Shown piece after piece: positions 1 through 64,000 of a stretch of 64,000 nucleotides of DNA (its first letter is position 1; each line of letters starts with the position of its first letter). The stretch lies in IMG/VR virus record IMGVR_UViG_3300035698_000446; one strand, given 5' to 3'. The notes beneath the pieces are model-generated. The model saw nothing but the letters and a program-made list of their open reading frames with translations. It ran no database searches and was not told the DNA's origin. This DNA comes from an uncultured virus (IMG/VR IMGVR_UViG_3300035698_000446) (lineage: Duplodnaviria > Heunggongvirae > Uroviricota > Caudoviricetes). A program made the translations under genes and the position numbers.

Positions 1-577
1 TACCTACAGGGCTATCATTGCCTTGTGGTAACTCGTTAGTTGTTTTTCCGTCGTTGCCTTCTGGAATATCATCACTACCTGCTATCTCAATCTTTGGTTG
101 ATTTAATTCTTTAAGGATGCTATCTGCGTTAGCGTATTCTTTTCCAGCTTTGGTTGCGTCTGGATTGTCTGCATACGGTTTGTCAAGCACTGATTCACCT
201 TTCTTATATTCGTGTAGTTCACTTTCACCACTTTCGTTCCAGCGCCAAATCTCTTCTGGATGGTTTTTTGGAACAACTTTAATGTTTGCTTTGGCAATAT
301 TAGCACGTTCAGCTACCACTGATCGAACTTGTTCGTCATTACACGGATATGTTAGAACAGCATCCATTAGATATAGTTCCACAGTACCATGATTAGGAAA
401 ATCAATATCTCCCTCTTTTAATGGTAGACGTTTTGGTTTGCTAAGGCTTTCTAAGCCGTATGTGTTTAGTGCGTTCTCTAACTTATCCATTTTATCTGTC
501 GGATCGTCGTTTGCTATCTTGATACGAAACTCGTACGTATGTTGATTTTCAGCTAGATATTTTAAAAATGTTTTCAT
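1..577 (-). CDS. Hypothetical head-associated/internal protein, partial (runs off left edge)
   Basis: Not in ORF track because it is unterminated. ATG at 577, preceded by AGGA SD and TAAATA (599-604). Manual translation MKTFLKYLAENQHTYEFRIKIANDDPTDKMDKLENAL... is open to position 1. Confidence 0.75.
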   Translation of the reverse strand, partial: MKTFLKYLAENQHTYEFRIKIANDDPTDKMDKLENALNTYGLESLSKPKRLPLKEGDIDFPNHGTVELYLMDAVLTYPCNDEQVRSVVAERANIAKANIKVVPKNHPEEIWRWNESGESELHEYKKGESVLDKPYADNPDATKAGKEYANADSILKELNQPKIEIAGSDDIPEGNDGKTTNELPQGNDSPVG

Positions 578-619
578 AAATTTGTTTCCTATATTTGTTA
601 TTTATCTTGTTAGGACAAA

Positions 620-1132
620 TTAATCTTTGGGTTTTTCACCTAAGATCTGTTTTAACAGTTCGTTGCGGTCTAGTATAATAGCATGACCATCGGCGGCATC
701 TATTAACTTTTCGCCGTCATTTTTGGTGTTTTGTTGGTCTAAACGGGCCTTTTTAAGCTGTAAATCTATCATACGGAGCTTCTTATCTAACTTGGCTTGT
801 TTAGCTGTAATAGCATGCCCTAGCAACGTTCCTGCTGTGGCTAATATGTGTCCTGAAAAGCGTGCTTCAACGTTCATTCCTAGATCAATTAAGTCTTGGA
901 ATTTTTCTTTAGCAAGATCGCTTAGATCATCTAACTCTTTGTCACTGATGTCTAAATCATTAACAAATGGCAGGGCGGCATCAATCTTGTCAATGGCATC
1001 GTCCATGTCTTTAATTACAGCACGTTGAGATTCTATTGATGGGGGAGTCTCAGCAGTGCTATCGGTGTCATTGTTTTCCGTATTTTCCTCTGCTGGAGAT
1101 ATGTTAAATAATTCTTCAAGTTTTTGTGTCAT
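620..1132 (-). CDS. Conserved helical phage protein, possibly terminase small subunit (gp16-like)
   Basis: 170 aa, helical/coiled-coil. Size and C-terminal 'AIILDRNELLKQI' loosely recall T4-like gp16. Next to gp4. Weak resemblance only. Confidence 0.35.
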   Translation of the reverse strand: MTQKLEELFNISPAEENTENNDTDSTAETPPSIESQRAVIKDMDDAIDKIDAALPFVNDLDISDKELDDLSDLAKEKFQDLIDLGMNVEARFSGHILATAGTLLGHAITAKQAKLDKKLRMIDLQLKKARLDQQNTKNDGEKLIDAADGHAIILDRNELLKQILGEKPKD

Positions 1133-1143
1133 AGTAAACGTAT

Positions 1144-1575
1144 TTACCGCTTCTGATTTTTGAATATGTCGTATTCGGTAACAACTCTAAATCGTATTCC
1201 GTTGGCTTTAGCCCAACTGTCGGCCGCGGCCCACTTGGCCATGTTCATAGCAACACTTAATTTGTCTCTATATGACTTAGCGGCTTCCATGGTTGTTTCG
1301 GTGCTTGGTTTTATTTCTATTAATTCAGAATGCTTGCGTTGATTTGCATCTACATAAATCACTAAAAAGTCTGGCACGTATACTGTATTTTTTCCACTGA
1401 CTGGATTGAAGTAGGGTATCCTTATACCTTCGCTGGACCAATTTATTACAGCAGGATTGTTATCACAGAAGCTCATAAAAGTAAACTCCCAACTACTTCT
1501 ATAAGTAGGAGTGCGTTTCCCCATGTACTTCTCTGGATTCTTTATTGTGTATTTTCCTGACGCATACTTAGCCAT
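1144..1575 (-). CDS. gp4: Head completion nuclease (T4 gp4-like, TnsA-N/PD-(D/E)xK fold)
   Basis: Motifs 'KNPEKYMG..TYRSSWE..FM.FCDNNP.V..WSSE.I.IPY', 'YVPDF', 'IEIKP', 'N.AKW.AA' are typical of gp4. Confidence 0.88.
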   Translation of the reverse strand: MAKYASGKYTIKNPEKYMGKRTPTYRSSWEFTFMSFCDNNPAVINWSSEGIRIPYFNPVSGKNTVYVPDFLVIYVDANQRKHSELIEIKPSTETTMEAAKSYRDKLSVAMNMAKWAAADSWAKANGIRFRVVTEYDIFKNQKR

Positions 1576-1581
1576 AATATA

Positions 1582-2217
1582 CTATGCTAGAATACTGCGT
1601 TGGACGTACTTGTCCACTGGTGGAGTGTTGCTAATACCTAATAGGCTGGTGTTAACCCTATTTTGATTCAGTAACATAGTTAGATACGGTGTGAGCTCAT
1701 CTGATTCTTCAGTGTAAGACACGTAGAAATAGTTATAGGCATACTGCCCCTGTCCTAACGCCACTCTTTCCACAGAATATCCTGAAGCAGTTCTTACTGC
1801 TAACACCTGATCAAGATCTTGATATGCTTGATAAAATATGTTCAACGATAATATGTAAAATAGTTGTCCTGATGAATACAATTGTATGTTTGCTACTATG
1901 TCATCGTAGGTTGTATACAAAGTATTTACTGTGCTTGCATCAATTGGGGTGTTTACTGTTGTTCGTCGACCCGCTGGTAACTTTTTAAACTCGTCTATTA
2001 GACTCATTGGGTCTAATCCTTGACTTAATGCTGTATATATTACCGTAGATGCTAATGTTATTCCAGACGCTTTATTACCAGTCACCGATTGGAAATATCC
2101 AACAACAGCATCATTGATATTTGGGCTGGTAGTAAACCTATCATTGAAATAATTGTTAAAGAATTCCGTAGTAGAATTTATATTAGTTTTTGGTGGAAGA
2201 TTTCCGGTGTTAGCCAT
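1582..2217 (-). CDS. Hypothetical protein in tail operon
   Basis: 211-aa ORF tightly packed between gp54-like and gp4 genes. Confidence 0.6.
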   Translation of the reverse strand: MANTGNLPPKTNINSTTEFFNNYFNDRFTTSPNINDAVVGYFQSVTGNKASGITLASTVIYTALSQGLDPMSLIDEFKKLPAGRRTTVNTPIDASTVNTLYTTYDDIVANIQLYSSGQLFYILSLNIFYQAYQDLDQVLAVRTASGYSVERVALGQGQYAYNYFYVSYTEESDELTPYLTMLLNQNRVNTSLLGISNTPPVDKYVQRSILA

Positions 2218-2225
2218 AAGTTATC

Positions 2226-3314
2226 CTAGATAAAAATACTTCCTTGGTTGCTTGACGGAATGTTTGCGTTCTGAGAATTTATGTTTGTTCCGGAATTATT
2301 ACCGCCGGGTAGCGCACCGATTGCTGTAGCAATTCCCCTATTAATTGATCCTGAAGTTGGAACAAAGACCGAACTCAATGGGTTTTGGCCGGACAATATA
2401 TTTTTACCTAACTGTGCTAATTCAGCACCAGCTACTGTTTTAAGATTGGTATTTTTAAAATTTTGAGCTGTGCGGAATCCACCTAATGCGGCACCGACAA
2501 AGTTGCCGTCTTGTAAATTAGTGATGAAGTCTCCAGCACCTTCAACTAATCCGCCTGGGCCTAATATACTAGTTGTTCCACCACCAAGCGAAGTTAGTGG
2601 GCTAGGACTATGATCATAATGTATAGTATTAAATCCTAATACTGTCCCTTCACTTACTGGGCCAGTTGCATACTGTACTGCTTCGTACGCCACTGTCATA
2701 TTATGTTCCATTGGAGCATACTCACCTGATGTATGTTGCCCGTGTTGGAAAGATTGTATCGTTGGTCTAATTAAAGTGTATGAGCTAAAGTTCTTTTGAT
2801 GTAAACTATAGATACGTATAGCATTAATATAGTTTTGTTGTCCTTGGCCACCTAGTGGTGTAAAACCCCACCCTTGTTCTTGTCTTTTCTTATATTTGTG
2901 ATCTTGATTATATATAGGTTCTTGGTGGTCAGCGTCTCTATAGTAGTAGGAATAATATCCATACCAAAAGTCACGCACCACATCAGCTGAATCATCATGG
3001 AATGTAATATTCAATGGATCATAGTTAATCTTTTCTTGTGCTATGTTTTTACGATTGTACGCATTATAAGTTTTTGTTGATATTGAAAATTTAGGTAATG
3101 CTACACTCTTGGCCATCATACCTATTTCAATTTGACTGTTTTGATCTATCTGTGCTACCATTGGATTTAGGTCCATAAAGACATGGTATACTGTACCAAT
3201 CTTAGGACTTAGTCTATATAAGCTATCAATGAAAGTACGTGAGGCATGTTGCCAGTCATGTATTTCATCGCCTGTGCCTACTTGTTTTAAGAACTGATTA
3301 AAGAACCCTGCCAT
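2226..3314 (-). CDS. Tail-tube-fold protein, baseplate tail tube initiator (gp54-like)
   Basis: 'AKSVALPKFSI...NAYNRK....KINYDPLNITFHDD' resembles the gp19/gp54 fold. Directly downstream of tail tube gene, with Gly-rich C-terminus. Confidence 0.65.
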   Translation of the reverse strand: MAGFFNQFLKQVGTGDEIHDWQHASRTFIDSLYRLSPKIGTVYHVFMDLNPMVAQIDQNSQIEIGMMAKSVALPKFSISTKTYNAYNRKNIAQEKINYDPLNITFHDDSADVVRDFWYGYYSYYYRDADHQEPIYNQDHKYKKRQEQGWGFTPLGGQGQQNYINAIRIYSLHQKNFSSYTLIRPTIQSFQHGQHTSGEYAPMEHNMTVAYEAVQYATGPVSEGTVLGFNTIHYDHSPSPLTSLGGGTTSILGPGGLVEGAGDFITNLQDGNFVGAALGGFRTAQNFKNTNLKTVAGAELAQLGKNILSGQNPLSSVFVPTSGSINRGIATAIGALPGGNNSGTNINSQNANIPSSNQGSIFI

Positions 3315-3345
3315 CGTTGTACTCCAATTATACAGTATTTATCCG

Positions 3346-3382
3346 AAAAAAAAGCCCAGGTTTTTAAGCTGGGCTAGTTTAT
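3346..3382 (-). terminator. Intrinsic terminator after tail tube gene
   Basis: Minus strand AGCCCAG-loop-CTGGGCT followed by a U-run. Confidence 0.75.
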
Positions 3383-3399
3383 TTTATTTTTCGTCTGTA

Positions 3400-4017
3400 T
3401 TAACCAGTAATTGTAGTACCTAATGTTCTACCTACTAATGTACCAATACCTGTTTCAAGTGGTGTTTGGATAGCATTATCATAACGTATAGTCATTGCAA
3501 CTGTCATCGGTTCGTTTGTTGCATAGTTAGCATCTGCGTAGTCAGTGTTTGATAGATAGCAACCATATAATTCCCAAGTTTCAAGAACCGTTGCTTCATG
3601 CACACCGTTACCACCATCAAGCACTTCAAATCGTGTAAGGAATTTGTAATCAATTCCAGAACTTGCTGATGCTTGTTCCATAAAGTCAAATTGTTTCTGT
3701 AGTTGTTCGCCAACACGTTTAGTAACTTCGCCACCTGCGTCATCACGCAATGTACAAACCACAGTTTCCCAAGTTGGTTTACCAGCTAGATAAACTTTAC
3801 TGTTGTAAATTGGAATAATCATTTCTTCAAAACTAAGTTTTGGACGAGTAAAGTCAATAACTTGTTTTGTTAATTCAGTTGACGGTTGACTAACCCCAAA
3901 ATTCTCAAAAGTTACGCGAAAGCGGAACTTTAGTTTAGGCATCAACAAGCCTTGACTTGTTGCACTTTGGTTAGTACTTAACGGTACTGTAAATTTACTT
4001 AATGATGCTGTTGCCAT
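3400..4017 (-). CDS. gp19: Tail tube protein
   Basis: 'PKLKFRFRVTF', 'KVYLAGKPTWE', 'ETWELYGCYL...YA...TIRYDNA'. Follows the sheath gene. Confidence 0.88.
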   Translation of the reverse strand: MATASLSKFTVPLSTNQSATSQGLLMPKLKFRFRVTFENFGVSQPSTELTKQVIDFTRPKLSFEEMIIPIYNSKVYLAGKPTWETVVCTLRDDAGGEVTKRVGEQLQKQFDFMEQASASSGIDYKFLTRFEVLDGGNGVHEATVLETWELYGCYLSNTDYADANYATNEPMTVAMTIRYDNAIQTPLETGIGTLVGRTLGTTITG

Positions 4018-4079
4018 TTTATTGTCCTTTTAATGCTTCTTTTAATGCTTTATAGTATTTACCTGTTTTTGCGTTGAGG

Positions 4080-4103
4080 AATAGGAGAGTTTCCTCTCCT
4101 ATT
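4080..4103 (-). terminator. Hairpin after sheath gene (terminator or processing site)
   Basis: Inverted repeat AATAGGAGAG-TTTC-CTCTCCTATT between sheath and tube genes. Confidence 0.55.
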
Positions 4104-4114
4104 AACTACGCATA

Positions 4115-7100
4115 TTAAGTTGTTGTTAAGCTAGCACCAGTGTTAACAATCCTTACTGGAATGTAAACAAACTCAATTGCTTTAACTGGTTTAATAGCGA
4201 TGTCAACATACAATTCATTTCGATCAATACGATCTGGTGTGTTGTTTGAAGTATCACATACTACTAGGTAATCGTATAAACCACGTTTAGCAACTAGATC
4301 GTTTAATACACTTTCAAATGCTGATTTAACTTGGTTACGTGTAATTGTATCATTTGGTTCAAATATGAACGGACGAGCAACTTTGTCTAAGACCAATCTT
4401 AGATAAGCAGTTAGTCTTGATACATTAATCCTATCCAATGCTGATGTTGATGCGGCTCTAGTCTTTTGACCATATGCTACTAATCCAACACCTGGAAGTA
4501 CTGTTAATGGGTTAACTCTGTCAGCATACAACACATCACGAACGCCAACAGTTACACCAATTGACTTGAATGTGTTAGCATCTGCAACATCAATATAACC
4601 GATACTTGTAGCATTGTCAATTAAGCCACGGCGTACACCAGCTGGTGCAAACCAAGGATAGCTAACATTGTCTGAACGTATCATTGTACGCAACATCATA
4701 TGACTTGGAGGAACAACAACACTTTCGCCTGCTAAGTCTGTTGCAAAACCAGATGGATAGTAAACACCTAGGTATTCACTAGAACTTACCAAGCCATCTT
4801 CACCGTTGTCTTGTGCTAGGTTAGTATTCTGTATCCATGCCTGTATGTTACTTACATTCAATGTCAATGGTGAATCACCAATGATAAATGCTGTCTGCTT
4901 ACGATCATTGTTCAATGTAATCATGTTTTGCATTAGTTCTGGATATCCAGGGCAAGCAATGATATTAAACTGTGTATTTTCTTCACGTAACGCTGTGCTT
5001 GATGCGATTGCTGACTTCATAGCTTCAACAACAATATTACGCTGTGCTTTGTGTCCAAAATATGGAACGCCATCTGCATCATTGCCGCTTGAGCTTACCC
5101 AAGATGCTTTGATTGTTGGAACTACTGCACCAGAGAAACTAGCTGGATTAGAGAACCATGTGCTTTCAAATCGTTTAACATTGTATCCACTTCTACGTGT
5201 GTTCCATAGTAGTGTTCCGCGAGCATATAATCTATAGTCAGGACAGTCATCGTCAATGTAATCACTAGTTCCTAATGTAGAGATAGCTACTAGATCATCA
5301 GTGACTGGATTTTTATTTCCGTCTGTGTCCCAACGTGCATCCGCAAATAGGATACCGTCCGTAGTTACTTGATCAGTATTATCTATCAGTTCCCATATTG
5401 ATCCATTGTATCTATAAATTTTAGGATAGTTTTCTAGATCACCTGTAGAAACCCATAAATCACCCGCTACCACTGGACTAGTTCCGTCTGCTTGGTATGT
5501 AGGCTGTGTTGCACTTAGTATAGGGCCACTTGGATCTGTAAGTGTCAAGTCATACCCACGTGAGTCATTGGTTATGTTCTGATAGCCTTTCCAACCTGAG
5601 CCACTCTGGATCATGATGTCAACAGCTAATGCTGAATTGTAATACCAATATGTTCCATCACCTGGATTGCTGTAAGGAGCAGTTGTAGAGTATGTATATG
5701 TTAGTGCTCTAAACGGACTAGCAAGGTATACACTTCCTCCTGATATAATTTGTATATTATTGTCAGAAAGTAGACCTGCTGTTGTTATTGGAGTACCGGT
5801 AACATACGTAAGTTTAATAGTACCACCAGCTAGATGACTAATACTAATAGCACCACTGCTTTCAATTGCGGCAACAATATTTGGCAAGTTTGCAGAAAGT
5901 ATGTCTGCTACCATTGAAGTTGCTGTGGTTCCAGTTAATGTTACTGTTGCTGATTGTGTTGATGCTGATCCTGGTACTGATACTTCCATAGTAAACGAAT
6001 TACCAATGGTGTATGTCTCACTTCCGCCAGCCGCTGTACCTGTAATTTTTAATATGCCAGCTACAAATTTGCGATATAGTTTAAATGTACCGGTTGTTGT
6101 GCCTAATGTATCATATTTTACATAAACAGACCCTGCGACTAAGTCACCACCGCCTGCTACTGGACTTAGTCCATATATGGCGGCATTGTCGTCTGCATAT
6201 AACGGAGCAGTTAGTAAGCTCCAAGTTTCTGTAGTCGTGCTGTATTGTTTAATACCCCAATTAGCACCAGTACCTGTCGCTGATGTTTTAAACCAGACTG
6301 ATCCAGCTGGGCGTGGGTTTGTGTCTGTTACTCTCCATGCCGGAGCATTTCGATATGTATCAAACGCTACTGTTGGTCCAAGCACTGTTTTAAGATTACC
6401 GGAATCATATGCTGTCCATAGACCTAATCTAATGGAACAATCTGTTCCAGGAATACCGTTTGTTCCACCAATTTCAATTCTTAATTGGCCGTCTGCTGTT
6501 GCTCCATCACTTGTAGCTAGGCTATCAGCAAAAAGTTCAAGTTGTCCTGACGCATTTGCTCTAGCACTAACACCTGTAATAGATGCTGTATTAATATCAC
6601 TGGCCGCAACTGTGACTGTACTACCTGTTAATGTAATATTTGAAGCGTTAATCCTCATTGTTTGACCAATGGCCAAGTTAGCCGGGTTAGCAATGCTACC
6701 TGTTATAGTCGGAACTCTGTCTTTCCAATCATCACTACCAACTAATGCCCAAGTATTGTCGTAACCTTTGTAGTATACTGGATTTGAAGAACTTGTAGTA
6801 ACTACAGCATATTCACCAATTGATCCTACAGAACTAATTGGAACTGTACCACTTACTTGTGCAACGTTTGAAATAATTCTTGGAGTAGATTTAACAAAAG
6901 CGTTTCCGTCTGAACCAAATCTATAGATACCCCATTCAGTACCACTGGTGCTTATGTCTAACCAATATGTCGCATCAGCTGGTTCACCAGTTGGACGAAT
7001 GCTTGTGCCTTCTAATTGTGCTAAGTCAACGTTGGCACGTTGTATGTACATTTGATTAGATACACCAAGTGCGCTGTAGGCTGCCAACATACCGTATTCG

Positions 7101-7366
7101 TTACGTTCATCACCATGTAGAGGATTATCAGCTGAATCCACTTCAAAAGCAATTGAACCAAATTTTGTTACTAGATCTCTTTGACTAGTAATATTAAACA
7201 CTTTACCGGCGTTTGCCGCTGTTGTGTAAGGTGCAACTGTTCCTGCTGGAGTAAGTTTATCTTGTTTCGTAGCAACAAGTAAGTAAGCGATTGAACCTGC
7301 CGCTGTTGGAGTATACTGACTTTCATCAGTTACGGTTACTTGTACTCCGGGTGAAATAAGTGCCAT
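4115..7366 (-). CDS. gp18: Tail sheath protein (enlarged, 1083 aa)
   Basis: N-terminal 'ISPGVQVTVTDES'. C-terminal 'PWFAPAGVRRG', 'YGQKT...ALDRINVSRL', 'FIFEPND..TR', 'CDTSNNTPDRIDRNELYVDIAIKPVKAIEFVYI'. Confidence 0.95.
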   Translation of the reverse strand: MALISPGVQVTVTDESQYTPTAAGSIAYLLVATKQDKLTPAGTVAPYTTAANAGKVFNITSQRDLVTKFGSIAFEVDSADNPLHGDERNEYGMLAAYSALGVSNQMYIQRANVDLAQLEGTSIRPTGEPADATYWLDISTSGTEWGIYRFGSDGNAFVKSTPRIISNVAQVSGTVPISSVGSIGEYAVVTTSSSNPVYYKGYDNTWALVGSDDWKDRVPTITGSIANPANLAIGQTMRINASNITLTGSTVTVAASDINTASITGVSARANASGQLELFADSLATSDGATADGQLRIEIGGTNGIPGTDCSIRLGLWTAYDSGNLKTVLGPTVAFDTYRNAPAWRVTDTNPRPAGSVWFKTSATGTGANWGIKQYSTTTETWSLLTAPLYADDNAAIYGLSPVAGGGDLVAGSVYVKYDTLGTTTGTFKLYRKFVAGILKITGTAAGGSETYTIGNSFTMEVSVPGSASTQSATVTLTGTTATSMVADILSANLPNIVAAIESSGAISISHLAGGTIKLTYVTGTPITTAGLLSDNNIQIISGGSVYLASPFRALTYTYSTTAPYSNPGDGTYWYYNSALAVDIMIQSGSGWKGYQNITNDSRGYDLTLTDPSGPILSATQPTYQADGTSPVVAGDLWVSTGDLENYPKIYRYNGSIWELIDNTDQVTTDGILFADARWDTDGNKNPVTDDLVAISTLGTSDYIDDDCPDYRLYARGTLLWNTRRSGYNVKRFESTWFSNPASFSGAVVPTIKASWVSSSGNDADGVPYFGHKAQRNIVVEAMKSAIASSTALREENTQFNIIACPGYPELMQNMITLNNDRKQTAFIIGDSPLTLNVSNIQAWIQNTNLAQDNGEDGLVSSSEYLGVYYPSGFATDLAGESVVVPPSHMMLRTMIRSDNVSYPWFAPAGVRRGLIDNATSIGYIDVADANTFKSIGVTVGVRDVLYADRVNPLTVLPGVGLVAYGQKTRAASTSALDRINVSRLTAYLRLVLDKVARPFIFEPNDTITRNQVKSAFESVLNDLVAKRGLYDYLVVCDTSNNTPDRIDRNELYVDIAIKPVKAIEFVYIPVRIVNTGASLTTT

Positions 7367-7465
7367 GGTATTTTTCCTCTATATAGGTTACTTTAAACTA
7401 TTTATGATTATTTTGTTTTTTTGGTGGTGTTAGCCTGCCCTTTTAAAGGTTCGCTAAATAACTGT

Positions 7466-7816
7466 ATGCAACAGCGATCTTTATGTGTGGCCTGCGGAAA
7501 AAAACCCAGCGCAATTAACTATAAACGTGGGGGGAAGACCTACTATAGGTCTCGCTGTGACAGTTGCATTAGGAAGAAAATTAACAAGCCAATGCCTAAA
7601 CCCAGTTGGATCAAAGCAGGGTACAAGAAAAAACCCGTATGTGAAAAGTGTGGCTTTAAGGCAAGGTACAAAGAACAGTTATTTGTCTATTATATAGACG
7701 GTAATCTAAATAACAATCATCATCTAAATTTAAAAACTATCTGTGCTAACTGCCAATATGAAATTGCTAAAGAAGGACTTGGTTGGACTCAAGGCGATCT
7801 AACTCCGGACTATTAA
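7466..7816 (+). CDS. Zn-binding HNH-like protein (degenerate active site)
   Basis: Four CxxC pairs and 'YYIDGNLNNN...NLKTICANC' HNH-like segment. Start reassigned to ATG 7466, 5 nt after TAAATA. Confidence 0.7.
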   Translation: MQQRSLCVACGKKPSAINYKRGGKTYYRSRCDSCIRKKINKPMPKPSWIKAGYKKKPVCEKCGFKARYKEQLFVYYIDGNLNNNHHLNLKTICANCQYEIAKEGLGWTQGDLTPDY

Positions 7817-8453
7817 CAGAAAGAAACTCCTCAACTTGATCATATAGATCATCAAGTGTGTGATCATTGGTCATAGTTGCATCAAACTTTTGACCTACCC
7901 AACTGTACTCGCTAGCATGTACCTCTAACTCTTCTAATTTGGACCTACTTATTGCCCAACTAAAGTTTTGTTTAGGCCCTTTGTTATATTGTACTGCCGA
8001 ATTATACCACTCAGGTTCCGGCCCACGCTTAACCCTAAGTACTTCGCCACCCATTGTTTTAATTGCTTTGAGCTCATTGGGGAAACGGCAGTCTGTAATT
8101 ACTATGTCGTCTTTGGTATTTGCTAGTTTGTGTTCTAAGCTGGCTATCCACATGTTGTTGTGGAATGTTTTGCGTACTACATCAGTTCCCCAATACTGTA
8201 ATACCCATCTAGGAGTTAGATGTGGCATATTAAGTCGTTTGGCCCACCATTGGTCTACAGTTTCTCTCCACTCGCGGCTTTGTTTGCTACGACCTTCTAA
8301 GAGGTCTCTATCCCAATCAAATGCGGCCGCTACTGCGTCCTTTAATGAATCTGCGAATGATTCGCGTTTGTATCCATGAATGTTGACTAGGTAGTCGGCA
8401 ATAGTATCTTTGCCACTGCCCATAAAACCACATATACCAATTATTGATGACAT
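7767..8453 (-). CDS. gp1: Deoxynucleoside monophosphate kinase (T4 gp1-like)
   Basis: P-loop 'IIGICGFMGSGKDT', 'SFADSLKD', 'TPRWVLQYWGTD', 'ITDCRFPNE', 'HASE'. Confidence 0.9.
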   Translation of the reverse strand: MSSIIGICGFMGSGKDTIADYLVNIHGYKRESFADSLKDAVAAAFDWDRDLLEGRSKQSREWRETVDQWWAKRLNMPHLTPRWVLQYWGTDVVRKTFHNNMWIASLEHKLANTKDDIVITDCRFPNELKAIKTMGGEVLRVKRGPEPEWYNSAVQYNKGPKQNFSWAISRSKLEELEVHASEYSWVGQKFDATMTNDHTLDDLYDQVEEFLSVNSPELDRLESNQVLL

Positions 8454-8476
8454 TTCGTTCCTTTCATTGAACTACT

Positions 8477-8505
8477 ATTATAACTAGTATAGACTGCAAG
8501 GTCAA
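8477..8505 (-). promoter_or_regulatory. Sigma70-type early promoter for dNMP kinase
   Basis: TTGACC-17 bp-TATAAT on minus strand. Confidence 0.75.
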
Positions 8506-8512
8506 GTAAATT

Positions 8513-9436
8513 TTAACCAATAACCCACCACATTGGTTGCCCGCCGTCTATGTATAGTTTGATCTCTTCGTCGAGCTTATCTAGTAGTGCAAGGCCTTCT
8601 TGTTTAAGTGCTGTACCGTTTAATGTAGTACCGCCTTGTGGGCCTGCAATTGTAGCAAATTTCTCACGTGCCTGCCCAATACTGATTGATGTAAGAGCAT
8701 AGGCATAGTCTTGTATCCACGGAAATGCTTGAGGATCATTTAGTAATATTTGATCTGGTTTGTAGTTGTATGTCCATAGCAATACACTTTCTTTTACTAT
8801 GTCTGGACCTTGTATGCCACCCCATGGAATTTTTCGCACTATGGTTAATTTTTTAGTAACCTTATTCCATGTAAAATTCATAAACCCGCCAAACATCTTC
8901 ATAGCTAACTCTTGATATCCAGTGAATAGTTCATATTGAGCTAGGCCGCCAATACGTCCAGCTACCAACATATAAGTGTTTAGGTATCCTGATGCGAATG
9001 GTTCAAATTGGCTAGCTGTTGTTCCTGTTACTGATCCAATTCCACGACGGAATATCTGTTTGACATCAATAATGTAGTTAGGTAGTATGTATTCTTGTGT
9101 CTCTGGGTAAACATCTAAGAACACGTAGCTCTCTTCAACGGCATTAGAACTGCGTTGCCTGTATCTGTTGAATGCCTGTTTGATACCCATCTCAAAATGT
9201 TCTTGATCAGCTTCAACATCAATCATTCCATAGCCTAATCTTAAACGTATGTAGTCAATGATGTCAGCTCTAACGGATGCTACAGAATCTAACTGTGCCT
9301 GTAGATTAGCGTCAAACGCTATGTGTCCGGCACCACTACCTGTAACATTAGAATACAGATTCTTTGGTTCAACTGTTAGGGTAGAAGTCAGGTTACCTGA
9401 GGTGTTTGATATAAATTCTGGTAATTCGTTGGGCAT
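8513..9436 (-). CDS. gp13: Neck protein (T4 gp13-like)
   Basis: 'IDYIRLRLGYGMIDVE', 'WIQDYAYAL...GQAREKF..IAGPQGGTTLNG..LKQEG' match the gp13 pattern. Confidence 0.85.
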   Translation of the reverse strand: MPNELPEFISNTSGNLTSTLTVEPKNLYSNVTGSGAGHIAFDANLQAQLDSVASVRADIIDYIRLRLGYGMIDVEADQEHFEMGIKQAFNRYRQRSSNAVEESYVFLDVYPETQEYILPNYIIDVKQIFRRGIGSVTGTTASQFEPFASGYLNTYMLVAGRIGGLAQYELFTGYQELAMKMFGGFMNFTWNKVTKKLTIVRKIPWGGIQGPDIVKESVLLWTYNYKPDQILLNDPQAFPWIQDYAYALTSISIGQAREKFATIAGPQGGTTLNGTALKQEGLALLDKLDEEIKLYIDGGQPMWWVIG

Positions 9437-9483
9437 TAGTTTTATCCTGTTATTCTGTATTTATGCTGAACAACAGGATAAAT

Positions 9484-10689
9484 TTAGATTACTTTAAGGA
9501 GTATAGTATCTGCGTTGATACGTCCGTTGAGTTTAGTATCGGTTGTCTTGATTGATTCTATAAACTTACGTAATTGTATTTTTCCTGCACCTTTAAAGTC
9601 TTTTAACTGTTGTTCGGGCTTACGTAGAGTTTTTTGTACACTGTGGGATTGATCAAATCCCACAATACTAGTACCTTTAACACCTAGTGTGCCAGCATGT
9701 GCATCAGCTACATATTTTCCTAACTTACGAGTTTTGGTATTATAAACCCATAGTGTTTCTGCTGTTAATATGTCTACAGGATTTACTGATACCAATTTAC
9801 TTTTGCTATCTTCTTTGAGATATTTTAGTTTAGCAACAACTTTTTCTTTTGCTGGTGCTTTGCGTACTCTTGCCTGTTTTGTTGCTTTCTTGACTTGTGC
9901 ATAAGCTTCTAGATCAGCAAACAATTTAGCATAAAACGCCTCAAACCGCTTGTAATCTGCCGCTTTATAGTGACTATAACCTTCTTTTAGTTGCTCATCT
10001 TGTCCTGCTTTAGCTTCTATTAGTTCTTGCCTGTGTACTTCAAAAAATGCACTAATCTTTTTAATTAAGGCTTGTGGACAGTTTTCTGTTTTAAGATATT
10101 CAAATGCTTTAGGATCAGACACAGTTTCACCATTCATTAATTGATCTTCAAACAGTTCAAAATGCAAGATGTGCTTGTTAGCGATCTCGTTCATACGATC
10201 TTGTATTGTAGGAACGTTTACTTTGGGCTTGCTATCACTGACAACTGTGTCAACAATACCAGTTGCCTGGGTTAACAGTCTAGCTAATTCTTTGTTTATA
10301 TAATTTGTAACTGGTTTAACTTTTCCTGTAGTACCACCAAGGCTTTCCCAATAGTCATTGTATTGTTCGTGAACATCAGGCATGCCTAGTGTCAGCATAC
10401 GACACACTCCACCTAGAGTGCTACCAAATTGACTGTCTGAATTTTTAGCTATGCTTTTGCTATGTTCAGACCATTGCTCGCTGGCATTTACCCAATTAAT
10501 TACCCATTTTTTGTATTGAGCCGTTTTAGCCTCTATGCTGTAGTAATACATAGCATCGTGTAAGTGCTTAGAATATGCGGCGCCTGACATTGCTGTTGCA
10601 TTGTCCCATTTAGGTTCCTTAGCAGTGGCCATGCTCATTGCCTTGGTTGCCTTTGCTTTTCTTTTTGCACCGTCAATCTGTATCGCCAT
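9484..10689 (-). CDS. Conserved hypothetical early protein, Lys-rich C-terminal domain
   Basis: 401-aa ORF with SD AAGGA and its own consensus sigma70 promoter. Confidence 0.7.
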   Translation of the reverse strand: MAIQIDGAKRKAKATKAMSMATAKEPKWDNATAMSGAAYSKHLHDAMYYYSIEAKTAQYKKWVINWVNASEQWSEHSKSIAKNSDSQFGSTLGGVCRMLTLGMPDVHEQYNDYWESLGGTTGKVKPVTNYINKELARLLTQATGIVDTVVSDSKPKVNVPTIQDRMNEIANKHILHFELFEDQLMNGETVSDPKAFEYLKTENCPQALIKKISAFFEVHRQELIEAKAGQDEQLKEGYSHYKAADYKRFEAFYAKLFADLEAYAQVKKATKQARVRKAPAKEKVVAKLKYLKEDSKSKLVSVNPVDILTAETLWVYNTKTRKLGKYVADAHAGTLGVKGTSIVGFDQSHSVQKTLRKPEQQLKDFKGAGKIQLRKFIESIKTTDTKLNGRINADTILLKVI

Positions 10690-10715
10690 TTAGATTATTC
10701 CTTGTTGTTTCAATT

Positions 10716-10744
10716 ATTATATTAGTAAAGTTCCCGTCTGTCAA
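10716..10744 (-). promoter_or_regulatory. Sigma70-type early promoter
   Basis: Perfect TTGACA-17 bp-TATAAT on minus strand. Confidence 0.85.
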
Positions 10745-11004
10745 CCATTTAATAAAGTGCCAAATGTAATCATTTGTTCATAATTTGTTATTTCTTCGTT
10801 AATCTTAGTTATCATCTCTAGATGTTTTTTTGTTTGTTTCTGTTTTCTACGGCATTCTACTTCTTCAATACTTAGTTCAGTGATCATTGAATCAAAATTT
10901 CCTACAATCTTTTTCATTTGATTCTGATGAATACCAGTACCTTCTGCTAGCTTAATTAAACTAGTACGGACTTCTTGCCAATCAACACTTGATTCTATCT
11001 TCAT
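10741..11004 (-). CDS. Hypothetical coiled-coil protein (likely start ATG 11004, MKIESSVDW...)
   Basis: ORF track frame. The track's TTG start at 11040 lies inside the -35 box, so ATG 11004 is more plausible. Confidence 0.65.
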   Translation of the reverse strand: MKIESSVDWQEVRTSLIKLAEGTGIHQNQMKKIVGNFDSMITELSIEEVECRRKQKQTKKHLEMITKINEEITNYEQMITFGTLLNG

Positions 11005-11011
11005 AATACTA

Positions 11012-11040
11012 ATTATACATTCATTTGGGCAGGATGTCAA
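11012..11040 (-). promoter_or_regulatory. Sigma70-type early promoter
   Basis: Perfect TTGACA-17 bp-TATAAT. ATG lies 7 nt downstream of the -10 box. Confidence 0.85.
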
Positions 11041-11073
11041 TGACGATAAATACTAGATAATTAGGATTTTACA

Positions 11074-12474
11074 ATGCCGCGTTTAAGTTTATATAAGCCT
11101 ACTAAAGGTAACGACTACAAGTTTTTTGATAAGAGAATTTCGGAGATGTTCACTGTGGGCGGCGTTGATGTCAACGTTCACAAATATCTCGGGCCTCTTG
11201 ATCAAGGATTTGTTAGTAATACTGAGCCTGGTGGAACAAGCCTTACTAGCATACAAGATCTATTGTTCCTAGAAAATCGCGATCGCAAGTATGATACCAG
11301 TATCTATACCATGCGTACCATTTACCGCATCAATGATAATGATTTTGATCTGACACAGTTTGGCCTTTTCCTAACAGGTGACACTATGTTTGCCGTGTTC
11401 CATTTAAGCGATATGGTACAGACTATTGGTAGAAAATTGATAGTAGGTGATGTCTTAGAACTTCCAAACCTTAAGGATCTGTATCCGTTAGACGATACAT
11501 TGCCTGTTGCACTTAAAAGATATTATGTAGTTAATGACGCTACACGTGCCGCAGAAGGGTTTTCACCAAGTTGGTATCCACACCTATGGCGCGTTAAACT
11601 ACAACCATTGGTAGACAGCCAAGAATACAAAGATATCATTGACAATATTGCGGCTGGTGACGGGACTGATAGTAGCATATCTGACGTGTTAAGTACATAT
11701 GACAAATATCTTGACATCAATGATGCTATCGTTGAACGTGCAGAAGCTGATGTTCCTAAGAGTGGATATGACACTACTAATCTATACACTGCGCCAGTAA
11801 CAGCATCAGGACTTCCGGGCGACCCAGATGGAGTACTTACAAGCTCGAATGCCAATGTTTCTAGCAATACCTATTCAAGTTCTAGCACAGTATCACCAAG
11901 TGCTAAAGTAGAAGGATATCTGACTAGTGATGCATTACCGCCAAATGGGGCTAGTGTGTCAGCTGGCATATCATTCCCTACAAGTCCAGTAATAGGTGAG
12001 TTCTTCCTTAGATTAGATTATGTTCCAAATAGATTATTCCGCTATGATAGCCGTCGTTGGGTTAAAATGGAAGACGGCGTTAGGACAAATCTTACTCCGG
12101 GTGCTAGCAACCAAACACAGCGTAGTGGATTTGTTAATAATACCGATGCTAACTATGCTAATGCATTAGCCTGGGATGCCATACGTATTCCAACAGGAGC
12201 ATATACTCCTGCGGCAAATGCACAGACATTGTCATTTACTCTTAGTTCTAAACAAGTAGTTACTAAGACCCTGTATGTAAGTACATACGGTGTTAAAACA
12301 AAACTTAACAGCACTATTATAACTAATACCATTAGCAATACCAGTGGTAACATATCATTTACTGTATCTACTGCATTGAATACCGAGGATGTATTAGAAT
12401 ACACAATCTATGCTAACGTAACATATCAGCGGCAAGGGCTCAGTGACGCTCTTAGCCCCACAGCGGACAATTAA
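11074..12474 (+). CDS. Neck/head-closure protein (gp14-like) with C-terminal extension
   Basis: 'DFDLTQFGLFL..DTMF..FH', 'GRKLIVGDVLELP' resemble gp14. Sits between gp13 and gp15 homologues, late motif at 11047-11052. Confidence 0.7.
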   Translation: MPRLSLYKPTKGNDYKFFDKRISEMFTVGGVDVNVHKYLGPLDQGFVSNTEPGGTSLTSIQDLLFLENRDRKYDTSIYTMRTIYRINDNDFDLTQFGLFLTGDTMFAVFHLSDMVQTIGRKLIVGDVLELPNLKDLYPLDDTLPVALKRYYVVNDATRAAEGFSPSWYPHLWRVKLQPLVDSQEYKDIIDNIAAGDGTDSSISDVLSTYDKYLDINDAIVERAEADVPKSGYDTTNLYTAPVTASGLPGDPDGVLTSSNANVSSNTYSSSSTVSPSAKVEGYLTSDALPPNGASVSAGISFPTSPVIGEFFLRLDYVPNRLFRYDSRRWVKMEDGVRTNLTPGASNQTQRSGFVNNTDANYANALAWDAIRIPTGAYTPAANAQTLSFTLSSKQVVTKTLYVSTYGVKTKLNSTIITNTISNTSGNISFTVSTALNTEDVLEYTIYANVTYQRQGLSDALSPTADN

Positions 12475-12476
12475 TT

Positions 12477-13910
12477 ATGGCGGCACTTCAACAGTTTTTT
12501 TATGATGCTCAGATTGAGCGATTCCTGGCACAGTTTATTAGGATGACTTCAGGATTCCAAGTGGAGTTTGGCAAAGACAGAGATGGCAACAAGACATTAC
12601 AAAGAGTTCCTGTTTACTACGGAGATGGTAGTCGACAAGTAGCATCAATACTTAATAATATGAGTGAAAATGCTATGATGGCAGTTCCGGCGATGACTGT
12701 GTACATTAATAATGTGACCTATGACAGAGATCGGGTGCAAGAACCTAACTTTGTTGGTAAGATGAACATACGGCAAAGAAACTACAACGAAGAAACACAA
12801 GAATATGAGGCAAAGCAAGGCAATGCATTCTCAATTGAGAGATTGATGCCTGTGCCATACACATTAGAACTTAAACTAGATGTGTGGACTAGCAACACTA
12901 AACAAAAACTACAACTGTTAGAACAATTGATAGTGTTGTTTAATCCGGCATTAGAAATACAATCAACTGACAACTACATTGATTGGACTAGTTTAAGTGT
13001 GGTTTATCTTGAAAATCCAAATTGGACAAGTCGTACTGTGCCAATTGGTACTGAAAATCCCGTTGATGTTGCTACATTAACATTCAAACTACCAGTTTGG
13101 ATTAGCCCTCCTGCAAAAATTAAAAAATTAGGGGTTATACAAAAGATTATTGCTAGCATACACGACAGTGATGGCAATCTTAGCGAAGATGTATACAATA
13201 GCACTAATTTAATGGGAGCGAGACAATACTTTACTCCATTGGATTACGGTGTGTTATTGATTGGTAATACCCTTACCTTATTAAAATACAGCGAGTTTGA
13301 AGACCCGCGTGATCCACGGACGGAATTAGTTCCAAAATATCCTGTTACCGAAACTCCGGTTAAGGTTGGTACTAGAGACGTATGGCGAGATCTTATTAAC
13401 GTTTATGGTGTTCTTGAAAATGGGATTAGCCAAGTTCGATTATTAACCCAAGATGGTGTTGCTGAAGTAGTTGGTACTGTAAGTTTTCATCCTACTGATG
13501 ACAGCCTGCTAATATTTAATGCCGACATTGACACATATCCGGCTAACACATTGGACCCAATTGACGCTATCATTGACCCACGCAAAGTTACAGTAGATGC
13601 TAGCATTACGGCCCCTGCCACTGGCACTAGATATCTATTATTGCATGGTGTTGGTAGTTTTGACAATCCATCCGGAACTGGGCCAAGTGCTTGGCGCGGC
13701 AGTGACGGGCAGGATTTAGTAGCCAATGCCAACGACATCGTGCAGTACAATGGCACACACTGGGTAGTAGTATTTGACAGCCCAGCGGCAGATAGTGTAC
13801 AATATGTAAGTAATCTAAATACTGGAACTCAATATAAATGGAATCTCGATCAGTGGGTAAAAAGCTGGGAAGGCGAATATAAGGCAGGATTATTTACTTT
13901 AGTTCTTTAA
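12477..13910 (+). CDS. gp15: Tail sheath stabiliser/terminator (gp15-like) with C-terminal extension
   Basis: 'FFYDAQIERFLAQF', 'RVPVYYG', 'YDRDR', 'MPVPYTLELKLDVW', 'QLLEQLIVLFNP'. Confidence 0.82.
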   Translation: MAALQQFFYDAQIERFLAQFIRMTSGFQVEFGKDRDGNKTLQRVPVYYGDGSRQVASILNNMSENAMMAVPAMTVYINNVTYDRDRVQEPNFVGKMNIRQRNYNEETQEYEAKQGNAFSIERLMPVPYTLELKLDVWTSNTKQKLQLLEQLIVLFNPALEIQSTDNYIDWTSLSVVYLENPNWTSRTVPIGTENPVDVATLTFKLPVWISPPAKIKKLGVIQKIIASIHDSDGNLSEDVYNSTNLMGARQYFTPLDYGVLLIGNTLTLLKYSEFEDPRDPRTELVPKYPVTETPVKVGTRDVWRDLINVYGVLENGISQVRLLTQDGVAEVVGTVSFHPTDDSLLIFNADIDTYPANTLDPIDAIIDPRKVTVDASITAPATGTRYLLLHGVGSFDNPSGTGPSAWRGSDGQDLVANANDIVQYNGTHWVVVFDSPAADSVQYVSNLNTGTQYKWNLDQWVKSWEGEYKAGLFTLVL

Positions 13911-14612
13911 TTTACATTTTTCACCGTGCCACCTTTTAAAATTTCCTGCATCGATAGTTAATAAACAATATTTACATTGTAAATATTTTTTAGGTATTGG
14001 GTTTTTTAATATTTGTTCAGACAGCATTTTTTTTACTTCCATACTATGAGTTTTGCCATACATTGGGTTTTTTTCTTTTACTAATTTACCTTTCATTGCA
14101 ATTGACATCTTTTTTAAGGTTTCATCAGATCTATTTTTTCCGTATGATGGATGATTAACTCCTATTCTATTAAGTTTGTTTTTTTCCCAACTATCTCTAA
14201 GTTTCTTTTTAGTTTCTTCTGAACGTTTTTTACCAATATGATTATTATTTCTTTGTAGTAATTGCCATTCTTTATTATTAAACGGATTAATTCTATTAAA
14301 TTGTATTTTGAGTAATTCGTACTTTCTACCTGTTATTTTATATCTATGCTGATTTTTTGATTTAGCCATCATTCTATTCATAGCAAAAATCATTTTATTC
14401 TTTTCTAGCCCATTTACCATTTTAGTAAGTAGCCAATGGCATATAAAATGTTGTCTACCTGTTAATTTGATCATATTAGATTTGTCATTAGTTCCCCCGA
14501 TACTCTTAGGTATTATATGATGATTTTCTGTATATTCATCATTAGGGGTTGTATTTGCTGAATTAATTATGTTATAATAAAGTTTAGTATATTTGTTATC
14601 AATAAATATCAT
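13899..14612 (-). CDS. Free-standing HNH homing endonuclease with NUMOD3 repeats
   Basis: 'ENHHIIPKSIGGTNDKSNMIKLTGRQHFICHWLL' plus repeated 'GKKRSEETKKKL / YGKNRSDETLKKMS / NPMYGKTHS'. Markedly AT-rich, antisense to neighbours. Confidence 0.88.
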   Translation of the reverse strand: MIFIDNKYTKLYYNIINSANTTPNDEYTENHHIIPKSIGGTNDKSNMIKLTGRQHFICHWLLTKMVNGLEKNKMIFAMNRMMAKSKNQHRYKITGRKYELLKIQFNRINPFNNKEWQLLQRNNNHIGKKRSEETKKKLRDSWEKNKLNRIGVNHPSYGKNRSDETLKKMSIAMKGKLVKEKNPMYGKTHSMEVKKMLSEQILKNPIPKKYLQCKYCLLTIDAGNFKRWHGEKCKLKN

Positions 14613-14635
14613 TAAAAGGTCCTTATATTTTATTT

Positions 14636-15088
14636 ATGCCTAAAGTACAAAAACGGTCTGTGGATTCTAGTCTTATAGAAGGTGTCGGAACTTTCATCTA
14701 CTGTACATCTACCAAACGTTATCTATTCCTCTTACGCAACAGTAGCAAGTATTCGGGCTCTTGGGGAGTTCCTGGTGGCAAGGTTGAAATCAACGAGAAC
14801 ATCTTAGGAAGTCTACTCAGAGAGATTCAAGAAGAATTGGGCGGTACCATCGAAGACGCAAAAATTATTCCTATAGAAAAATTTACCAGCGACAATGGTA
14901 ATTTTACATACCACACATTTATAGCACCCGTAGAAGATGAATTTACTCCCATATTGAACGAAGAACATCGTGGGTATTGTTGGGTAGCATTAGAGGATCA
15001 TCCCAAACCGTTACACCCTGGAGTGTGGCGCACGATCAATTTTGAGTCTGTGGTTAGTAAGATTAAAACCTTAGAGTTGATACTTTAG
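14636..15088 (+). CDS. Nudix hydrolase
   Basis: Nudix box 'PGGKVEINENILGSLLREIQEELG'. Confidence 0.9.
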   Translation: MPKVQKRSVDSSLIEGVGTFIYCTSTKRYLFLLRNSSKYSGSWGVPGGKVEINENILGSLLREIQEELGGTIEDAKIIPIEKFTSDNGNFTYHTFIAPVEDEFTPILNEEHRGYCWVALEDHPKPLHPGVWRTINFESVVSKIKTLELIL

Positions 15089-15093
15089 TCAAA

Positions 15094-15118
15094 ATAAAAG
15101 CCCACTAAGGGCTTTTAT
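15094..15118. terminator. Bidirectional intrinsic terminator
   Basis: ATAAAAGCCC-ACTAA-GGGCTTTTAT between convergent genes. Confidence 0.8.
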
Positions 15119-15136
15119 CTTTTATTAGTCTAACAA

Positions 15137-15877
15137 TTATAGATCTGCTTCTAACACCATATCTCTATGGGAAATTTGTCTAAAATTAGCGTAGCCTCTC
15201 CAAGATGCATGTGTAGGATATCTACCATTTGGTGTTACTAGTGCGAAATCTACATCATCATATACTGCGAATAGTTGGCTATAGCTTTCTTCCCAATTAT
15301 TTCCAGTTTGATCAACACCAATCGCATCATATCCGTTAGTACCAGCATATATGTTACTGTTGTATCCTGAGTCAAATTGTCCTTCACATCCTACTAGGTA
15401 TATTTTCTTGTGTCCATCGAAACAAGCAAGATACGTAGCTGTTGCACCAGCGTCAGCATATAAATCATGCGGAGTTAGGTAAAACGCTCCCGGAAATTCT
15501 AAGGTAAGTGGGGCCTGGGCGTACACAATATTAGCAGTAGTAAATCCACTGTCAACACATTCTTGAGCCATTTCCATAGTAGTTACTACTAGGAAATCTG
15601 GAGTATGATCTCTGTAAAAAGCATTACACGCATAACTTTGCAATGTATCAGCTCCAAGCAATCCGTTGAATTTGTTAAGCGTATGAGAAACTGGAAACTT
15701 CTTCCTACTCTCACCGTTACCAAATACTACAGCACGATTTGAAACTTGATTATTAACAACATTATTTGGAACCGTTTCTTCAACTGAAGTCCATTCTCCA
15801 TGTTCTAATCTACGTTCTTGGATAATATCTTCACCTTCATAGTTGGATCTATATTGTTTTGTATATAATTTAAGCAT
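15137..15877 (-). CDS. Putative glycosyltransferase-like protein (DUF115/Maf, sialyltransferase-like fold)
   Basis: 'AVVFGNGES', 'YACNAFYRD.TPDFLVV', 'AGATATYLA..DGHKKIYLVG' resemble GT29/GT42/DUF115 motifs. Confidence 0.5.
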   Translation of the reverse strand: MLKLYTKQYRSNYEGEDIIQERRLEHGEWTSVEETVPNNVVNNQVSNRAVVFGNGESRKKFPVSHTLNKFNGLLGADTLQSYACNAFYRDHTPDFLVVTTMEMAQECVDSGFTTANIVYAQAPLTLEFPGAFYLTPHDLYADAGATATYLACFDGHKKIYLVGCEGQFDSGYNSNIYAGTNGYDAIGVDQTGNNWEESYSQLFAVYDDVDFALVTPNGRYPTHASWRGYANFRQISHRDMVLEADL

Positions 15878-15901
15878 TTATTTTTTCTCTGTTAAGCGAA
15901 T

Positions 15902-15927
15902 ACTGAGACCTATTACTAGGCCTCAGT
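15902..15927 (-). terminator. Hairpin after large fibre gene
   Basis: Imperfect inverted repeat ACTGAG.CCTA...TAGG.CTCAGT. Confidence 0.45.
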
Positions 15928-15939
15928 TTCTAATTTACA

Positions 15940-18900
15940 TTAAACAATATAAGTTGTTTGCACTTTAATGTTAGCGTTTATGCCAGCACCAACTGGAACC
16001 ATAATCAATCTAACAACGTTACTTGCAATGTTTGATACAAATGTACCTATCTCACCGTCCGGAGCAATAACAGCATACGAACTATGTGTTACTACAGCAT
16101 CTTCTTGTGCTAACATTGTTTCTTGACTATGTACACTTGATGTAGCGCCATCTCTCATTTGGATGAAGTACTTAGCTGAGTGATATGCTGTGTCAGGGAA
16201 ACTGTCAATTATTACCATGTTACCAGCTTGTGTAGTAATTGGTGTTTCGTCATACACAATAGTACCTGTTAGCTGTACCTTGTCGCCACTTTCATTACCA
16301 ATGTTAATGTTACCACTTGAATCACCTAATACTGTAAGTTGTCCTTTAACAGTAAGATCTTGCTCAATTACAACACTACCTGCGGCGTTAACTGAAATTC
16401 TTACAGCACTACCAGTTACAATATTTGCAAAGTTGTTGTCACCTGCATTGAGCTGTACTGTACCAGCACCATTGGCTAGCGAATTAACTGTTGCTGTGGT
16501 TACAAATCTACGTGCATCAATCACATCACCAGCTGCCGGAGCTTCTGTAAATGTCATTGTAGTACCTGATACTGCGTAAGCCGTAGTTGGTATTTGCACG
16601 ATACCGTTAATAGATACTATAGTTGCGGCTGTTGTTGATGCCACGTCTAAAGTAAATGCTACTGTTGCACCGTCACCGTTAAACTGGTCTGATGCTACAA
16701 CAGTAAATTCAGTACCTGGTTGGACCCATTCACTGCCATCATAGTATTCAATACCAGATGCTGTAGTACTGTACCGTAACATACCAGCTACAGCGACGTT
16801 TGCTGTTGCACCTGGACGATTTGAGTTTGATCCAACTGGAAGAACAATAGCACCAGTACTGTCAAATTTCACTACTGCGCCGTCTTGTACTAAGGTATTA
16901 CCGGTTGAACTAAACACTGCGGCATTCTTAGCAGTGTCTATTACCATTAGTGCATCATTACCTTGACCTTTAACTGTTACTGATGTTGCAACTTTAGTAC
17001 TGTTAATAGTTGCACCAATACCAATGAATACTGATTTAGCCATTGCTACACCACCCGGAGTAACAATTGCTCCAGTGTCAGTAGCACTTGCTTCTGTTGC
17101 ATTTGAAACTGTAGCAACACCACTTGCATTAAATGTACCTGTGTTCATTACTGCGGCACTAATGTTAGCACTTGAGTTAAGGAATCCACTTACGTTAGTT
17201 GCGGCCAGTGTAGTTGTTCCGGTTGCATTTAATGCACCTGTGTTCATTACTGCACTACTGATATTACCAGTTGTGTTAATTAAACCAGTTGAGTTAATAG
17301 CACCACCATTAACCACTGAAGCACTAAGATTGCCTGCTAAGTTTACAAAGCCACTTGCAGCCAATGTAGTAAATGAACCACTACTTGCTGTTGCATTACC
17401 AATTGGAGTTGCATTAATTGACGCAAACGATGCTAGTCCGCCGATTACATTACCAGTTGCAGTTAATGTATCTGCGTTAACTGTTCCGCCGTTCATTACT
17501 GATGCACTAAGATTACCTGCCAAGTTCACATAGCCAGTTGCTGTTATTGTACCTGCGTTAACTGCTCCGCCGTTAATAATTGCGGCACTTATGTTACCAC
17601 TTGAATTAAGGAAGCCACTTATGTTAGTTGCGGCCAGTGTTGTAGTACCAGTTGCATTTAATGCACCTGCATTAACCACTGCACCACTGATATTACCAGT
17701 TGTGTTAATTAAGCCAGTTGAGTTAATTGCTCCGCCATTTAATACTGCGGCACTAAGGTTACCTGCTAAGTTCACAAAGCCACTTGCATTTACAGTAGTA
17801 AATGATGCCGCGGCCGCCGTTACATTACCAATCACGGTACCTTGGATACCACTACCTACATACAGTCTACCACCGATACCAGCACCACCAAGTACTTGTA
17901 ATGCACCTTCGTCAGCGGCTGTTGCCGCGTCAGTCCCTTCAATTATCGTAGTACGGTTAAGATTCCAACTTGTTGTTGCGTGTGTGTATGTGATGTTAGC
18001 ACCTACATTTCCGTAAGCAACGTTAATACCAGCACCATCTGCTGAAGCACTGGTGCCAGCACCATTGGCTACCGTAATTTGTAGATCTTCAACGTCTAAT
18101 GTAGCAACGTTAAGTGTTGTATAGTCACCTTGTACTGTTAATCCACCAGTAACAACTACATCACCACCAACGTTCAAGTTTTTAGCAATACCTACACCAC
18201 CTGCTGTAATTATAGCACCTGTTGTTGTGTTAAGACTTTGCCAGTCAGCCAACGATTTAAGTTGTAGACTAGCAACCACATTACCTGTAACACCAACACC
18301 ACCTGCTGAAACTATAGCACCTGTTGCCGCACTTGTTGAAACTGTTGCATTAGCAACGTTTAAATTATTTAAAACTTGAGTTGTATCTTGTGTTATCAAT
18401 CCAACTCTGTCTGCATCTACATTAATTACAATGTTACCACTTGCACCACTATCATTAACAGCTACAAAACTATCATCTGCTATAATTTGAGTAACATCTG
18501 ATGACAATGCTGATTCTAAGTATGTTAGTGTTACTGCATCTTGTGCTGATGTTGGATCTGCAAGGTTAATAGCTGATGAGCCGTTAAAGTCAACGTCATC
18601 TGTTGCCGCAAGAACTAAATCACCTGAAGTAGTTCCAATCCAACCTGCGGCATTTGCTGTAATTTTTGCGCCTACTGTTAATGTATTAGATGCAAATCTT
18701 AAACCATCGTTATCAATCATTAAGCCGTCTGCACTAGTAGTTACAACTCTTCCTGTTGTTAATCCACTTGCTTTTACTGTTGCTACGCTTGCTTGGCTAG
18801 CTGATACGTTACCTGTTGTGTTAATTAATCCAGTTGAGTTAATTGCTCCGCCGTTAATAATTGCGGCACTTATGTTACCACTTGAATTAAGGAAGCCACT

Positions 18901-19698
18901 TATGTTAGTTGCGGCCAGTGTTGTAGTACCAGTTGTATTTAATGCACCAGTGTTAACCACTGCACCACTGATATTACCAGTTGTGTTAATTAAGCCAGTT
19001 GAGTTAATTGCTCCGCCATTTAATACTGCGGCACTTATGTTACCACTTGAATTAAGGAAGCCACTTACATTGGTTGCCGCTAATGTTGTTGTTCCGGTTG
19101 TATTTAATGCACCAGTGTTAACCACTGCACCACTGATGTTACCAGTTGTATTAATAAAGCCAGTTGAGTTAAGTGCACCTGCGTTAACCACTGGAGAACT
19201 TATGTTACCAGCTAGGTTAGTATACCCTGCTACAGTTAAATCATTGGTAAGAGTAGCATTTTTTGCATCAACATCATATTGTGCTGTTACGTTACCAAGT
19301 AATAAATCACTGTATGATGATTCTGTAGCAATACTACCATATGTAGTACCAGTCTCTGTTGTTGCAATCATTTTGAATGCATCAGAGCTTTCGTCCCAAT
19401 AAAACGCTTGGTTGACTAAACTACCACGTTCAAAAACAAAACCTAGATCATATCCGTTAGTACCCGAAAACGCATTGTTTAACACGAGCAACGGATCGTT
19501 AACGTATGTGTTTGTTGATGCTAGTGTTACATAACTGGTTGCACCAGTAACATATAAGTTACCAGTGATAACAAAATCACTAGTTACTACAATATTGCTA
19601 CTGAATAATGCACCGGTTACGGAACCTGGTATAATTTTACTGTTTGCCCAGATACCTGAATCCAGTATCTGGTTATTTTTAATTCTGGTCACTGCCAT
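15940..19698 (-). CDS. Large repeat-rich virion fibre/structural protein (1252 aa)
   Basis: Gly/Asn/Thr/Ala-rich beta repeats ('GAINSTGLINTTGNIS'), 'NLADPTSAQDAVTLTY' fibre motif, Ig-like and 'IDSF..Y.SAKY.IQ' C-terminal modules. Confidence 0.8.
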   Translation of the reverse strand: MAVTRIKNNQILDSGIWANSKIIPGSVTGALFSSNIVVTSDFVITGNLYVTGATSYVTLASTNTYVNDPLLVLNNAFSGTNGYDLGFVFERGSLVNQAFYWDESSDAFKMIATTETGTTYGSIATESSYSDLLLGNVTAQYDVDAKNATLTNDLTVAGYTNLAGNISSPVVNAGALNSTGFINTTGNISGAVVNTGALNTTGTTTLAATNVSGFLNSSGNISAAVLNGGAINSTGLINTTGNISGAVVNTGALNTTGTTTLAATNISGFLNSSGNISAAIINGGAINSTGLINTTGNVSASQASVATVKASGLTTGRVVTTSADGLMIDNDGLRFASNTLTVGAKITANAAGWIGTTSGDLVLAATDDVDFNGSSAINLADPTSAQDAVTLTYLESALSSDVTQIIADDSFVAVNDSGASGNIVINVDADRVGLITQDTTQVLNNLNVANATVSTSAATGAIVSAGGVGVTGNVVASLQLKSLADWQSLNTTTGAIITAGGVGIAKNLNVGGDVVVTGGLTVQGDYTTLNVATLDVEDLQITVANGAGTSASADGAGINVAYGNVGANITYTHATTSWNLNRTTIIEGTDAATAADEGALQVLGGAGIGGRLYVGSGIQGTVIGNVTAAAASFTTVNASGFVNLAGNLSAAVLNGGAINSTGLINTTGNISGAVVNAGALNATGTTTLAATNISGFLNSSGNISAAIINGGAVNAGTITATGYVNLAGNLSASVMNGGTVNADTLTATGNVIGGLASFASINATPIGNATASSGSFTTLAASGFVNLAGNLSASVVNGGAINSTGLINTTGNISSAVMNTGALNATGTTTLAATNVSGFLNSSANISAAVMNTGTFNASGVATVSNATEASATDTGAIVTPGGVAMAKSVFIGIGATINSTKVATSVTVKGQGNDALMVIDTAKNAAVFSSTGNTLVQDGAVVKFDSTGAIVLPVGSNSNRPGATANVAVAGMLRYSTTASGIEYYDGSEWVQPGTEFTVVASDQFNGDGATVAFTLDVASTTAATIVSINGIVQIPTTAYAVSGTTMTFTEAPAAGDVIDARRFVTTATVNSLANGAGTVQLNAGDNNFANIVTGSAVRISVNAAGSVVIEQDLTVKGQLTVLGDSSGNINIGNESGDKVQLTGTIVYDETPITTQAGNMVIIDSFPDTAYHSAKYFIQMRDGATSSVHSQETMLAQEDAVVTHSSYAVIAPDGEIGTFVSNIASNVVRLIMVPVGAGINANIKVQTTYIV
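17140..19200. repeat. Internal ~165-nt (55-aa) near-identical repeats in fibre gene
   Basis: Block 'gctccgccgttaataattgcggcacttatgttaccacttgaattaaggaagccacttatgttagttgcggccagtgttgtagtaccagttg' occurs at ~17563 and ~18845, with further copies at ~19010 and ~17150. Confidence 0.85.
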
Positions 19699-19891
19699 TT
19701 TTAAATTCCTAAATTAGATGTTACGTTAATGTATTTGTACGAACAGCCAGATTCCGTGTTCCGGGCAGTTGCTCAAACAGTAAAATTAGGTTCCATATCC
19801 CCCACTGTTTGGTATTTGATTATTAGTAATATTTAGCCGGAATGGAGTAAAATAGTCCGTCTAAGATGGCTGTATTATAAGATACTATATG

Positions 19892-21295
19892 TTATTTTAT
19901 GATGTAGTTTTTACTTAATCGAACGTTGGTGTTCGCGTAGTCTGCGGTAAATTGGATTAAAACATTATTTCCACTGATTGTAGCAGTAACGTTCCCTACC
20001 TGTTCAGCTGTTGTGATACTTGTTATTTGATTTGACACTGCGGCGGTGCCATTATGTGTTACTAATACTTCATACGCGGCAAATCTAGTATCATCTGTGG
20101 CTTGGATTGTATATTTTACTGTTCTGTACACTAGCTTGCTAAAGCTGTCTATGGTTGTTGCTACACCAGACGATGACACAGTTGTATTTGCATTTGTGGT
20201 TGCAAATGCACCTGCAACTTCTATCGAACCGTCGGCAACTGGTATTGCTATACTAGTTGTTCCTAACTGTAATTTATCAATACTAACTACACCACCAGAG
20301 ACATGTCTGACTTCAATAACGTCGCCGGCGGCAGGTGCTTCTGCAAATGTTAGTGTTGTCCCGGACACAGTATATGCTGTAGTTGGTTGTTGCATAGTAC
20401 CGTTAATACTAATAATTAAATCATTTACTGACCCTGCCGCAGAACTTAGCGTAAATTCAGTATCGGAACCATTCCCGTTGAGTATCTGTGAGGTAATGGT
20501 TGCAGTTCCACTATCCCATGCTGACCCATCATATACTTCTAAGCCTCCGGTATCAGTATTAAATCTTATATATCCTGCATTAAGTGTTGACGGTCTATCA
20601 TCTGTGCCACCCAATGGCAGACCAATGGCATTGCCTGTAAACTGTACTGCACCCGCGCCATCTGATGCAATGATTATATTTGCGCCACTGTTTACTGACG
20701 ATATTGTGGTATTATTGACCTGTAAGTTACCAATATTGGCAATTGAGCCGGAACTACTGCCTACACCAAATGTTCCTGTATATCTACCGCCTGATATATA
20801 AACTGATTTACCCGCAAAGTTAACTCCATTTGGTAAATTAGTTCCAATAAAATGTAGGACTCCTGACTGATAGTCAAAGAACCATTCGTCATTGTTGCCT
20901 GACCCAGTAGCAAATACTTGCACTCCGTTCGCCGCGGCATTACCAGCAAAACTTGAATAGTGTATGTAGACTTTTGCTTGATATGTTGACCCTAATTCAG
21001 GTGGTATCCAATCTGTCAGGCTAGCCTTCCAAGTTCTGTTTGCTGTTGATGTTAAGTCTGCTGAGCATTCAAATGGTAATGATGTTGTGTGAACTGTTAC
21101 TGGAGCCGCGTTGGACCCGGGTAGCGTTCCTGGTATGCTTGACGCTTGTTGCCACACCTTGTCACCACGCAATAACAGCGGGCTTGGTATAGCTTCGTTA
21201 GGTGCTTTCTTGTTGTCGTTGGTGTCAGTTTTAGTAGCACCGTAACCTAGTTTCTTCCAAAGGTAATCAACTTTCTGGGTATCTGAAATTGCCAT
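19892..21295 (-). CDS. Virion structural protein (fibre/decoration family)
   Basis: C-terminal half is paralogous to the 15940-19698 C-terminus ('RFNTDTGGLEVYDGSAW', 'NGTMQQPTTAYTVSGTTLTFAEAPAAGDVI'). Confidence 0.75.
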   Translation of the reverse strand: MAISDTQKVDYLWKKLGYGATKTDTNDNKKAPNEAIPSPLLLRGDKVWQQASSIPGTLPGSNAAPVTVHTTSLPFECSADLTSTANRTWKASLTDWIPPELGSTYQAKVYIHYSSFAGNAAANGVQVFATGSGNNDEWFFDYQSGVLHFIGTNLPNGVNFAGKSVYISGGRYTGTFGVGSSSGSIANIGNLQVNNTTISSVNSGANIIIASDGAGAVQFTGNAIGLPLGGTDDRPSTLNAGYIRFNTDTGGLEVYDGSAWDSGTATITSQILNGNGSDTEFTLSSAAGSVNDLIISINGTMQQPTTAYTVSGTTLTFAEAPAAGDVIEVRHVSGGVVSIDKLQLGTTSIAIPVADGSIEVAGAFATTNANTTVSSSGVATTIDSFSKLVYRTVKYTIQATDDTRFAAYEVLVTHNGTAAVSNQITSITTAEQVGNVTATISGNNVLIQFTADYANTNVRLSKNYIIK

Positions 21296-24213
21296 TAGCT
21301 AGCCACCCCCACGCTTAGTGCAGTGATGCTTTCACCACTTGCTAATGCAATACGAACTAGTACAACATTGCCTGTTGCGTTTGTTGCGTTTTCAGAACCT
21401 AGTGTCATTGTGTATCCGCCACTAAGTGATGTACTTGTTGCTATCCTATCACCCGATGTAAATGCACAACCGTTTGACCCATTACCACCGTCACCTGTGC
21501 TAGCACCCGGAACACCTGCTCCAGCATAGGTTGTTGCTGTGTCTAACCAACCATTTAATGTTGAGGCATCATCTATTCCTGTTCCTGGAGCCGCTATCCA
21601 TACGCCTGTTACACCAGAAGAGCTTGTAATGTTTAAATCAAAGTTTGCCATTGTTGTTCTACGGAAAGCAAACGTAAAGTATTGTGTTCCTGTGTCACCA
21701 CTTCTATCTGGTCCTACTGGTAGGAATCCTGCTGAGTAATCTACAACATTGTGTGCTAATACCCCCAATCTAATAGTTGCTTCTTTGGTACCTTCAACGC
21801 CCGGATCAGCCGATTCAGCGTATAGGCTGTTAGTATAAAAGTTTGTTGCTCCGTTGTATGTTGGTGTGTTTGTTGTCTCGGCACTAAAGTCAAAGATACG
21901 TACGCCATCATCATCAAAGCCAGCGCCTAATGCATCAGCTACTGCGATAGCGATCTCACTGATACCGCTCTGTGCGGCTGTATGTACTTGTACTTTGGTT
22001 GCGTGAGTTGCTGTTGACCCAGTTCCGTTGGTGTTATAAGCAAGCACACCTATTTGTTCAACTGTTCTAACAGAACTTGATGTTATTGCTACTGTTATAT
22101 TGCCTAAAGAGTATGCTGATCCTACTCCGGTTCCTGCTTTAGGTATTCCTCCACTAAGCATGGTAGTTGTACCATCAATATTAGTGTATGTATATGACTG
22201 TGTTGCTACTGCAGATCCTGTTGTGCTTTCTGCATTAGTACTAGATACCACTTCGAGTGGAGTTGTTGTGTTTCTATACGTTTGCCCAATAAAATTAGTT
22301 ACTTCTAACCCATAAAATCTTAATGTTGGTGATCCTGAATTATAATAAGGAATCCCAGACACATACCGTTTTGTTCCAGCCGCAGTTTCAAGCAACAATC
22401 CAGTGTCTGACATCGTTGGTGCACTTGTTAAATCATCTTTAACAAACTCTACTAGATTTGTTTGCCCTGTTTCATTGTGCGTCAATCTAAAGCTGTTGAT
22501 ACCAGTAGGTATCTTGCTGGTAGCTGACGTTGCTCTTGCTGTAAATCCTGTAAATGTTCCGGGAGCGTATATTGAACTAGCAAATGACACGGTACTTCCA
22601 GCGGCATTTAATAAATTATAGTCACTTTCTGCTATTATCTGCAGATTTCCTGTTGTACCAACTTGACTGCCAGAGCTTAATGTTATGTTACCTTGATCTG
22701 TACCGTTAATTAGTGCTGACAAGTACCCACTGTCAGCGTTGTATGCATACGATGTTGTTGTAACCGTACGTATTTGTGATGCTGACGTTGTTGTTCTGCT
22801 AACCGAGTCGCCTGGGCTTAATGTTGTTCCACTTGTGTTATCTGTAGCGTCTGCCGCTAGTAGTGGGCTTGTTCCAATTGATGTGTCGAACGTTATTGTT
22901 TTTGTGCTTAATCCGTTTGGAGCGGCAATATTAGCGTCATAGACTTTTAAACTCAGTGATGCCTTTGTTGGGATTACTGCTGGGTTTGCTGTAGTGTGGC
23001 TAGTTAGATACAATTGAACCGGTAACGTTCCAGTTCCTGTTGATTTATTAAATGCATATGAATAATCATATCTATCACCCGATACTCCGCCTGTTGCAGA
23101 ATCGCTTGCTACACTTGCATTCGCTGTACCATCACCAAAGTTAATGTTATATTCAACGTCAGCCATTGAGGTATTTGTTGTGGTGTTTTTTACGTAAAAC
23201 GTTTCACCTTCAGTTACATATAAGGTTGATCCTGATAACGCTGACCCACCGGATGCCGCTCTATAAAGTTCTAATCCTGCAACTGGATTGGCAGTATAAA
23301 TTATTATATAATCTGTTCTACTTGCACTTGCAGTGCTACCAGTCCCCGATCCACCGTTATTATACGCCGTTACTGCTACGGTAAATGGACTATTTGTGTT
23401 GTCAGTGTATGTATGGCTTGGCGTAGAGTCTGTGGTTGCCGTTGTTGGTGTTTCACCATCTCCCCAATCAATATCATACCTATTAGGATTACCATCGGTA
23501 CTTAATGTTAATGTTACTGTTGTTCCTTCTCCACCTGCTGTTGGTGTTCCTGTAAATGATATTGATTTAACAAAGGTGTTGTTACGAACATTCTCCATCA
23601 TTTCGTTCAAATCGTCGATGGCATCTGTAACTTTTGTTGCTGTTGTCCATCCGGTATAGGCCGCAGGACTAATTAGATTGCCATCAGACGATGTTCCTAA
23701 TGTTATTACATTAGCAATTAGTGTTGACCCTGCTACTATGGCGTTATCAACGTACCCTTTCGATGCGGCGTCTTGGTCTGTTTGTGGGCTAGCAACGTGG
23801 TGAACTATATTATTTCCAAAACTTATAAACGAGCTAGGAGCGATAATAGTGTTATCTAAGGTACTGTCACCACTGACTGTTAATGCTGTTAGTGTGCCTA
23901 ATGATGTTATGTTTGGTTGGGAAACTGTGGAAATAGTGCCAAGAAGTTTTTCTGCATTAACATAATTCCACGGGTGAGATACGTTACCAATATTAGAAAA
24001 TCCTGCGCTATCAGTACGTAGATCACCACCAACTATTATTGTATGGCCAACTACATGTAGTTTTTGTTCTGGGGTGTCCGTCCCAATACCAAATCTATAA
24101 TTACTAACGTCCCAATATGTTAAAGATTGGCCATTCGAGCTGATATATAGATCTGTGCCTTGACGATCTAAATTCGCTACTAAAGAATACCCGGGAACTC
24201 GACTAATTGCCAT
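21295..24213 (-). CDS. PKD-domain virion structural protein (972 aa)
   Basis: PKD signatures 'YDIDWGDG...PSHTY' and 'YNINFGDG'. 'FGIGTDTPEQKLHVVG' and 'DAASKGYVD' fibre motifs. TAATG coupling to next gene. Confidence 0.78.
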   Translation of the reverse strand: MAISRVPGYSLVANLDRQGTDLYISSNGQSLTYWDVSNYRFGIGTDTPEQKLHVVGHTIIVGGDLRTDSAGFSNIGNVSHPWNYVNAEKLLGTISTVSQPNITSLGTLTALTVSGDSTLDNTIIAPSSFISFGNNIVHHVASPQTDQDAASKGYVDNAIVAGSTLIANVITLGTSSDGNLISPAAYTGWTTATKVTDAIDDLNEMMENVRNNTFVKSISFTGTPTAGGEGTTVTLTLSTDGNPNRYDIDWGDGETPTTATTDSTPSHTYTDNTNSPFTVAVTAYNNGGSGTGSTASASRTDYIIIYTANPVAGLELYRAASGGSALSGSTLYVTEGETFYVKNTTTNTSMADVEYNINFGDGTANASVASDSATGGVSGDRYDYSYAFNKSTGTGTLPVQLYLTSHTTANPAVIPTKASLSLKVYDANIAAPNGLSTKTITFDTSIGTSPLLAADATDNTSGTTLSPGDSVSRTTTSASQIRTVTTTSYAYNADSGYLSALINGTDQGNITLSSGSQVGTTGNLQIIAESDYNLLNAAGSTVSFASSIYAPGTFTGFTARATSATSKIPTGINSFRLTHNETGQTNLVEFVKDDLTSAPTMSDTGLLLETAAGTKRYVSGIPYYNSGSPTLRFYGLEVTNFIGQTYRNTTTPLEVVSSTNAESTTGSAVATQSYTYTNIDGTTTMLSGGIPKAGTGVGSAYSLGNITVAITSSSVRTVEQIGVLAYNTNGTGSTATHATKVQVHTAAQSGISEIAIAVADALGAGFDDDGVRIFDFSAETTNTPTYNGATNFYTNSLYAESADPGVEGTKEATIRLGVLAHNVVDYSAGFLPVGPDRSGDTGTQYFTFAFRRTTMANFDLNITSSSGVTGVWIAAPGTGIDDASTLNGWLDTATTYAGAGVPGASTGDGGNGSNGCAFTSGDRIATSTSLSGGYTMTLGSENATNATGNVVLVRIALASGESITALSVGVAS

Positions 24214-24249
24214 TTAATTTTCCAACCTTTCTACTATTTATCAAAAAGG

Positions 24250-24717
24250 TTATGAGGCGATTGTAGAATTTATTCCGTGGATAACAGTAATCTGAGCTGA
24301 ATTGCTAGGATTGGAAGTAAATGATATGTCAGTACCTGATATGGCGTTTGCGGCAAATTCGTAGTTGGTTCCTGGAATTTGATAAACTGTACCTACATGC
24401 ACTAAGATATTAGCCGCCCACAATTGTGGAGCCGCTGTGTTATAGTTAACTGCTAGAGGGCCGTAGTCTGAAACCGCACTGTCACCGGAAAAGCTGTCTT
24501 TGGTAATAAGTGATGTTCCACTGCCAACTGTTGATACTGACTGCCATGTGTTTGACGTATGTGAATAATACTCAATTTTATCTGAGGATGTGCTGTAACG
24601 TAATGATGTTTGATCTGTAGTTCCGTTTACATTAGATCTAAAGCTGGCGGATGTTGCCGGGAGACCTAAAGCATAGTTGCCGGATGAAAATACAGTATTT
24701 TTTGCAAAGCGTCCCAT
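24250..24717 (-). CDS. Small virion structural protein (paralogous Ig-like module)
   Basis: 'LRYSTSSDKIEYY...W', 'VHVGTVYQIPGTNY' resemble the modules in the two larger fibre genes. Confidence 0.65.
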   Translation of the reverse strand: MGRFAKNTVFSSGNYALGLPATSASFRSNVNGTTDQTSLRYSTSSDKIEYYSHTSNTWQSVSTVGSGTSLITKDSFSGDSAVSDYGPLAVNYNTAAPQLWAANILVHVGTVYQIPGTNYEFAANAISGTDISFTSNPSNSAQITVIHGINSTIAS

Positions 24718-25032
24718 TTAGATTCCTATATAACTTACAGTCATTGAAATAGCGTTAGTAGCGTCAGTATTGGCTTTTATCATATCTCCAGCACTTAAAA
24801 TTAACTTTTCACTGTCAACAACATAGGTATCACCTGTTTGTACTTGTATACCTGAATATACTCGATGGCTTAGTGTAGTTAGTGAGTTACCTGCTGGACA
24901 TACATAGATATCAAATGTCCTTGCTGAACTGTCTGTATTACAAAGATACATGGCTGTGATAGCACTAGCCCCAACACTAATATATACATTAGCCGCATCG
25001 CCATTTGTTACTAAAGAATTTGTTATTGCCAT
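24718..25032 (-). CDS. Small beta-rich virion protein
   Basis: 104-aa ORF abutting neighbours in late operon. Confidence 0.6.
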   Translation of the reverse strand: MAITNSLVTNGDAANVYISVGASAITAMYLCNTDSSARTFDIYVCPAGNSLTTLSHRVYSGIQVQTGDTYVVDSEKLILSAGDMIKANTDATNAISMTVSYIGI

Positions 25033-25041
25033 TTTCTAATC

Positions 25042-25599
25042 CTATAAAATTATTGAAAACACTATGGCTTTCGATTTTGTTACTAATTCGTCGCTGGCTG
25101 TGTCGGAGTTTACTACAAACAATCCGCTACCTGCACTGCCTATTGCATCTGCGTAAATTTTTGTTTTGTTAGAGGTTGCTGTTGGTATATATGTAGTTTC
25201 ATCAAATTGAACATGGAACCCATTAGTTTCTAAGTTGCCACCTAATTGTGGAGTTGTGTCGTCAACAACTGCTGTTAATCCACCACCGGCCGATGTTAGT
25301 ATCGTGCTATAGCTACTGCCATCTACAGTAAGTTCCCACAAATCTGATGTTTCGTTCCATCGCAACGCCACGTTGGCTTGCAATCCCCTGTCAACCGACA
25401 GGCCTGATGTACCTGGTGACGCATTGCCACCAACACCCCATCCAGCTTCACCAACATTTAATGTGATGTCTTTATCTTGGACATCAGTATTTGTTACTGT
25501 GGTTGTGTCATACACCCCCGCAACGTGTAGGTTGCCGGTTACGTAGACATCTGCGGTATCTATAGTATAATCTGTATTAAGTTTTTTAACTGCGGCCAT
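25042..25599 (-). CDS. Virion structural protein
   Basis: 'DVQDKDITLN', 'VVDDTTPQLGGNL' fibre-type motifs. Late motif at 25622-25627. Confidence 0.65.
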   Translation of the reverse strand: MAAVKKLNTDYTIDTADVYVTGNLHVAGVYDTTTVTNTDVQDKDITLNVGEAGWGVGGNASPGTSGLSVDRGLQANVALRWNETSDLWELTVDGSSYSTILTSAGGGLTAVVDDTTPQLGGNLETNGFHVQFDETTYIPTATSNKTKIYADAIGSAGSGLFVVNSDTASDELVTKSKAIVFSIIL

Positions 25600-25645
25600 T
25601 TTAATTTATTCCAGTTTCTATTATTTATCTTCTAAGTAAGAACTC

Positions 25646-25676
25646 AAAAAAATAGCACCCGGAGGTGCTATTTTTA
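25646..25676 (-). terminator. Intrinsic terminator
   Basis: AAAAATAGCACC-CGGA-GGTGCTATTTTT. Confidence 0.85.
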
Positions 25677-25688
25677 ATATAACGCTGA

Positions 25689-26600
25689 TTAGTCGTTTGT
25701 TGCTAGTTTAACACTAACGTTAGCAGTCGCTGAAGATATACTCCAAGGTACAACTGTACCATTTGCAAACTGTGTACCACTAATTCGTACACCAAGTGTC
25801 ACGTTACGTGAAGTAATTTTTTCAACGTAATATGTAGCACCTGTGCTTTCGCTTACTGTGATTGTACAGTTGCCTTCTGCTGATGGTCCACCTGCCGCTA
25901 GTGCTGGCGCGCCACCTTCTAATAGAGCAACACTTGTACCTTCATCATTGGCTATTTTGTATCTAGTTGATCCTTTTTGCGAAACAATGTCACCTATTCT
26001 ACCAGTGCCGCCGCCATTAACCCATGCATTAGCTTGGATAGTGTTAGCTGTAACGTTTGGAGTAACTAGTATTGGCAGTATATCACCAAGTATACCCACG
26101 TCACCAAATTGAACTGGTGAACTAATTGCCGCAGTGTTAGCAGTTGACATTGTGATATTACCTGTTGCTGTGTTAACACCAACAACACGTGTTGGACTAC
26201 CAAATGACGCCGTAGTAAAGAATGCGTTAGCAACCATACCTGGATAAATGCCGTCTGTTACTCCACTCGCAAATTTAAATACTTTACCTGCAATTTGTGT
26301 AAACCCGTCTACAGTAACGTTAGCTGGTTTATTAAATGTTACTGTTGGTGCTGATGTATACCCAGTACCAGAAGTTGTAATTGTTGTTGATGCTACATTA
26401 CCATTACCTGGAGCATTATCTGCTGACGCAACAAAGGTAACGCTTGCTTCTGCTGTGGTTCCACCAATAGGTGAAGCAGAAAAGGTTATAGTTGTACCTG
26501 AGGAATAGCTGTTAGCACCGTTAACTCTTAATGACGATACTGACTCACCACCTGGGGCTTCTGCTAAACCAAAAAATCTTTTACTTAAAGGACGTCCCAT
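25689..26600 (-). CDS. Putative capsid decoration/structural protein (start MGRPLSKRFFG)
   Basis: Strong SD TAAGGAG before ATG 26600. The track's 26720 start runs through a terminator. Directly downstream of gp23, Thr/Gly/Ser-rich. Confidence 0.7.
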   Translation of the reverse strand: MGRPLSKRFFGLAEAPGGESVSSLRVNGANSYSSGTTITFSASPIGGTTAEASVTFVASADNAPGNGNVASTTITTSGTGYTSAPTVTFNKPANVTVDGFTQIAGKVFKFASGVTDGIYPGMVANAFFTTASFGSPTRVVGVNTATGNITMSTANTAAISSPVQFGDVGILGDILPILVTPNVTANTIQANAWVNGGGTGRIGDIVSQKGSTRYKIANDEGTSVALLEGGAPALAAGGPSAEGNCTITVSESTGATYYVEKITSRNVTLGVRISGTQFANGTVVPWSISSATANVSVKLATND

Positions 26601-26708
26601 TTGTTTTATCTCCTTATTAAATGGCGTTCTAGGCCTACGCGGTGGGTACCGCATAAACTCTCTCGCGAGTGAACTAAAAGTATTTATCGTCTTTAAGATA
26701 TTTTGTCC

Positions 26709-26737
26709 AAAAAAAAGCACCCCTAAAGGTGCTTTTT
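26709..26737 (-). terminator. Intrinsic terminator after major capsid gene
   Basis: AAAAAGCACC-CCTAAA-GGTGCTTTTT with U-run on minus strand. Confidence 0.85.
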
Positions 26738-26765
26738 AATTTCTTTACTATACCAATAAATCGAT

Positions 26766-27941
26766 CTATTGGAATGTTAAGTTTGAGATAGCTACTTCTT
26801 CTAAGTAATCAGCCGCATTACCAAGAGATGATGCTGTGTTTGATAATTCAACATAGCCATATCTTGTCATAAAGCCGACTACTGGTTCGAAAGTAGTCGG
26901 ATCAAGCACAACGCCACTGCTCATTAATGGTACGTATGGGCAATAGAACGCGGCTGCATCAGCTTCTGATGAACCTTTGTAACCAACTAATACTGATGTA
27001 CCGTCTGCCGCATAACCATCAACATAAATTCTCATAGCACTGTTTAATGTACCAACGAATTTAGTGTTTGTAGGTGCTTCAAATGTACCTTCTGTAGTAC
27101 GAGCAAAAGCTGAAGTAGTAGCAGATTGTAGTACAGTTAAAGCCGCAGGAGATACAACAGCCCAGTTACCAGCGCCTCTACGTGTACGTTGAGCGATTAA
27201 GTTTGCCGCACGGTTGATTGTAACCGCTAATGCCGCATGCTCGTCACCTACGAATGTAGCTGTACCAGATACTGTTGCTTGGTTGTATGTATATGTTTGA
27301 CCAGATAAACTTCTTAATGAAGCAAGAACTTCTTGATCAATTTCAACTGTAATTTCTTGAGCTAGTGCCGCCATGATTTCAGCTTCTACGTCTAGACCGT
27401 GCATTGCTTGAGCGTCTTGAGCCGCTTCAAAAGTCCAACGTGCTGATAACTTACGTGTTTTAGCTTCAACAGTTTGTTTAAGAATCTGAACATTGATTCT
27501 ACGACCTGCTTGGCCTTCAAGTGCTGATGTTGTAGCACCTAATCCAGCAGTTCCATCTCCAGAGTAAGCAACGCCTACTTTGAATGGTGATAGAGCTTCA
27601 TCACCAGCTGTTACGTCGTTTGCTGTACCTGTTGCATTGTTTGTATCAGCATATCGTACACGTAATGTATGGATCTGAGCAACTGGGCCAGTCATTGGTT
27701 GTACACCAACGATTTCGTTAGCGATAACTGTTGGCATTACTCGACGAATTACAGGAAGAATAACTCTATTTAATGTAGCAACGTTACTTGAACTAGTTGC
27801 GCCACTTGTAGCGTTTTCTTGCAAGTGTTTCTTTGTGTTTTCTAAAATTACTGCCATTGTGGTTCTACGTGAACCTTGTAAGCCTTCTAACAGGGCGTCC
27901 TTGGTTTCGTTCCAACGGCCTTCTAATAGTTGGGTTGTCAT
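26766..27941 (-). CDS. gp23: Major capsid protein
   Basis: 'IVGVQPMTGP', 'VEAKTRKLSARWTFEAAQDAQAMHGLDVEAE', 'GYKGSSEADAAAFYCPYVPL', 'FMTRYG'. Confidence 0.97.
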   Translation of the reverse strand: MTTQLLEGRWNETKDALLEGLQGSRRTTMAVILENTKKHLQENATSGATSSSNVATLNRVILPVIRRVMPTVIANEIVGVQPMTGPVAQIHTLRVRYADTNNATGTANDVTAGDEALSPFKVGVAYSGDGTAGLGATTSALEGQAGRRINVQILKQTVEAKTRKLSARWTFEAAQDAQAMHGLDVEAEIMAALAQEITVEIDQEVLASLRSLSGQTYTYNQATVSGTATFVGDEHAALAVTINRAANLIAQRTRRGAGNWAVVSPAALTVLQSATTSAFARTTEGTFEAPTNTKFVGTLNSAMRIYVDGYAADGTSVLVGYKGSSEADAAAFYCPYVPLMSSGVVLDPTTFEPVVGFMTRYGYVELSNTASSLGNAADYLEEVAISNLTFQ

Positions 27942-27971
27942 TTCTTTGTTTTCCTTTAAAAAAAATTAATA

Positions 27972-29066
27972 CTATTTTAGCCCTGCTAAACGTCGAATCT
28001 CTACAACATTGTTGTGCGATTCATCGTTGGCTTTAGCAGATTTATCACCAGACATTTCTACACGAGCTTCAGCTAACACGGGCCTTTCAGCTTTTGGTTT
28101 GCTAGAGTTGTTTAGTACTGCTGGCAGATACTTTTCATATGCATTCTGAAGACGTTCAGTTTGCACACCTTCGAGCAAGCTAGACATTACATCAGCTTTC
28201 TCTTTGTTTAGAGGTTTCAATAATTCTTCAAGTTTTGCTTTGCGAGCTACACTTTCAGTTATCATTTTAACTTCACGATTCTTACTTTCAACTAGAGCTT
28301 CTTTTTCTTCGATTGCTTTTTGACTTTCAGCTATGATTGATTCTTTCTTTTCAATTATTGCTTGAAGTTTAGCAAGTTCAGTGTTCTCATTTAAATGAGT
28401 GACAGCAAACTCGTTTGCAAACGCTTCAAAGATACGACGGCCAAACATGTTCTCGCGAGCATTTTGGATGTCTTCTTTTAGTTGAGCTAATTCTGAGCCT
28501 AGATTGTCTGTTACTGATTCTTTAACAAGTTTAGCTGAACGTTTAACAAAAGCTGACTGTAGTTCTGCTAGTTTTGATTTAGCTTCTGCTACTAATTTTA
28601 CTTTAGTTTCAACGACTGCTTTCTTGTCTTGGTCAAACTCTTTGATCTCTTCGGCTAAGGCATGGATAACAAATTTCTCTAACTTAGCAATAGCTTCGTT
28701 TTGAGTTTTGCGATCTGCTCTTAGTTCGTTGATTTCTTCTGCAAGTTTAGTAACTAGGAAGTTATTAAACTTACCTGCAGATTCAATCATGTGAGTTTTA
28801 AATTTCACGCGATCTTCTGCAAGAGCCTGTTTCTCTTCGGCAAACTCTTTGAGTTCAGCGGTGAGACTTTCAGTAACCATTTTGTCTAGAGCTTCAACCA
28901 TTACATTTTTGTCATGATCGTAGCGGCCAGCAAACTCTTCACGCAATTCAGCACGAATAGTTTCTCTGGCTTCATTAATTTGTGATTCCCAAGCTTCATT
29001 TAAAGCAGTTTGAGTTTCTTCATTAATGATGCCACTATCTAACAATGGTTTGATAGCGTCTAACAT
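27972..29066 (-). CDS. gp22: Prohead core scaffolding protein
   Basis: Glu/Lys coiled-coil, many L/I-x-E sites, between gp21 and gp23. Confidence 0.8.
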   Translation of the reverse strand: MLDAIKPLLDSGIINEETQTALNEAWESQINEARETIRAELREEFAGRYDHDKNVMVEALDKMVTESLTAELKEFAEEKQALAEDRVKFKTHMIESAGKFNNFLVTKLAEEINELRADRKTQNEAIAKLEKFVIHALAEEIKEFDQDKKAVVETKVKLVAEAKSKLAELQSAFVKRSAKLVKESVTDNLGSELAQLKEDIQNARENMFGRRIFEAFANEFAVTHLNENTELAKLQAIIEKKESIIAESQKAIEEKEALVESKNREVKMITESVARKAKLEELLKPLNKEKADVMSSLLEGVQTERLQNAYEKYLPAVLNNSSKPKAERPVLAEARVEMSGDKSAKANDESHNNVVEIRRLAGLK

Positions 29067-29075
29067 TGTGATCTC

Positions 29076-29717
29076 CTATTTAATTTTCAAATCTTTGATA
29101 AGACTAGTTACAGCCTGTTTCAAATATTTTTGTACCCTTTGATCTGCACTAGCTTCACGTGCCATTTCGAATACCTTTTGCCCACCTTTCATATTCATCA
29201 GTCCTTCGTAAATCGCTGTTGGATATGCATTAGGGGCACTAGGTTGTGCAACTACATCGACAGTGACTATTTCGAAGTCACTTACTTTGCCGTCTCCCTC
29301 GCTCACGTTTCCGCTACCACGAGATGAAACACCAAGTTTTACTCCTGATTCCAACATGGTTTCTACTAACTGACCCATTGGAGTAGGAAGAATCTTTAAT
29401 TTACCAAAGCCATTAGGTCCATCCATCCACATATCTGTGATCATATGTGACACACGGTCTAAATTAATTTTCAAATCATCTGGGTGATCTACTTCGCCTA
29501 AGACGCTATAGCCACCCTTGATTTGTTCATTTAATGTAGAAACGGCTGTTTCAATCTCAGTCACAGGATATACACGTTCATTGTGATTTTTAACGCCACC
29601 TTGAATGAATACTCCCTTCATGTAAAGACTCTTACCTTTGCCGTCAGCGTGAGCTTCGGATAAAATTTCCATCCTTGCCGCGTCAAATGTTAAGTGCTCT
29701 TTAAGATATAAAGCCAT
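29076..29717 (-). CDS. gp21: Prohead maturation protease
   Basis: 'GVFIQGGVKNHNERVYP', 'GEVDHP', 'GVSSRGSG', 'DVVAQPSAPNA'. Confidence 0.95.
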   Translation of the reverse strand: MALYLKEHLTFDAARMEILSEAHADGKGKSLYMKGVFIQGGVKNHNERVYPVTEIETAVSTLNEQIKGGYSVLGEVDHPDDLKINLDRVSHMITDMWMDGPNGFGKLKILPTPMGQLVETMLESGVKLGVSSRGSGNVSEGDGKVSDFEIVTVDVVAQPSAPNAYPTAIYEGLMNMKGGQKVFEMAREASADQRVQKYLKQAVTSLIKDLKIK

Positions 29718-29730
29718 TATTGTTTCCTAA

Positions 29731-30543
29731 TTATTTTCCTACTGGCGATTTTGTATCAGTGCCAGAAGCTTGTGTATTGTCTGCTGTTTCTTTTTTATCA
29801 AATGCTTTACCTGCTTTAGCACCTGGTTTGTTTAGTGGATCATTAACTAACTGACCTTTTGGTTTTGGAGCAGTAGCTGGTTTAGCACCATCTTGATCTA
29901 CATTTCCACCTGCTGACATATCAACTGGTTTACCACCCATATCGTTTTTACCAGCAACTGGTGATTTAGTTTGTGCACCTTGTTCAGTTTTTGCAGGAGC
30001 TGGAACTTTTTCTACGTATTCACGTACAATTTCTTCGTCTTCTTCAACTACTTCTTCGTCTTCTTCAACTACTTCTTCTTCAGACTCTGTAGCTTCTGCC
30101 ATTGGCATTTCTTCTTCACTTGGTACTTCCATTCCTACCATTTCTTCACCCGGTACTTCTTCACCTGGTACTTCTTCAGCTTCGCCGCCCATTAATGCGT
30201 CAAATTCTGCTTTAAGCTCGTCAAGTGCATCTTCAAGATCAACAACGCGGTCTTCAATTTCTTCTTCTGCTGGTGCTTCTTCAGCGTCAACATCCATGTC
30301 CATAGATACTTCATCGTCTTCTTCTTCGTCGTGTTCTTCTTCTGAAATGCCTTGTTCGTCAACGTTGATTTCGTCTACTAGATCGCTAACTTCATCAGTA
30401 GCAACTTCAGATAAATCTGCGTCGTCGATTAAATTTTCGTATATATCGCGTGATTTTTCAACAACGATAGTGTGAAATAATTCACGGGCTTCGTCATTCT
30501 GATCGTTGATAATGTGCTCAATTAGTTGTTCGTACTTGTTCAT
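29731..30543 (-). CDS. Acidic prohead core protein (gp67-like position)
   Basis: Very Glu-rich with EEVPG/EEVVEED repeats. Between portal and protease genes. Confidence 0.6.
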   Translation of the reverse strand: MNKYEQLIEHIINDQNDEARELFHTIVVEKSRDIYENLIDDADLSEVATDEVSDLVDEINVDEQGISEEEHDEEEDDEVSMDMDVDAEEAPAEEEIEDRVVDLEDALDELKAEFDALMGGEAEEVPGEEVPGEEMVGMEVPSEEEMPMAEATESEEEVVEEDEEVVEEDEEIVREYVEKVPAPAKTEQGAQTKSPVAGKNDMGGKPVDMSAGGNVDQDGAKPATAPKPKGQLVNDPLNKPGAKAGKAFDKKETADNTQASGTDTKSPVGK

Positions 30544-30672
30544 TCTGGTGAACTCCTTTTAAAAATAAAAATAGATCAAATATTGATTCGTGTATTCGTT
30601 ATGTTATGTATTTAACGAATTGTTTGGATTTTGTGGTTAAATGCGTTGTTTTTGATTGTTTTTGGCGGATAA

Positions 30673-30897
30673 TTACAGAGATGTCATGTCAGCAACTGGT
30701 GCTTTGTATTGGGTACGCACGGTTTCTAATTTCTGCTCATGTTCTAACTTACGTACATCATTCATTATACGTAATCGATTTAACTGTTTTAAGGTTAATT
30801 TGGTTTTGCGTAAGTCGCTGAGGTTAGATACGGTATTATCTTCTTTTTCCGTATTGTAACCTTGTGGTGTAGGTTCAAAAATTTCTAGTATATTCAT
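30673..30897 (-). CDS. Small head-cluster protein (start MNILEIFE)
   Basis: ATG 30897 lies 5 nt after TAAATA, immediately downstream of portal gene. Confidence 0.6.
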   Translation of the reverse strand: MNILEIFEPTPQGYNTEKEDNTVSNLSDLRKTKLTLKQLNRLRIMNDVRKLEHEQKLETVRTQYKAPVADMTSL

Positions 30898-30917
30898 AAG
30901 TGTATTTACCAAAATGC

Positions 30918-32627
30918 CTATAAACCTAACTCACCACCCGGTGCTTCTGGTCCAGATCCTGCTGTATCAACTCCGCCCAAGTCTCCAGGCTCCCCGTCGA
31001 TTGGTTCAATTGGGGTTAGGTTGTCTAGATCAGATTGTAGTCCAGCGGTTGTTACTCCAACTGATCGCAGTCCTGCTTCTGGTGCCGTCGTTGCTTCACC
31101 AGATTCATTTTCTTCATTCCACCACTCTTCATTTTCTTGCATTTCTTCTTCACTTAGATCTAGATATCGTTTGAGCAAGAAGCGTTTTGAAAGATATGGT
31201 GTTTGTTCCAGTTGTGTAAATGCTTGTATGCGTACTGCATCAACTTCTGCTTGCCTATATTTGGCAAAGTTCTGCGGCTCATTGAAACGGAGTTCAAACA
31301 CTGATCCATCAATGTTTACTCCTCTCCATCGCATGAACATTTTAAATTCTTGATCTAACTTGTCTACTATCAAACTTTGTAAACGTTTGCAATATTGATT
31401 AAATCTCCATTCCTGAATTAATGCTGTAGTACCACGACCGTCACTGTACCCACGTTCGCTGTCTTCAGCTCCTGTTGGTAGATATGAACTAGGAACTCTT
31501 AACCCACGTGCCAATTTATTGTTGAAATATCTTAGATCGTCAATCTCACCAAGATTTTGTCCACCTGGTAGTGTGGTAACGTCACTTCCTCTGCCGTCTG
31601 CTGTTACTGGGAAGAAGTAGTCTTCGTTTGTACTCAACGGATTGTATGTAGCATCCATCATGTTTTCACCTCCGCCAGTCTGAGTGGGAATGCGACGTTG
31701 GTGAATTTCATTTTTAATACGATCAACAAATGCCATGGCCATATGACTCGGCATATTACCCACATCAATTTTAAATACTCTACGTTCCGGAGCACGCTGT
31801 ATTCTATAGATAAGGATCGCATCTTCTAACAGTTGTTTTTGTTTGAATATCTTAAATACTGATTCTAATGCGCTGTTACCAAACGGCCAATTAAGATCTA
31901 ATCCTTCTGTTAGGCTTATATGTACTACGTGTTCTGCATTAATTGGTGCTTCATTTTGTGCATGGCTAAATCGACTTCCACCACTATAAGGCACATTTGG
32001 TTGTACATAGGCTCCACTTGGGCCGCCTACCTGTGGGTGGTTGATGTATGTGTCACTGGATGCAACTGACGTGGCTGTTAAATTCATGAAGTTAACATTA
32101 AGATCTTTGATCAGATATTGTTCTGGTTCTTTGCCTTCACTTTCGTTAACAATGACTTTAACTACCTTGTGCATCTCTGTCCAGTAAAGTTCGAATGTTT
32201 CCGGATCACGCAAGAATACTTGGTCACCATATTTTAAAACATTACGCACCAATTTGAATAATCTTTTATTCATTTGGTTAATACTGCACCATTGGTTTAG
32301 TTGATCTTTAAGGATTTTAATTTCGTTGTCTGTTGGTTTTTCTTTAAAGTATAGATCAAACCCAGTACCGTTTTCGATATTGGACTGTGTCATGAACTCG
32401 GCTAGTATGTCTAGGGCCGCATTGATTTCTGAGTCCTGATCCATCTGTTCGTATTGGTTGTATCGTTCGGTTCTGTTTGGATGGCCAATGTAAACTTCCG
32501 GAAGTTTACTAGCAAAATTACGAAATCCAGGATCAAGAGGACTATTACCTTTGTTACTATTGCCCAACGGACTCATTAGTCCACCAGATTCTGGATTTGC
32601 TTGTTTAAAATATTTTTTCCATGACAT
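30918..32627 (-). CDS. gp20: Portal protein
   Basis: 'LLEDAILIYRIQRAPERRVFKIDVGNMP', 'EDYFFP', 'TLPGGQNLGEIDDLRYF..KL.RGLRVPSS'. Confidence 0.97.
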   Translation of the reverse strand: MSWKKYFKQANPESGGLMSPLGNSNKGNSPLDPGFRNFASKLPEVYIGHPNRTERYNQYEQMDQDSEINAALDILAEFMTQSNIENGTGFDLYFKEKPTDNEIKILKDQLNQWCSINQMNKRLFKLVRNVLKYGDQVFLRDPETFELYWTEMHKVVKVIVNESEGKEPEQYLIKDLNVNFMNLTATSVASSDTYINHPQVGGPSGAYVQPNVPYSGGSRFSHAQNEAPINAEHVVHISLTEGLDLNWPFGNSALESVFKIFKQKQLLEDAILIYRIQRAPERRVFKIDVGNMPSHMAMAFVDRIKNEIHQRRIPTQTGGGENMMDATYNPLSTNEDYFFPVTADGRGSDVTTLPGGQNLGEIDDLRYFNNKLARGLRVPSSYLPTGAEDSERGYSDGRGTTALIQEWRFNQYCKRLQSLIVDKLDQEFKMFMRWRGVNIDGSVFELRFNEPQNFAKYRQAEVDAVRIQAFTQLEQTPYLSKRFLLKRYLDLSEEEMQENEEWWNEENESGEATTAPEAGLRSVGVTTAGLQSDLDNLTPIEPIDGEPGDLGGVDTAGSGPEAPGGELGL

Positions 32628-32628
32628 A

Positions 32629-33177
32629 TTATAGCGTTCCTATTAATTCTTTATTTTTTAAATAAGCATCTCTTCTTGCCTGAGTCCATTGTGTACCTTT
32701 GATTCCTTTATTCCATGGTATATTACCTTTAAGAGTATTAGATATCTTTTGTCTTACTTCGTTAGCAACATGTTTTCCTAAATTAGCTTTACGTATATTT
32801 TCTGCATGTTCTTTAGTTTTAGGTTGTCTATATTTTTGTTTATGTTCTTCTGTTCTTACTTTGCCGCGATTGGCTTTACTAATTTTGTGTTTAGTTTCTT
32901 CAGAATGTTTCCATCCTGTTGCACAAGCCCATTGATTTAATTTTATATTATCTAATACGCCACCGTCAATCTTTCTACCATATTCTCTAATCAATTTATT
33001 TTCTAAATTAAATGCCTGTTCTTCGGTTAAGGCCGATTTAACAATTATGCGTCTTTCAATGGGAGGCACTACCGTATATAGATGTTTTTGTCTAATACGA
33101 TACTTTGATCCCTTACCGATATAATAAGGGGTTCCTTGTTCAGTAACATACTGGTAAACATAAAATTCTGTTGTCAT
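32629..33177 (-). CDS. Free-standing GIY-YIG homing endonuclease with NUMOD3 motifs
   Basis: 'FYVYQY...PYYIGKGSKYR', 'AFNLENKLIREYGR', 'HSEETKHKISKANRGK'. Confidence 0.85.
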   Translation of the reverse strand: MTTEFYVYQYVTEQGTPYYIGKGSKYRIRQKHLYTVVPPIERRIIVKSALTEEQAFNLENKLIREYGRKIDGGVLDNIKLNQWACATGWKHSEETKHKISKANRGKVRTEEHKQKYRQPKTKEHAENIRKANLGKHVANEVRQKISNTLKGNIPWNKGIKGTQWTQARRDAYLKNKELIGTL

Positions 33178-33193
33178 AACAGTATTTATCGTC

Positions 33194-35191
33194 CTAGTAA
33201 CTGTTCTGTGCTATTTGTGATGTTAGGCTGTTGGTTGATTGCATGGCACGGAGTATTTCGGCTAGCACTCCTGTCTGTTGATTTATTGATGCGGTGATGC
33301 TACTGCTGTCTAGGCTTACGGGGATATTTCTACCGTCGGGTAACGGTACTACTGCTTCTGTGCCGTGTAGGACTTCAGAGTACCCACTTATAGGTCCTGT
33401 ACTGATGCCGCCTATGGCCATGCCAGGGGACGAAATAGCCTCACCAATAGTTTTTGGTGGTGTAAACCCAGGCGGAAGTGGCACTGGACTTGGTTCTGGG
33501 CCTTTTCCTGTTATAAAGTTTAGGAATTGTGCCATTCCAGCATTTATCTTTTCGGTCGTTTGTGCATAAGTGCCTAACAACGGTAAAAGTTTGTCTTCAA
33601 GCAACACTGCCATCTCTTGCGCGGCCCTAGTTGCTCCGGTCATTCCTGTTGTCAATGGATCTTGGGTGTCTTTAAGTTTAGCTACGCTAGCTAATACCCC
33701 GTCAACTCCTTCTTCGCTCATCCTGATGGCTTGGTTATATACGTCAATACCTGCTTGTGATACCGCTTGCAAACTTGAATCGCCTGTTGCGTATGCACCA
33801 ACGAATAACGCCTGATTTGCCCTAAATGAGCCAATCATAGCTTGTGCATATTGGGCATTGGCTTGGGCTACTGCCGTAGGATCAAACATGTTGTTTATAA
33901 ATTTGTCGTATAGCAATCGGCCTTTATCGGCGGCCGCCCTGTTAGTTGCTTCGTATATCGCCGCTTCTTGATTTATTACTGACCCGTTATATATCACTCG
34001 ATCTCTAAATGCTTTCTTCTCAGTTTCTGTCATCAATGCCATTGATGCGTCTATCTGGGCCGCTACTTCTGGACCCTTTTTGGCTATCTCATTTTGGAAG
34101 GCCGCAATCTGATTCTGTTCTTGTACCTGTTTAGTTTTGGCTTTAGCATCTTCACCGGTCAATGCCGATATTAATCTTAGATTTTCTGCATATTTCTGTG
34201 TTTCGACCGCTAACATGGCTGGATTAACTGATTGTGCTGTCCTGCGGATATTAGCCATTACCGTGGCTGTTATCTCTGCCTGTTCTTCAAAGCCATAACC
34301 TAAATTCTGTAGTTGCTCTCTTATCCGTCCGTTGTTCTGGTCAAATATTTTGCCGACCTCTCCGACCTTGCGGGCACCTTCAGCAACACCAACTCCGCTC
34401 ATGGCCAAATCGGCGGACTGCTTGCTTATTACTTTAGAGAATTGTTCTAGGGTCAGTCCAGCGCCCACACTGGCTTCACGCATACCAGACATACCATCAG
34501 CAAATATTGCACCACTGGCATTGACTGTGTTAAAGGCTTTTTCTGTCTTGGCCAGTTCCTTAGCAAGGACTTCAACTGAGAATTTTAGGAATTTTGCACT
34601 GGCTTCGGCGCCAAGTTGCATTGCCTTGCCACCAACATATATCACACTACCTATTGCGGCACCCCAACCTTTTGTGCCAGCTAGGTCTTTACCTACACTA
34701 GTTAAGAAGCCACCAAGGCCACCAACTGCTCCAGTTACAGCATCTATAGCAGAATTTAATAAGATTGTTGATACTTCAGTGCCACTAGCGCCACTTTGCA
34801 ATGATTTAGTTAAATCGGCAGTGAGTTTTGTTGCACCATTGGTAAGACTTTTTCCAAATGCAATGGATGCTTCTTTGGTCCGTTCATTGGCTGCCAGTTT
34901 AACTAGTTCTTCTCTTTGTTGGAGTAGTTTACTTTTTTTAGCGTTGTCTGCGGTGGTACTGCCTAAATCATCAATGGCATCGTCAAGCGATTCGATCGAG
35001 TTAACAATTTGTTTAAAGCTAGCACGACCTTTTTCAACATCTCTATTGAGATCTTTTAGAGCCTTTGTGAAGTCAACAGAACCTTTCTTGGCCGATATGC
35101 TAAGATTTTTAAGTTCGTTGGAGAGGGCAGGAAATCTATCAACTAACTGCTCAATCAGCTCCCGTGCCTTTTCTGCGTCTAAATCATCCAT
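33194..35191 (-). CDS. Tape-measure/baseplate hub protein (gp29-like)
   Basis: 665 aa Ala/Gly-rich helical protein with C-terminal 'GG...GP.SGY...LHGTEAVVPLPDG' typical of tape-measure proteins. Confidence 0.72.
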   Translation of the reverse strand: MDDLDAEKARELIEQLVDRFPALSNELKNLSISAKKGSVDFTKALKDLNRDVEKGRASFKQIVNSIESLDDAIDDLGSTTADNAKKSKLLQQREELVKLAANERTKEASIAFGKSLTNGATKLTADLTKSLQSGASGTEVSTILLNSAIDAVTGAVGGLGGFLTSVGKDLAGTKGWGAAIGSVIYVGGKAMQLGAEASAKFLKFSVEVLAKELAKTEKAFNTVNASGAIFADGMSGMREASVGAGLTLEQFSKVISKQSADLAMSGVGVAEGARKVGEVGKIFDQNNGRIREQLQNLGYGFEEQAEITATVMANIRRTAQSVNPAMLAVETQKYAENLRLISALTGEDAKAKTKQVQEQNQIAAFQNEIAKKGPEVAAQIDASMALMTETEKKAFRDRVIYNGSVINQEAAIYEATNRAAADKGRLLYDKFINNMFDPTAVAQANAQYAQAMIGSFRANQALFVGAYATGDSSLQAVSQAGIDVYNQAIRMSEEGVDGVLASVAKLKDTQDPLTTGMTGATRAAQEMAVLLEDKLLPLLGTYAQTTEKINAGMAQFLNFITGKGPEPSPVPLPPGFTPPKTIGEAISSPGMAIGGISTGPISGYSEVLHGTEAVVPLPDGRNIPVSLDSSSITASINQQTGVLAEILRAMQSTNSLTSQIAQNSY

Positions 35192-35223
35192 GGATCGTTT
35201 TTATTACCTTGTGTATTTGGTGC

Positions 35224-35263
35224 TATAAATAGTGTAAAGTACTAATCAATTATATATATTTAT
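35224..35263. promoter_or_regulatory. Two oppositely oriented T4-type late promoters serving the divergent tape-measure and gp26 genes
   Basis: TATAAATA on + at 35224-35231 and TATAAATA on - at 35256-35263. Confidence 0.75.
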
Positions 35264-35276
35264 AGGATTTTCGACC

Positions 35277-36137
35277 ATGGATCAAAACACTCCACAAGTT
35301 GCCTCAGCTAATCCGCTGTCCAAGCATTTTAGACAGCCCGCAATCTACTTCAAGTTGCCCAGTGGTGGCAAGTATTGGCCAGCAGATGCAATCACTATGC
35401 CAGCTACCGGTGAGATTGGTGTTATGCCAATGACTACCAAAGATGAGATAACATTAAAGACGCCAGATGCATTATTAAACGGTCAGGGCGTGGTCAACGT
35501 GATACAGAGTTGTTGTCCGGATGTCCATGATGCTTGGCAGATGCCTAGTATTGATGTTGACGCTACGTTAATTGCGATACGGATAGCCAGCTATGGTAAC
35601 CAAATGGATTTTACTGCTCAATGTCCTCACTGTAAAGTTGAAGACAGTCATGCTATCGACCTCGGAGTAACAATGTCAAGGATTACTGCTCCTAGTTATG
35701 ATGTTCCTTTAGCTGTTGATGGTTTGAAGATACACATACATCCGCAACCATATTTTAGCCTTAACAAAACTAACATGATCGCATTCGAGGAACAACAGAT
35801 AGTCAGGAGTTTAAGTGGACTAGAAGAAGATCCTGTTGAATCCAAGAAACGTTTCGACGAACATCTTGCTAAAATTATTGAAATGAACATTAACTTATTA
35901 GCCAACAGCACCAAATCTATCACAATCAGCGATGGCACTGTGGTAACCAATTTGGAACACATTGCAGACTTTTACAACAATGCTGACACTAAGGTTATTA
36001 AAAAATTACAGCAGTACTTAACAGAACTAAACGAGCTTGCTAGCATGAAGCCGGTAGATGCTGTTTGTCCAAATGACGAGTGCGGTAAGGAATTTCCCAT
36101 AAACATCACATTCGACTACGCAAGTTTTTTCGTATAA
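35277..36137 (+). CDS. gp26: Baseplate hub assembly protein / tail chaperone (gp26-like)
   Basis: 'FKLPSGG', 'PMTTKDEITL', 'DVDATLIAIRIASYG', CPHC and CPNDEC Zn motifs, terminal 'ASFF'. Confidence 0.78.
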   Translation: MDQNTPQVASANPLSKHFRQPAIYFKLPSGGKYWPADAITMPATGEIGVMPMTTKDEITLKTPDALLNGQGVVNVIQSCCPDVHDAWQMPSIDVDATLIAIRIASYGNQMDFTAQCPHCKVEDSHAIDLGVTMSRITAPSYDVPLAVDGLKIHIHPQPYFSLNKTNMIAFEEQQIVRSLSGLEEDPVESKKRFDEHLAKIIEMNINLLANSTKSITISDGTVVTNLEHIADFYNNADTKVIKKLQQYLTELNELASMKPVDAVCPNDECGKEFPINITFDYASFFV

Positions 36138-36361
36138 GGCTCTTAACTTTAGAACAAGCGGCAGTCGAAGAGCTGATTGACAGCTACGACAAAGAGATAA
36201 GGGCCTTAAAAGATGATGCGTTAAGGATGGCATGGTACATGCGTGGTGCCCTGAGCTATGACGAGGCTATGCAACTCGGGCTAACTGATAGAGAACTAAT
36301 CAACAAGATTATCAAAGACAATATCGAAACAACAGAAAAAACCAAGATGCCATTCTTCTAA
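36128..36361 (+). CDS. gp51-like frame, probably the -1 frameshift extension of gp26
   Basis: Open -1 frame FRIRLLTLEQAAVEELIDSYDKEIRALKDDALRMAWYMRGALSYDEAMQLGLTDRELINKIIKDNIETTEKTKMPFF*, entered at slippery T-TTT-TTC. Not in ORF track. Confidence 0.65.
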   Translation, partial: FRIRLLTLEQAAVEELIDSYDKEIRALKDDALRMAWYMRGALSYDEAMQLGLTDRELINKIIKDNIETTEKTKMPFF

Positions 36362-36365
36362 GATA

Positions 36366-36902
36366 ATGACTAATATAAAAAAATTTAGAAATAAGATACT
36401 GGAGACCCCTAAAATACTCAGCACAGGTAATCCTAATAACAGCTTATCTTTAGCGTACGGAATATCTACAGTATTACCAGATGTTGAGTTTATATCTAGA
36501 TCAACAGGGTTTGATTTAAATTTAACGCAGGAGGTTAATTTAAACAAATTTATTAGTAAGATTAAAGAATATAATATCTTTATAAATCTCAGCTACATAG
36601 ATGTTGGCTATCAGGTCAATCTTTTAAATACAATATACAATGTTTGGAAATTTGGACATGTAATAAACATCGGCAGTGTACACGATTGTATAGAATCTAG
36701 ATACGGGCATGATAAGAATATATTAAGATCTCGTAGTTTAGAATTAAACAACTATCGCATAAGAAGTTCTTATATATGTTTAGGTGAAATATCTCAAGAC
36801 CACTTAACCCCAATAGATGTTGGTCAGGTAATTACTTGGATATTGTCATCAAAATTTAACATACCAATTATTGGGTACGAACCAGAGAAAGGCCCGTGGT
36901 AG
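36366..36902 (+). CDS. Short-chain dehydrogenase/reductase-like protein (degenerate)
   Basis: 'SRSTGFDL', 'IFINLS', 'HVINIGS', YxxxK ('YGHDK'). Confidence 0.6.
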   Translation: MTNIKKFRNKILETPKILSTGNPNNSLSLAYGISTVLPDVEFISRSTGFDLNLTQEVNLNKFISKIKEYNIFINLSYIDVGYQVNLLNTIYNVWKFGHVINIGSVHDCIESRYGHDKNILRSRSLELNNYRIRSSYICLGEISQDHLTPIDVGQVITWILSSKFNIPIIGYEPEKGPW

Positions 36903-37834
36903 CATATTCTCCATCAAACATACACCAAAAACCTAGGTTGCAGATCGAACCAACAACTAGGTGTGTGCTAGGATGTCCTGCATGCTCAAGAACTGTTTTT
37001 TCTAAAACGTTAAAAAGACCTTATCCTAAGTATGATCAAAATGTCGATGATTTATATCAATTCTTAGACTGTGAGAAAGGACACGAGATTAAAACATTAA
37101 GTTTGTGTGGAGATCACGGCGATAGTATATATTACCCAAATTTATTTGATATGATTGACCGCTTTAGGTATAAAGATCTTGAATTATACACAGCAGGTAG
37201 TCATCAGTCTAGAGTGTTTTGGGATAAATTAGCCAACAAGATGACTGATCAGGACGTTGTGTTTTTTAGCATAGACGGTCTTAAAGATACTAATCATTTA
37301 TACAGAATAAACAGCGATTGGGATTCAATCATGCTAGGGTTAGATATTATGACAAACAGCCCGGCTCGTATAATATGGGATCTTAACGTGTTTAGCTTCA
37401 ACGAACATGAACTTAGTAATATTAAAGATTTTGCTAATAGCAAAGGTGCTGAGTTTAGATGCAAAAAAACGCCAAGGCATGGCAGTGACTCATTAATTCC
37501 ATCAGATACAACGTACATTGACACTTCTGCGATGTATAACAAATTGTTGTACAAAGACATATCAATTACCCCAAAATGTAGTGAAGAACATCAAATATCT
37601 GCAATGGGATATTATTGGCCTTGCGGGTATATACAATATCCATTTACATTATACAAAAGTAAAGTATGGAAAGAAAGAGACCAATGGCAAATTAAAGGAC
37701 AAACTTTAGATCAAGTGTCGACCAAACTATTATCTTGGAAACAAGAAATTGCTAATAATCCGCAGGATGCAGAATCTATATGTAAAATGAAATGTAAAAC
37801 CAACCAAGAATCAATCTACGTAGTTGATATTTAA
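36896..37834 (+). CDS. Radical SAM protein with C-terminal Cys (twitch/SPASM-like) region
   Basis: CxxxCxxC 'CVLGCPAC', 'LCGDHGD', 'FSIDG', C-terminal 'C...WPCG...CKMKC'. Confidence 0.88.
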   Translation: MVAYSPSNIHQKPRLQIEPTTRCVLGCPACSRTVFSKTLKRPYPKYDQNVDDLYQFLDCEKGHEIKTLSLCGDHGDSIYYPNLFDMIDRFRYKDLELYTAGSHQSRVFWDKLANKMTDQDVVFFSIDGLKDTNHLYRINSDWDSIMLGLDIMTNSPARIIWDLNVFSFNEHELSNIKDFANSKGAEFRCKKTPRHGSDSLIPSDTTYIDTSAMYNKLLYKDISITPKCSEEHQISAMGYYWPCGYIQYPFTLYKSKVWKERDQWQIKGQTLDQVSTKLLSWKQEIANNPQDAESICKMKCKTNQESIYVVDI

Positions 37835-37871
37835 ATGTGGCTTTTCTGCCACATGCGACATAGTTATCCTC

Positions 37872-37923
37872 TTGACAAAACTCAAAAAAGGTGTTATATT
37901 ATTATAGTAAGACTACCTAAATA
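37872..37923 (+). promoter_or_regulatory. Tandem early (sigma70) and late promoters for small membrane protein
   Basis: TTGACA-17-TATATT with extended TG (37872-37900), then TAAATA at 37918-37923. Confidence 0.65.
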
Positions 37924-38002
37924 ATAGAGCAGGATTAATTCTACGCTTTATTTTATAGTCTTGCTATTTTTAAAACGGGGCAATTCCCCAGGAGGAAGTA
38001 AG

Positions 38003-38233
38003 ATGGATGTATTAGCAACAGTAAAGAAATGGTCAGCTGGAATCGCTGATGTAGCAGTTTCACTAATGGCAATGTTTATTGCATTAGAAGTACTAGGCGC
38101 AGGCAAAGTACCATTTTTTCCAGACGTAGCTGTAATTGGCAACGTAACTGGCATTATCAAAACCTTAGGAGCTGAAGGCTTAGTAGGATTGGTAGCTGTA
38201 TGGGTGTTATACTCAATTTGGAATAAGAAGTAA
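38003..38233 (+). CDS. Small membrane protein (76 aa, two hydrophobic helices)
   Basis: SD AGGAGG before ATG 38003. 'IADVAVSLMAMFIALEVLG' and 'GLVGLVAVWVLYSIWNKK'. Own promoter and terminator. Confidence 0.8.
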   Translation: MDVLATVKKWSAGIADVAVSLMAMFIALEVLGAGKVPFFPDVAVIGNVTGIIKTLGAEGLVGLVAVWVLYSIWNKK

Positions 38234-38272
38234 GAGAATATCCTTACACCATTTCCACAGAACAGTAACAAG

Positions 38273-38301
38273 AAAGCACTCTTAATTGGGTGCTTTTTTT
38301 T
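38273..38301 (+). terminator. Intrinsic terminator
   Basis: AAAGCACTC-TTAATT-GGGTGCTTT followed by T-run. Confidence 0.8.
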
Positions 38302-38469
38302 GACGGTGTTTTCTAAGACAACCTAACAGAACGTTAAGTCGTAGTTATCGCATAATAAAGATATTGCTTACTATTAAAAGATGTCTTTGACATCTAACTT
38401 CTCGCTAACACTCGAAGTTCTTTTCCTTTAATCTAATTACCTTATATTACTTTGATATACTGTATGTTC

Positions 38470-38817
38470 TTAACTGCTTTATCTAGATCTTTCAGCCATA
38501 CTTCACCTACTGCAAGGCAAAGTATGAAAGACACTTTATCTGAGTCTTACGCACATACTAACTAAAAGAGATTGTTTACATAACACGGAGGCGGTCAGCC
38601 TGTACCCCCTACTCTTGCTTCATCTGGCGGATGCTTTGATAACCGTAGTTAGCCAATTATCAAAGTCACGTAGGTTGCTTTTTCTCAGAGCCTACATCTT
38701 TTGGTTTTTAAACCTATAGAATGCCGTGTCGTCCTGTGTGTAGTCTTCTCTACACGTTCCAAGTAGGCATAACCTACCATCTCCCCAGGACACAGAATAC
38801 ATCTGCATCATTGACTG
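38470..38817 (-). ncRNA. Candidate large structured non-coding RNA (unassigned family)
   Basis: ORF-free, GC-enriched stretch with at least 7 helices, a long-range helix and two possible pseudoknots. G-U pairs favour the minus strand. Starts at the GIY-YIG stop codon. Confidence 0.55.
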
Positions 38818-39267
38818 CTATATTTTTTTTAAATCTTCTACTAGAATATTTTTTACGGAACCTATTCCAAGTCTAATATTAATGATCCCATTGTAGTTAT
38901 CATCTCTCAATAGGACATCTTCTTTAAACTGAAAATACGCCTCCATATAGTTGGTCTCACCACGTGTTTTACACAAATATAGTATTTCACGAGTGAACTT
39001 TTCTTTTCCTAATTCTTCGACATCTCTAACCAACCTTTCGGATGATCCGTAATATGTTTTCCAGTCTGTTTCAACTGTTTCTCTACGTTTATTTTTCTTG
39101 CCTTTTAGAGGTGGTCTCTTTTTGATAGTCCAGAAAAATTTACGACCTACGTAATCGTGTCCGTTTTCTGTGTTTGTGATTCTGTATACGAACCCGTAGT
39201 TGTCACCGATGTCCTCAGACTCAAAGGCAGTACCGTTATAAGTCCAAGGATTATCGTATGATGACAT
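38818..39267 (-). CDS. Compact GIY-YIG nuclease (catalytic domain only)
   Basis: 'GFVYRITNTENGHDYVGRK', 'YYGSS', 'FTREIL', 'NYMEA', 'NYN'. Basic insert 'KKRPPLKGKKNKRR'. No NUMOD DNA-binding tail. Confidence 0.8.
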   Translation of the reverse strand: MSSYDNPWTYNGTAFESEDIGDNYGFVYRITNTENGHDYVGRKFFWTIKKRPPLKGKKNKRRETVETDWKTYYGSSERLVRDVEELGKEKFTREILYLCKTRGETNYMEAYFQFKEDVLLRDDNYNGIINIRLGIGSVKNILVEDLKKI

Positions 39268-39440
39268 TATCCTGCGTTTTTCTTATCTTGAATTTCTGCT
39301 CGACGTGCTTTTGCTAGTTTAGCTAGATCACCTAGTGCTTTACGTGCCCTAGTACCCGCCGATTTATTACCGCCTTCAAACTTGGCACTTTCAGCCACAT
39401 ATGAGTCTAATTGTGCTAAAATATCTGTATGAATTGACAT
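39267..39440 (-). CDS. Histone H1-like (Hc1-family) small basic protein, 57 aa
   Basis: Below track cutoff. MSIHTDILAQLDSYVAESAKFEGGNKSAGTRARKALGDLAKLAKARRAEIQDKKNAG, with SD TAAGGA and TAATG overlap with the GIY-YIG gene. Confidence 0.78.
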   Translation of the reverse strand: MSIHTDILAQLDSYVAESAKFEGGNKSAGTRARKALGDLAKLAKARRAEIQDKKNAG

Positions 39441-39462
39441 ATTTCTTGTTCCTTATTGAATG

Positions 39463-39651
39463 TTATACTGCTATTGTGAAACGTCTTGCTACTTCTTTTT
39501 TATACCTTGCTTTCTCTTTGTTGCGAGAACTTTTTTCTATCGCTTCTTCTAGTCTTGCCTTGCTCCATCCTTTGATTCGTGGCTTACCATTGCATGTTGC
39601 TTCTGGATTTGCTTTGCGTCTTCCTGGATGTATTCTTCCTGTCTGCGCCAT
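39463..39651 (-). CDS. Small basic hypothetical protein (62 aa)
   Basis: SD AAGGAG, Arg/Lys-rich. Confidence 0.65.
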   Translation of the reverse strand: MAQTGRIHPGRRKANPEATCNGKPRIKGWSKARLEEAIEKSSRNKEKARYKKEVARRFTIAV

Positions 39652-39670
39652 ATCAATACTCCTTTATTCA

Positions 39671-39701
39671 ACTTACCTTCTACTTACCTTCTACTTACCT
39701 T
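39671..39701. repeat. 11-bp tandem repeat x3 (ACTTACCTTCT)
   Basis: acttaccttct acttaccttct acttacctt, seen directly. Confidence 0.85.
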
Positions 39702-39731
39702 AGTTTAAATGCACTAGACGCGATATTGATT

Positions 39732-40835
39732 TTAATTAGTTTCATAACCAACAGCATAATCATGATCAACTATATCTGAACTGCATTTATATTGGCATTC
39801 AGTCCAGCTGGTGTCTTTGTTATCTAAATGATTAAAAAAGGATTCCCAAATCGGATCATTTAATATTTCTTCTAACGTTCTTTGATTTAAATTTAACCGC
39901 GATTGATTTACGGTAAAGAAGTCATCTTCAAAACTTATGTGTTTGGCGTCGGATGTTAAACTACTGTAAGGTAACCCTTTCCAACTACATGGATATAGTA
40001 TTCCATTTGCATTGACATACATTCCTTGTGTACCTATTAGGCACAAAGGTGTTATAGCTCGATTGTACTTATCCTGAATCTTATTAAAATGAATTTCTTT
40101 AGTTTTTATGTAGTCAGTGTTATCTAACGCCCTTGATGTAACAGGAATCATTATCCGTTCGTATCTATTAGTAGTACTAATAAACTCTGGCCTAGGCTCT
40201 AGAGGATCATTAGACCCCCCATAAGTTTCGTCATACTTGCTACCAAATTTGGTACTTTTAGTTAATTGCACAGCATCACATCCTAGTTTCCTTGCCTGTT
40301 CAACTATGTTATTAATTTTATCCTGATTGTATTTAAAAATAATTGTAGCCCAATTAACAAATGCATCAGACTGCTGAGCCATAATTTCTATGCCTGTCAT
40401 AATACTGTCCCAATTGCTATTGATCCTGTAGATGTTGTTTGACTCTTCGTCAAACCCGTCTATACTAAAATTAACAGTGTCTCGACTGTTACTAATCTGA
40501 GCAAATTCTTTCCACCAGTTAACATCCTTGTAACTGCCATTGGTTATTGTAAACAGATGTATGTTGGGGTTAGTAGATTTGATGTACCTACATATTTCTA
40601 AGTATTCTTTGTTATATATTGGATCACCAAGATCACCACACATGGTGATACGTTTAACAGTGTTAGTAAGCAGGTTGGGGGACAGTATTTTTTGGAAGGT
40701 AGCTAATGTAATATCAGAATTTAATTTTAACTGCTCCTGATATTCTGTTCTAGGACAACGCGGACATTTTAAGGTACACTTGCTGGTGATGCCAAAATGC
40801 CAATGATATAGTTGCCATGGATATATTAAGTTCAT
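39732..40835 (-). CDS. Radical SAM protein with twitch/SPASM-like C-terminus
   Basis: 'CTLKCPRC', 'MCGDLGDP', 'TNGS', 'FSIDG', 'C...YVNANGILYPC', 'CQYKC'. Confidence 0.9.
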   Translation of the reverse strand: MNLIYPWQLYHWHFGITSKCTLKCPRCPRTEYQEQLKLNSDITLATFQKILSPNLLTNTVKRITMCGDLGDPIYNKEYLEICRYIKSTNPNIHLFTITNGSYKDVNWWKEFAQISNSRDTVNFSIDGFDEESNNIYRINSNWDSIMTGIEIMAQQSDAFVNWATIIFKYNQDKINNIVEQARKLGCDAVQLTKSTKFGSKYDETYGGSNDPLEPRPEFISTTNRYERIMIPVTSRALDNTDYIKTKEIHFNKIQDKYNRAITPLCLIGTQGMYVNANGILYPCSWKGLPYSSLTSDAKHISFEDDFFTVNQSRLNLNQRTLEEILNDPIWESFFNHLDNKDTSWTECQYKCSSDIVDHDYAVGYETN

Positions 40836-41464
40836 GCGGTCATACTTATCTTAGTGATAAGATTCTTATGATCATTTAAGATCTGATCAAACACAGGTAT
40901 AAGATCACTAGTCTGCATGTGAGGTATTTGATCATACAAGTCATTGACCTTGTCAGCCGGCACATTTCCACGATTGCGATTAAAATTGGTCTTGGTTAGT
41001 GCGGGGTGCATTATTGTAAATCCTATGTTCTTGTCTTTTAATTCGTATTTGATAGTACTCATAAATGCATCCAGCGCATGTTTAGATGTGCCATAAACTC
41101 CGTACCCTGGATAATATCCGTCAACAACTTGGCTCCCAAGAACAACAACCTTGCTCCATGGTTTAAATAATCTCTGTTGAACATACTTGTGGATTAGAAT
41201 AATATTAGCGGTAAGGTTTACATTTATTGTGTTTATGAAATCAGTCGGCTTCATATTAACGAACGGAGCCCTTCCGTTGGTATCTACACCAGCACATAAT
41301 ATCAGATAATCGTATTCTCTAAGATCAACAGTGTCAATGTTAAAATTTGATAGATCTAACTCTTGACGTGTTGGTGCAGTAACACTATAGTTATTAGATT
41401 CTAAATGTTGTTTAAATTCCTGACCAATGCCCGAACTTCCGCCTGTTAAAAATACATTCATCAT
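40832..41464 (-). CDS. Short-chain dehydrogenase/reductase
   Basis: 'TGGSSGIG', 'LCAG', catalytic 'YGTSK'. Confidence 0.9.
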   Translation of the reverse strand: MMNVFLTGGSSGIGQEFKQHLESNNYSVTAPTRQELDLSNFNIDTVDLREYDYLILCAGVDTNGRAPFVNMKPTDFINTINVNLTANIILIHKYVQQRLFKPWSKVVVLGSQVVDGYYPGYGVYGTSKHALDAFMSTIKYELKDKNIGFTIMHPALTKTNFNRNRGNVPADKVNDLYDQIPHMQTSDLIPVFDQILNDHKNLITKISMTA

Positions 41465-43233
41465 GACATCTCAACATCAGTGTCATACATAGTGAATCCG
41501 TTTTCTTTGATCACAGTCATAATGTTATTTACTCGTCCTGCTAGCTCGTCTCGGTGTGATACCAACCAAATTGACTTGTTATGTTCGCGTGCCATTTTCT
41601 TGAGGATACTCATGGCATTTTCAACACCCGACGCATCCATACCCGAATCCACTAATTCATCAATAAACAACAAGTTAATTGGTTGATACAGGCTTTCCCA
41701 AACATCACGGAATGCCCAGCTCAATGACAAGATCAATCTGTTACGCTCGCCTCTTGACAAGTTATCAAAGTCTAAATCTCTACCTAGTTCAGTGATCTCA
41801 ACGGTTAGGTCATTCAGGAAGGTAACTGAGTGGGGGAGACCTATCCTATCAAGATACTGTCCTAGGCGAGCATTTAGATAACTCAAATTTTGATCAATAA
41901 TTCGTTTACGCACAAAACTGTCTTTGTTGGTTAATAGTTTGTACAAGAAGTCTTGATGTTCTTGCATACGCTGATATCCATTGATAGCATCATAATTGAT
42001 CTCTTCAGCAGTTGTGGCTTCCATCTCTGCTATTTGGTCAACATAAGGATCTTCTTCTTTTCCCTTGCTGACTAATTGTGTTTCTAAGTTGGCTACCGAA
42101 CTTCGATGATGGATGGCATCTTCGTGATTAGAATAGAATGTTTTGGGTTTATCTCCCAACGTGCCTAGCTCAGCCAACGCAGTTTCTAATTCGTTGAGTT
42201 CACCTTGGTGTTTAGCATGTAATGTTTGTGCCTCAACTATGCTGTCTTCTTTGCCTTGTAAAACTTCTTCGTGTTTTCCGTCATGTAGTTCTTGCCCACA
42301 TGCATAACACTTATGTTCTTTAAGCTGATCTATTTCTTTTTGTAGTTTTTGCAGATTACTGTCTTCTCTTTGCACATCTTTTGTAATACGTACAATTAAA
42401 TTTGCTATTTCTGCAATTTCTTTTTCTTTTTTTGCATATTCTGCAAGTTCTTTGTGCTGTTCAATTTCAGCATCAATGTCAATCTTAAGCAGTTCATCTA
42501 ATGCCGACAGTATCTCTTCCTGACTTTCTTGATGTTTCTTTTGCCACATGAGTTGTCTACGTTTTAGGCTTTCAACCTGCTCCTGCATTTTGCTGTTTGA
42601 CTCTTGGATCGATTTGATCTTGTATTCTTCTTCCTTGATAGCATCACGAGTAACTTTTTGTTCTTCTTTAAGGGTCTCGGCTTTTTCGCTTAGTACTGTA
42701 ATACCTAATAGTTGTTCGATGATGGCACGCTGGTCATTAGGTTTAAGTGAAAGGAACGGTTCCGTGTAAGTGTTTAAGGCCACAACATGTTTGAACATCT
42801 CGTGTTTCATGTTAAGCAGGCGTTCTATTTCTTTTTGTGTTTCTCTAGAGTCTCCTTGGGCATTATCATCTTTCTCTTCCTGCTCCTCACCACCTACGTA
42901 GAATTTTAATATGTTGGGCTTACGTCCACGCTCGATCTTGTATTCAATACCATTGTGTTCAAACTCTACAGTAACCAGCATGGCTTTAGCATTTGTCTTA
43001 TTGACTAAGTTGTCTCGACGAATGTTAGTTAATGCTACGCCATAGAACGCATATGAAAGGGCGTTGATGATAGTGGTCTTACCAGTTCCATTACGGGCGC
43101 CACTATCATCGCCTCCAAGATCTATATTCTTGCCTAGTACTAAGGTGAGGTCATCGCGATCGAACGACACCGCTTGCGTTGAGTTACCAACACTCATAAA
43201 GTTTTTAACTGTGAGGTTCTTTATTTTAAACAA
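41461..43233 (-). CDS. gp46: Recombination exonuclease ATPase subunit (Rad50/SbcC-like)
   Basis: 'KNFMSVGN', Walker A 'NGTGKTT', Zn-hook 'CYACGQ', signature 'LSRGE', 'LFIDE..DSGMD', 'VSH'. Confidence 0.95.
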   Translation of the reverse strand: MFKIKNLTVKNFMSVGNSTQAVSFDRDDLTLVLGKNIDLGGDDSGARNGTGKTTIINALSYAFYGVALTNIRRDNLVNKTNAKAMLVTVEFEHNGIEYKIERGRKPNILKFYVGGEEQEEKDDNAQGDSRETQKEIERLLNMKHEMFKHVVALNTYTEPFLSLKPNDQRAIIEQLLGITVLSEKAETLKEEQKVTRDAIKEEEYKIKSIQESNSKMQEQVESLKRRQLMWQKKHQESQEEILSALDELLKIDIDAEIEQHKELAEYAKKEKEIAEIANLIVRITKDVQREDSNLQKLQKEIDQLKEHKCYACGQELHDGKHEEVLQGKEDSIVEAQTLHAKHQGELNELETALAELGTLGDKPKTFYSNHEDAIHHRSSVANLETQLVSKGKEEDPYVDQIAEMEATTAEEINYDAINGYQRMQEHQDFLYKLLTNKDSFVRKRIIDQNLSYLNARLGQYLDRIGLPHSVTFLNDLTVEITELGRDLDFDNLSRGERNRLILSLSWAFRDVWESLYQPINLLFIDELVDSGMDASGVENAMSILKKMAREHNKSIWLVSHRDELAGRVNNIMTVIKENGFTMYDTDVEMS

Positions 43234-44250
43234 TTATAAATCTCTGTAGATTGACAATAACAAATTGGGATCGTATGTGTCGCTTTGTATGCTAGTCAGC
43301 TGATTGGTAACGATAGTGTCAATCGATTCAAATGCCACGTTGCCTAACTGTATGTCATCACCGATGGTGACTTCTTTGACTGGTAGCAGTGATAGCTCAC
43401 GCAGTTTGTAAGTGCTAACAAATGTTTCTTTGATAAACGTTGCTTCTTCATACGTAATGTCAATGTCTAGCTTAACTCGACAGTGCATTCCGGGTTGAAG
43501 CAATAATTCGGGTGTTTTAAGTACAGCACTCAAATCGTAAACTCTATATCTAGGTTGATCTGGCCAAGAATGATGCACTGGCTTTTCGCCCCAGGCAATA
43601 ATAGTCATACCCCTGTCATCATCTCCAGCGTCTGCATAGTTGTGTGGGAAACAATTACCAACGTAGGTAATATTTTTGTTAGTCTGCCGTTTGTGGAAAT
43701 GTCCTGAGAACATGTGCCCAACGCCCTTAAAGTGATCTCTGTTAATCTCTCCTACGTCTGGCATCTGTACCATGGCGTTCATGTAAAAGCTAGGAAGTTC
43801 AAAATGTCCAAACATGTACTCGGCATCAATCTTCTGTACCTTCTTGTGATCATCACCTACCAACCAAGGCACAAACGATACTCCACCTTCTTTGTAAAAG
43901 TCGTTAACTATTTCAACGTTTGGAATGTGGCGTGCCCATTGAGCTGATTGTATGTCACGTTTGTCTCTGTAGTACAAGTCATGGTTGCCAGGAATAAACA
44001 TCACACGATCAAATGCCTGTCCTAATAGTTCCAAAGCTGTTAAACTATAGTTGAGTGTAACGATATTAATTGCGGCCCTGTTGTTGTGCCAGTCACCTAA
44101 CATCAGACAAGTTTCACACCCTTCTTCTTTTGCTTTGGTAATAAACCACTTGACAAAGTTCAAACAATCCTCGTTATGAGTCGTTGAATTGGATTTTAAG
44201 CCAAAGTGAATGTCAGTGAGAATTGCCGCTTTCTTAAATAGATTTGCCAT
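43234..44250 (-). CDS. gp47: Recombination exonuclease nuclease subunit (Mre11/SbcD-like)
   Basis: 'TDIHFG', 'LGDW', 'GNHD', 'GHFE', 'SGHFH'. Confidence 0.95.
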   Translation of the reverse strand: MANLFKKAAILTDIHFGLKSNSTTHNEDCLNFVKWFITKAKEEGCETCLMLGDWHNNRAAINIVTLNYSLTALELLGQAFDRVMFIPGNHDLYYRDKRDIQSAQWARHIPNVEIVNDFYKEGGVSFVPWLVGDDHKKVQKIDAEYMFGHFELPSFYMNAMVQMPDVGEINRDHFKGVGHMFSGHFHKRQTNKNITYVGNCFPHNYADAGDDDRGMTIIAWGEKPVHHSWPDQPRYRVYDLSAVLKTPELLLQPGMHCRVKLDIDITYEEATFIKETFVSTYKLRELSLLPVKEVTIGDDIQLGNVAFESIDTIVTNQLTSIQSDTYDPNLLLSIYRDL

Positions 44251-44257
44251 ATATTAT

Positions 44258-44286
44258 ATTATAGATGATTTTTTGATCAATGTCTA
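44258..44286 (-). promoter_or_regulatory. Sigma70-type promoter for gp47 operon
   Basis: TAGACA-17-TATAAT, ATG 7 nt after the -10 box. Confidence 0.6.
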
Positions 44287-45774
44287 CCCGTATCCCATTG
44301 CTTTGGCAATATCTGTGTGAGTTTTTAGAAAATTTTGATTACGTAGTCGATCAAATCGACGCATCTCTTTGCAAAATTCTTTGCCGTCACCTGGTTTAAT
44401 GTTTGATATTTTATCAATGATTCCTCTGACCTTTTCTTGATCATCTGAGCTGAAATTATAATTAGATAATTTATCAAGTACTAATTCTTTAGCTTGTGCA
44501 GTTAAGCTATCAACAGCCAGGTACGTTGGGGCAGTAACATAGTTTAAATAATAACTATCGACCTCAATTAAATTTGCCCAATCAATAATTTCTGGCAGAT
44601 AAAAGACATTCTGTATATTCACAGTGATGGCAATATCGATTTTAAGACTTTTTATTTTTTTTCCTAGCTTAACGAATTTTCTTATATTATTTTCTACATC
44701 TGCCCATTTAGCACCAGATCTTTCAAGTTCGAATCGATCGTCAATATTGTCGATACTAATGGTGATTTCTAATTTCTTTAGTTGATCTGCATGATCTAAA
44801 ATTTTAGGATACTGCGTACCATTAGTATTAAAATAAAATATAGTATCGTGACCAAGATCATTTTCTATTAGAAATTCGATGAAATCATTATTTTGTTTTA
44901 ACAGAAAAGGTTCGCCACCTAAGAATTCAAAATTCTTAATTTTTGGTGCTAGTTGTTTAACTTGATCCCAAAAAGTTGTGCCAGATGCCCAAGAAGCTTC
45001 GTGTGAGATAGTATAGTGTTTAGATTTTTTTTGATCAACTCTTGGTAATTCACTCAGTAATTCGTTTGCAATAGACGAACTAAATGCACTACTACAAATC
45101 CGACATTTTAAGTTACATAAATTTCCCATATGGCCGCCAAGAAATGCTAACTGACCTTCTTGCTCCCAATTAATTAATCCATAGATATTTTCAAGTTTAT
45201 GAGGAGTTAGCGTTCTCTTACTATCTAATTGTAGTTCTTCTCTTTGCCAACAAATCTGGCAGTTATTGGCTTTTTTGTTCTCTCTGAATTGCTGTCTCAG
45301 ATCCTGCATCCATGTACTATCTAATATCTGTTCTATGGTATTTTCTTTGATATTATAATACTCTCCGTTGGGTTTAGTAATTTTTTGAGTAGAATCACAG
45401 CAAGCACCACAAGTTCCGTCAGGCCACACATGGATACCTGCCCAGGCATGAGCACACATTGAATTAGCTATGTTAAATACAGGCTTGTGTTCAGTAGTAT
45501 CAGATTTTTTAAACTCGTAATCGGCAAATTGATAAGTTTGATGACTATCTACTACTAAAATAAAAAAGTCTGGAATATCTAAGTAAACTATTGTATCTTT
45601 GATATGCTGGATCAGATCCGAGGGTAACGGGGTGTAATTATAAAAAACAATTCGTTTAGGATTGTGAAAAATATCACGTTTTACTGAATTTAGGAAACGA
45701 TAAAAACTAGAAGATTCTTGAGTTAACAAGTCTTCTAATACTATGCTGTCTAATACTTGATATTGGTCAAGCAT
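44284..45774 (-). CDS. Radical SAM protein with N-terminal twitch/SPASM-like domain
   Basis: 'CAHAW..IHVWPDG..GACC...CQICW' precedes 'CNLKCRIC', 'GGEPF', 'NTNGT', 'ISID'. Confidence 0.88.
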   Translation of the reverse strand: MLDQYQVLDSIVLEDLLTQESSSFYRFLNSVKRDIFHNPKRIVFYNYTPLPSDLIQHIKDTIVYLDIPDFFILVVDSHQTYQFADYEFKKSDTTEHKPVFNIANSMCAHAWAGIHVWPDGTCGACCDSTQKITKPNGEYYNIKENTIEQILDSTWMQDLRQQFRENKKANNCQICWQREELQLDSKRTLTPHKLENIYGLINWEQEGQLAFLGGHMGNLCNLKCRICSSAFSSSIANELLSELPRVDQKKSKHYTISHEASWASGTTFWDQVKQLAPKIKNFEFLGGEPFLLKQNNDFIEFLIENDLGHDTIFYFNTNGTQYPKILDHADQLKKLEITISIDNIDDRFELERSGAKWADVENNIRKFVKLGKKIKSLKIDIAITVNIQNVFYLPEIIDWANLIEVDSYYLNYVTAPTYLAVDSLTAQAKELVLDKLSNYNFSSDDQEKVRGIIDKISNIKPGDGKEFCKEMRRFDRLRNQNFLKTHTDIAKAMGYG

Positions 45775-45822
45775 ATTCGCCTCCTTAAATAGATTAGCCT
45801 TACGTTGAATTTCTGCTTAATG

Positions 45823-46701
45823 TCACTCGTCACCGCTACCACCAGCGCCACCCCAATTGTTCAAACGGGTGTAACTAGGACTAAAGTTATTCATTTCTAA
45901 TATGTCGTCACGGATATTTTGATTGCGTTTTTCGATGTTTAACACACGGGTAAACGAATTGGTAATAGCCGCTGTATAATAAGCAAACGGATTTTGACTT
46001 TTGCTCTCATCAAACTGTAGACCAATTTGGCTTAGCTGTAGCAAGGCTTGACTACGCATCTCATCATTGTAAGTGTAACCACGCCAGTTACTACGTGTAG
46101 CATAACGTTCGCACAGTTTAATAAACATGTGTGCTAGTTTGTTAGTCATTGCTCCGTGGTCTCTAGAGAACTTGCCTTTCGCTAATGTGCCTTTCCAATG
46201 ACTTTTACCTACTAGATAAGGAACACCCTCTTCGTCAACACAATAATGAAAGAATGGCGGAAAGTTTACCTTAACATATTTGGTAATGCCTTTGGCTAAC
46301 GTCGGGTCGTCATCATATTCGGTCGTAACTTCTTCATCCTCGGCTTCTTCTACTGCCTTAAGATCTGCTTTAGCCTGTTTAACATCATCAATTGGAATAT
46401 GCTCAAACGTCATAACTCGAAAAACAATATCAGTTATTGGAATGTCTTTGGTAGGAGTTAACACCTCATCCATTTTCTTTTTAATGCCTTCTAAAGCATA
46501 AGCCTCAATTGTTGCTTTGGCTAAACGTTCTGCACGCATTTTCCGTGCTTCTGCGATGTTTTTCTTAGTAATAGAGCTCACATTGCTGAGTATCATGTCA
46601 TAACTGGTAACTTCAGGTGATGTGAAGACACAGTACGCAAGTTTGCTCTTGTGTATTTCTTTTAATATATCTTTATTGTTCAGATAGTTCACTTTTCTCA
46701 T
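45823..46701 (-). CDS. gp55: Late-transcription sigma factor
   Basis: 'VNYLNNKD', 'NWRGYTYNDEM', 'FDESKSQNPFAYYT....NSF.R....EK'. Confidence 0.9.
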   Translation of the reverse strand: MRKVNYLNNKDILKEIHKSKLAYCVFTSPEVTSYDMILSNVSSITKKNIAEARKMRAERLAKATIEAYALEGIKKKMDEVLTPTKDIPITDIVFRVMTFEHIPIDDVKQAKADLKAVEEAEDEEVTTEYDDDPTLAKGITKYVKVNFPPFFHYCVDEEGVPYLVGKSHWKGTLAKGKFSRDHGAMTNKLAHMFIKLCERYATRSNWRGYTYNDEMRSQALLQLSQIGLQFDESKSQNPFAYYTAAITNSFTRVLNIEKRNQNIRDDILEMNNFSPSYTRLNNWGGAGGSGDE

Positions 46702-46729
46702 ATAGCAAGGTTCCTTTTAAACTACTACT

Positions 46730-46758
46730 ATTATAATGTCAATAAATACATAACACAA
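46730..46758 (-). promoter_or_regulatory. Sigma70-type promoter for gp55, overlapping a divergent late motif
   Basis: TTGTGT-17-TATAAT on minus; TAAATA on plus at 46743-46748. Confidence 0.55.
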
Positions 46759-46773
46759 GAGGTATTTTATATT

Positions 46774-47778
46774 ATGGCATTACCAGACTTTTCCAGCATA
46801 GGTAAATCCGCAACTGCGTTCGGTAGCGGCCAAGCTCCTAAAGAAGTATCTTCGGGTACTGCGTTTGATCTATTAGATCCCGCAAATGCTCGACGAGCGA
46901 TCTCAGGACTGTTGCCTGGCGGCCTTAGTGGGCTGTCTAAATTAATTCCTAACATAGGATTCCTGGGTGGTGAAGGTGGCGGCGCTAGTGCGGCCGGTGA
47001 AGACGATTGGCGTGTTCGATTAAGTCTAGCTGACAGTGCTACCATATTTTATAAAGCCTCGTCTACTCAAAATTCAATAATGGCCCCGTTAGTTGAAACC
47101 AATGGAGTCATATGGCCGTACACTCCGACAATTACTGTAAGCCACGTGGCCAACTATTCAACTGCCGTGCTTACACATAGTAATTATTCCGCGCATTTCT
47201 ACAACAACTCAGATGTGAGTGACATAACAGTGACTGGTGAGTTTACTGTACAAAGCGTTGACGAAGGCCAGTATCTAATGGCCGCGATATATTTCCTAAG
47301 ATCAGCGACTAAAATGTTCTTTGGGCAAGGTGCTAATATTGGCAGTCCACCCCCGATCTTATTCTTAGATGGGTATGGTAGCCATTATTTCCCACACGTA
47401 CCTTGTGTGGTTACTAACTTTACACACAATCTTTCCAATGACGTCGATTACATACAAGTACCGATAACACAAACCACACTGGAAGATGTAACTATACCAA
47501 CAGCCGCCGACAATCCAAATGGTGGAGTTAACTTCCTTGACAATGATGGATTAGATAACGTGTCTCCGCTGTTGCGTAGCAATAAAGTTGGAGCAACACA
47601 ATCACAGAAATACAACAGCATAACATCATCCACACGTGTGCCAACAGCTAGTACAGTGTCAGTAACATTGAGACCAGTGTACAGCAGAGCAAACTTACAT
47701 AATAACTTTAATCTTAATGAGTTCTCCCAAGGATTGTTAGTCGGGAACAAGAAGAAAGGGTTTGGAGGATTCCTATAA
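46774..47778 (+). CDS. Baseplate tail-tube cap/initiator-like protein (gp48-like)
   Basis: 'WPYTPTITV', 'ITVTGEF', 'PPPILFLDGYG...VPCVVTNF' tube-fold pattern. First gene of baseplate operon. Confidence 0.6.
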   Translation: MALPDFSSIGKSATAFGSGQAPKEVSSGTAFDLLDPANARRAISGLLPGGLSGLSKLIPNIGFLGGEGGGASAAGEDDWRVRLSLADSATIFYKASSTQNSIMAPLVETNGVIWPYTPTITVSHVANYSTAVLTHSNYSAHFYNNSDVSDITVTGEFTVQSVDEGQYLMAAIYFLRSATKMFFGQGANIGSPPPILFLDGYGSHYFPHVPCVVTNFTHNLSNDVDYIQVPITQTTLEDVTIPTAADNPNGGVNFLDNDGLDNVSPLLRSNKVGATQSQKYNSITSSTRVPTASTVSVTLRPVYSRANLHNNFNLNEFSQGLLVGNKKKGFGGFL

Positions 47779-48083
47779 TGGCGGCGGCGAACTACAGCAA
47801 GACTAGTCCGTATGTAAACACTGAGACATTCTCATTCTTTTTAGATGTGGCAAACATACCCTCGATACCAAAAGATCCTAGTGATGTGCAGTATCGTATC
47901 GACAACATCTATAATCATAGACCCGATCTATTGGCATATGACTTATACGGTGACAGTTCTCTTTGGTGGGTTTTTTCTATTCGCAATCCTAACATACTAC
48001 AAGATCCAATCTATGACTTCTTGCCAGGAGCAACTATATACATTCCAAAAAAGGATACTCTAACCACAGCGTTAGGGTTATAA
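47778..48083 (+). CDS. gp53: Baseplate wedge protein (gp53-like, LysM-like)
   Basis: 'RPDLLAYDLYGDSSLWWVF..RN', 'IYIP'. Confidence 0.85.
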   Translation: MAAANYSKTSPYVNTETFSFFLDVANIPSIPKDPSDVQYRIDNIYNHRPDLLAYDLYGDSSLWWVFSIRNPNILQDPIYDFLPGATIYIPKKDTLTTALGL

Positions 48084-48086
48084 TCA

Positions 48087-50651
48087 ATGGCATTCCCTAC
48101 AGCTGACCAAGATTTAGAAAATAATATTTCACCTCTTCTACTAAGCACAAGCAAGAGCGAATTAACTCCTCCTGAGTTGACTAACGTCCAACGAGAAATA
48201 GGACCCGATTTTGGAGTAGAACCAGACATCAGTAATGCAGTTGAACCAGACTCTACAGACACGACTAAAACTAGCACAAATTTAGGAACGATTCCGTCAA
48301 TTGACGTAACAGAGAATTATTCTAGAGAATTTCCTGATGCTGACATATCCAAACCAGTGCCCAATCCACTGCATGGGTACGCCAGCTATACCTACGGACT
48401 GAGCCTGGCTTTGATGACTGCCGACGAATACAATAAGATAGTCAAAGAAGGTGTCTACTCTCCAACCAGGGTACTAATAGCAAGCGCCGGAAGACACAAT
48501 AACACACTAGGTCCTACTCAATTTATACGTGCACCACATTTTGCAGATGATTTCTATTTTGACGGTCTTGAATTAGAAACGGTGGTTGGGTTAAATGCGC
48601 AGTCTAGGAATTCTAATGCAGTGCATTACAAGTTTACGTTAATAGAACCATATGGATTTACCTTGTTGGACAGGATCATTACTCTAAGTAATGAGCTTGA
48701 GTGTGACAATTATCTAGACATGCCATACATGTTGCAGATTGATTTCTTTGGTATTGACGACACTGGTGCACTTACTGGTATGATACCTGATACTACAAAA
48801 CGAGTGCCCATCAGGCTAAACAAGATGGATGTTAACATGACTGTAAAGGGAGCAGAATACAGGATAGAGGGAGTGCCGTACAATCATTCAGCATTTGATC
48901 TAAGCACAGTTACTACTCCTGCAAATTTTGAAGTTAAAGCTAAAACAATATCACAATTTTTTACCAGCAGTGTTGGCTCAGATAAAAATAAAACAGAAAC
49001 CACAGAAAAAAGACCAATTCCGACGATTGATATCACAACAACAAACTCGGCTCTATTGAGTCTGCAGACCAAAATTGACCTTGGCTTGGTCACAAGTTAT
49101 GGTACTGCGCTAAACAACTGGGCCAAAGCGGCATATGACGCAGGCAAAATTGGAGCCAACGACACATATATTTTTAATTTCCTTGATGATGAAATAGCCA
49201 ACAGCCCCTTTACAACGGCCGCTCTATCAAGCCCAAAAGACACTGGTATGGCTGCAATTGATAGAACGAATTCAATATACAAATCATCAACCGGAGCAAA
49301 CACCAATGATTACGATCCCAATACGAGGATATTCCAGGTAAATGCTGGTACTTACGTAGACAGGATTATAGCCTGGGTAATACGTAACAGTCAATGGATG
49401 ACAGATCAGATGGTAATACCCGACGGTGAAACAGATATAGAAACATATCTTCAAAAGCAAACAGACAACAAGAACAAACCACTTTACTGGTTTAAGATCA
49501 CTCCTTCTATTAGACTGCTTGAGTTTGATAAGATAAGGAAGATATGGGCCAGAGAGATAACATACAACATACAAAAGTACAAGGTAGAAAACGTTAAAGT
49601 TGACATGGCTCCCCAAGGCCAGGCAAAAACCCCAGTCAAGGCCTACAATTATATCTATACCGGAAAAAATGATGACATATTAGATGTGGACATAAAATTT
49701 AACGCCCTTTACTACAATGCACTCACGCTGTATAGAAATCTTCTAACCAGGACAACCCCGCCAGCCTCGCCCGTTGAATCGGTAGTTCAATCAAACCCCG
49801 ACGGATATAACAAGATACGGCAACAAGATCCAAATGCTATAATGCCATTGGTTATGAAACCAGTTACAATAAACACAGGAACAACCTCTGGTAGTGGATC
49901 AACAACAGCAATGCAGGTAGCGATAGCAGATGTTGAAGCCAGTTTGATGACTATGAGTCAAGCTGACATGATGAATATAAAATTAGAGATAATAGGCGAT
50001 CCTACCTTTATTAAACAGGATGAAATATTTTGGTCTCCAGAGATTGCGGCTGAGCTAGAAAATACAGACCCTAGATTAACCTATGATGGCAGTTTAAAAA
50101 TGGACAACGGTGAAGTATATGTAAGTCTTATATTCCGCAGTCCGATTGATAGAGATGAGTCAACAGGGTTAATGAAATTTGACAGCAAGTATGAGAATAG
50201 CTTATTCTCTGGACTTTATCGTGTATTAACTGTAACTAATAAGTTTAGAAATGGACAGTTTACACAGACCCTTAATTTAGTTAGATTGGTTAGACAGCAG
50301 TCGTTGGACTATGCTCAGAACAAGGTATCAACCAGTGATGAAAGAAACAACGTTCCTGGCAAGCAAGCAATACAAGAACTATATAATCAAGGCCCAGACT
50401 TTACCCCCACAGATGCTACTGCATTAACACAATCTGTAGATGATACAGGGTCGGCACAACAGCAACAAGCAGGACGCAATAATATAGATCCTCCGTTAAT
50501 AGGACCAGATCAACAGGCATTACGGGGAATAAATGAAACGGCTACTACCCAACCAATGACTGATCAGAACGAACCAGCAACATTTAACCCATTTAGGGGA
50601 GTGCCATCAGGAGCTGATGCTCCATCTCAACAAAACTCATTTGGACAATAA
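48087..50651 (+). CDS. Putative baseplate hub protein (gp27-like position)
   Basis: 854 aa between gp53 and gp5. C-terminal 'IIGDP', 'FSGLYRVLTVTNKFRNGQFTQTLNLVR' are hub-type motifs. Confidence 0.6.
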   Translation: MAFPTADQDLENNISPLLLSTSKSELTPPELTNVQREIGPDFGVEPDISNAVEPDSTDTTKTSTNLGTIPSIDVTENYSREFPDADISKPVPNPLHGYASYTYGLSLALMTADEYNKIVKEGVYSPTRVLIASAGRHNNTLGPTQFIRAPHFADDFYFDGLELETVVGLNAQSRNSNAVHYKFTLIEPYGFTLLDRIITLSNELECDNYLDMPYMLQIDFFGIDDTGALTGMIPDTTKRVPIRLNKMDVNMTVKGAEYRIEGVPYNHSAFDLSTVTTPANFEVKAKTISQFFTSSVGSDKNKTETTEKRPIPTIDITTTNSALLSLQTKIDLGLVTSYGTALNNWAKAAYDAGKIGANDTYIFNFLDDEIANSPFTTAALSSPKDTGMAAIDRTNSIYKSSTGANTNDYDPNTRIFQVNAGTYVDRIIAWVIRNSQWMTDQMVIPDGETDIETYLQKQTDNKNKPLYWFKITPSIRLLEFDKIRKIWAREITYNIQKYKVENVKVDMAPQGQAKTPVKAYNYIYTGKNDDILDVDIKFNALYYNALTLYRNLLTRTTPPASPVESVVQSNPDGYNKIRQQDPNAIMPLVMKPVTINTGTTSGSGSTTAMQVAIADVEASLMTMSQADMMNIKLEIIGDPTFIKQDEIFWSPEIAAELENTDPRLTYDGSLKMDNGEVYVSLIFRSPIDRDESTGLMKFDSKYENSLFSGLYRVLTVTNKFRNGQFTQTLNLVRLVRQQSLDYAQNKVSTSDERNNVPGKQAIQELYNQGPDFTPTDATALTQSVDDTGSAQQQQAGRNNIDPPLIGPDQQALRGINETATTQPMTDQNEPATFNPFRGVPSGADAPSQQNSFGQ

Positions 50652-50654
50652 TCA

Positions 50655-52709
50655 ATGGCAATAGATTTTAGATCAGGCACTAAGGTAACTAGAAACTTAC
50701 GGAGAGAGGATACAGCCGCCACTCGTGTTGACCCACATCCATATATTGGTATAGTTAAAAATAATTTAGATCCAACACGTAGTGGTCGAGTGCAAGTGTG
50801 GATACCAGATCTAGGTGGTGTTGAAAGCGAACCGTTAAATTGGCGCACAGTTAGTTATTCTAGTCCATTTATGGGGTACACAACAAATCCTGATCTAAGT
50901 GATGATCACGAATCTTTTACCAGTGTGGCCCATACCTACGGTATGTGGATGGTGCCACCAGACATTGGCGTCCATGTTATAGTATTATTCATTGCGGGAG
51001 ACCCGTTGCGTGGCTATTGGATGGGTTGCGTAAATCCTAATCTTAGTCATCACATGTTGCCAGGACTAGCAGGCAGTACGAACGTGCGATTGGGCCCAAA
51101 CAAGTTTACTAGTAATGTCAACGTACCAGTTGTAGAATTTAACGAAAATGTTACTGAAAATATAACTAATTCTGCATTCTATAATATAGCTAAACCTATA
51201 CATATTCCTCAATATAATATATTGAAGCAACAGGGGTTAGACACTGACTCTATACGTGGATCTATATCCAGCAGTAGCCAGCGAGAAACTCCTAGTGCAG
51301 TATTTGGCATCAGCACTCCGGGTCGCCCAACAAATGACCCTGCTGAAGATCCAGACTATCTAACCAAGCTAAACAATAACACCCTGACCAGTGAATACCA
51401 TAAAGTTAAAACACGCAAAGGTGGACATACCTTTGTTATGGATGATGGAACAAACTTGGGCGTAGACCAATTGGTAAGATTGAGAACAGCTAAGGGACAT
51501 CAAATAATGTTCCACGACACTAACGAAATGATATATCTATCGCATGCTAACGGAAACACATGGATTGAGATGGACAAGGACGGTACGATCAGCATGTACA
51601 GCAAGGGCGGATTTAATGTACGCAGTGAAGGAACTATGAATTTCCATTCCGACAGCAACATCAATTTTGAGTCGGGCGGTGCTATCAGGATGCGAGCAGA
51701 GAACAAGCTACAGATAGAAACAGGAGAGACCACTTTACTACAGAACAAACTGTCAGTAACATCCACAGGAACTACAGCATTTAAATCCGGCGGACAATTT
51801 AAAATACAAGCTGATGCTAAGATATCAGTTAAAGCAGGTGGTGTATTAGCATTAGAAGGCTCGCAGATACTACAGAACAGTGGTGGAACAGAAACGGTCG
51901 ATGCCGTGAGAGGCCTGAAAGAGTATAATCTGAGCGACACTACATTGAAGGGCGGTTTTTGGCAACCGACTCCACGATCACTTAACACTATTTGTACGTC
52001 AGCACCAACGCACGAACCTTACCCGAGAGGACAACAAGCAAGATTCTTCAACCCAGAAAATTCTAATTCAAGAATCACAGCACAACCAACATTCAAAGGT
52101 GCGTTTGATGCTACGAAAAATGTGGCCGGAACCGAAGTAGTCAACCCAGGTGGAACGTATGATATTAGAAACCAACCAGTGCCAACCGGTACGGTAGGTA
52201 ATCTCAGCAAAGATGAACTAACGGCATACATGGCACAGATAGGCAAGAGTGAGAGCAGTGGTGATTATGCCGCAGTCAATGAATTAGGCTATGTGGGCAA
52301 GTATCAAATGGGCTACCAAGCTCTAATCGACGAGGGATACATCAAATCGTCAGTAACCAGCAACGCCGATCTAACTAATCCTAACTCATGGACAGGCAAG
52401 GACGGAATCACAGATCGAGCAACGTTCTTAGGCAACGAAACTATACAAGAAAGTGCCATGGTTGGATATACTAAGAAAAATTATACATCATTGTTAAACA
52501 ATGGAACGATAGCACAAGACACTTCACCTGAAGAAGTTGGCGGCATATTAGCAGTTAGCCATTTATTAGGTGCTGGTGGTGCTAAAAAATGGAGAACGAC
52601 CGGTGGTGGAGCAGATGCTAACGGAACAACTGGTAACACCTATTTCCAAAAAGGCAAATTTGCAGTAGCAACACTAGCACCGCAAGTGCAGGCTGTTCAA
52701 GCAGGATAA
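50655..52709 (+). CDS. gp5: Baseplate central spike (gp5-like) with C-terminal lysozyme-like domain
   Basis: OB-fold 'GIVKNNLDPTRSGRVQVWIP', 'PPDIG', beta-helix 'GHTFVMDD..RTAKGHQIMFHD', C-terminal 'ESSGDYAAVNELGYVGKYQMG'. Confidence 0.85.
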   Translation: MAIDFRSGTKVTRNLRREDTAATRVDPHPYIGIVKNNLDPTRSGRVQVWIPDLGGVESEPLNWRTVSYSSPFMGYTTNPDLSDDHESFTSVAHTYGMWMVPPDIGVHVIVLFIAGDPLRGYWMGCVNPNLSHHMLPGLAGSTNVRLGPNKFTSNVNVPVVEFNENVTENITNSAFYNIAKPIHIPQYNILKQQGLDTDSIRGSISSSSQRETPSAVFGISTPGRPTNDPAEDPDYLTKLNNNTLTSEYHKVKTRKGGHTFVMDDGTNLGVDQLVRLRTAKGHQIMFHDTNEMIYLSHANGNTWIEMDKDGTISMYSKGGFNVRSEGTMNFHSDSNINFESGGAIRMRAENKLQIETGETTLLQNKLSVTSTGTTAFKSGGQFKIQADAKISVKAGGVLALEGSQILQNSGGTETVDAVRGLKEYNLSDTTLKGGFWQPTPRSLNTICTSAPTHEPYPRGQQARFFNPENSNSRITAQPTFKGAFDATKNVAGTEVVNPGGTYDIRNQPVPTGTVGNLSKDELTAYMAQIGKSESSGDYAAVNELGYVGKYQMGYQALIDEGYIKSSVTSNADLTNPNSWTGKDGITDRATFLGNETIQESAMVGYTKKNYTSLLNNGTIAQDTSPEEVGGILAVSHLLGAGGAKKWRTTGGGADANGTTGNTYFQKGKFAVATLAPQVQAVQAG

Positions 52710-52717
52710 ATATTACT

Positions 52718-53095
52718 ATGGCTATCATGTACAGAGGATTTTCAACAGTAGGGCGCAATCGCAAATTCCGCCTCACGGATTTTGAGTTAATCAAACAGGA
52801 TCTGATCAATCATTTCTACATCCGCAAAGGTGAGAAATTAATGAATCCTGATTTTGGCACAATCATCTGGAACGTGGTGCACGAACCCTTAACAGAAGAT
52901 TTAAAAAGTGTCATAGTTACCGATATTAAAACAGTAGCCAGCTACGATCCTAGGCTAAGCATAGACAATGTAGTAGTAACAGAATATGCACAAGGCATAC
53001 AAGTTGAACTAGAATTACGCTACGTATTAACAAATCAGATCAATGTAATGAATCTACAATTTGACAATCAAAATAATACCCTAACTGCCGTATAA
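52718..53095 (+). CDS. gp25: Baseplate wedge/sheath initiator
   Basis: 'IKQDLINHF..RKGEKLMNPDFGT', 'YDPRL'. Confidence 0.92.
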   Translation: MAIMYRGFSTVGRNRKFRLTDFELIKQDLINHFYIRKGEKLMNPDFGTIIWNVVHEPLTEDLKSVIVTDIKTVASYDPRLSIDNVVVTEYAQGIQVELELRYVLTNQINVMNLQFDNQNNTLTAV

Positions 53096-53147
53096 TTAAC
53101 ATAGCACTTTTTAATCCTAATAAATACATTATACAGGGAAAAATTAT

Positions 53148-56100
53148 ATGGCAATTACCACAAGACAAAGCAGTTTACTAGTCGCTGAAGATTGGACTAA
53201 ACTATATCAGACCTTCCGCAATGCTGATTTCCAAAGCTATGACTATGAGACTCTAAGAAAGAGTATGGTGGACTATCTCCGCTTATACTATCCTGAAGAC
53301 TTTAACGACTTCATTGAATCAAGTGAGTTTATCGCTCTGATTGACCTATTAAGTTTCTTAGGACAAAGTCTGGCATTTAGAGGAGATCTAAATGCACGTG
53401 AAAACTTTATTGACACCGCACAGCGCCGTGACTCAGTATTAAAACTAGCACGTCTAATCAGCTACAATCCCAAACGTAATATTCCAGCTAATGGCCTGCT
53501 TAAGATTGATTCAGTTAGTACTACAGAAACAGTTTATGACAGCAATGGTCTTAACCTATCAGGATTAGTGATCAATTGGGCAGACAGTGCAAACGATAAT
53601 TGGCAAGAACAATTTAATGCAGTGATTAATAGTAGCCTTAACACAACACAGTCAATAGGCAAGCCAAGCAACAGTAAATTAATCAATAGCATACTAAATG
53701 AAGAATATCAGATTAATCTAGTACCAAACATAACAGCTACCTATGCGTTTAGTGCCGCCATTGAAGGGTCACAGACATCATTTGAAATGGTAAGCCCAAC
53801 ATCAGCAGGCCAATCTTATATCTATGAAGTCGCGCCAAGGCCAACTAGCAGTTTCAACATATTGTACAAGAATGACAATCTAGGTAATGGCAGTAACAAT
53901 ACCGGATTCTTCATGTACTTTAAACAAGGCGGACTAAAAAGTATAGACATCAACTTCCAAGAAAGTCTCCCTAATAGAGCATACAACGTAAACGTTGACA
54001 ATATTAATAATTTAGATGTTTGGTTATACAAATTAGATTCAAATGGTAATATTGACACACTATGGACACCAGTACCTAGTGTTGGTGCTACAAATATCAT
54101 TTATAACACTAGCACTAACAAGAACATCTATCAAGTAAACACACGTGCAGGCGATCAAATTGATTTGATATTTGGCGATGGAAGTTTTGCAACAATGCCA
54201 CAAGGTAGATTTAGATTGTACTACAGGACCAGCAACGGATTAAGCTACAAAATATCACCCGACGAAATGCGTGGAATAGTTATACCTATAAATTATGTTA
54301 GTAAAGCAGGAAGGATAGAGACTGTTAATATCCGTGCTAGCTTACGATATACTGTAACCAATGCAACAGCACGTGAAACTGTTGAAGAGGTAAGACAAAA
54401 AGCACCACAACAATACTACACACAAGATCGCATGGTAACAGGCGAGGACTATAACATATTGCCTTACACGTTATTCAACAGCGTGTTGAAAGTTAAAGGG
54501 GTTAATAGGACATCGAGCGGTATCAGTAGATATCTAGACGTCATTGACAGCACTGGAAAATATTCTAGCACGAACATATTCTGCCAGGATGGTATATTGT
54601 ACAAGGATGAGATCACTGACACATTTAGTTTTAGTTTTGTTACTACCAGTGACATCTACAAAGTAATTACTAATCAGATTATATCATTACTTAAGAAAAA
54701 AGATACATTACAGTTCTTCTATTCTAATTATGCACAAATTGGTGTGACAAACACGTATTGGAATAAGGCATTAGATGATGCAGGCATTACTGGATATTTT
54801 TATGATGCTACTGACAACATATTACAAGTTGGCCATTATGTTAGTGACAGTAAAAAATATGTTAAACAAGGCTCTATTGTAAAATTCTCCGCAGGCGCAG
54901 GCAAATATTTTGATGCACAAAACACAATTAAAACCGGAACGCCAAACAACGCCGGAGACAAGTATTATATCTATGCTGAAATCATTGAGGTCTTAGCAGA
55001 TGGAACCAATGGTGGTGAAGGTAATTTAGCCAATGGCAGTGGCCCAATAACATTAAATCAGATTGTTCCAACAGGTGCAGAGGCTATCCGGGTATTTCCA
55101 GTATTTAATAATACATTAACTACTGCTGTGACTACCAGTATGGTTGACTATATACAAGCATTCAAAGACTTTGGTCTGCGCTACGATGTAACCACATCAG
55201 CCTGGACTATAATAACACCGGAAAATATGAACAACGGTGCGTTTAATCTGTCAGCCGCAGGCAATACTAGTTCAGCTGGTCTTGATTCTAGTTGGTTAAT
55301 TAGATTCCAAACAGTGGGGCAAACATATTCAGTCTATTATAGAGGGCTCCAATACGTATTTGAAAGTGTCAGAGAAACTAATTTCTATTTTGACGAAGCC
55401 GTTAAAATATACGACCCACGAACAGGATTTACCATACGTGATCAGATCAATGTATTAAAAATGAATACAAACCCAGATGATTCTAACCCATTGGCATTAG
55501 AATACCAATGGCACATTTATGACAATGTTGTCGAAACAGATGGGTATTCTAATCCCAATAAAGTATTAGTTACATTCCCTGATTCAAACGATGATGGTGT
55601 TCCAGACAATCCAGAACTATTTGAAATACTGGTAAGTCCTACTACCTTAACAGCTCAGAAATATGTCTATTTCCAAAATACCTATGGCTACGATAATTTT
55701 GTTATACAAACGTCAGTGAGCAACAGTTTAGTAGTTAGTACATATAATTCTCTTGTTGCCCTTGAAACTGCAAAAACTCTTTATCAACATGGACAATTAT
55801 TTTATATTCCAAGTACTGACAAGTTCTATCAATTAGCAATCAGTGGCGCAGTTTATACAGTGTCTGTGGTTACTGGATATACTGCTAAGGTAGGAAGACA
55901 AGACATATACTTCCAATATAGACACAGCAGTCCAAATAATAGACGTATTGATCCAAGCCCAAATAACATTGTTGACTTGTACATACTAACTAAATCTTAC
56001 GCCACAGACTATCTTGCTTGGTTGCAGGATACAACTAACACAGTTGTCCAACCAACAGCGCCTACCCCAGAGGTCTTAGGAACAGACTATAGCAATCTAG

Positions 56101-56528
56101 AGAACTATAAGACAGTGTCGGATACAGTGATATATAATCCTGCTAAGTTTAAACCTATCTTTGGTGGCAAGGCAGAACCTGCACTGCAGGCAACGTTTAA
56201 AGTAGTCAAAAACTCTAGCGTGGTTGTCAGTGATAATAACGTGAAGACTAGTGTGATTGCGGCAATCAATACTTACTTTGATTTAAACAATTGGGACTTC
56301 GGAGAAACATTCTACTTCAGTGAACTAAGTGCGTACCTCCACAGCGTGTTGGCTCCGAACATAGCCAGTGTGACCATAGTTCCAAGCAGTGCAACCGAAA
56401 CCTTTGGTAGTCTCTTACAGATCAATGCAGAGTACAATGAGATTATCGTAAGTGCGGCCACGGTAGATAATGTGCAAATTATTACAGCTATTACAGCCGC
56501 ACAACTTAATCAAACCGTGACAGCGTAA
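53148..56528 (+). CDS. gp6: Baseplate wedge protein
   Basis: 'DYETLRKSM', 'ENFIDTAQRRDSVLKLARLISYNPKR', 'FGDG', 'ETVEEVRQKAPQQYYTQDRMVTGEDY'. Confidence 0.9.
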   Translation: MAITTRQSSLLVAEDWTKLYQTFRNADFQSYDYETLRKSMVDYLRLYYPEDFNDFIESSEFIALIDLLSFLGQSLAFRGDLNARENFIDTAQRRDSVLKLARLISYNPKRNIPANGLLKIDSVSTTETVYDSNGLNLSGLVINWADSANDNWQEQFNAVINSSLNTTQSIGKPSNSKLINSILNEEYQINLVPNITATYAFSAAIEGSQTSFEMVSPTSAGQSYIYEVAPRPTSSFNILYKNDNLGNGSNNTGFFMYFKQGGLKSIDINFQESLPNRAYNVNVDNINNLDVWLYKLDSNGNIDTLWTPVPSVGATNIIYNTSTNKNIYQVNTRAGDQIDLIFGDGSFATMPQGRFRLYYRTSNGLSYKISPDEMRGIVIPINYVSKAGRIETVNIRASLRYTVTNATARETVEEVRQKAPQQYYTQDRMVTGEDYNILPYTLFNSVLKVKGVNRTSSGISRYLDVIDSTGKYSSTNIFCQDGILYKDEITDTFSFSFVTTSDIYKVITNQIISLLKKKDTLQFFYSNYAQIGVTNTYWNKALDDAGITGYFYDATDNILQVGHYVSDSKKYVKQGSIVKFSAGAGKYFDAQNTIKTGTPNNAGDKYYIYAEIIEVLADGTNGGEGNLANGSGPITLNQIVPTGAEAIRVFPVFNNTLTTAVTTSMVDYIQAFKDFGLRYDVTTSAWTIITPENMNNGAFNLSAAGNTSSAGLDSSWLIRFQTVGQTYSVYYRGLQYVFESVRETNFYFDEAVKIYDPRTGFTIRDQINVLKMNTNPDDSNPLALEYQWHIYDNVVETDGYSNPNKVLVTFPDSNDDGVPDNPELFEILVSPTTLTAQKYVYFQNTYGYDNFVIQTSVSNSLVVSTYNSLVALETAKTLYQHGQLFYIPSTDKFYQLAISGAVYTVSVVTGYTAKVGRQDIYFQYRHSSPNNRRIDPSPNNIVDLYILTKSYATDYLAWLQDTTNTVVQPTAPTPEVLGTDYSNLENYKTVSDTVIYNPAKFKPIFGGKAEPALQATFKVVKNSSVVVSDNNVKTSVIAAINTYFDLNNWDFGETFYFSELSAYLHSVLAPNIASVTIVPSSATETFGSLLQINAEYNEIIVSAATVDNVQIITAITAAQLNQTVTA

Positions 56529-56557
56529 ATGAATACTATTCAAAAGATGAGAAAATA

Positions 56558-59500
56558 ATGGCCGCAAGAAAAAGCATAAATTTACTTCCTGGTGTATTTA
56601 GAACTGATGTTAACGAAAAGTTTCTAAATGCTACAGTAGACCAGCTAGTTAGTGAACCATCACTAACAACTCTTTATGGCTATATTGGTCGTCAATTTTC
56701 TCCAACATATCAGAAAGGTGATAGTTATGTTACTGAAGGAACAACTAAACGTCAGGACTATCAGTTAGAACCGACTACAGTAATAAAAAATACTAAAGAC
56801 GAAACAACATTCTTTGCTAGTTATTTAGATTTCCTTAATAAGGTTAACTACTACGGTGGATACACTAATAACCACAGTAGGTTATTTGCCAGCGAATACT
56901 ACAGCTTTGACCCACAGATGTCATATGACAAGTTTGTAAATTTTGGACAATATTATTGGTTGCCTAATGGCCCATCCACAGTACAAGTAAACACAGGTGG
57001 AGTTGAACTAATCAAAGGTTATACAGTTTCTCGCAACGATAACCAAAATCAATATGACTTTACTTCTGAAGGAGTACAGAACAACACATTGATATTGGCA
57101 CGAGGTGGCACATACACCTTTACAGTAAATCAGTCAGCTGGATTTTGGATTCAAACAGAACTAGGCATAGATGGATTAATTAATGTTACTCCAACAATTA
57201 GTAGTAGAGGGGTGTTGGGAGTAGAAAACAACGGAGCTAACGTTGGTACAGTAACATTTACAGTGCCACAATCAGATGCCCAAGATAGATTCCTAGCACA
57301 AAATACAGTAGCAACTGTTGACTATGCACTTCCGTTGGCATTTTCTAAAGTACAAAATAGATTACTAAGTTCTTTCTTAGAAGAATTTCCACAGTTTGCT
57401 GGACTTGCTGGTCAGTTAGACGGTAAGACTGTAGTATTTGTTTTACAGGACCAATTAACGAATGTAGAAGATGCGTGGACAGTAGCATACGAGAATAGTG
57501 GTGAATCAGTTGAATTTGATTTTGGGGACATAGTTCCTGAGGGAAGTAGATACGGCGTGTGGGAAGTACAACTAATTACTTCCGGTAGTGATCAGCTTAT
57601 TAATATATACCCAACAACTAGTATACCATTTGATAATAAAGTGTACGTCAAGTCAGGCATAAACTATGTAAACAAAGAATTTTACAAAGAATATACCGCT
57701 TTCCTCGAACCAGTTCCAGTTATATCCAGTATCTTAGATACGCTATGGATCCAAGACGGTGAGAGAGCAGACATCTACACCAAGATTAAAATCGTAGAGT
57801 TTAATAATTTTACCATTGACGTTGACAATGATATTTTAAATGAGTCTACATATACCAGTCCCAATGGTATAGAATTTACCAGTGGATTAAAAATACAATT
57901 TGACAATGATGTTACTCCTGCCTCATACCAAGGAAAAACATACTATGTAGAAAATGTTGGAGAAGCAATTAGATTAGTCGACGAAACATTGTTAGTAACC
58001 CCTGAGTTGTACAACGACGAAGTAGCAACAAACTACCCGTTGCAACGTGTAATGCTGACAAAGTCGACAACAGGAATAATCCCCGGAGGTACAATAATTA
58101 CAGTTGGCACTAGCTCAATTGAAGTTTACACCGATATAGCGATCGGGTCAACAAAGATAACTACCCTTGACTCAATAGCAAACATTGATAAGGGACAAGC
58201 AGTAAGTGGGCACAACAGCATAGCCTCAGGAACAACTGTTTACGAGGCTTTTCCGGATAAAGTATTTCCAGACTATATCACAATAAAAAGAGACGCATTA
58301 GATCTAAATGCATGGTCACGTAGTAATCGCTGGGTACACTCTGCAGTCATTGAAGCCACAGCAACTTACAATTCTGAGATATTAGTTCTCTCACAAGACT
58401 TGCGTGCTCAACGTCCTATAATACAATTTGAAGGTGACCTGCAACTATTCAACCATGGACGAATTGGTAAGCGGCATATTGATATTTTAGACACTGTAAT
58501 CACAGACGCTTTTACAGAGCTAGAAGGTAAAACATTAACAACAGCATTTGGCATCACATTGTTTGATGGCATGCGTGTACTATTTGCTAACGACAATGAT
58601 CCATTGGTAAAAAATAAAATATATGTTCTTAATTTAGTACAATATGAAGTTGACTCAGATGGTGCACCAGAAGGCACATTCCATATCAACTTAACTAAAG
58701 CAGACGATGGTGATGCGGAAGAGTGGGACTCAGTAGTAGTTGGTGCCGGTAGATACAAAGGCAGTGCCTGGTGGTATAACGGAACACAGTGGAATGAAAG
58801 TCAACAAAAAACAGCGGCACAACAAGATCCATTGTTTGATGTTTACGATAATAATAATAGAAGTTTGTCAAACACTGACTATTATCCACGCAGTAGTTTT
58901 GTTGGAACAAAATTATTTGGATATCAACGTGGAACAACAGGAACCAACGACAGTGTTTTAGGCTTTCCGTTAAGCTATAGGAGTTTTAATAGTCAAGGTG
59001 ATATTCTTTTCTCTAACTATTTTAATACTGATAAGTTTGATTATGTGATTGACCAAGACGTTACAGAAAAAAGTACTAATATTGGATTCTTGCAGTCTAT
59101 ACAGTCTAATAGGACAACCACACCTAAAAATACTTGGCACACAGTCAACGAACCTAGCAAGCAATATCAGATATTCGCATTTGAATACGACGGAACAAAT
59201 AATCTATTTGCACTAGACGTTACGCCAAAAAATCAAAATGTACATGGGTTCTCAGATACGATTCCTTATGTTAAAGTTTATCAGAATCAAAAACTACTAA
59301 AACAGACACAGTGGACTATATCAGCTACAAACAAGATAACGCTGAATACTACGTTGGTCCAAGGTGATACTATTAATGCATTAGTTTATAGTGATCAAAT
59401 TAGTAAAGAAGCATACTATCAAGTTCCTTTAAACTTAGATCTAAATGCACAGAATACTGATATAACGTCATTGACGCTTGGACAAATTAGAAATCACGTT

Positions 59501-62500
59501 GTGGCATTAGGAACAAATAGCACGGCATTAGTAGGAGACATCCTTGGGCTATCAAATCTAAGAGACATAAGCATCACTGGCCAAGGTGGTAGTATATTAC
59601 AACACAGTGCACCTATTCCTTATGCTGAACTATTCCTGATAGATGACAAAGCAAACTTTGTTGATGCAATTCAATATGCACAGAGAGAGTATGCAAAATT
59701 TAAGAACAAGTTTCTTGAGTTGGCGGTATCATCTCCAGGCATAGATTCGTCAGACCCTGTCGCTAGCGTTGACATCATACTTGCACAAATAAACATTAAT
59801 AAGAATGTTTCATCACCATGGCATTACAGTGACATGATTCCATACGGAACATTGAAGAACGTTATAACATACAGTGTGTTTGATCCGTTTGTTCTTAGTT
59901 ATGAAATTACAAATGTATTTTCGTCCACAACATTAACTAACCAAGCAGTGTTAGTATACCTAAATGGCACACAATTAATATTAGGCAAAGACTACTCATT
60001 TGATGCCACAAGGCCAGCAGTTACCTTTGATGTTAATTATGTGACATTTGCTGTTGGTGACGTAATAACCATGGTTGAATATGCAAATACTGATGGTTCT
60101 TACATACCAGAAACTCCGTCGAAACTTGGCACATATCCAAAGTTTATGCCAGAGATTATTACTGATGACACTTATAGAACTGCGATCACTGTGATACGTG
60201 GTCACGACGGTAGCATTACACCTGCATTTAGTGATTACAGAGATACCCTGCTTCTTGAATTAGAAAAACGTATCTACAACAACATTAAATTACCAGACAG
60301 CAATACATATCAAAATGAATTGCTTTCTGCAATGCCAGGCAAGTTCAGAGAATCTGGATATTCTTACTCAGAGGTGTGGAACGTTACATCAAAAGGGTTT
60401 ATGACCTGGGTTGGCAGGAACAGAGTTGATTTCAGTACTAACAGTTCATTCCAAAGTAACGAACCGTTTACATGGAACTATTCAAGATTTGTTGATCGCA
60501 TCGACGGCGAATACCTGCCAGGCAGTTGGCGTGCAGTTTATCAATACTTCTATGACACCATATATCCACATATCCGACCATGGGAAATGTTAGGTTTCTC
60601 AACAAAACCAAATTGGTGGGAAGACCGTTATGGCGCAGGACCATACACAGGCGGTAACAAACTGTTGTGGGATGATCTAGAAGCGGGTCGAATATACGGT
60701 GGCCCGCGGTCGTTGGTTGACATGGGATCGGGGGTTGGTATAGATACAAACTATGCTCGTCCAGGACTGTCACAGATTATTCCAGTAGATCAAAACGGAT
60801 ACTTATTAAGTCCAGAGAAAGTAGTGGCGTTAGCATCAAATTCTATAGATGCCGCAACATCTTGGGCAACCGGACAATTGGGGCCAGTTGAATGGGCGTG
60901 GAGAAGCAGTAGTGATTATCCATATGTCTTGCAACAAGCTATGGCATTACTTAAACCAGCAGTGTATTTTGGCAGATTCATTGACACGTATAATATTCGC
61001 TACAATACTAGCTTACGCCAATATCTGACATTTGTTAATAATCATCATGTTAGACAGGATGAGATAGTATACAATGGTTATATAGACCCATTATTACCAA
61101 CAGTCATTAACAGGGGCGCCGGTTATCTAAATTGGATCGCTGACTATTTAAAAAATCTTGGCATAACACCGTCAGTAAAAATTAATACAATGCTAGAAAA
61201 CTATAATGTTAAATTAGCATATAAGATGGCAGGATTCAGTGATAAGAAATATTTACAGGTTCTAGCAGAGCAAAGCTCACCAACAAGCACCAATGCTAGT
61301 ATCATGATTCCAGATGAGAACTATGACGTCTTATTGAATAAGTCAACACCACTTAGCAAATTAACATACAGTGCTGTAATTGTTGAAAAATCAACAAATG
61401 GCTTTAGTGTGCGAGGCTATGATTTACACAAACCTTACTTCACTATCATTCCCAGTATTGCTAATAATAATGGATATGGCATTACGGTTCAAGACGAAAC
61501 AGGATATGTCTTCAATGACTATCAGTCTGTAAAATTAACAGTACCATACGGTTATGAATTTAAGACCATACAGCAGGTAGTTGACTTCCTTATAAGTTAT
61601 GAGAGACATCTCATAGCACAGGGCTTTACCTTCAATGATAGAGATGGTGATCTCGGTGAAACACGTAACTGGAAATTAAGTGTTAGAGAATTTTTATTCT
61701 GGGCACAGCAAGGATGGAAACCAGGTAGCATATTGGTATTAAGTCCAGTTACAAATAGTATAAAAGTAGTAACACAAGGTAACATAGTTGACGGCATCGA
61801 AGACAGTCAACACGGTAGTAAAATCGTAGATCAAAATTTTAATCTAGTAAAAAATACTGGATATCAGATTACACGTAGTTCTAATAACTTTAGTGTTACA
61901 TTATCAGATGACAATGTATTGGCCCTGGTTGAATTGGCCCTGGTGCAGTATGAGCATGTGTTAGTCTTTGACAACACCACAGTGTTCAATGATGTGATAT
62001 ATCGTCCTGAGTTAGGCAACAGACAATTTAGATTAAAACTCATTGGGCAAAAGACAGACCTTTGGGATGGTAGCATGTATGCTCCAGGATTTGTTTACAA
62101 CAACGAAACCGTACCAGAATGGCAAGTCGGGGTTGACTATCTTAAAGGCGACCTAATCGTATACAAAGAGCAATATTATGTAGCTTTAAAAAATGTTCCC
62201 GGCACGACAGAATTTAATTTTACTACCTGGAAACAGATACCTAAATCAGAAATAAAATCTGGATTGCTCAGTAACTTCTCAACTACTGCTGTTGAGTCTC
62301 AAAGTTACTATGACAGCTACGGCAAGATACGCGATAAAGATCAGATGGCATACAGTCACGGTCTAATTGGATATAAACCAAGACAGTATCTAGACGACCT
62401 AGGGTTAACTGAAACAACACAAATTGAATTTTATAAAGGTTATATAAAACAAAAAGGAACAAAGAATGCGATTGATGCATTAACTAAAGCAAACTTTAAT

Positions 62501-64000
62501 ACACTTTCTAGCAATATTAATTATTATGAAGAATGGGCGATTCGCACAGGCGAGTATGGCGCGATAACTTCTAATCCTTATGTTGAAATTGCTCTTGACG
62601 AAAAAGCAATATCAGTTAATCCAGCTACTATAAAATTTGTTGGAACTGATAATGCTAACGAAGGTAATGGATTAGACACATTTAATCAAGGCCAACTTTA
62701 TAAATTCTTTGATCAGTCTGGCGCTAAATTCAATGGCAATATTGCCATCAATAGAGATAGCCACAGTAACTATGACAACGACATCTTAACTGCTGGATAT
62801 GTTAACATTGATGACGTAGATACAACAATATATGACATAGCTGACTACTCTACGTTAGATAATTTAACTGATGTCATTGGAACAGGATATACAATATGGA
62901 CTGCTAAAGACTTTACAGGAAAATGGAATGTCTATAGAGTGTCTGAAACAAACAATCAAGTAGTATTATTAACTAATGCCTTAGATGGTTATGTCACTTG
63001 GACGTCATCAGGACAGCACGGACTAGTTAAAGACGATATATTTTTAGTACGTGGGTTTGATGTTAATTTTGATGGTTTCTATCAAGTGTACAAGACACCC
63101 GACCTTAAGAGAGTTACAGCACAATATCTTGGTAACCCTGACAATCTAGACGATCTTAATACATCCAATGGCACTGGTATGTTGTTTGTGTTAGATAGCC
63201 TAAGATTTCAATACATGGAAGATTCTAGGGTATTTGGATTAACTGATCCTAAACAAGGGTGGCGTGTAGGTGATAAGATTTGGATTGATAATGACGGTGA
63301 AACCACAACGGCGCAAGGGCAACCTTATGATGTACCAAGTGGTGGCTGGAAGGTATACGAAAAAACTAAACCGTGGGATTATAAAGAGTCCCTATTAAAA
63401 TCTAGTTCTGAATATGCAACTAATGGGTACGGCCAATCAGTTAAATTTAGTTATGACGGACTTTTAGCAACAGTAGGAAGTCCCTTTGCAAATACTGTTC
63501 CGTACTATAGTGGTGGTGCAGAAGTGACCACTGGTCGAGTTAATACATTTGATAAAAATTATGCAGGCAATCTTGTAGCAGGCACTAGTTTAGTGCCAGC
63601 CGCTGGTAATGCAATAGTGGTTACAAGTGAATTTGGGCACAGTATTGATCAGGCAGTTGAGAAGGTTGCCATTGGTGCACCTGGTAGCTATGGAAATATT
63701 GGTTTAGTATATCTCTACAATAGACCTGCAGGAACTACTTCATTCAATGAGCCACAGGTACTGTGGAGCAAGGATGTTACCACAACCGGAGATAGATTTG
63801 GGTCTAGCATATCACTAAGTGAATATGGTGAATGGCTATATGTAGGCGCCCCGGGAAACGACAGAGTATATGTATACGGATTAAACACTCACGTATCATC
63901 AGAACAAGATATTGTATCAATTAATAACCGTAACACCCTACGACTTGACGGTAATGTTGCTGCCTTCGTGGGAGACTATGTTACGTATCCATTAACTGGA
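56558..64000 (+). CDS. Giant baseplate/virion protein (gp7-like position), partial, >2480 aa
   Basis: Absent from track because it is unterminated. ATG 56558 (MAARKSINLLPGVFRTDVNEKFL...) is in frame with the last codons (...VTYPLTG) at 64000. Has FG-GAP-like propeller repeats near the end. Confidence 0.85.
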   Translation, partial: MAARKSINLLPGVFRTDVNEKFLNATVDQLVSEPSLTTLYGYIGRQFSPTYQKGDSYVTEGTTKRQDYQLEPTTVIKNTKDETTFFASYLDFLNKVNYYGGYTNNHSRLFASEYYSFDPQMSYDKFVNFGQYYWLPNGPSTVQVNTGGVELIKGYTVSRNDNQNQYDFTSEGVQNNTLILARGGTYTFTVNQSAGFWIQTELGIDGLINVTPTISSRGVLGVENNGANVGTVTFTVPQSDAQDRFLAQNTVATVDYALPLAFSKVQNRLLSSFLEEFPQFAGLAGQLDGKTVVFVLQDQLTNVEDAWTVAYENSGESVEFDFGDIVPEGSRYGVWEVQLITSGSDQLINIYPTTSIPFDNKVYVKSGINYVNKEFYKEYTAFLEPVPVISSILDTLWIQDGERADIYTKIKIVEFNNFTIDVDNDILNESTYTSPNGIEFTSGLKIQFDNDVTPASYQGKTYYVENVGEAIRLVDETLLVTPELYNDEVATNYPLQRVMLTKSTTGIIPGGTIITVGTSSIEVYTDIAIGSTKITTLDSIANIDKGQAVSGHNSIASGTTVYEAFPDKVFPDYITIKRDALDLNAWSRSNRWVHSAVIEATATYNSEILVLSQDLRAQRPIIQFEGDLQLFNHGRIGKRHIDILDTVITDAFTELEGKTLTTAFGITLFDGMRVLFANDNDPLVKNKIYVLNLVQYEVDSDGAPEGTFHINLTKADDGDAEEWDSVVVGAGRYKGSAWWYNGTQWNESQQKTAAQQDPLFDVYDNNNRSLSNTDYYPRSSFVGTKLFGYQRGTTGTNDSVLGFPLSYRSFNSQGDILFSNYFNTDKFDYVIDQDVTEKSTNIGFLQSIQSNRTTTPKNTWHTVNEPSKQYQIFAFEYDGTNNLFALDVTPKNQNVHGFSDTIPYVKVYQNQKLLKQTQWTISATNKITLNTTLVQGDTINALVYSDQISKEAYYQVPLNLDLNAQNTDITSLTLGQIRNHVVALGTNSTALVGDILGLSNLRDISITGQGGSILQHSAPIPYAELFLIDDKANFVDAIQYAQREYAKFKNKFLELAVSSPGIDSSDPVASVDIILAQININKNVSSPWHYSDMIPYGTLKNVITYSVFDPFVLSYEITNVFSSTTLTNQAVLVYLNGTQLILGKDYSFDATRPAVTFDVNYVTFAVGDVITMVEYANTDGSYIPETPSKLGTYPKFMPEIITDDTYRTAITVIRGHDGSITPAFSDYRDTLLLELEKRIYNNIKLPDSNTYQNELLSAMPGKFRESGYSYSEVWNVTSKGFMTWVGRNRVDFSTNSSFQSNEPFTWNYSRFVDRIDGEYLPGSWRAVYQYFYDTIYPHIRPWEMLGFSTKPNWWEDRYGAGPYTGGNKLLWDDLEAGRIYGGPRSLVDMGSGVGIDTNYARPGLSQIIPVDQNGYLLSPEKVVALASNSIDAATSWATGQLGPVEWAWRSSSDYPYVLQQAMALLKPAVYFGRFIDTYNIRYNTSLRQYLTFVNNHHVRQDEIVYNGYIDPLLPTVINRGAGYLNWIADYLKNLGITPSVKINTMLENYNVKLAYKMAGFSDKKYLQVLAEQSSPTSTNASIMIPDENYDVLLNKSTPLSKLTYSAVIVEKSTNGFSVRGYDLHKPYFTIIPSIANNNGYGITVQDETGYVFNDYQSVKLTVPYGYEFKTIQQVVDFLISYERHLIAQGFTFNDRDGDLGETRNWKLSVREFLFWAQQGWKPGSILVLSPVTNSIKVVTQGNIVDGIEDSQHGSKIVDQNFNLVKNTGYQITRSSNNFSVTLSDDNVLALVELALVQYEHVLVFDNTTVFNDVIYRPELGNRQFRLKLIGQKTDLWDGSMYAPGFVYNNETVPEWQVGVDYLKGDLIVYKEQYYVALKNVPGTTEFNFTTWKQIPKSEIKSGLLSNFSTTAVESQSYYDSYGKIRDKDQMAYSHGLIGYKPRQYLDDLGLTETTQIEFYKGYIKQKGTKNAIDALTKANFNTLSSNINYYEEWAIRTGEYGAITSNPYVEIALDEKAISVNPATIKFVGTDNANEGNGLDTFNQGQLYKFFDQSGAKFNGNIAINRDSHSNYDNDILTAGYVNIDDVDTTIYDIADYSTLDNLTDVIGTGYTIWTAKDFTGKWNVYRVSETNNQVVLLTNALDGYVTWTSSGQHGLVKDDIFLVRGFDVNFDGFYQVYKTPDLKRVTAQYLGNPDNLDDLNTSNGTGMLFVLDSLRFQYMEDSRVFGLTDPKQGWRVGDKIWIDNDGETTTAQGQPYDVPSGGWKVYEKTKPWDYKESLLKSSSEYATNGYGQSVKFSYDGLLATVGSPFANTVPYYSGGAEVTTGRVNTFDKNYAGNLVAGTSLVPAAGNAIVVTSEFGHSIDQAVEKVAIGAPGSYGNIGLVYLYNRPAGTTSFNEPQVLWSKDVTTTGDRFGSSISLSEYGEWLYVGAPGNDRVYVYGLNTHVSSEQDIVSINNRNTLRLDGNVAAFVGDYVTYPLTG

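Follow-up and report, generated by a model that had tools for sequence, protein, structure and literature searches.

A large, doubly pseudoknotted RNA family carried once per genome by uncultured, T4-related jumbo phages

What is the non-coding stretch that directly follows a compact nuclease gene in the genome of an uncultured T4-related virus, and is it the partner of that nuclease? In the window (the whole 64-kb stretch of DNA that was analyzed), a domain-only GIY-YIG nuclease gene of 149 aa occupies positions 38818..39267 of the minus strand. An earlier note had described, immediately downstream of this gene, a pseudoknotted RNA of ~350 nt without an assignable family, and had proposed, by analogy with the layout of TnpB and its omegaRNA, that RNA and protein form a nuclease-RNA ribonucleoprotein, with a ribozyme-like RNA or a structured replication primer as its other options. 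Comparison of the locus with its homologues reveals a new family of large non-coding RNAs, ~440 nt long, with several domains and two pseudoknots, encoded in a single copy by uncultured T4-related jumbo phages that form an aquatic clade.

The virus that contributed the window is a T4-related myovirus, as judged by gene content and profile matches. The window encodes a gp23 capsid protein, a gp20 portal, a prohead protease, a tail sheath protein, gp15, gp25, and gp53-like and gp5-like proteins, along with a gp47-like phosphoesterase and a gp46-like SbcC protein. The gp46 homologue is nearest (~50% identity) to those of the jumbo phages PA5oct (Pseudomonas), Atu_ph07 (Agrobacterium) and Phosso (Sinorhizobium). 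The largest related IMG/VR record is 322 kb long with an estimated completeness of ~90%, which implies a genome of ~350 kb and thus a jumbo phage. Near-identical DNA was seen in salt-lake, aquatic and marine metagenome runs. Two ORFs with NUMOD3 lie elsewhere in the 64-kb window.

Upstream of the GIY-YIG gene is a gene for a 57-aa Hc1-like histone (39267..39440, minus strand; PF07432, E 1.7e-13), the stop of which overlaps the GIY-YIG start by one base. On the other side of the RNA, a terminator-like hairpin found by single-sequence folding (38272..38300) lies between the convergent transcription units; this hairpin and its T-run are all that a weak Phe_leader match in a permissive Rfam scan consists of. 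A scan for promoters and terminators at the locus was uninformative, with matches at chance level.

The structured RNA begins at 38817, the base next to the GIY-YIG stop codon, just as the earlier note had claimed, and ends at about 38379, where the last helix (P16) ends. Conservation and covariation delimit an element of ~439 nt on the minus strand (38379..38817; window position = 38831 - q) with about 16 helices and two pseudoknots, and the original estimate of ~350 nt was too short by an AT-rich linker and two 3' hairpins. A 559-nt intergenic query matched 75 of 80 protein-fetched loci at 72-94% identity over ~450 nt, and the remaining five loci stop 2-900 nt past the nuclease gene. The region contains no ORF of 40 aa or more, except for a 51-aa antisense ORF that overlaps the 5' end of the RNA. 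Its core has a GC content of 0.43-0.445, compared with ~0.33 in the surroundings and 0.315 at 38300-38499. The folding energy of the lone window sequence is only moderately unusual (z = -3.3); the proof of the fold is comparative.

That proof came from the kind of analysis the note had called for, namely a search for covariation in the 3' flanks of GIY-YIG homologues, where compensatory changes turned out to be abundant. The first alignment (A1) comprises 37 homologues, filtered so that pairwise identity stays <96%. Of the 84 pairs that RNAalifold finds in it, 44 show compensatory changes, and a hand-curated structure has 109 pairs in 19 helices, two pseudoknots included. The curated structure pairs 92.8% of alignment cells, versus 34-43% in controls with the partners slid, and 62 of its 109 pairs change on both sides, a count that none of 500 shuffles attained. 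The RNA is assigned to the minus strand by seven G-U pairs that never vary. The second test applied a central-domain covariance model built without pseudoknots to 91 other sources, mostly metagenome loci together with loci that have a nuclease of the PD-(D/E)XK type (see below), which yielded 75 distinct sequences (alignment A4). In this set 97.4% of the central-domain cells pair, versus 37-50% with slid partners, and 26 of 36 pairs covary. A large pseudoknotted RNA is therefore real.

The 5' domain (38728..38815; this and all following elements are on the minus strand) consists of P1-P5. P1 (38815-13/38730-28) and P2 (38806-02/38796-92) belong to the A1 structure, and P3 (38791-86/38736-31), a helix already proposed, is paired in 100% of cells with double changes in four of six pairs. 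The two hairpins predicted within it, at 38777-63 and 38755-38, correspond to P4 (38778-73/38767-62) and P5 (38755-50/38743-38), in which six of six and five of six pairs covary. A long-range helix between 38730-24 and 38588-82 had also been proposed and must be abandoned: the fraction of paired cells is just 70% and 41%, compensatory changes are absent, and the helix is incompatible with P1, P9 and P11. The 5' domain is strongly remodeled in relatives that carry the PDDEXK-type nuclease, whereas the central domain is not, which argues that the 5' domain is peripheral. Between the two domains lies the P6 and P7 region (38668..38714; 93-100% paired with covariation in A1), where P6 (38714-12/38705-03) has a conserved UAAAA loop and P7 (38697-91/38674-68), predicted earlier as a hairpin at 38695-70, covaries in five of seven pairs.

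The central domain (38557..38665), comprising P8-P11 and both pseudoknots, is the most conserved part of the RNA and is nearly invariant. P8 (38665-54/38645-34) covaries in 9 of 12 pairs, confirming the hairpin proposed at 38665-34. The complementarity between the loop of this hairpin and 38564-57 also proved genuine: in pseudoknot PK1 (38653-46/38564-57), the P8 loop GCUAACUA pairs with UAGUUAGU in 100% of A1 cells, with four of eight pairs covarying, and in the 75-sequence set 93.9% of cells are paired and seven of eight pairs covary. Even in very divergent relatives the two strands differ from those in the window yet stay complementary (CAGACCA/UGGUCUG in lineage L158 and AUACUAU/AUAGUAU in L120). 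The second pseudoknot, PK2, joins CAG to the P9 loop (38626-24/38598-96). All three of its pairs are 97-100% paired in the 75-sequence set, with exchanges of CG to UA and of GC to UA or CG; two covary and the third changes on one side only. P9 itself (38609-04/38592-87) is 99% paired, in agreement with the hairpin predicted at 38609-587, and P11 (38585-82/38576-73) is found in both sets. P10, the pairing of AAGAG with CUCUU (38616-12/38570-66), survives in shortened form. The helix is 81.6% paired overall, with covariation in four of its five pairs in A1. Since 34 of 37 sequences do not form the outermost pair, four pairs are real, three of which covary in the 75-sequence set. RNAalifold offers a competitor of P10, CUAGA/UCURG, which is 96% paired with no double change and is a candidate alternative contact.

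Downstream of PK1, P12 (38548-44/38532-28) is a weak hairpin, with 63.5% of cells pairing in one register, and P13 (38496..38527) is a 13-bp hairpin, 99% paired with 4 of 13 pairs covarying, that matches the predicted hairpin at 38530-489. The 5' strand of P13, CAUAC (38526-22), has a second possible partner in an upstream GUAUG (38558-54), which precedes the repeat R1 and repeats the 3' strand of P13. This alternative helix pairs in 85% of cells with two of five pairs covarying, and the existence of two possible partners hints at a conformational switch adjoining PK1. Next comes the AT-rich linker (38420..38476), which is variable and poorly alignable. A guide-like variable segment had been among the features to look for, but the linker does not behave like one: it diverges gradually, with indels, it is not hypervariable, and both ends of the RNA are conserved. 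Beyond the linker are two conserved hairpins with covariation (38379..38419), P15 (38419-14/38401-396), in which six of six pairs covary in A1, and P16 (38395-89/38385-79), which is invariant in GIY-type RNAs and carries compensated changes in PDDEXK-type RNAs. These 3' hairpins, the second pseudoknot and the concerted identity of two loops are additions to what the earlier note described.

The two loops in question correspond to a duplication of AGAUAAAG on either side of P13, which was noticed at the outset and is real. R1 (GACUCAGAUAAAG, 38534..38546) lies inside the weak hairpin P12, and R2 (GAUCUAGAUAAAG, 38477..38489) lies on the other side of P13, at a spacing of 57 nt; they share the consensus N-A-Y-Y-Y-R-G-A-U-R-A-W-G. 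The repeats change in concert: of 97 unique sequences, 93-96 have the same base in R1 and R2 at the variable positions and 82 do so at the four-state position, seven of the eight possible combinations of the three two-state positions are seen, and one lineage has an identical 1-nt insertion in both copies. The variants are not sorted by nuclease type. No alignment column within the RNA is complementary to the repeats, no partner site was found within ~3 kb, no orthologous 8-mer complement was found, and matches with two mismatches in the 64-kb window occur at chance level only. Three familiar explanations were tried and rejected. About half of the family has AGA rather than GGA in the loops, unlike the GGA consensus of CsrA-type loops; the repeats vary at positions where C/D-box or K-turn motifs are invariant; and in a CRISPR-like repeat-spacer-repeat arrangement it is here the repeats that vary and the 'spacer' that is conserved.

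Concerted direct repeats, followed by a variable AT-rich stretch and then by conserved inverted repeats, are also what one might expect of a replication origin. The AT-rich linker would then be the site at which the RNA, a structured pre-primer of the ColE1 RNA II or T4 R-loop origin type, hybridizes; R1 and R2 would serve as iteron-like DNA repeats, and the neighboring structure-specific nuclease would process the hybrid. The surroundings, a replication/recombination operon that meets a convergent unit, fit such a model, as does the possible alternative pairing; the ColE1 RNA II pre-primer is likewise a folded RNA of ~500 nt that adjoins an AT-rich region and in which alternative foldings matter. 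However, the two hairpins past the AT-rich stretch, P15 and P16, show RNA-level covariation, and the turning points of cumulative GC skew, a measure of little information here, are 7-13 kb from the RNA, with none at the locus. The present RNA further differs from RNA II in its pseudoknots, its invariant core, its conserved hairpins past the AT-rich part, and the lack of a known antisense regulator; primer RNAs are not known to need two pseudoknots and an invariant core. An origin function is therefore quite improbable.

Could the searches have missed a known family, with the RNA as one of its divergent members (group I intron, GOLLD, ROOL, HEARO, RNase P or tmRNA)? Group I introns often contain GIY-YIG genes, and a sufficiently divergent relative may escape an Rfam model. 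However, Rfam 15 (4227 families, ARRPOF among them) gave no match at the gathering threshold anywhere in the window, and even at E<=10 cmscan returned nothing within the RNA, whether in the window or in six divergent homologues, which bears out the earlier statement that no known family could be assigned. ARAGORN found no tRNA or tmRNA in the 64-kb window, and no exons surround the RNA. A missed family thus seems very remote. A full-text literature search found no description of the RNA. The core motif was unmatched in passages and searchable supplements of PMC10690425, although a fragment may be among its 8,495 short candidates, and neither in the Minerva preprint nor in PMC12619734 did the passages covered name the RNA or these nucleases.

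A group I intron carrying a homing endonuclease gene resembles this locus in having a GIY-YIG ORF beside a pseudoknotted RNA, but the RNA does not match RF00028, its topology misfits the P3/P7 arrangement, and the GIY-YIG ORF is translationally coupled to the gene upstream. An intron was rejected because there are no exons, the Hc1-like and GIY-YIG ORFs are contiguous and overlapping, and no minus-strand ORF lies between the RNA and the convergent gene. GOLLD and ROOL resemble it in general character, being phage-encoded RNAs of several hundred nt with many conserved helices and pseudoknots and no fixed protein partner. These RNAs have a tRNA neighborhood, whereas the 64-kb window has no tRNA genes; the present RNA also does not match their Rfam models and, in its T4-related jumbo phages, makes up the 3' end of a nuclease operon. 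GOLLD and ROOL form homo-oligomers (PMC12286853). The omega RNAs of TnpB and IscB and the reRNAs of IS607 elements (PMC11061315) share with this locus a structured RNA right downstream of a compact nuclease gene. The differences are that the nuclease here is GIY-YIG or PD-(D/E)XK rather than RuvC, that transposon ends and a terminal guide are both missing, and that the nuclease type is exchangeable and genes can intervene. Membership in the OMEGA systems was rejected because there is no RuvC-type nuclease and because both RNA ends are conserved and the sole variable stretch is internal. With a length of >300 nt, a covarying, multi-helix, pseudoknotted fold, a phage genome as its source and no coding capacity, the RNA belongs with the large ornate phage RNAs, which are a kind rather than a homologous family.

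The protein upstream of the RNA is more familiar. It matches PF19835 over residues 8-124 (E 3.6e-40) and the 148-position family phrog_447 (E 2.6e-43), and profile searches detect no NUMOD or HTH region, consistent with the original view of a GIY-YIG protein that lacks a DNA-binding tail. Among 21 homologues of 70-92% identity, the GIY and YIG motifs, Glu109 and Asn126 are invariant (Y24/G25/F26/Y28, Y39/G41, E109 and N126), and so is the RPPLKGKKNKRR stretch; these motifs, the conserved Arg, Glu and Asn, and the alpha/beta catalytic domain are those of the GIY-YIG superfamily. The Lys/Arg-rich segment that had been regarded as an insert does exist, but it lies within the Pfam match and is invariant, and is thus a family feature rather than an odd insert; AlphaFold2 models it as a beta hairpin within the domain. 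The AlphaFold2 model as a whole has a pLDDT of 84.6, and its best Foldseek match, the I-TevI catalytic domain, is weak (E 0.033, probability 1.00; all E values >0.001). Homologues are encoded in 452 phage records, mostly of cyanophages and often labeled 'NAD synthetase' or 'SegE'; the phrog_447 family is widespread in T4-like phages, and 'NAD synthetase' is a frequent mislabel. The protein is an ordinary, widespread, domain-only GIY-YIG nuclease of the SegE type. It shares the PF19835 catalytic domain and its nearest fold with the Seg-type and I-TevI endonucleases, from which it differs in lacking a DNA-binding domain and in having a gene in every genome of the clade. The gene is found at all GIY-clade loci, where it has diverged vertically (70-100% identity). 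A free-standing, Seg-like homing endonuclease was accordingly rejected, since the gene is not sporadic and the DNA-binding domain is missing.

At other loci the RNA follows a PDDEXK_15 nuclease (PF24608, phrog_244), which is unrelated to GIY-YIG and likewise consists of a catalytic domain only. Searches of PDB sequences with both nucleases gave only chance matches, and an Hc1-like gene lies upstream of either type at many loci. In the viral locus set (protein-fetched plus core-pattern loci, including duplicate contigs), the GIY-YIG gene is directly upstream of the RNA at 139 loci among the matches listed and is separated from it by an interposed gene at 19; PDDEXK_15 is directly upstream at 16, and the flank is too short to tell at 15. 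Four further PDDEXK-type loci are too divergent for blastn. The 120 metagenome matches listed comprise 73 with an adjacent GIY-YIG gene, 21 with an adjacent PDDEXK gene, 4 with GIY-YIG and an insert, 2 with PDDEXK at a longer gap, 19 with too short a flank, and 1 with neither nuclease, its flank being filled by inserted genes. Among those matches, a nuclease gene directly adjoins the RNA at 94 of the 101 loci with enough flank and lies no more than ~1.3 kb upstream at 100 of 101. The interposed genes include an SGNH-like ORF, radical SAM ORFs and a Seg-like (homing) endonuclease gene, and the RNA abuts whichever ORF is upstream, be it GIY-YIG, PDDEXK, SGNH-like, radical SAM or Seg-like.

The two nucleases are mutually exclusive in genomes G002-G006, each present in one copy: G002-G004 have one PDDEXK gene and no SegE-type gene, and G005 and G006 show the opposite. 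The L158 RNA, although of PDDEXK type, is nearest to the GIY-type RNAs (70% identity), which argues that the nuclease was exchanged without remodeling of the RNA. The annotated Holliday-junction resolvase of Phosso is 37% identical to the PDDEXK protein and is encoded ~1 kb from gp46, and a covariance-model search found no RNA in that phage. In Melnitz-3, phiN3 and Sf-FS3, a compact GIY-YIG protein is encoded only 28-149 nt from the next gene, and these three of the 452 homologue-bearing records also lack the RNA by covariance model. Taken together, the sequence relationships indicate that PD-(D/E)XK was probably the ancestral nuclease of the slot, where one clade later substituted GIY-YIG for it, with the RNA unchanged.

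These results bear directly on the proposal that the adjacent domain-only nuclease is scaffolded, guided or regulated by the RNA, with R1 and R2 as twin recognition loops and with GIY-YIG and PD-(D/E)XK as interchangeable nuclease modules. The near-constant proximity of a nuclease gene favors such a ribonucleoprotein, as do the presence in each genome of a single nuclease, of one type or the other, which always neighbors the RNA, the restriction of both proteins to catalytic domains, and the concerted variation of R1 and R2, which is reminiscent of programmable elements. However, the same RNA follows the unrelated PDDEXK_15 in several deep lineages, so that two unrelated folds would need one nearly unchanged RNA core. 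In addition, genes are interposed at the 19 viral and 4 metagenome loci mentioned above, both nuclease families have homologues in cultured phages without the RNA, the R-motif variants are independent of nuclease type, and the linker is not hypervariable. Nor was any R1/R2 target found in four partial genomes (the window, G002, G005 and G006), in which a genome's own R motif is no commoner than foreign motifs. The analogy with TnpB and omegaRNA is therefore not supported, and we regard a ribonucleoprotein of this kind as unlikely. Exchange in place beside the same RNA argues against a nuclease-specific ribonucleoprotein and not against a looser functional link, which the 100 of 101 metagenome loci (among the matches listed) still allow. 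The RNA itself does not seem to be coupled to one particular nuclease.

The distribution of the RNA is broad among uncultured phages. A 28-nt core pattern matches no fewer than 120 stretches of IMG/VR and likewise at least 120 of a metagenome collection, with some contigs common to both, and had no match in 185,579 prokaryote species genomes. By covariance model, G001-G006 each have a single copy, and there is none in seven cultured phages (PA5oct, Atu_ph07, Vibrio phage 2.275.O, Phosso, Sf-FS3, Melnitz-3 and phiN3). A blastn search of 50,697 phage records left the RNA unmatched, returning just two short matches within protein genes.

In three studies, RNA libraries yielded low-depth contigs for some stretches of the locus; other stretches are uncovered, a gap that proves nothing. 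Two of them cover 38599-38757, and one spans 38726-38952, crossing the stop codon. The latter is weak evidence for co-transcription of ORF and RNA, with which it agrees; DNA carry-over is possible. Co-transcription would also suit a cis-acting 3' UTR element, either a structure that stabilizes or processes the mRNA, possibly by self-cleavage after the stop codon, or a ligand-responsive switch governing read-through into the baseplate genes of the convergent unit or into the downstream gene that one lineage has. Along with the bridging contig, this idea has in its favor the invariable start of the RNA at the upstream stop codon, the switch-like alternative pairing beside PK1 and, in the L120 group, a co-directional ORF after the RNA. 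Most lineages, however, have no downstream gene on the RNA strand, and known 3' stabilizers are far smaller and less conserved. A 3' UTR role is accordingly rather unlikely.

The explanation that we prefer, and to which we give about an even chance of being right as a whole, is a new structured phage RNA family located at the 3' end of a recombination-nuclease operon and independent of any particular nuclease. According to this model, the RNA would have no promoter of its own and would be transcribed as the last part of an operon consisting of gp47, gp46, the Hc1-like gene and the nuclease gene, starting within ~20 nt of the stop codon of the preceding ORF, whichever ORF that is. It would then act as an independent folded molecule rather than as the partner of one nuclease. 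The central domain (P8-P11, PK1 and PK2) would be the part that does the work, as a catalytic center or as a pocket for binding; the exposed, identical loops R1 and R2 might recognize a two-copy or dimeric partner; and the GUAUG/CAUAC/GUAUG arrangement may switch the 3' domain between two pairings. The adjoining nuclease would presumably be the structure-specific DNA nuclease of the phage, held in its place by synteny.

A bolder version of the ribonucleoprotein idea makes the RNA the common subunit of a modular phage particle that positions an exchangeable domain-only nuclease, with R1 and R2 pairing to two copies of a nucleic-acid target. We consider this improbable; if true, RNA-directed nucleases would gain a new kind that belongs to neither the RuvC nor the HNH world. 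On the preferred model of a nuclease-independent RNA, the significance lies in the RNA itself. To our knowledge, only about a dozen classes of large bacterial or phage RNAs with complex folds have been recognized, and nearly all of those characterized that we know of proved to be ribozymes, ribonucleoprotein scaffolds or unusual assemblies. The present RNA is widespread, since two collections each contain 120 loci or more, and combines unusually clear covariation and two pseudoknots with puzzling, co-evolving loops. Its wide spread, clear covariation and co-evolving loops make it a well-defined new object for RNA structural biology and phage biology, and its constant place beside either of two unrelated nucleases leads to a testable hypothesis, namely that it may assist in DNA cleavage or in primer processing.

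The two 13-nt loops that flank hairpin P13 of the structured RNA, R1 (window 38546-38534, minus strand) and R2 (38489-38477, minus strand), mutate in concert throughout the RNA family, the four-state position included, and in one lineage the same single-nucleotide insertion is present in both. No partner complementary to these loops was found within the RNA, nearby, or in four partial genomes.

Other parts of the RNA vary by lineage. In L158, P11 is enlarged by an inserted hairpin of about 40 nt, and in L033 a lineage-specific insertion adds about 55 nt on the 3' side of the 5' domain; despite these expansions, which are each confined to their lineage, the core is unaltered in both RNAs. In one PDDEXK-type lineage (L120, L131, L143 and L159), the AT-rich linker that follows R2 is replaced by an ORF of 235 aa, which runs in the same direction as the RNA (approximately 2699-3406 in the oriented coordinates of these loci) and weakly matches the C-terminal domain of arginine-tRNA-protein transferase.

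Upstream of the nuclease lies an Hc1-like histone H1 gene of 57 aa (39267-39440, minus strand), whose stop shares one base with the start of the nuclease gene; in other lineages, a homologue is likewise found ahead of the PDDEXK nuclease. The recombination genes of the window are surrounded by three radical SAM ORFs, one with a weak match under the Pfam cut-off (36896-37834, plus strand) and two that also match SPASM (39732-40835 and 44287-45774, both minus strand). In related contigs, additional radical SAM ORFs separate the RNA from the nuclease.

NUMOD3 motifs occur in two ORFs that lie amid structural genes (13902-14612 and 32632-33177, both minus strand); unlike the domain-only GIY-YIG protein, these probably encode true free-standing homing endonucleases. 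Another ORF within a phage structural region (1147-1575, minus strand; 143 aa) carries a TnsA-like endonuclease N-terminal domain (E 3e-23).

The last 7.5 kb or so of the window (56525-64000) contain just four ORFs of at least 70 aa; this part is either more non-coding DNA or a cluster of very small early genes. In the cultured Sinorhizobium phage Phosso, about 1 kb of unannotated sequence (7411-8424), in which the longest ORF is at most 74 aa, adjoins the PDDEXK resolvase homologue. This stretch gave no match to the covariance model of the RNA (model R1, distinct from the loop), and may encode a different RNA.
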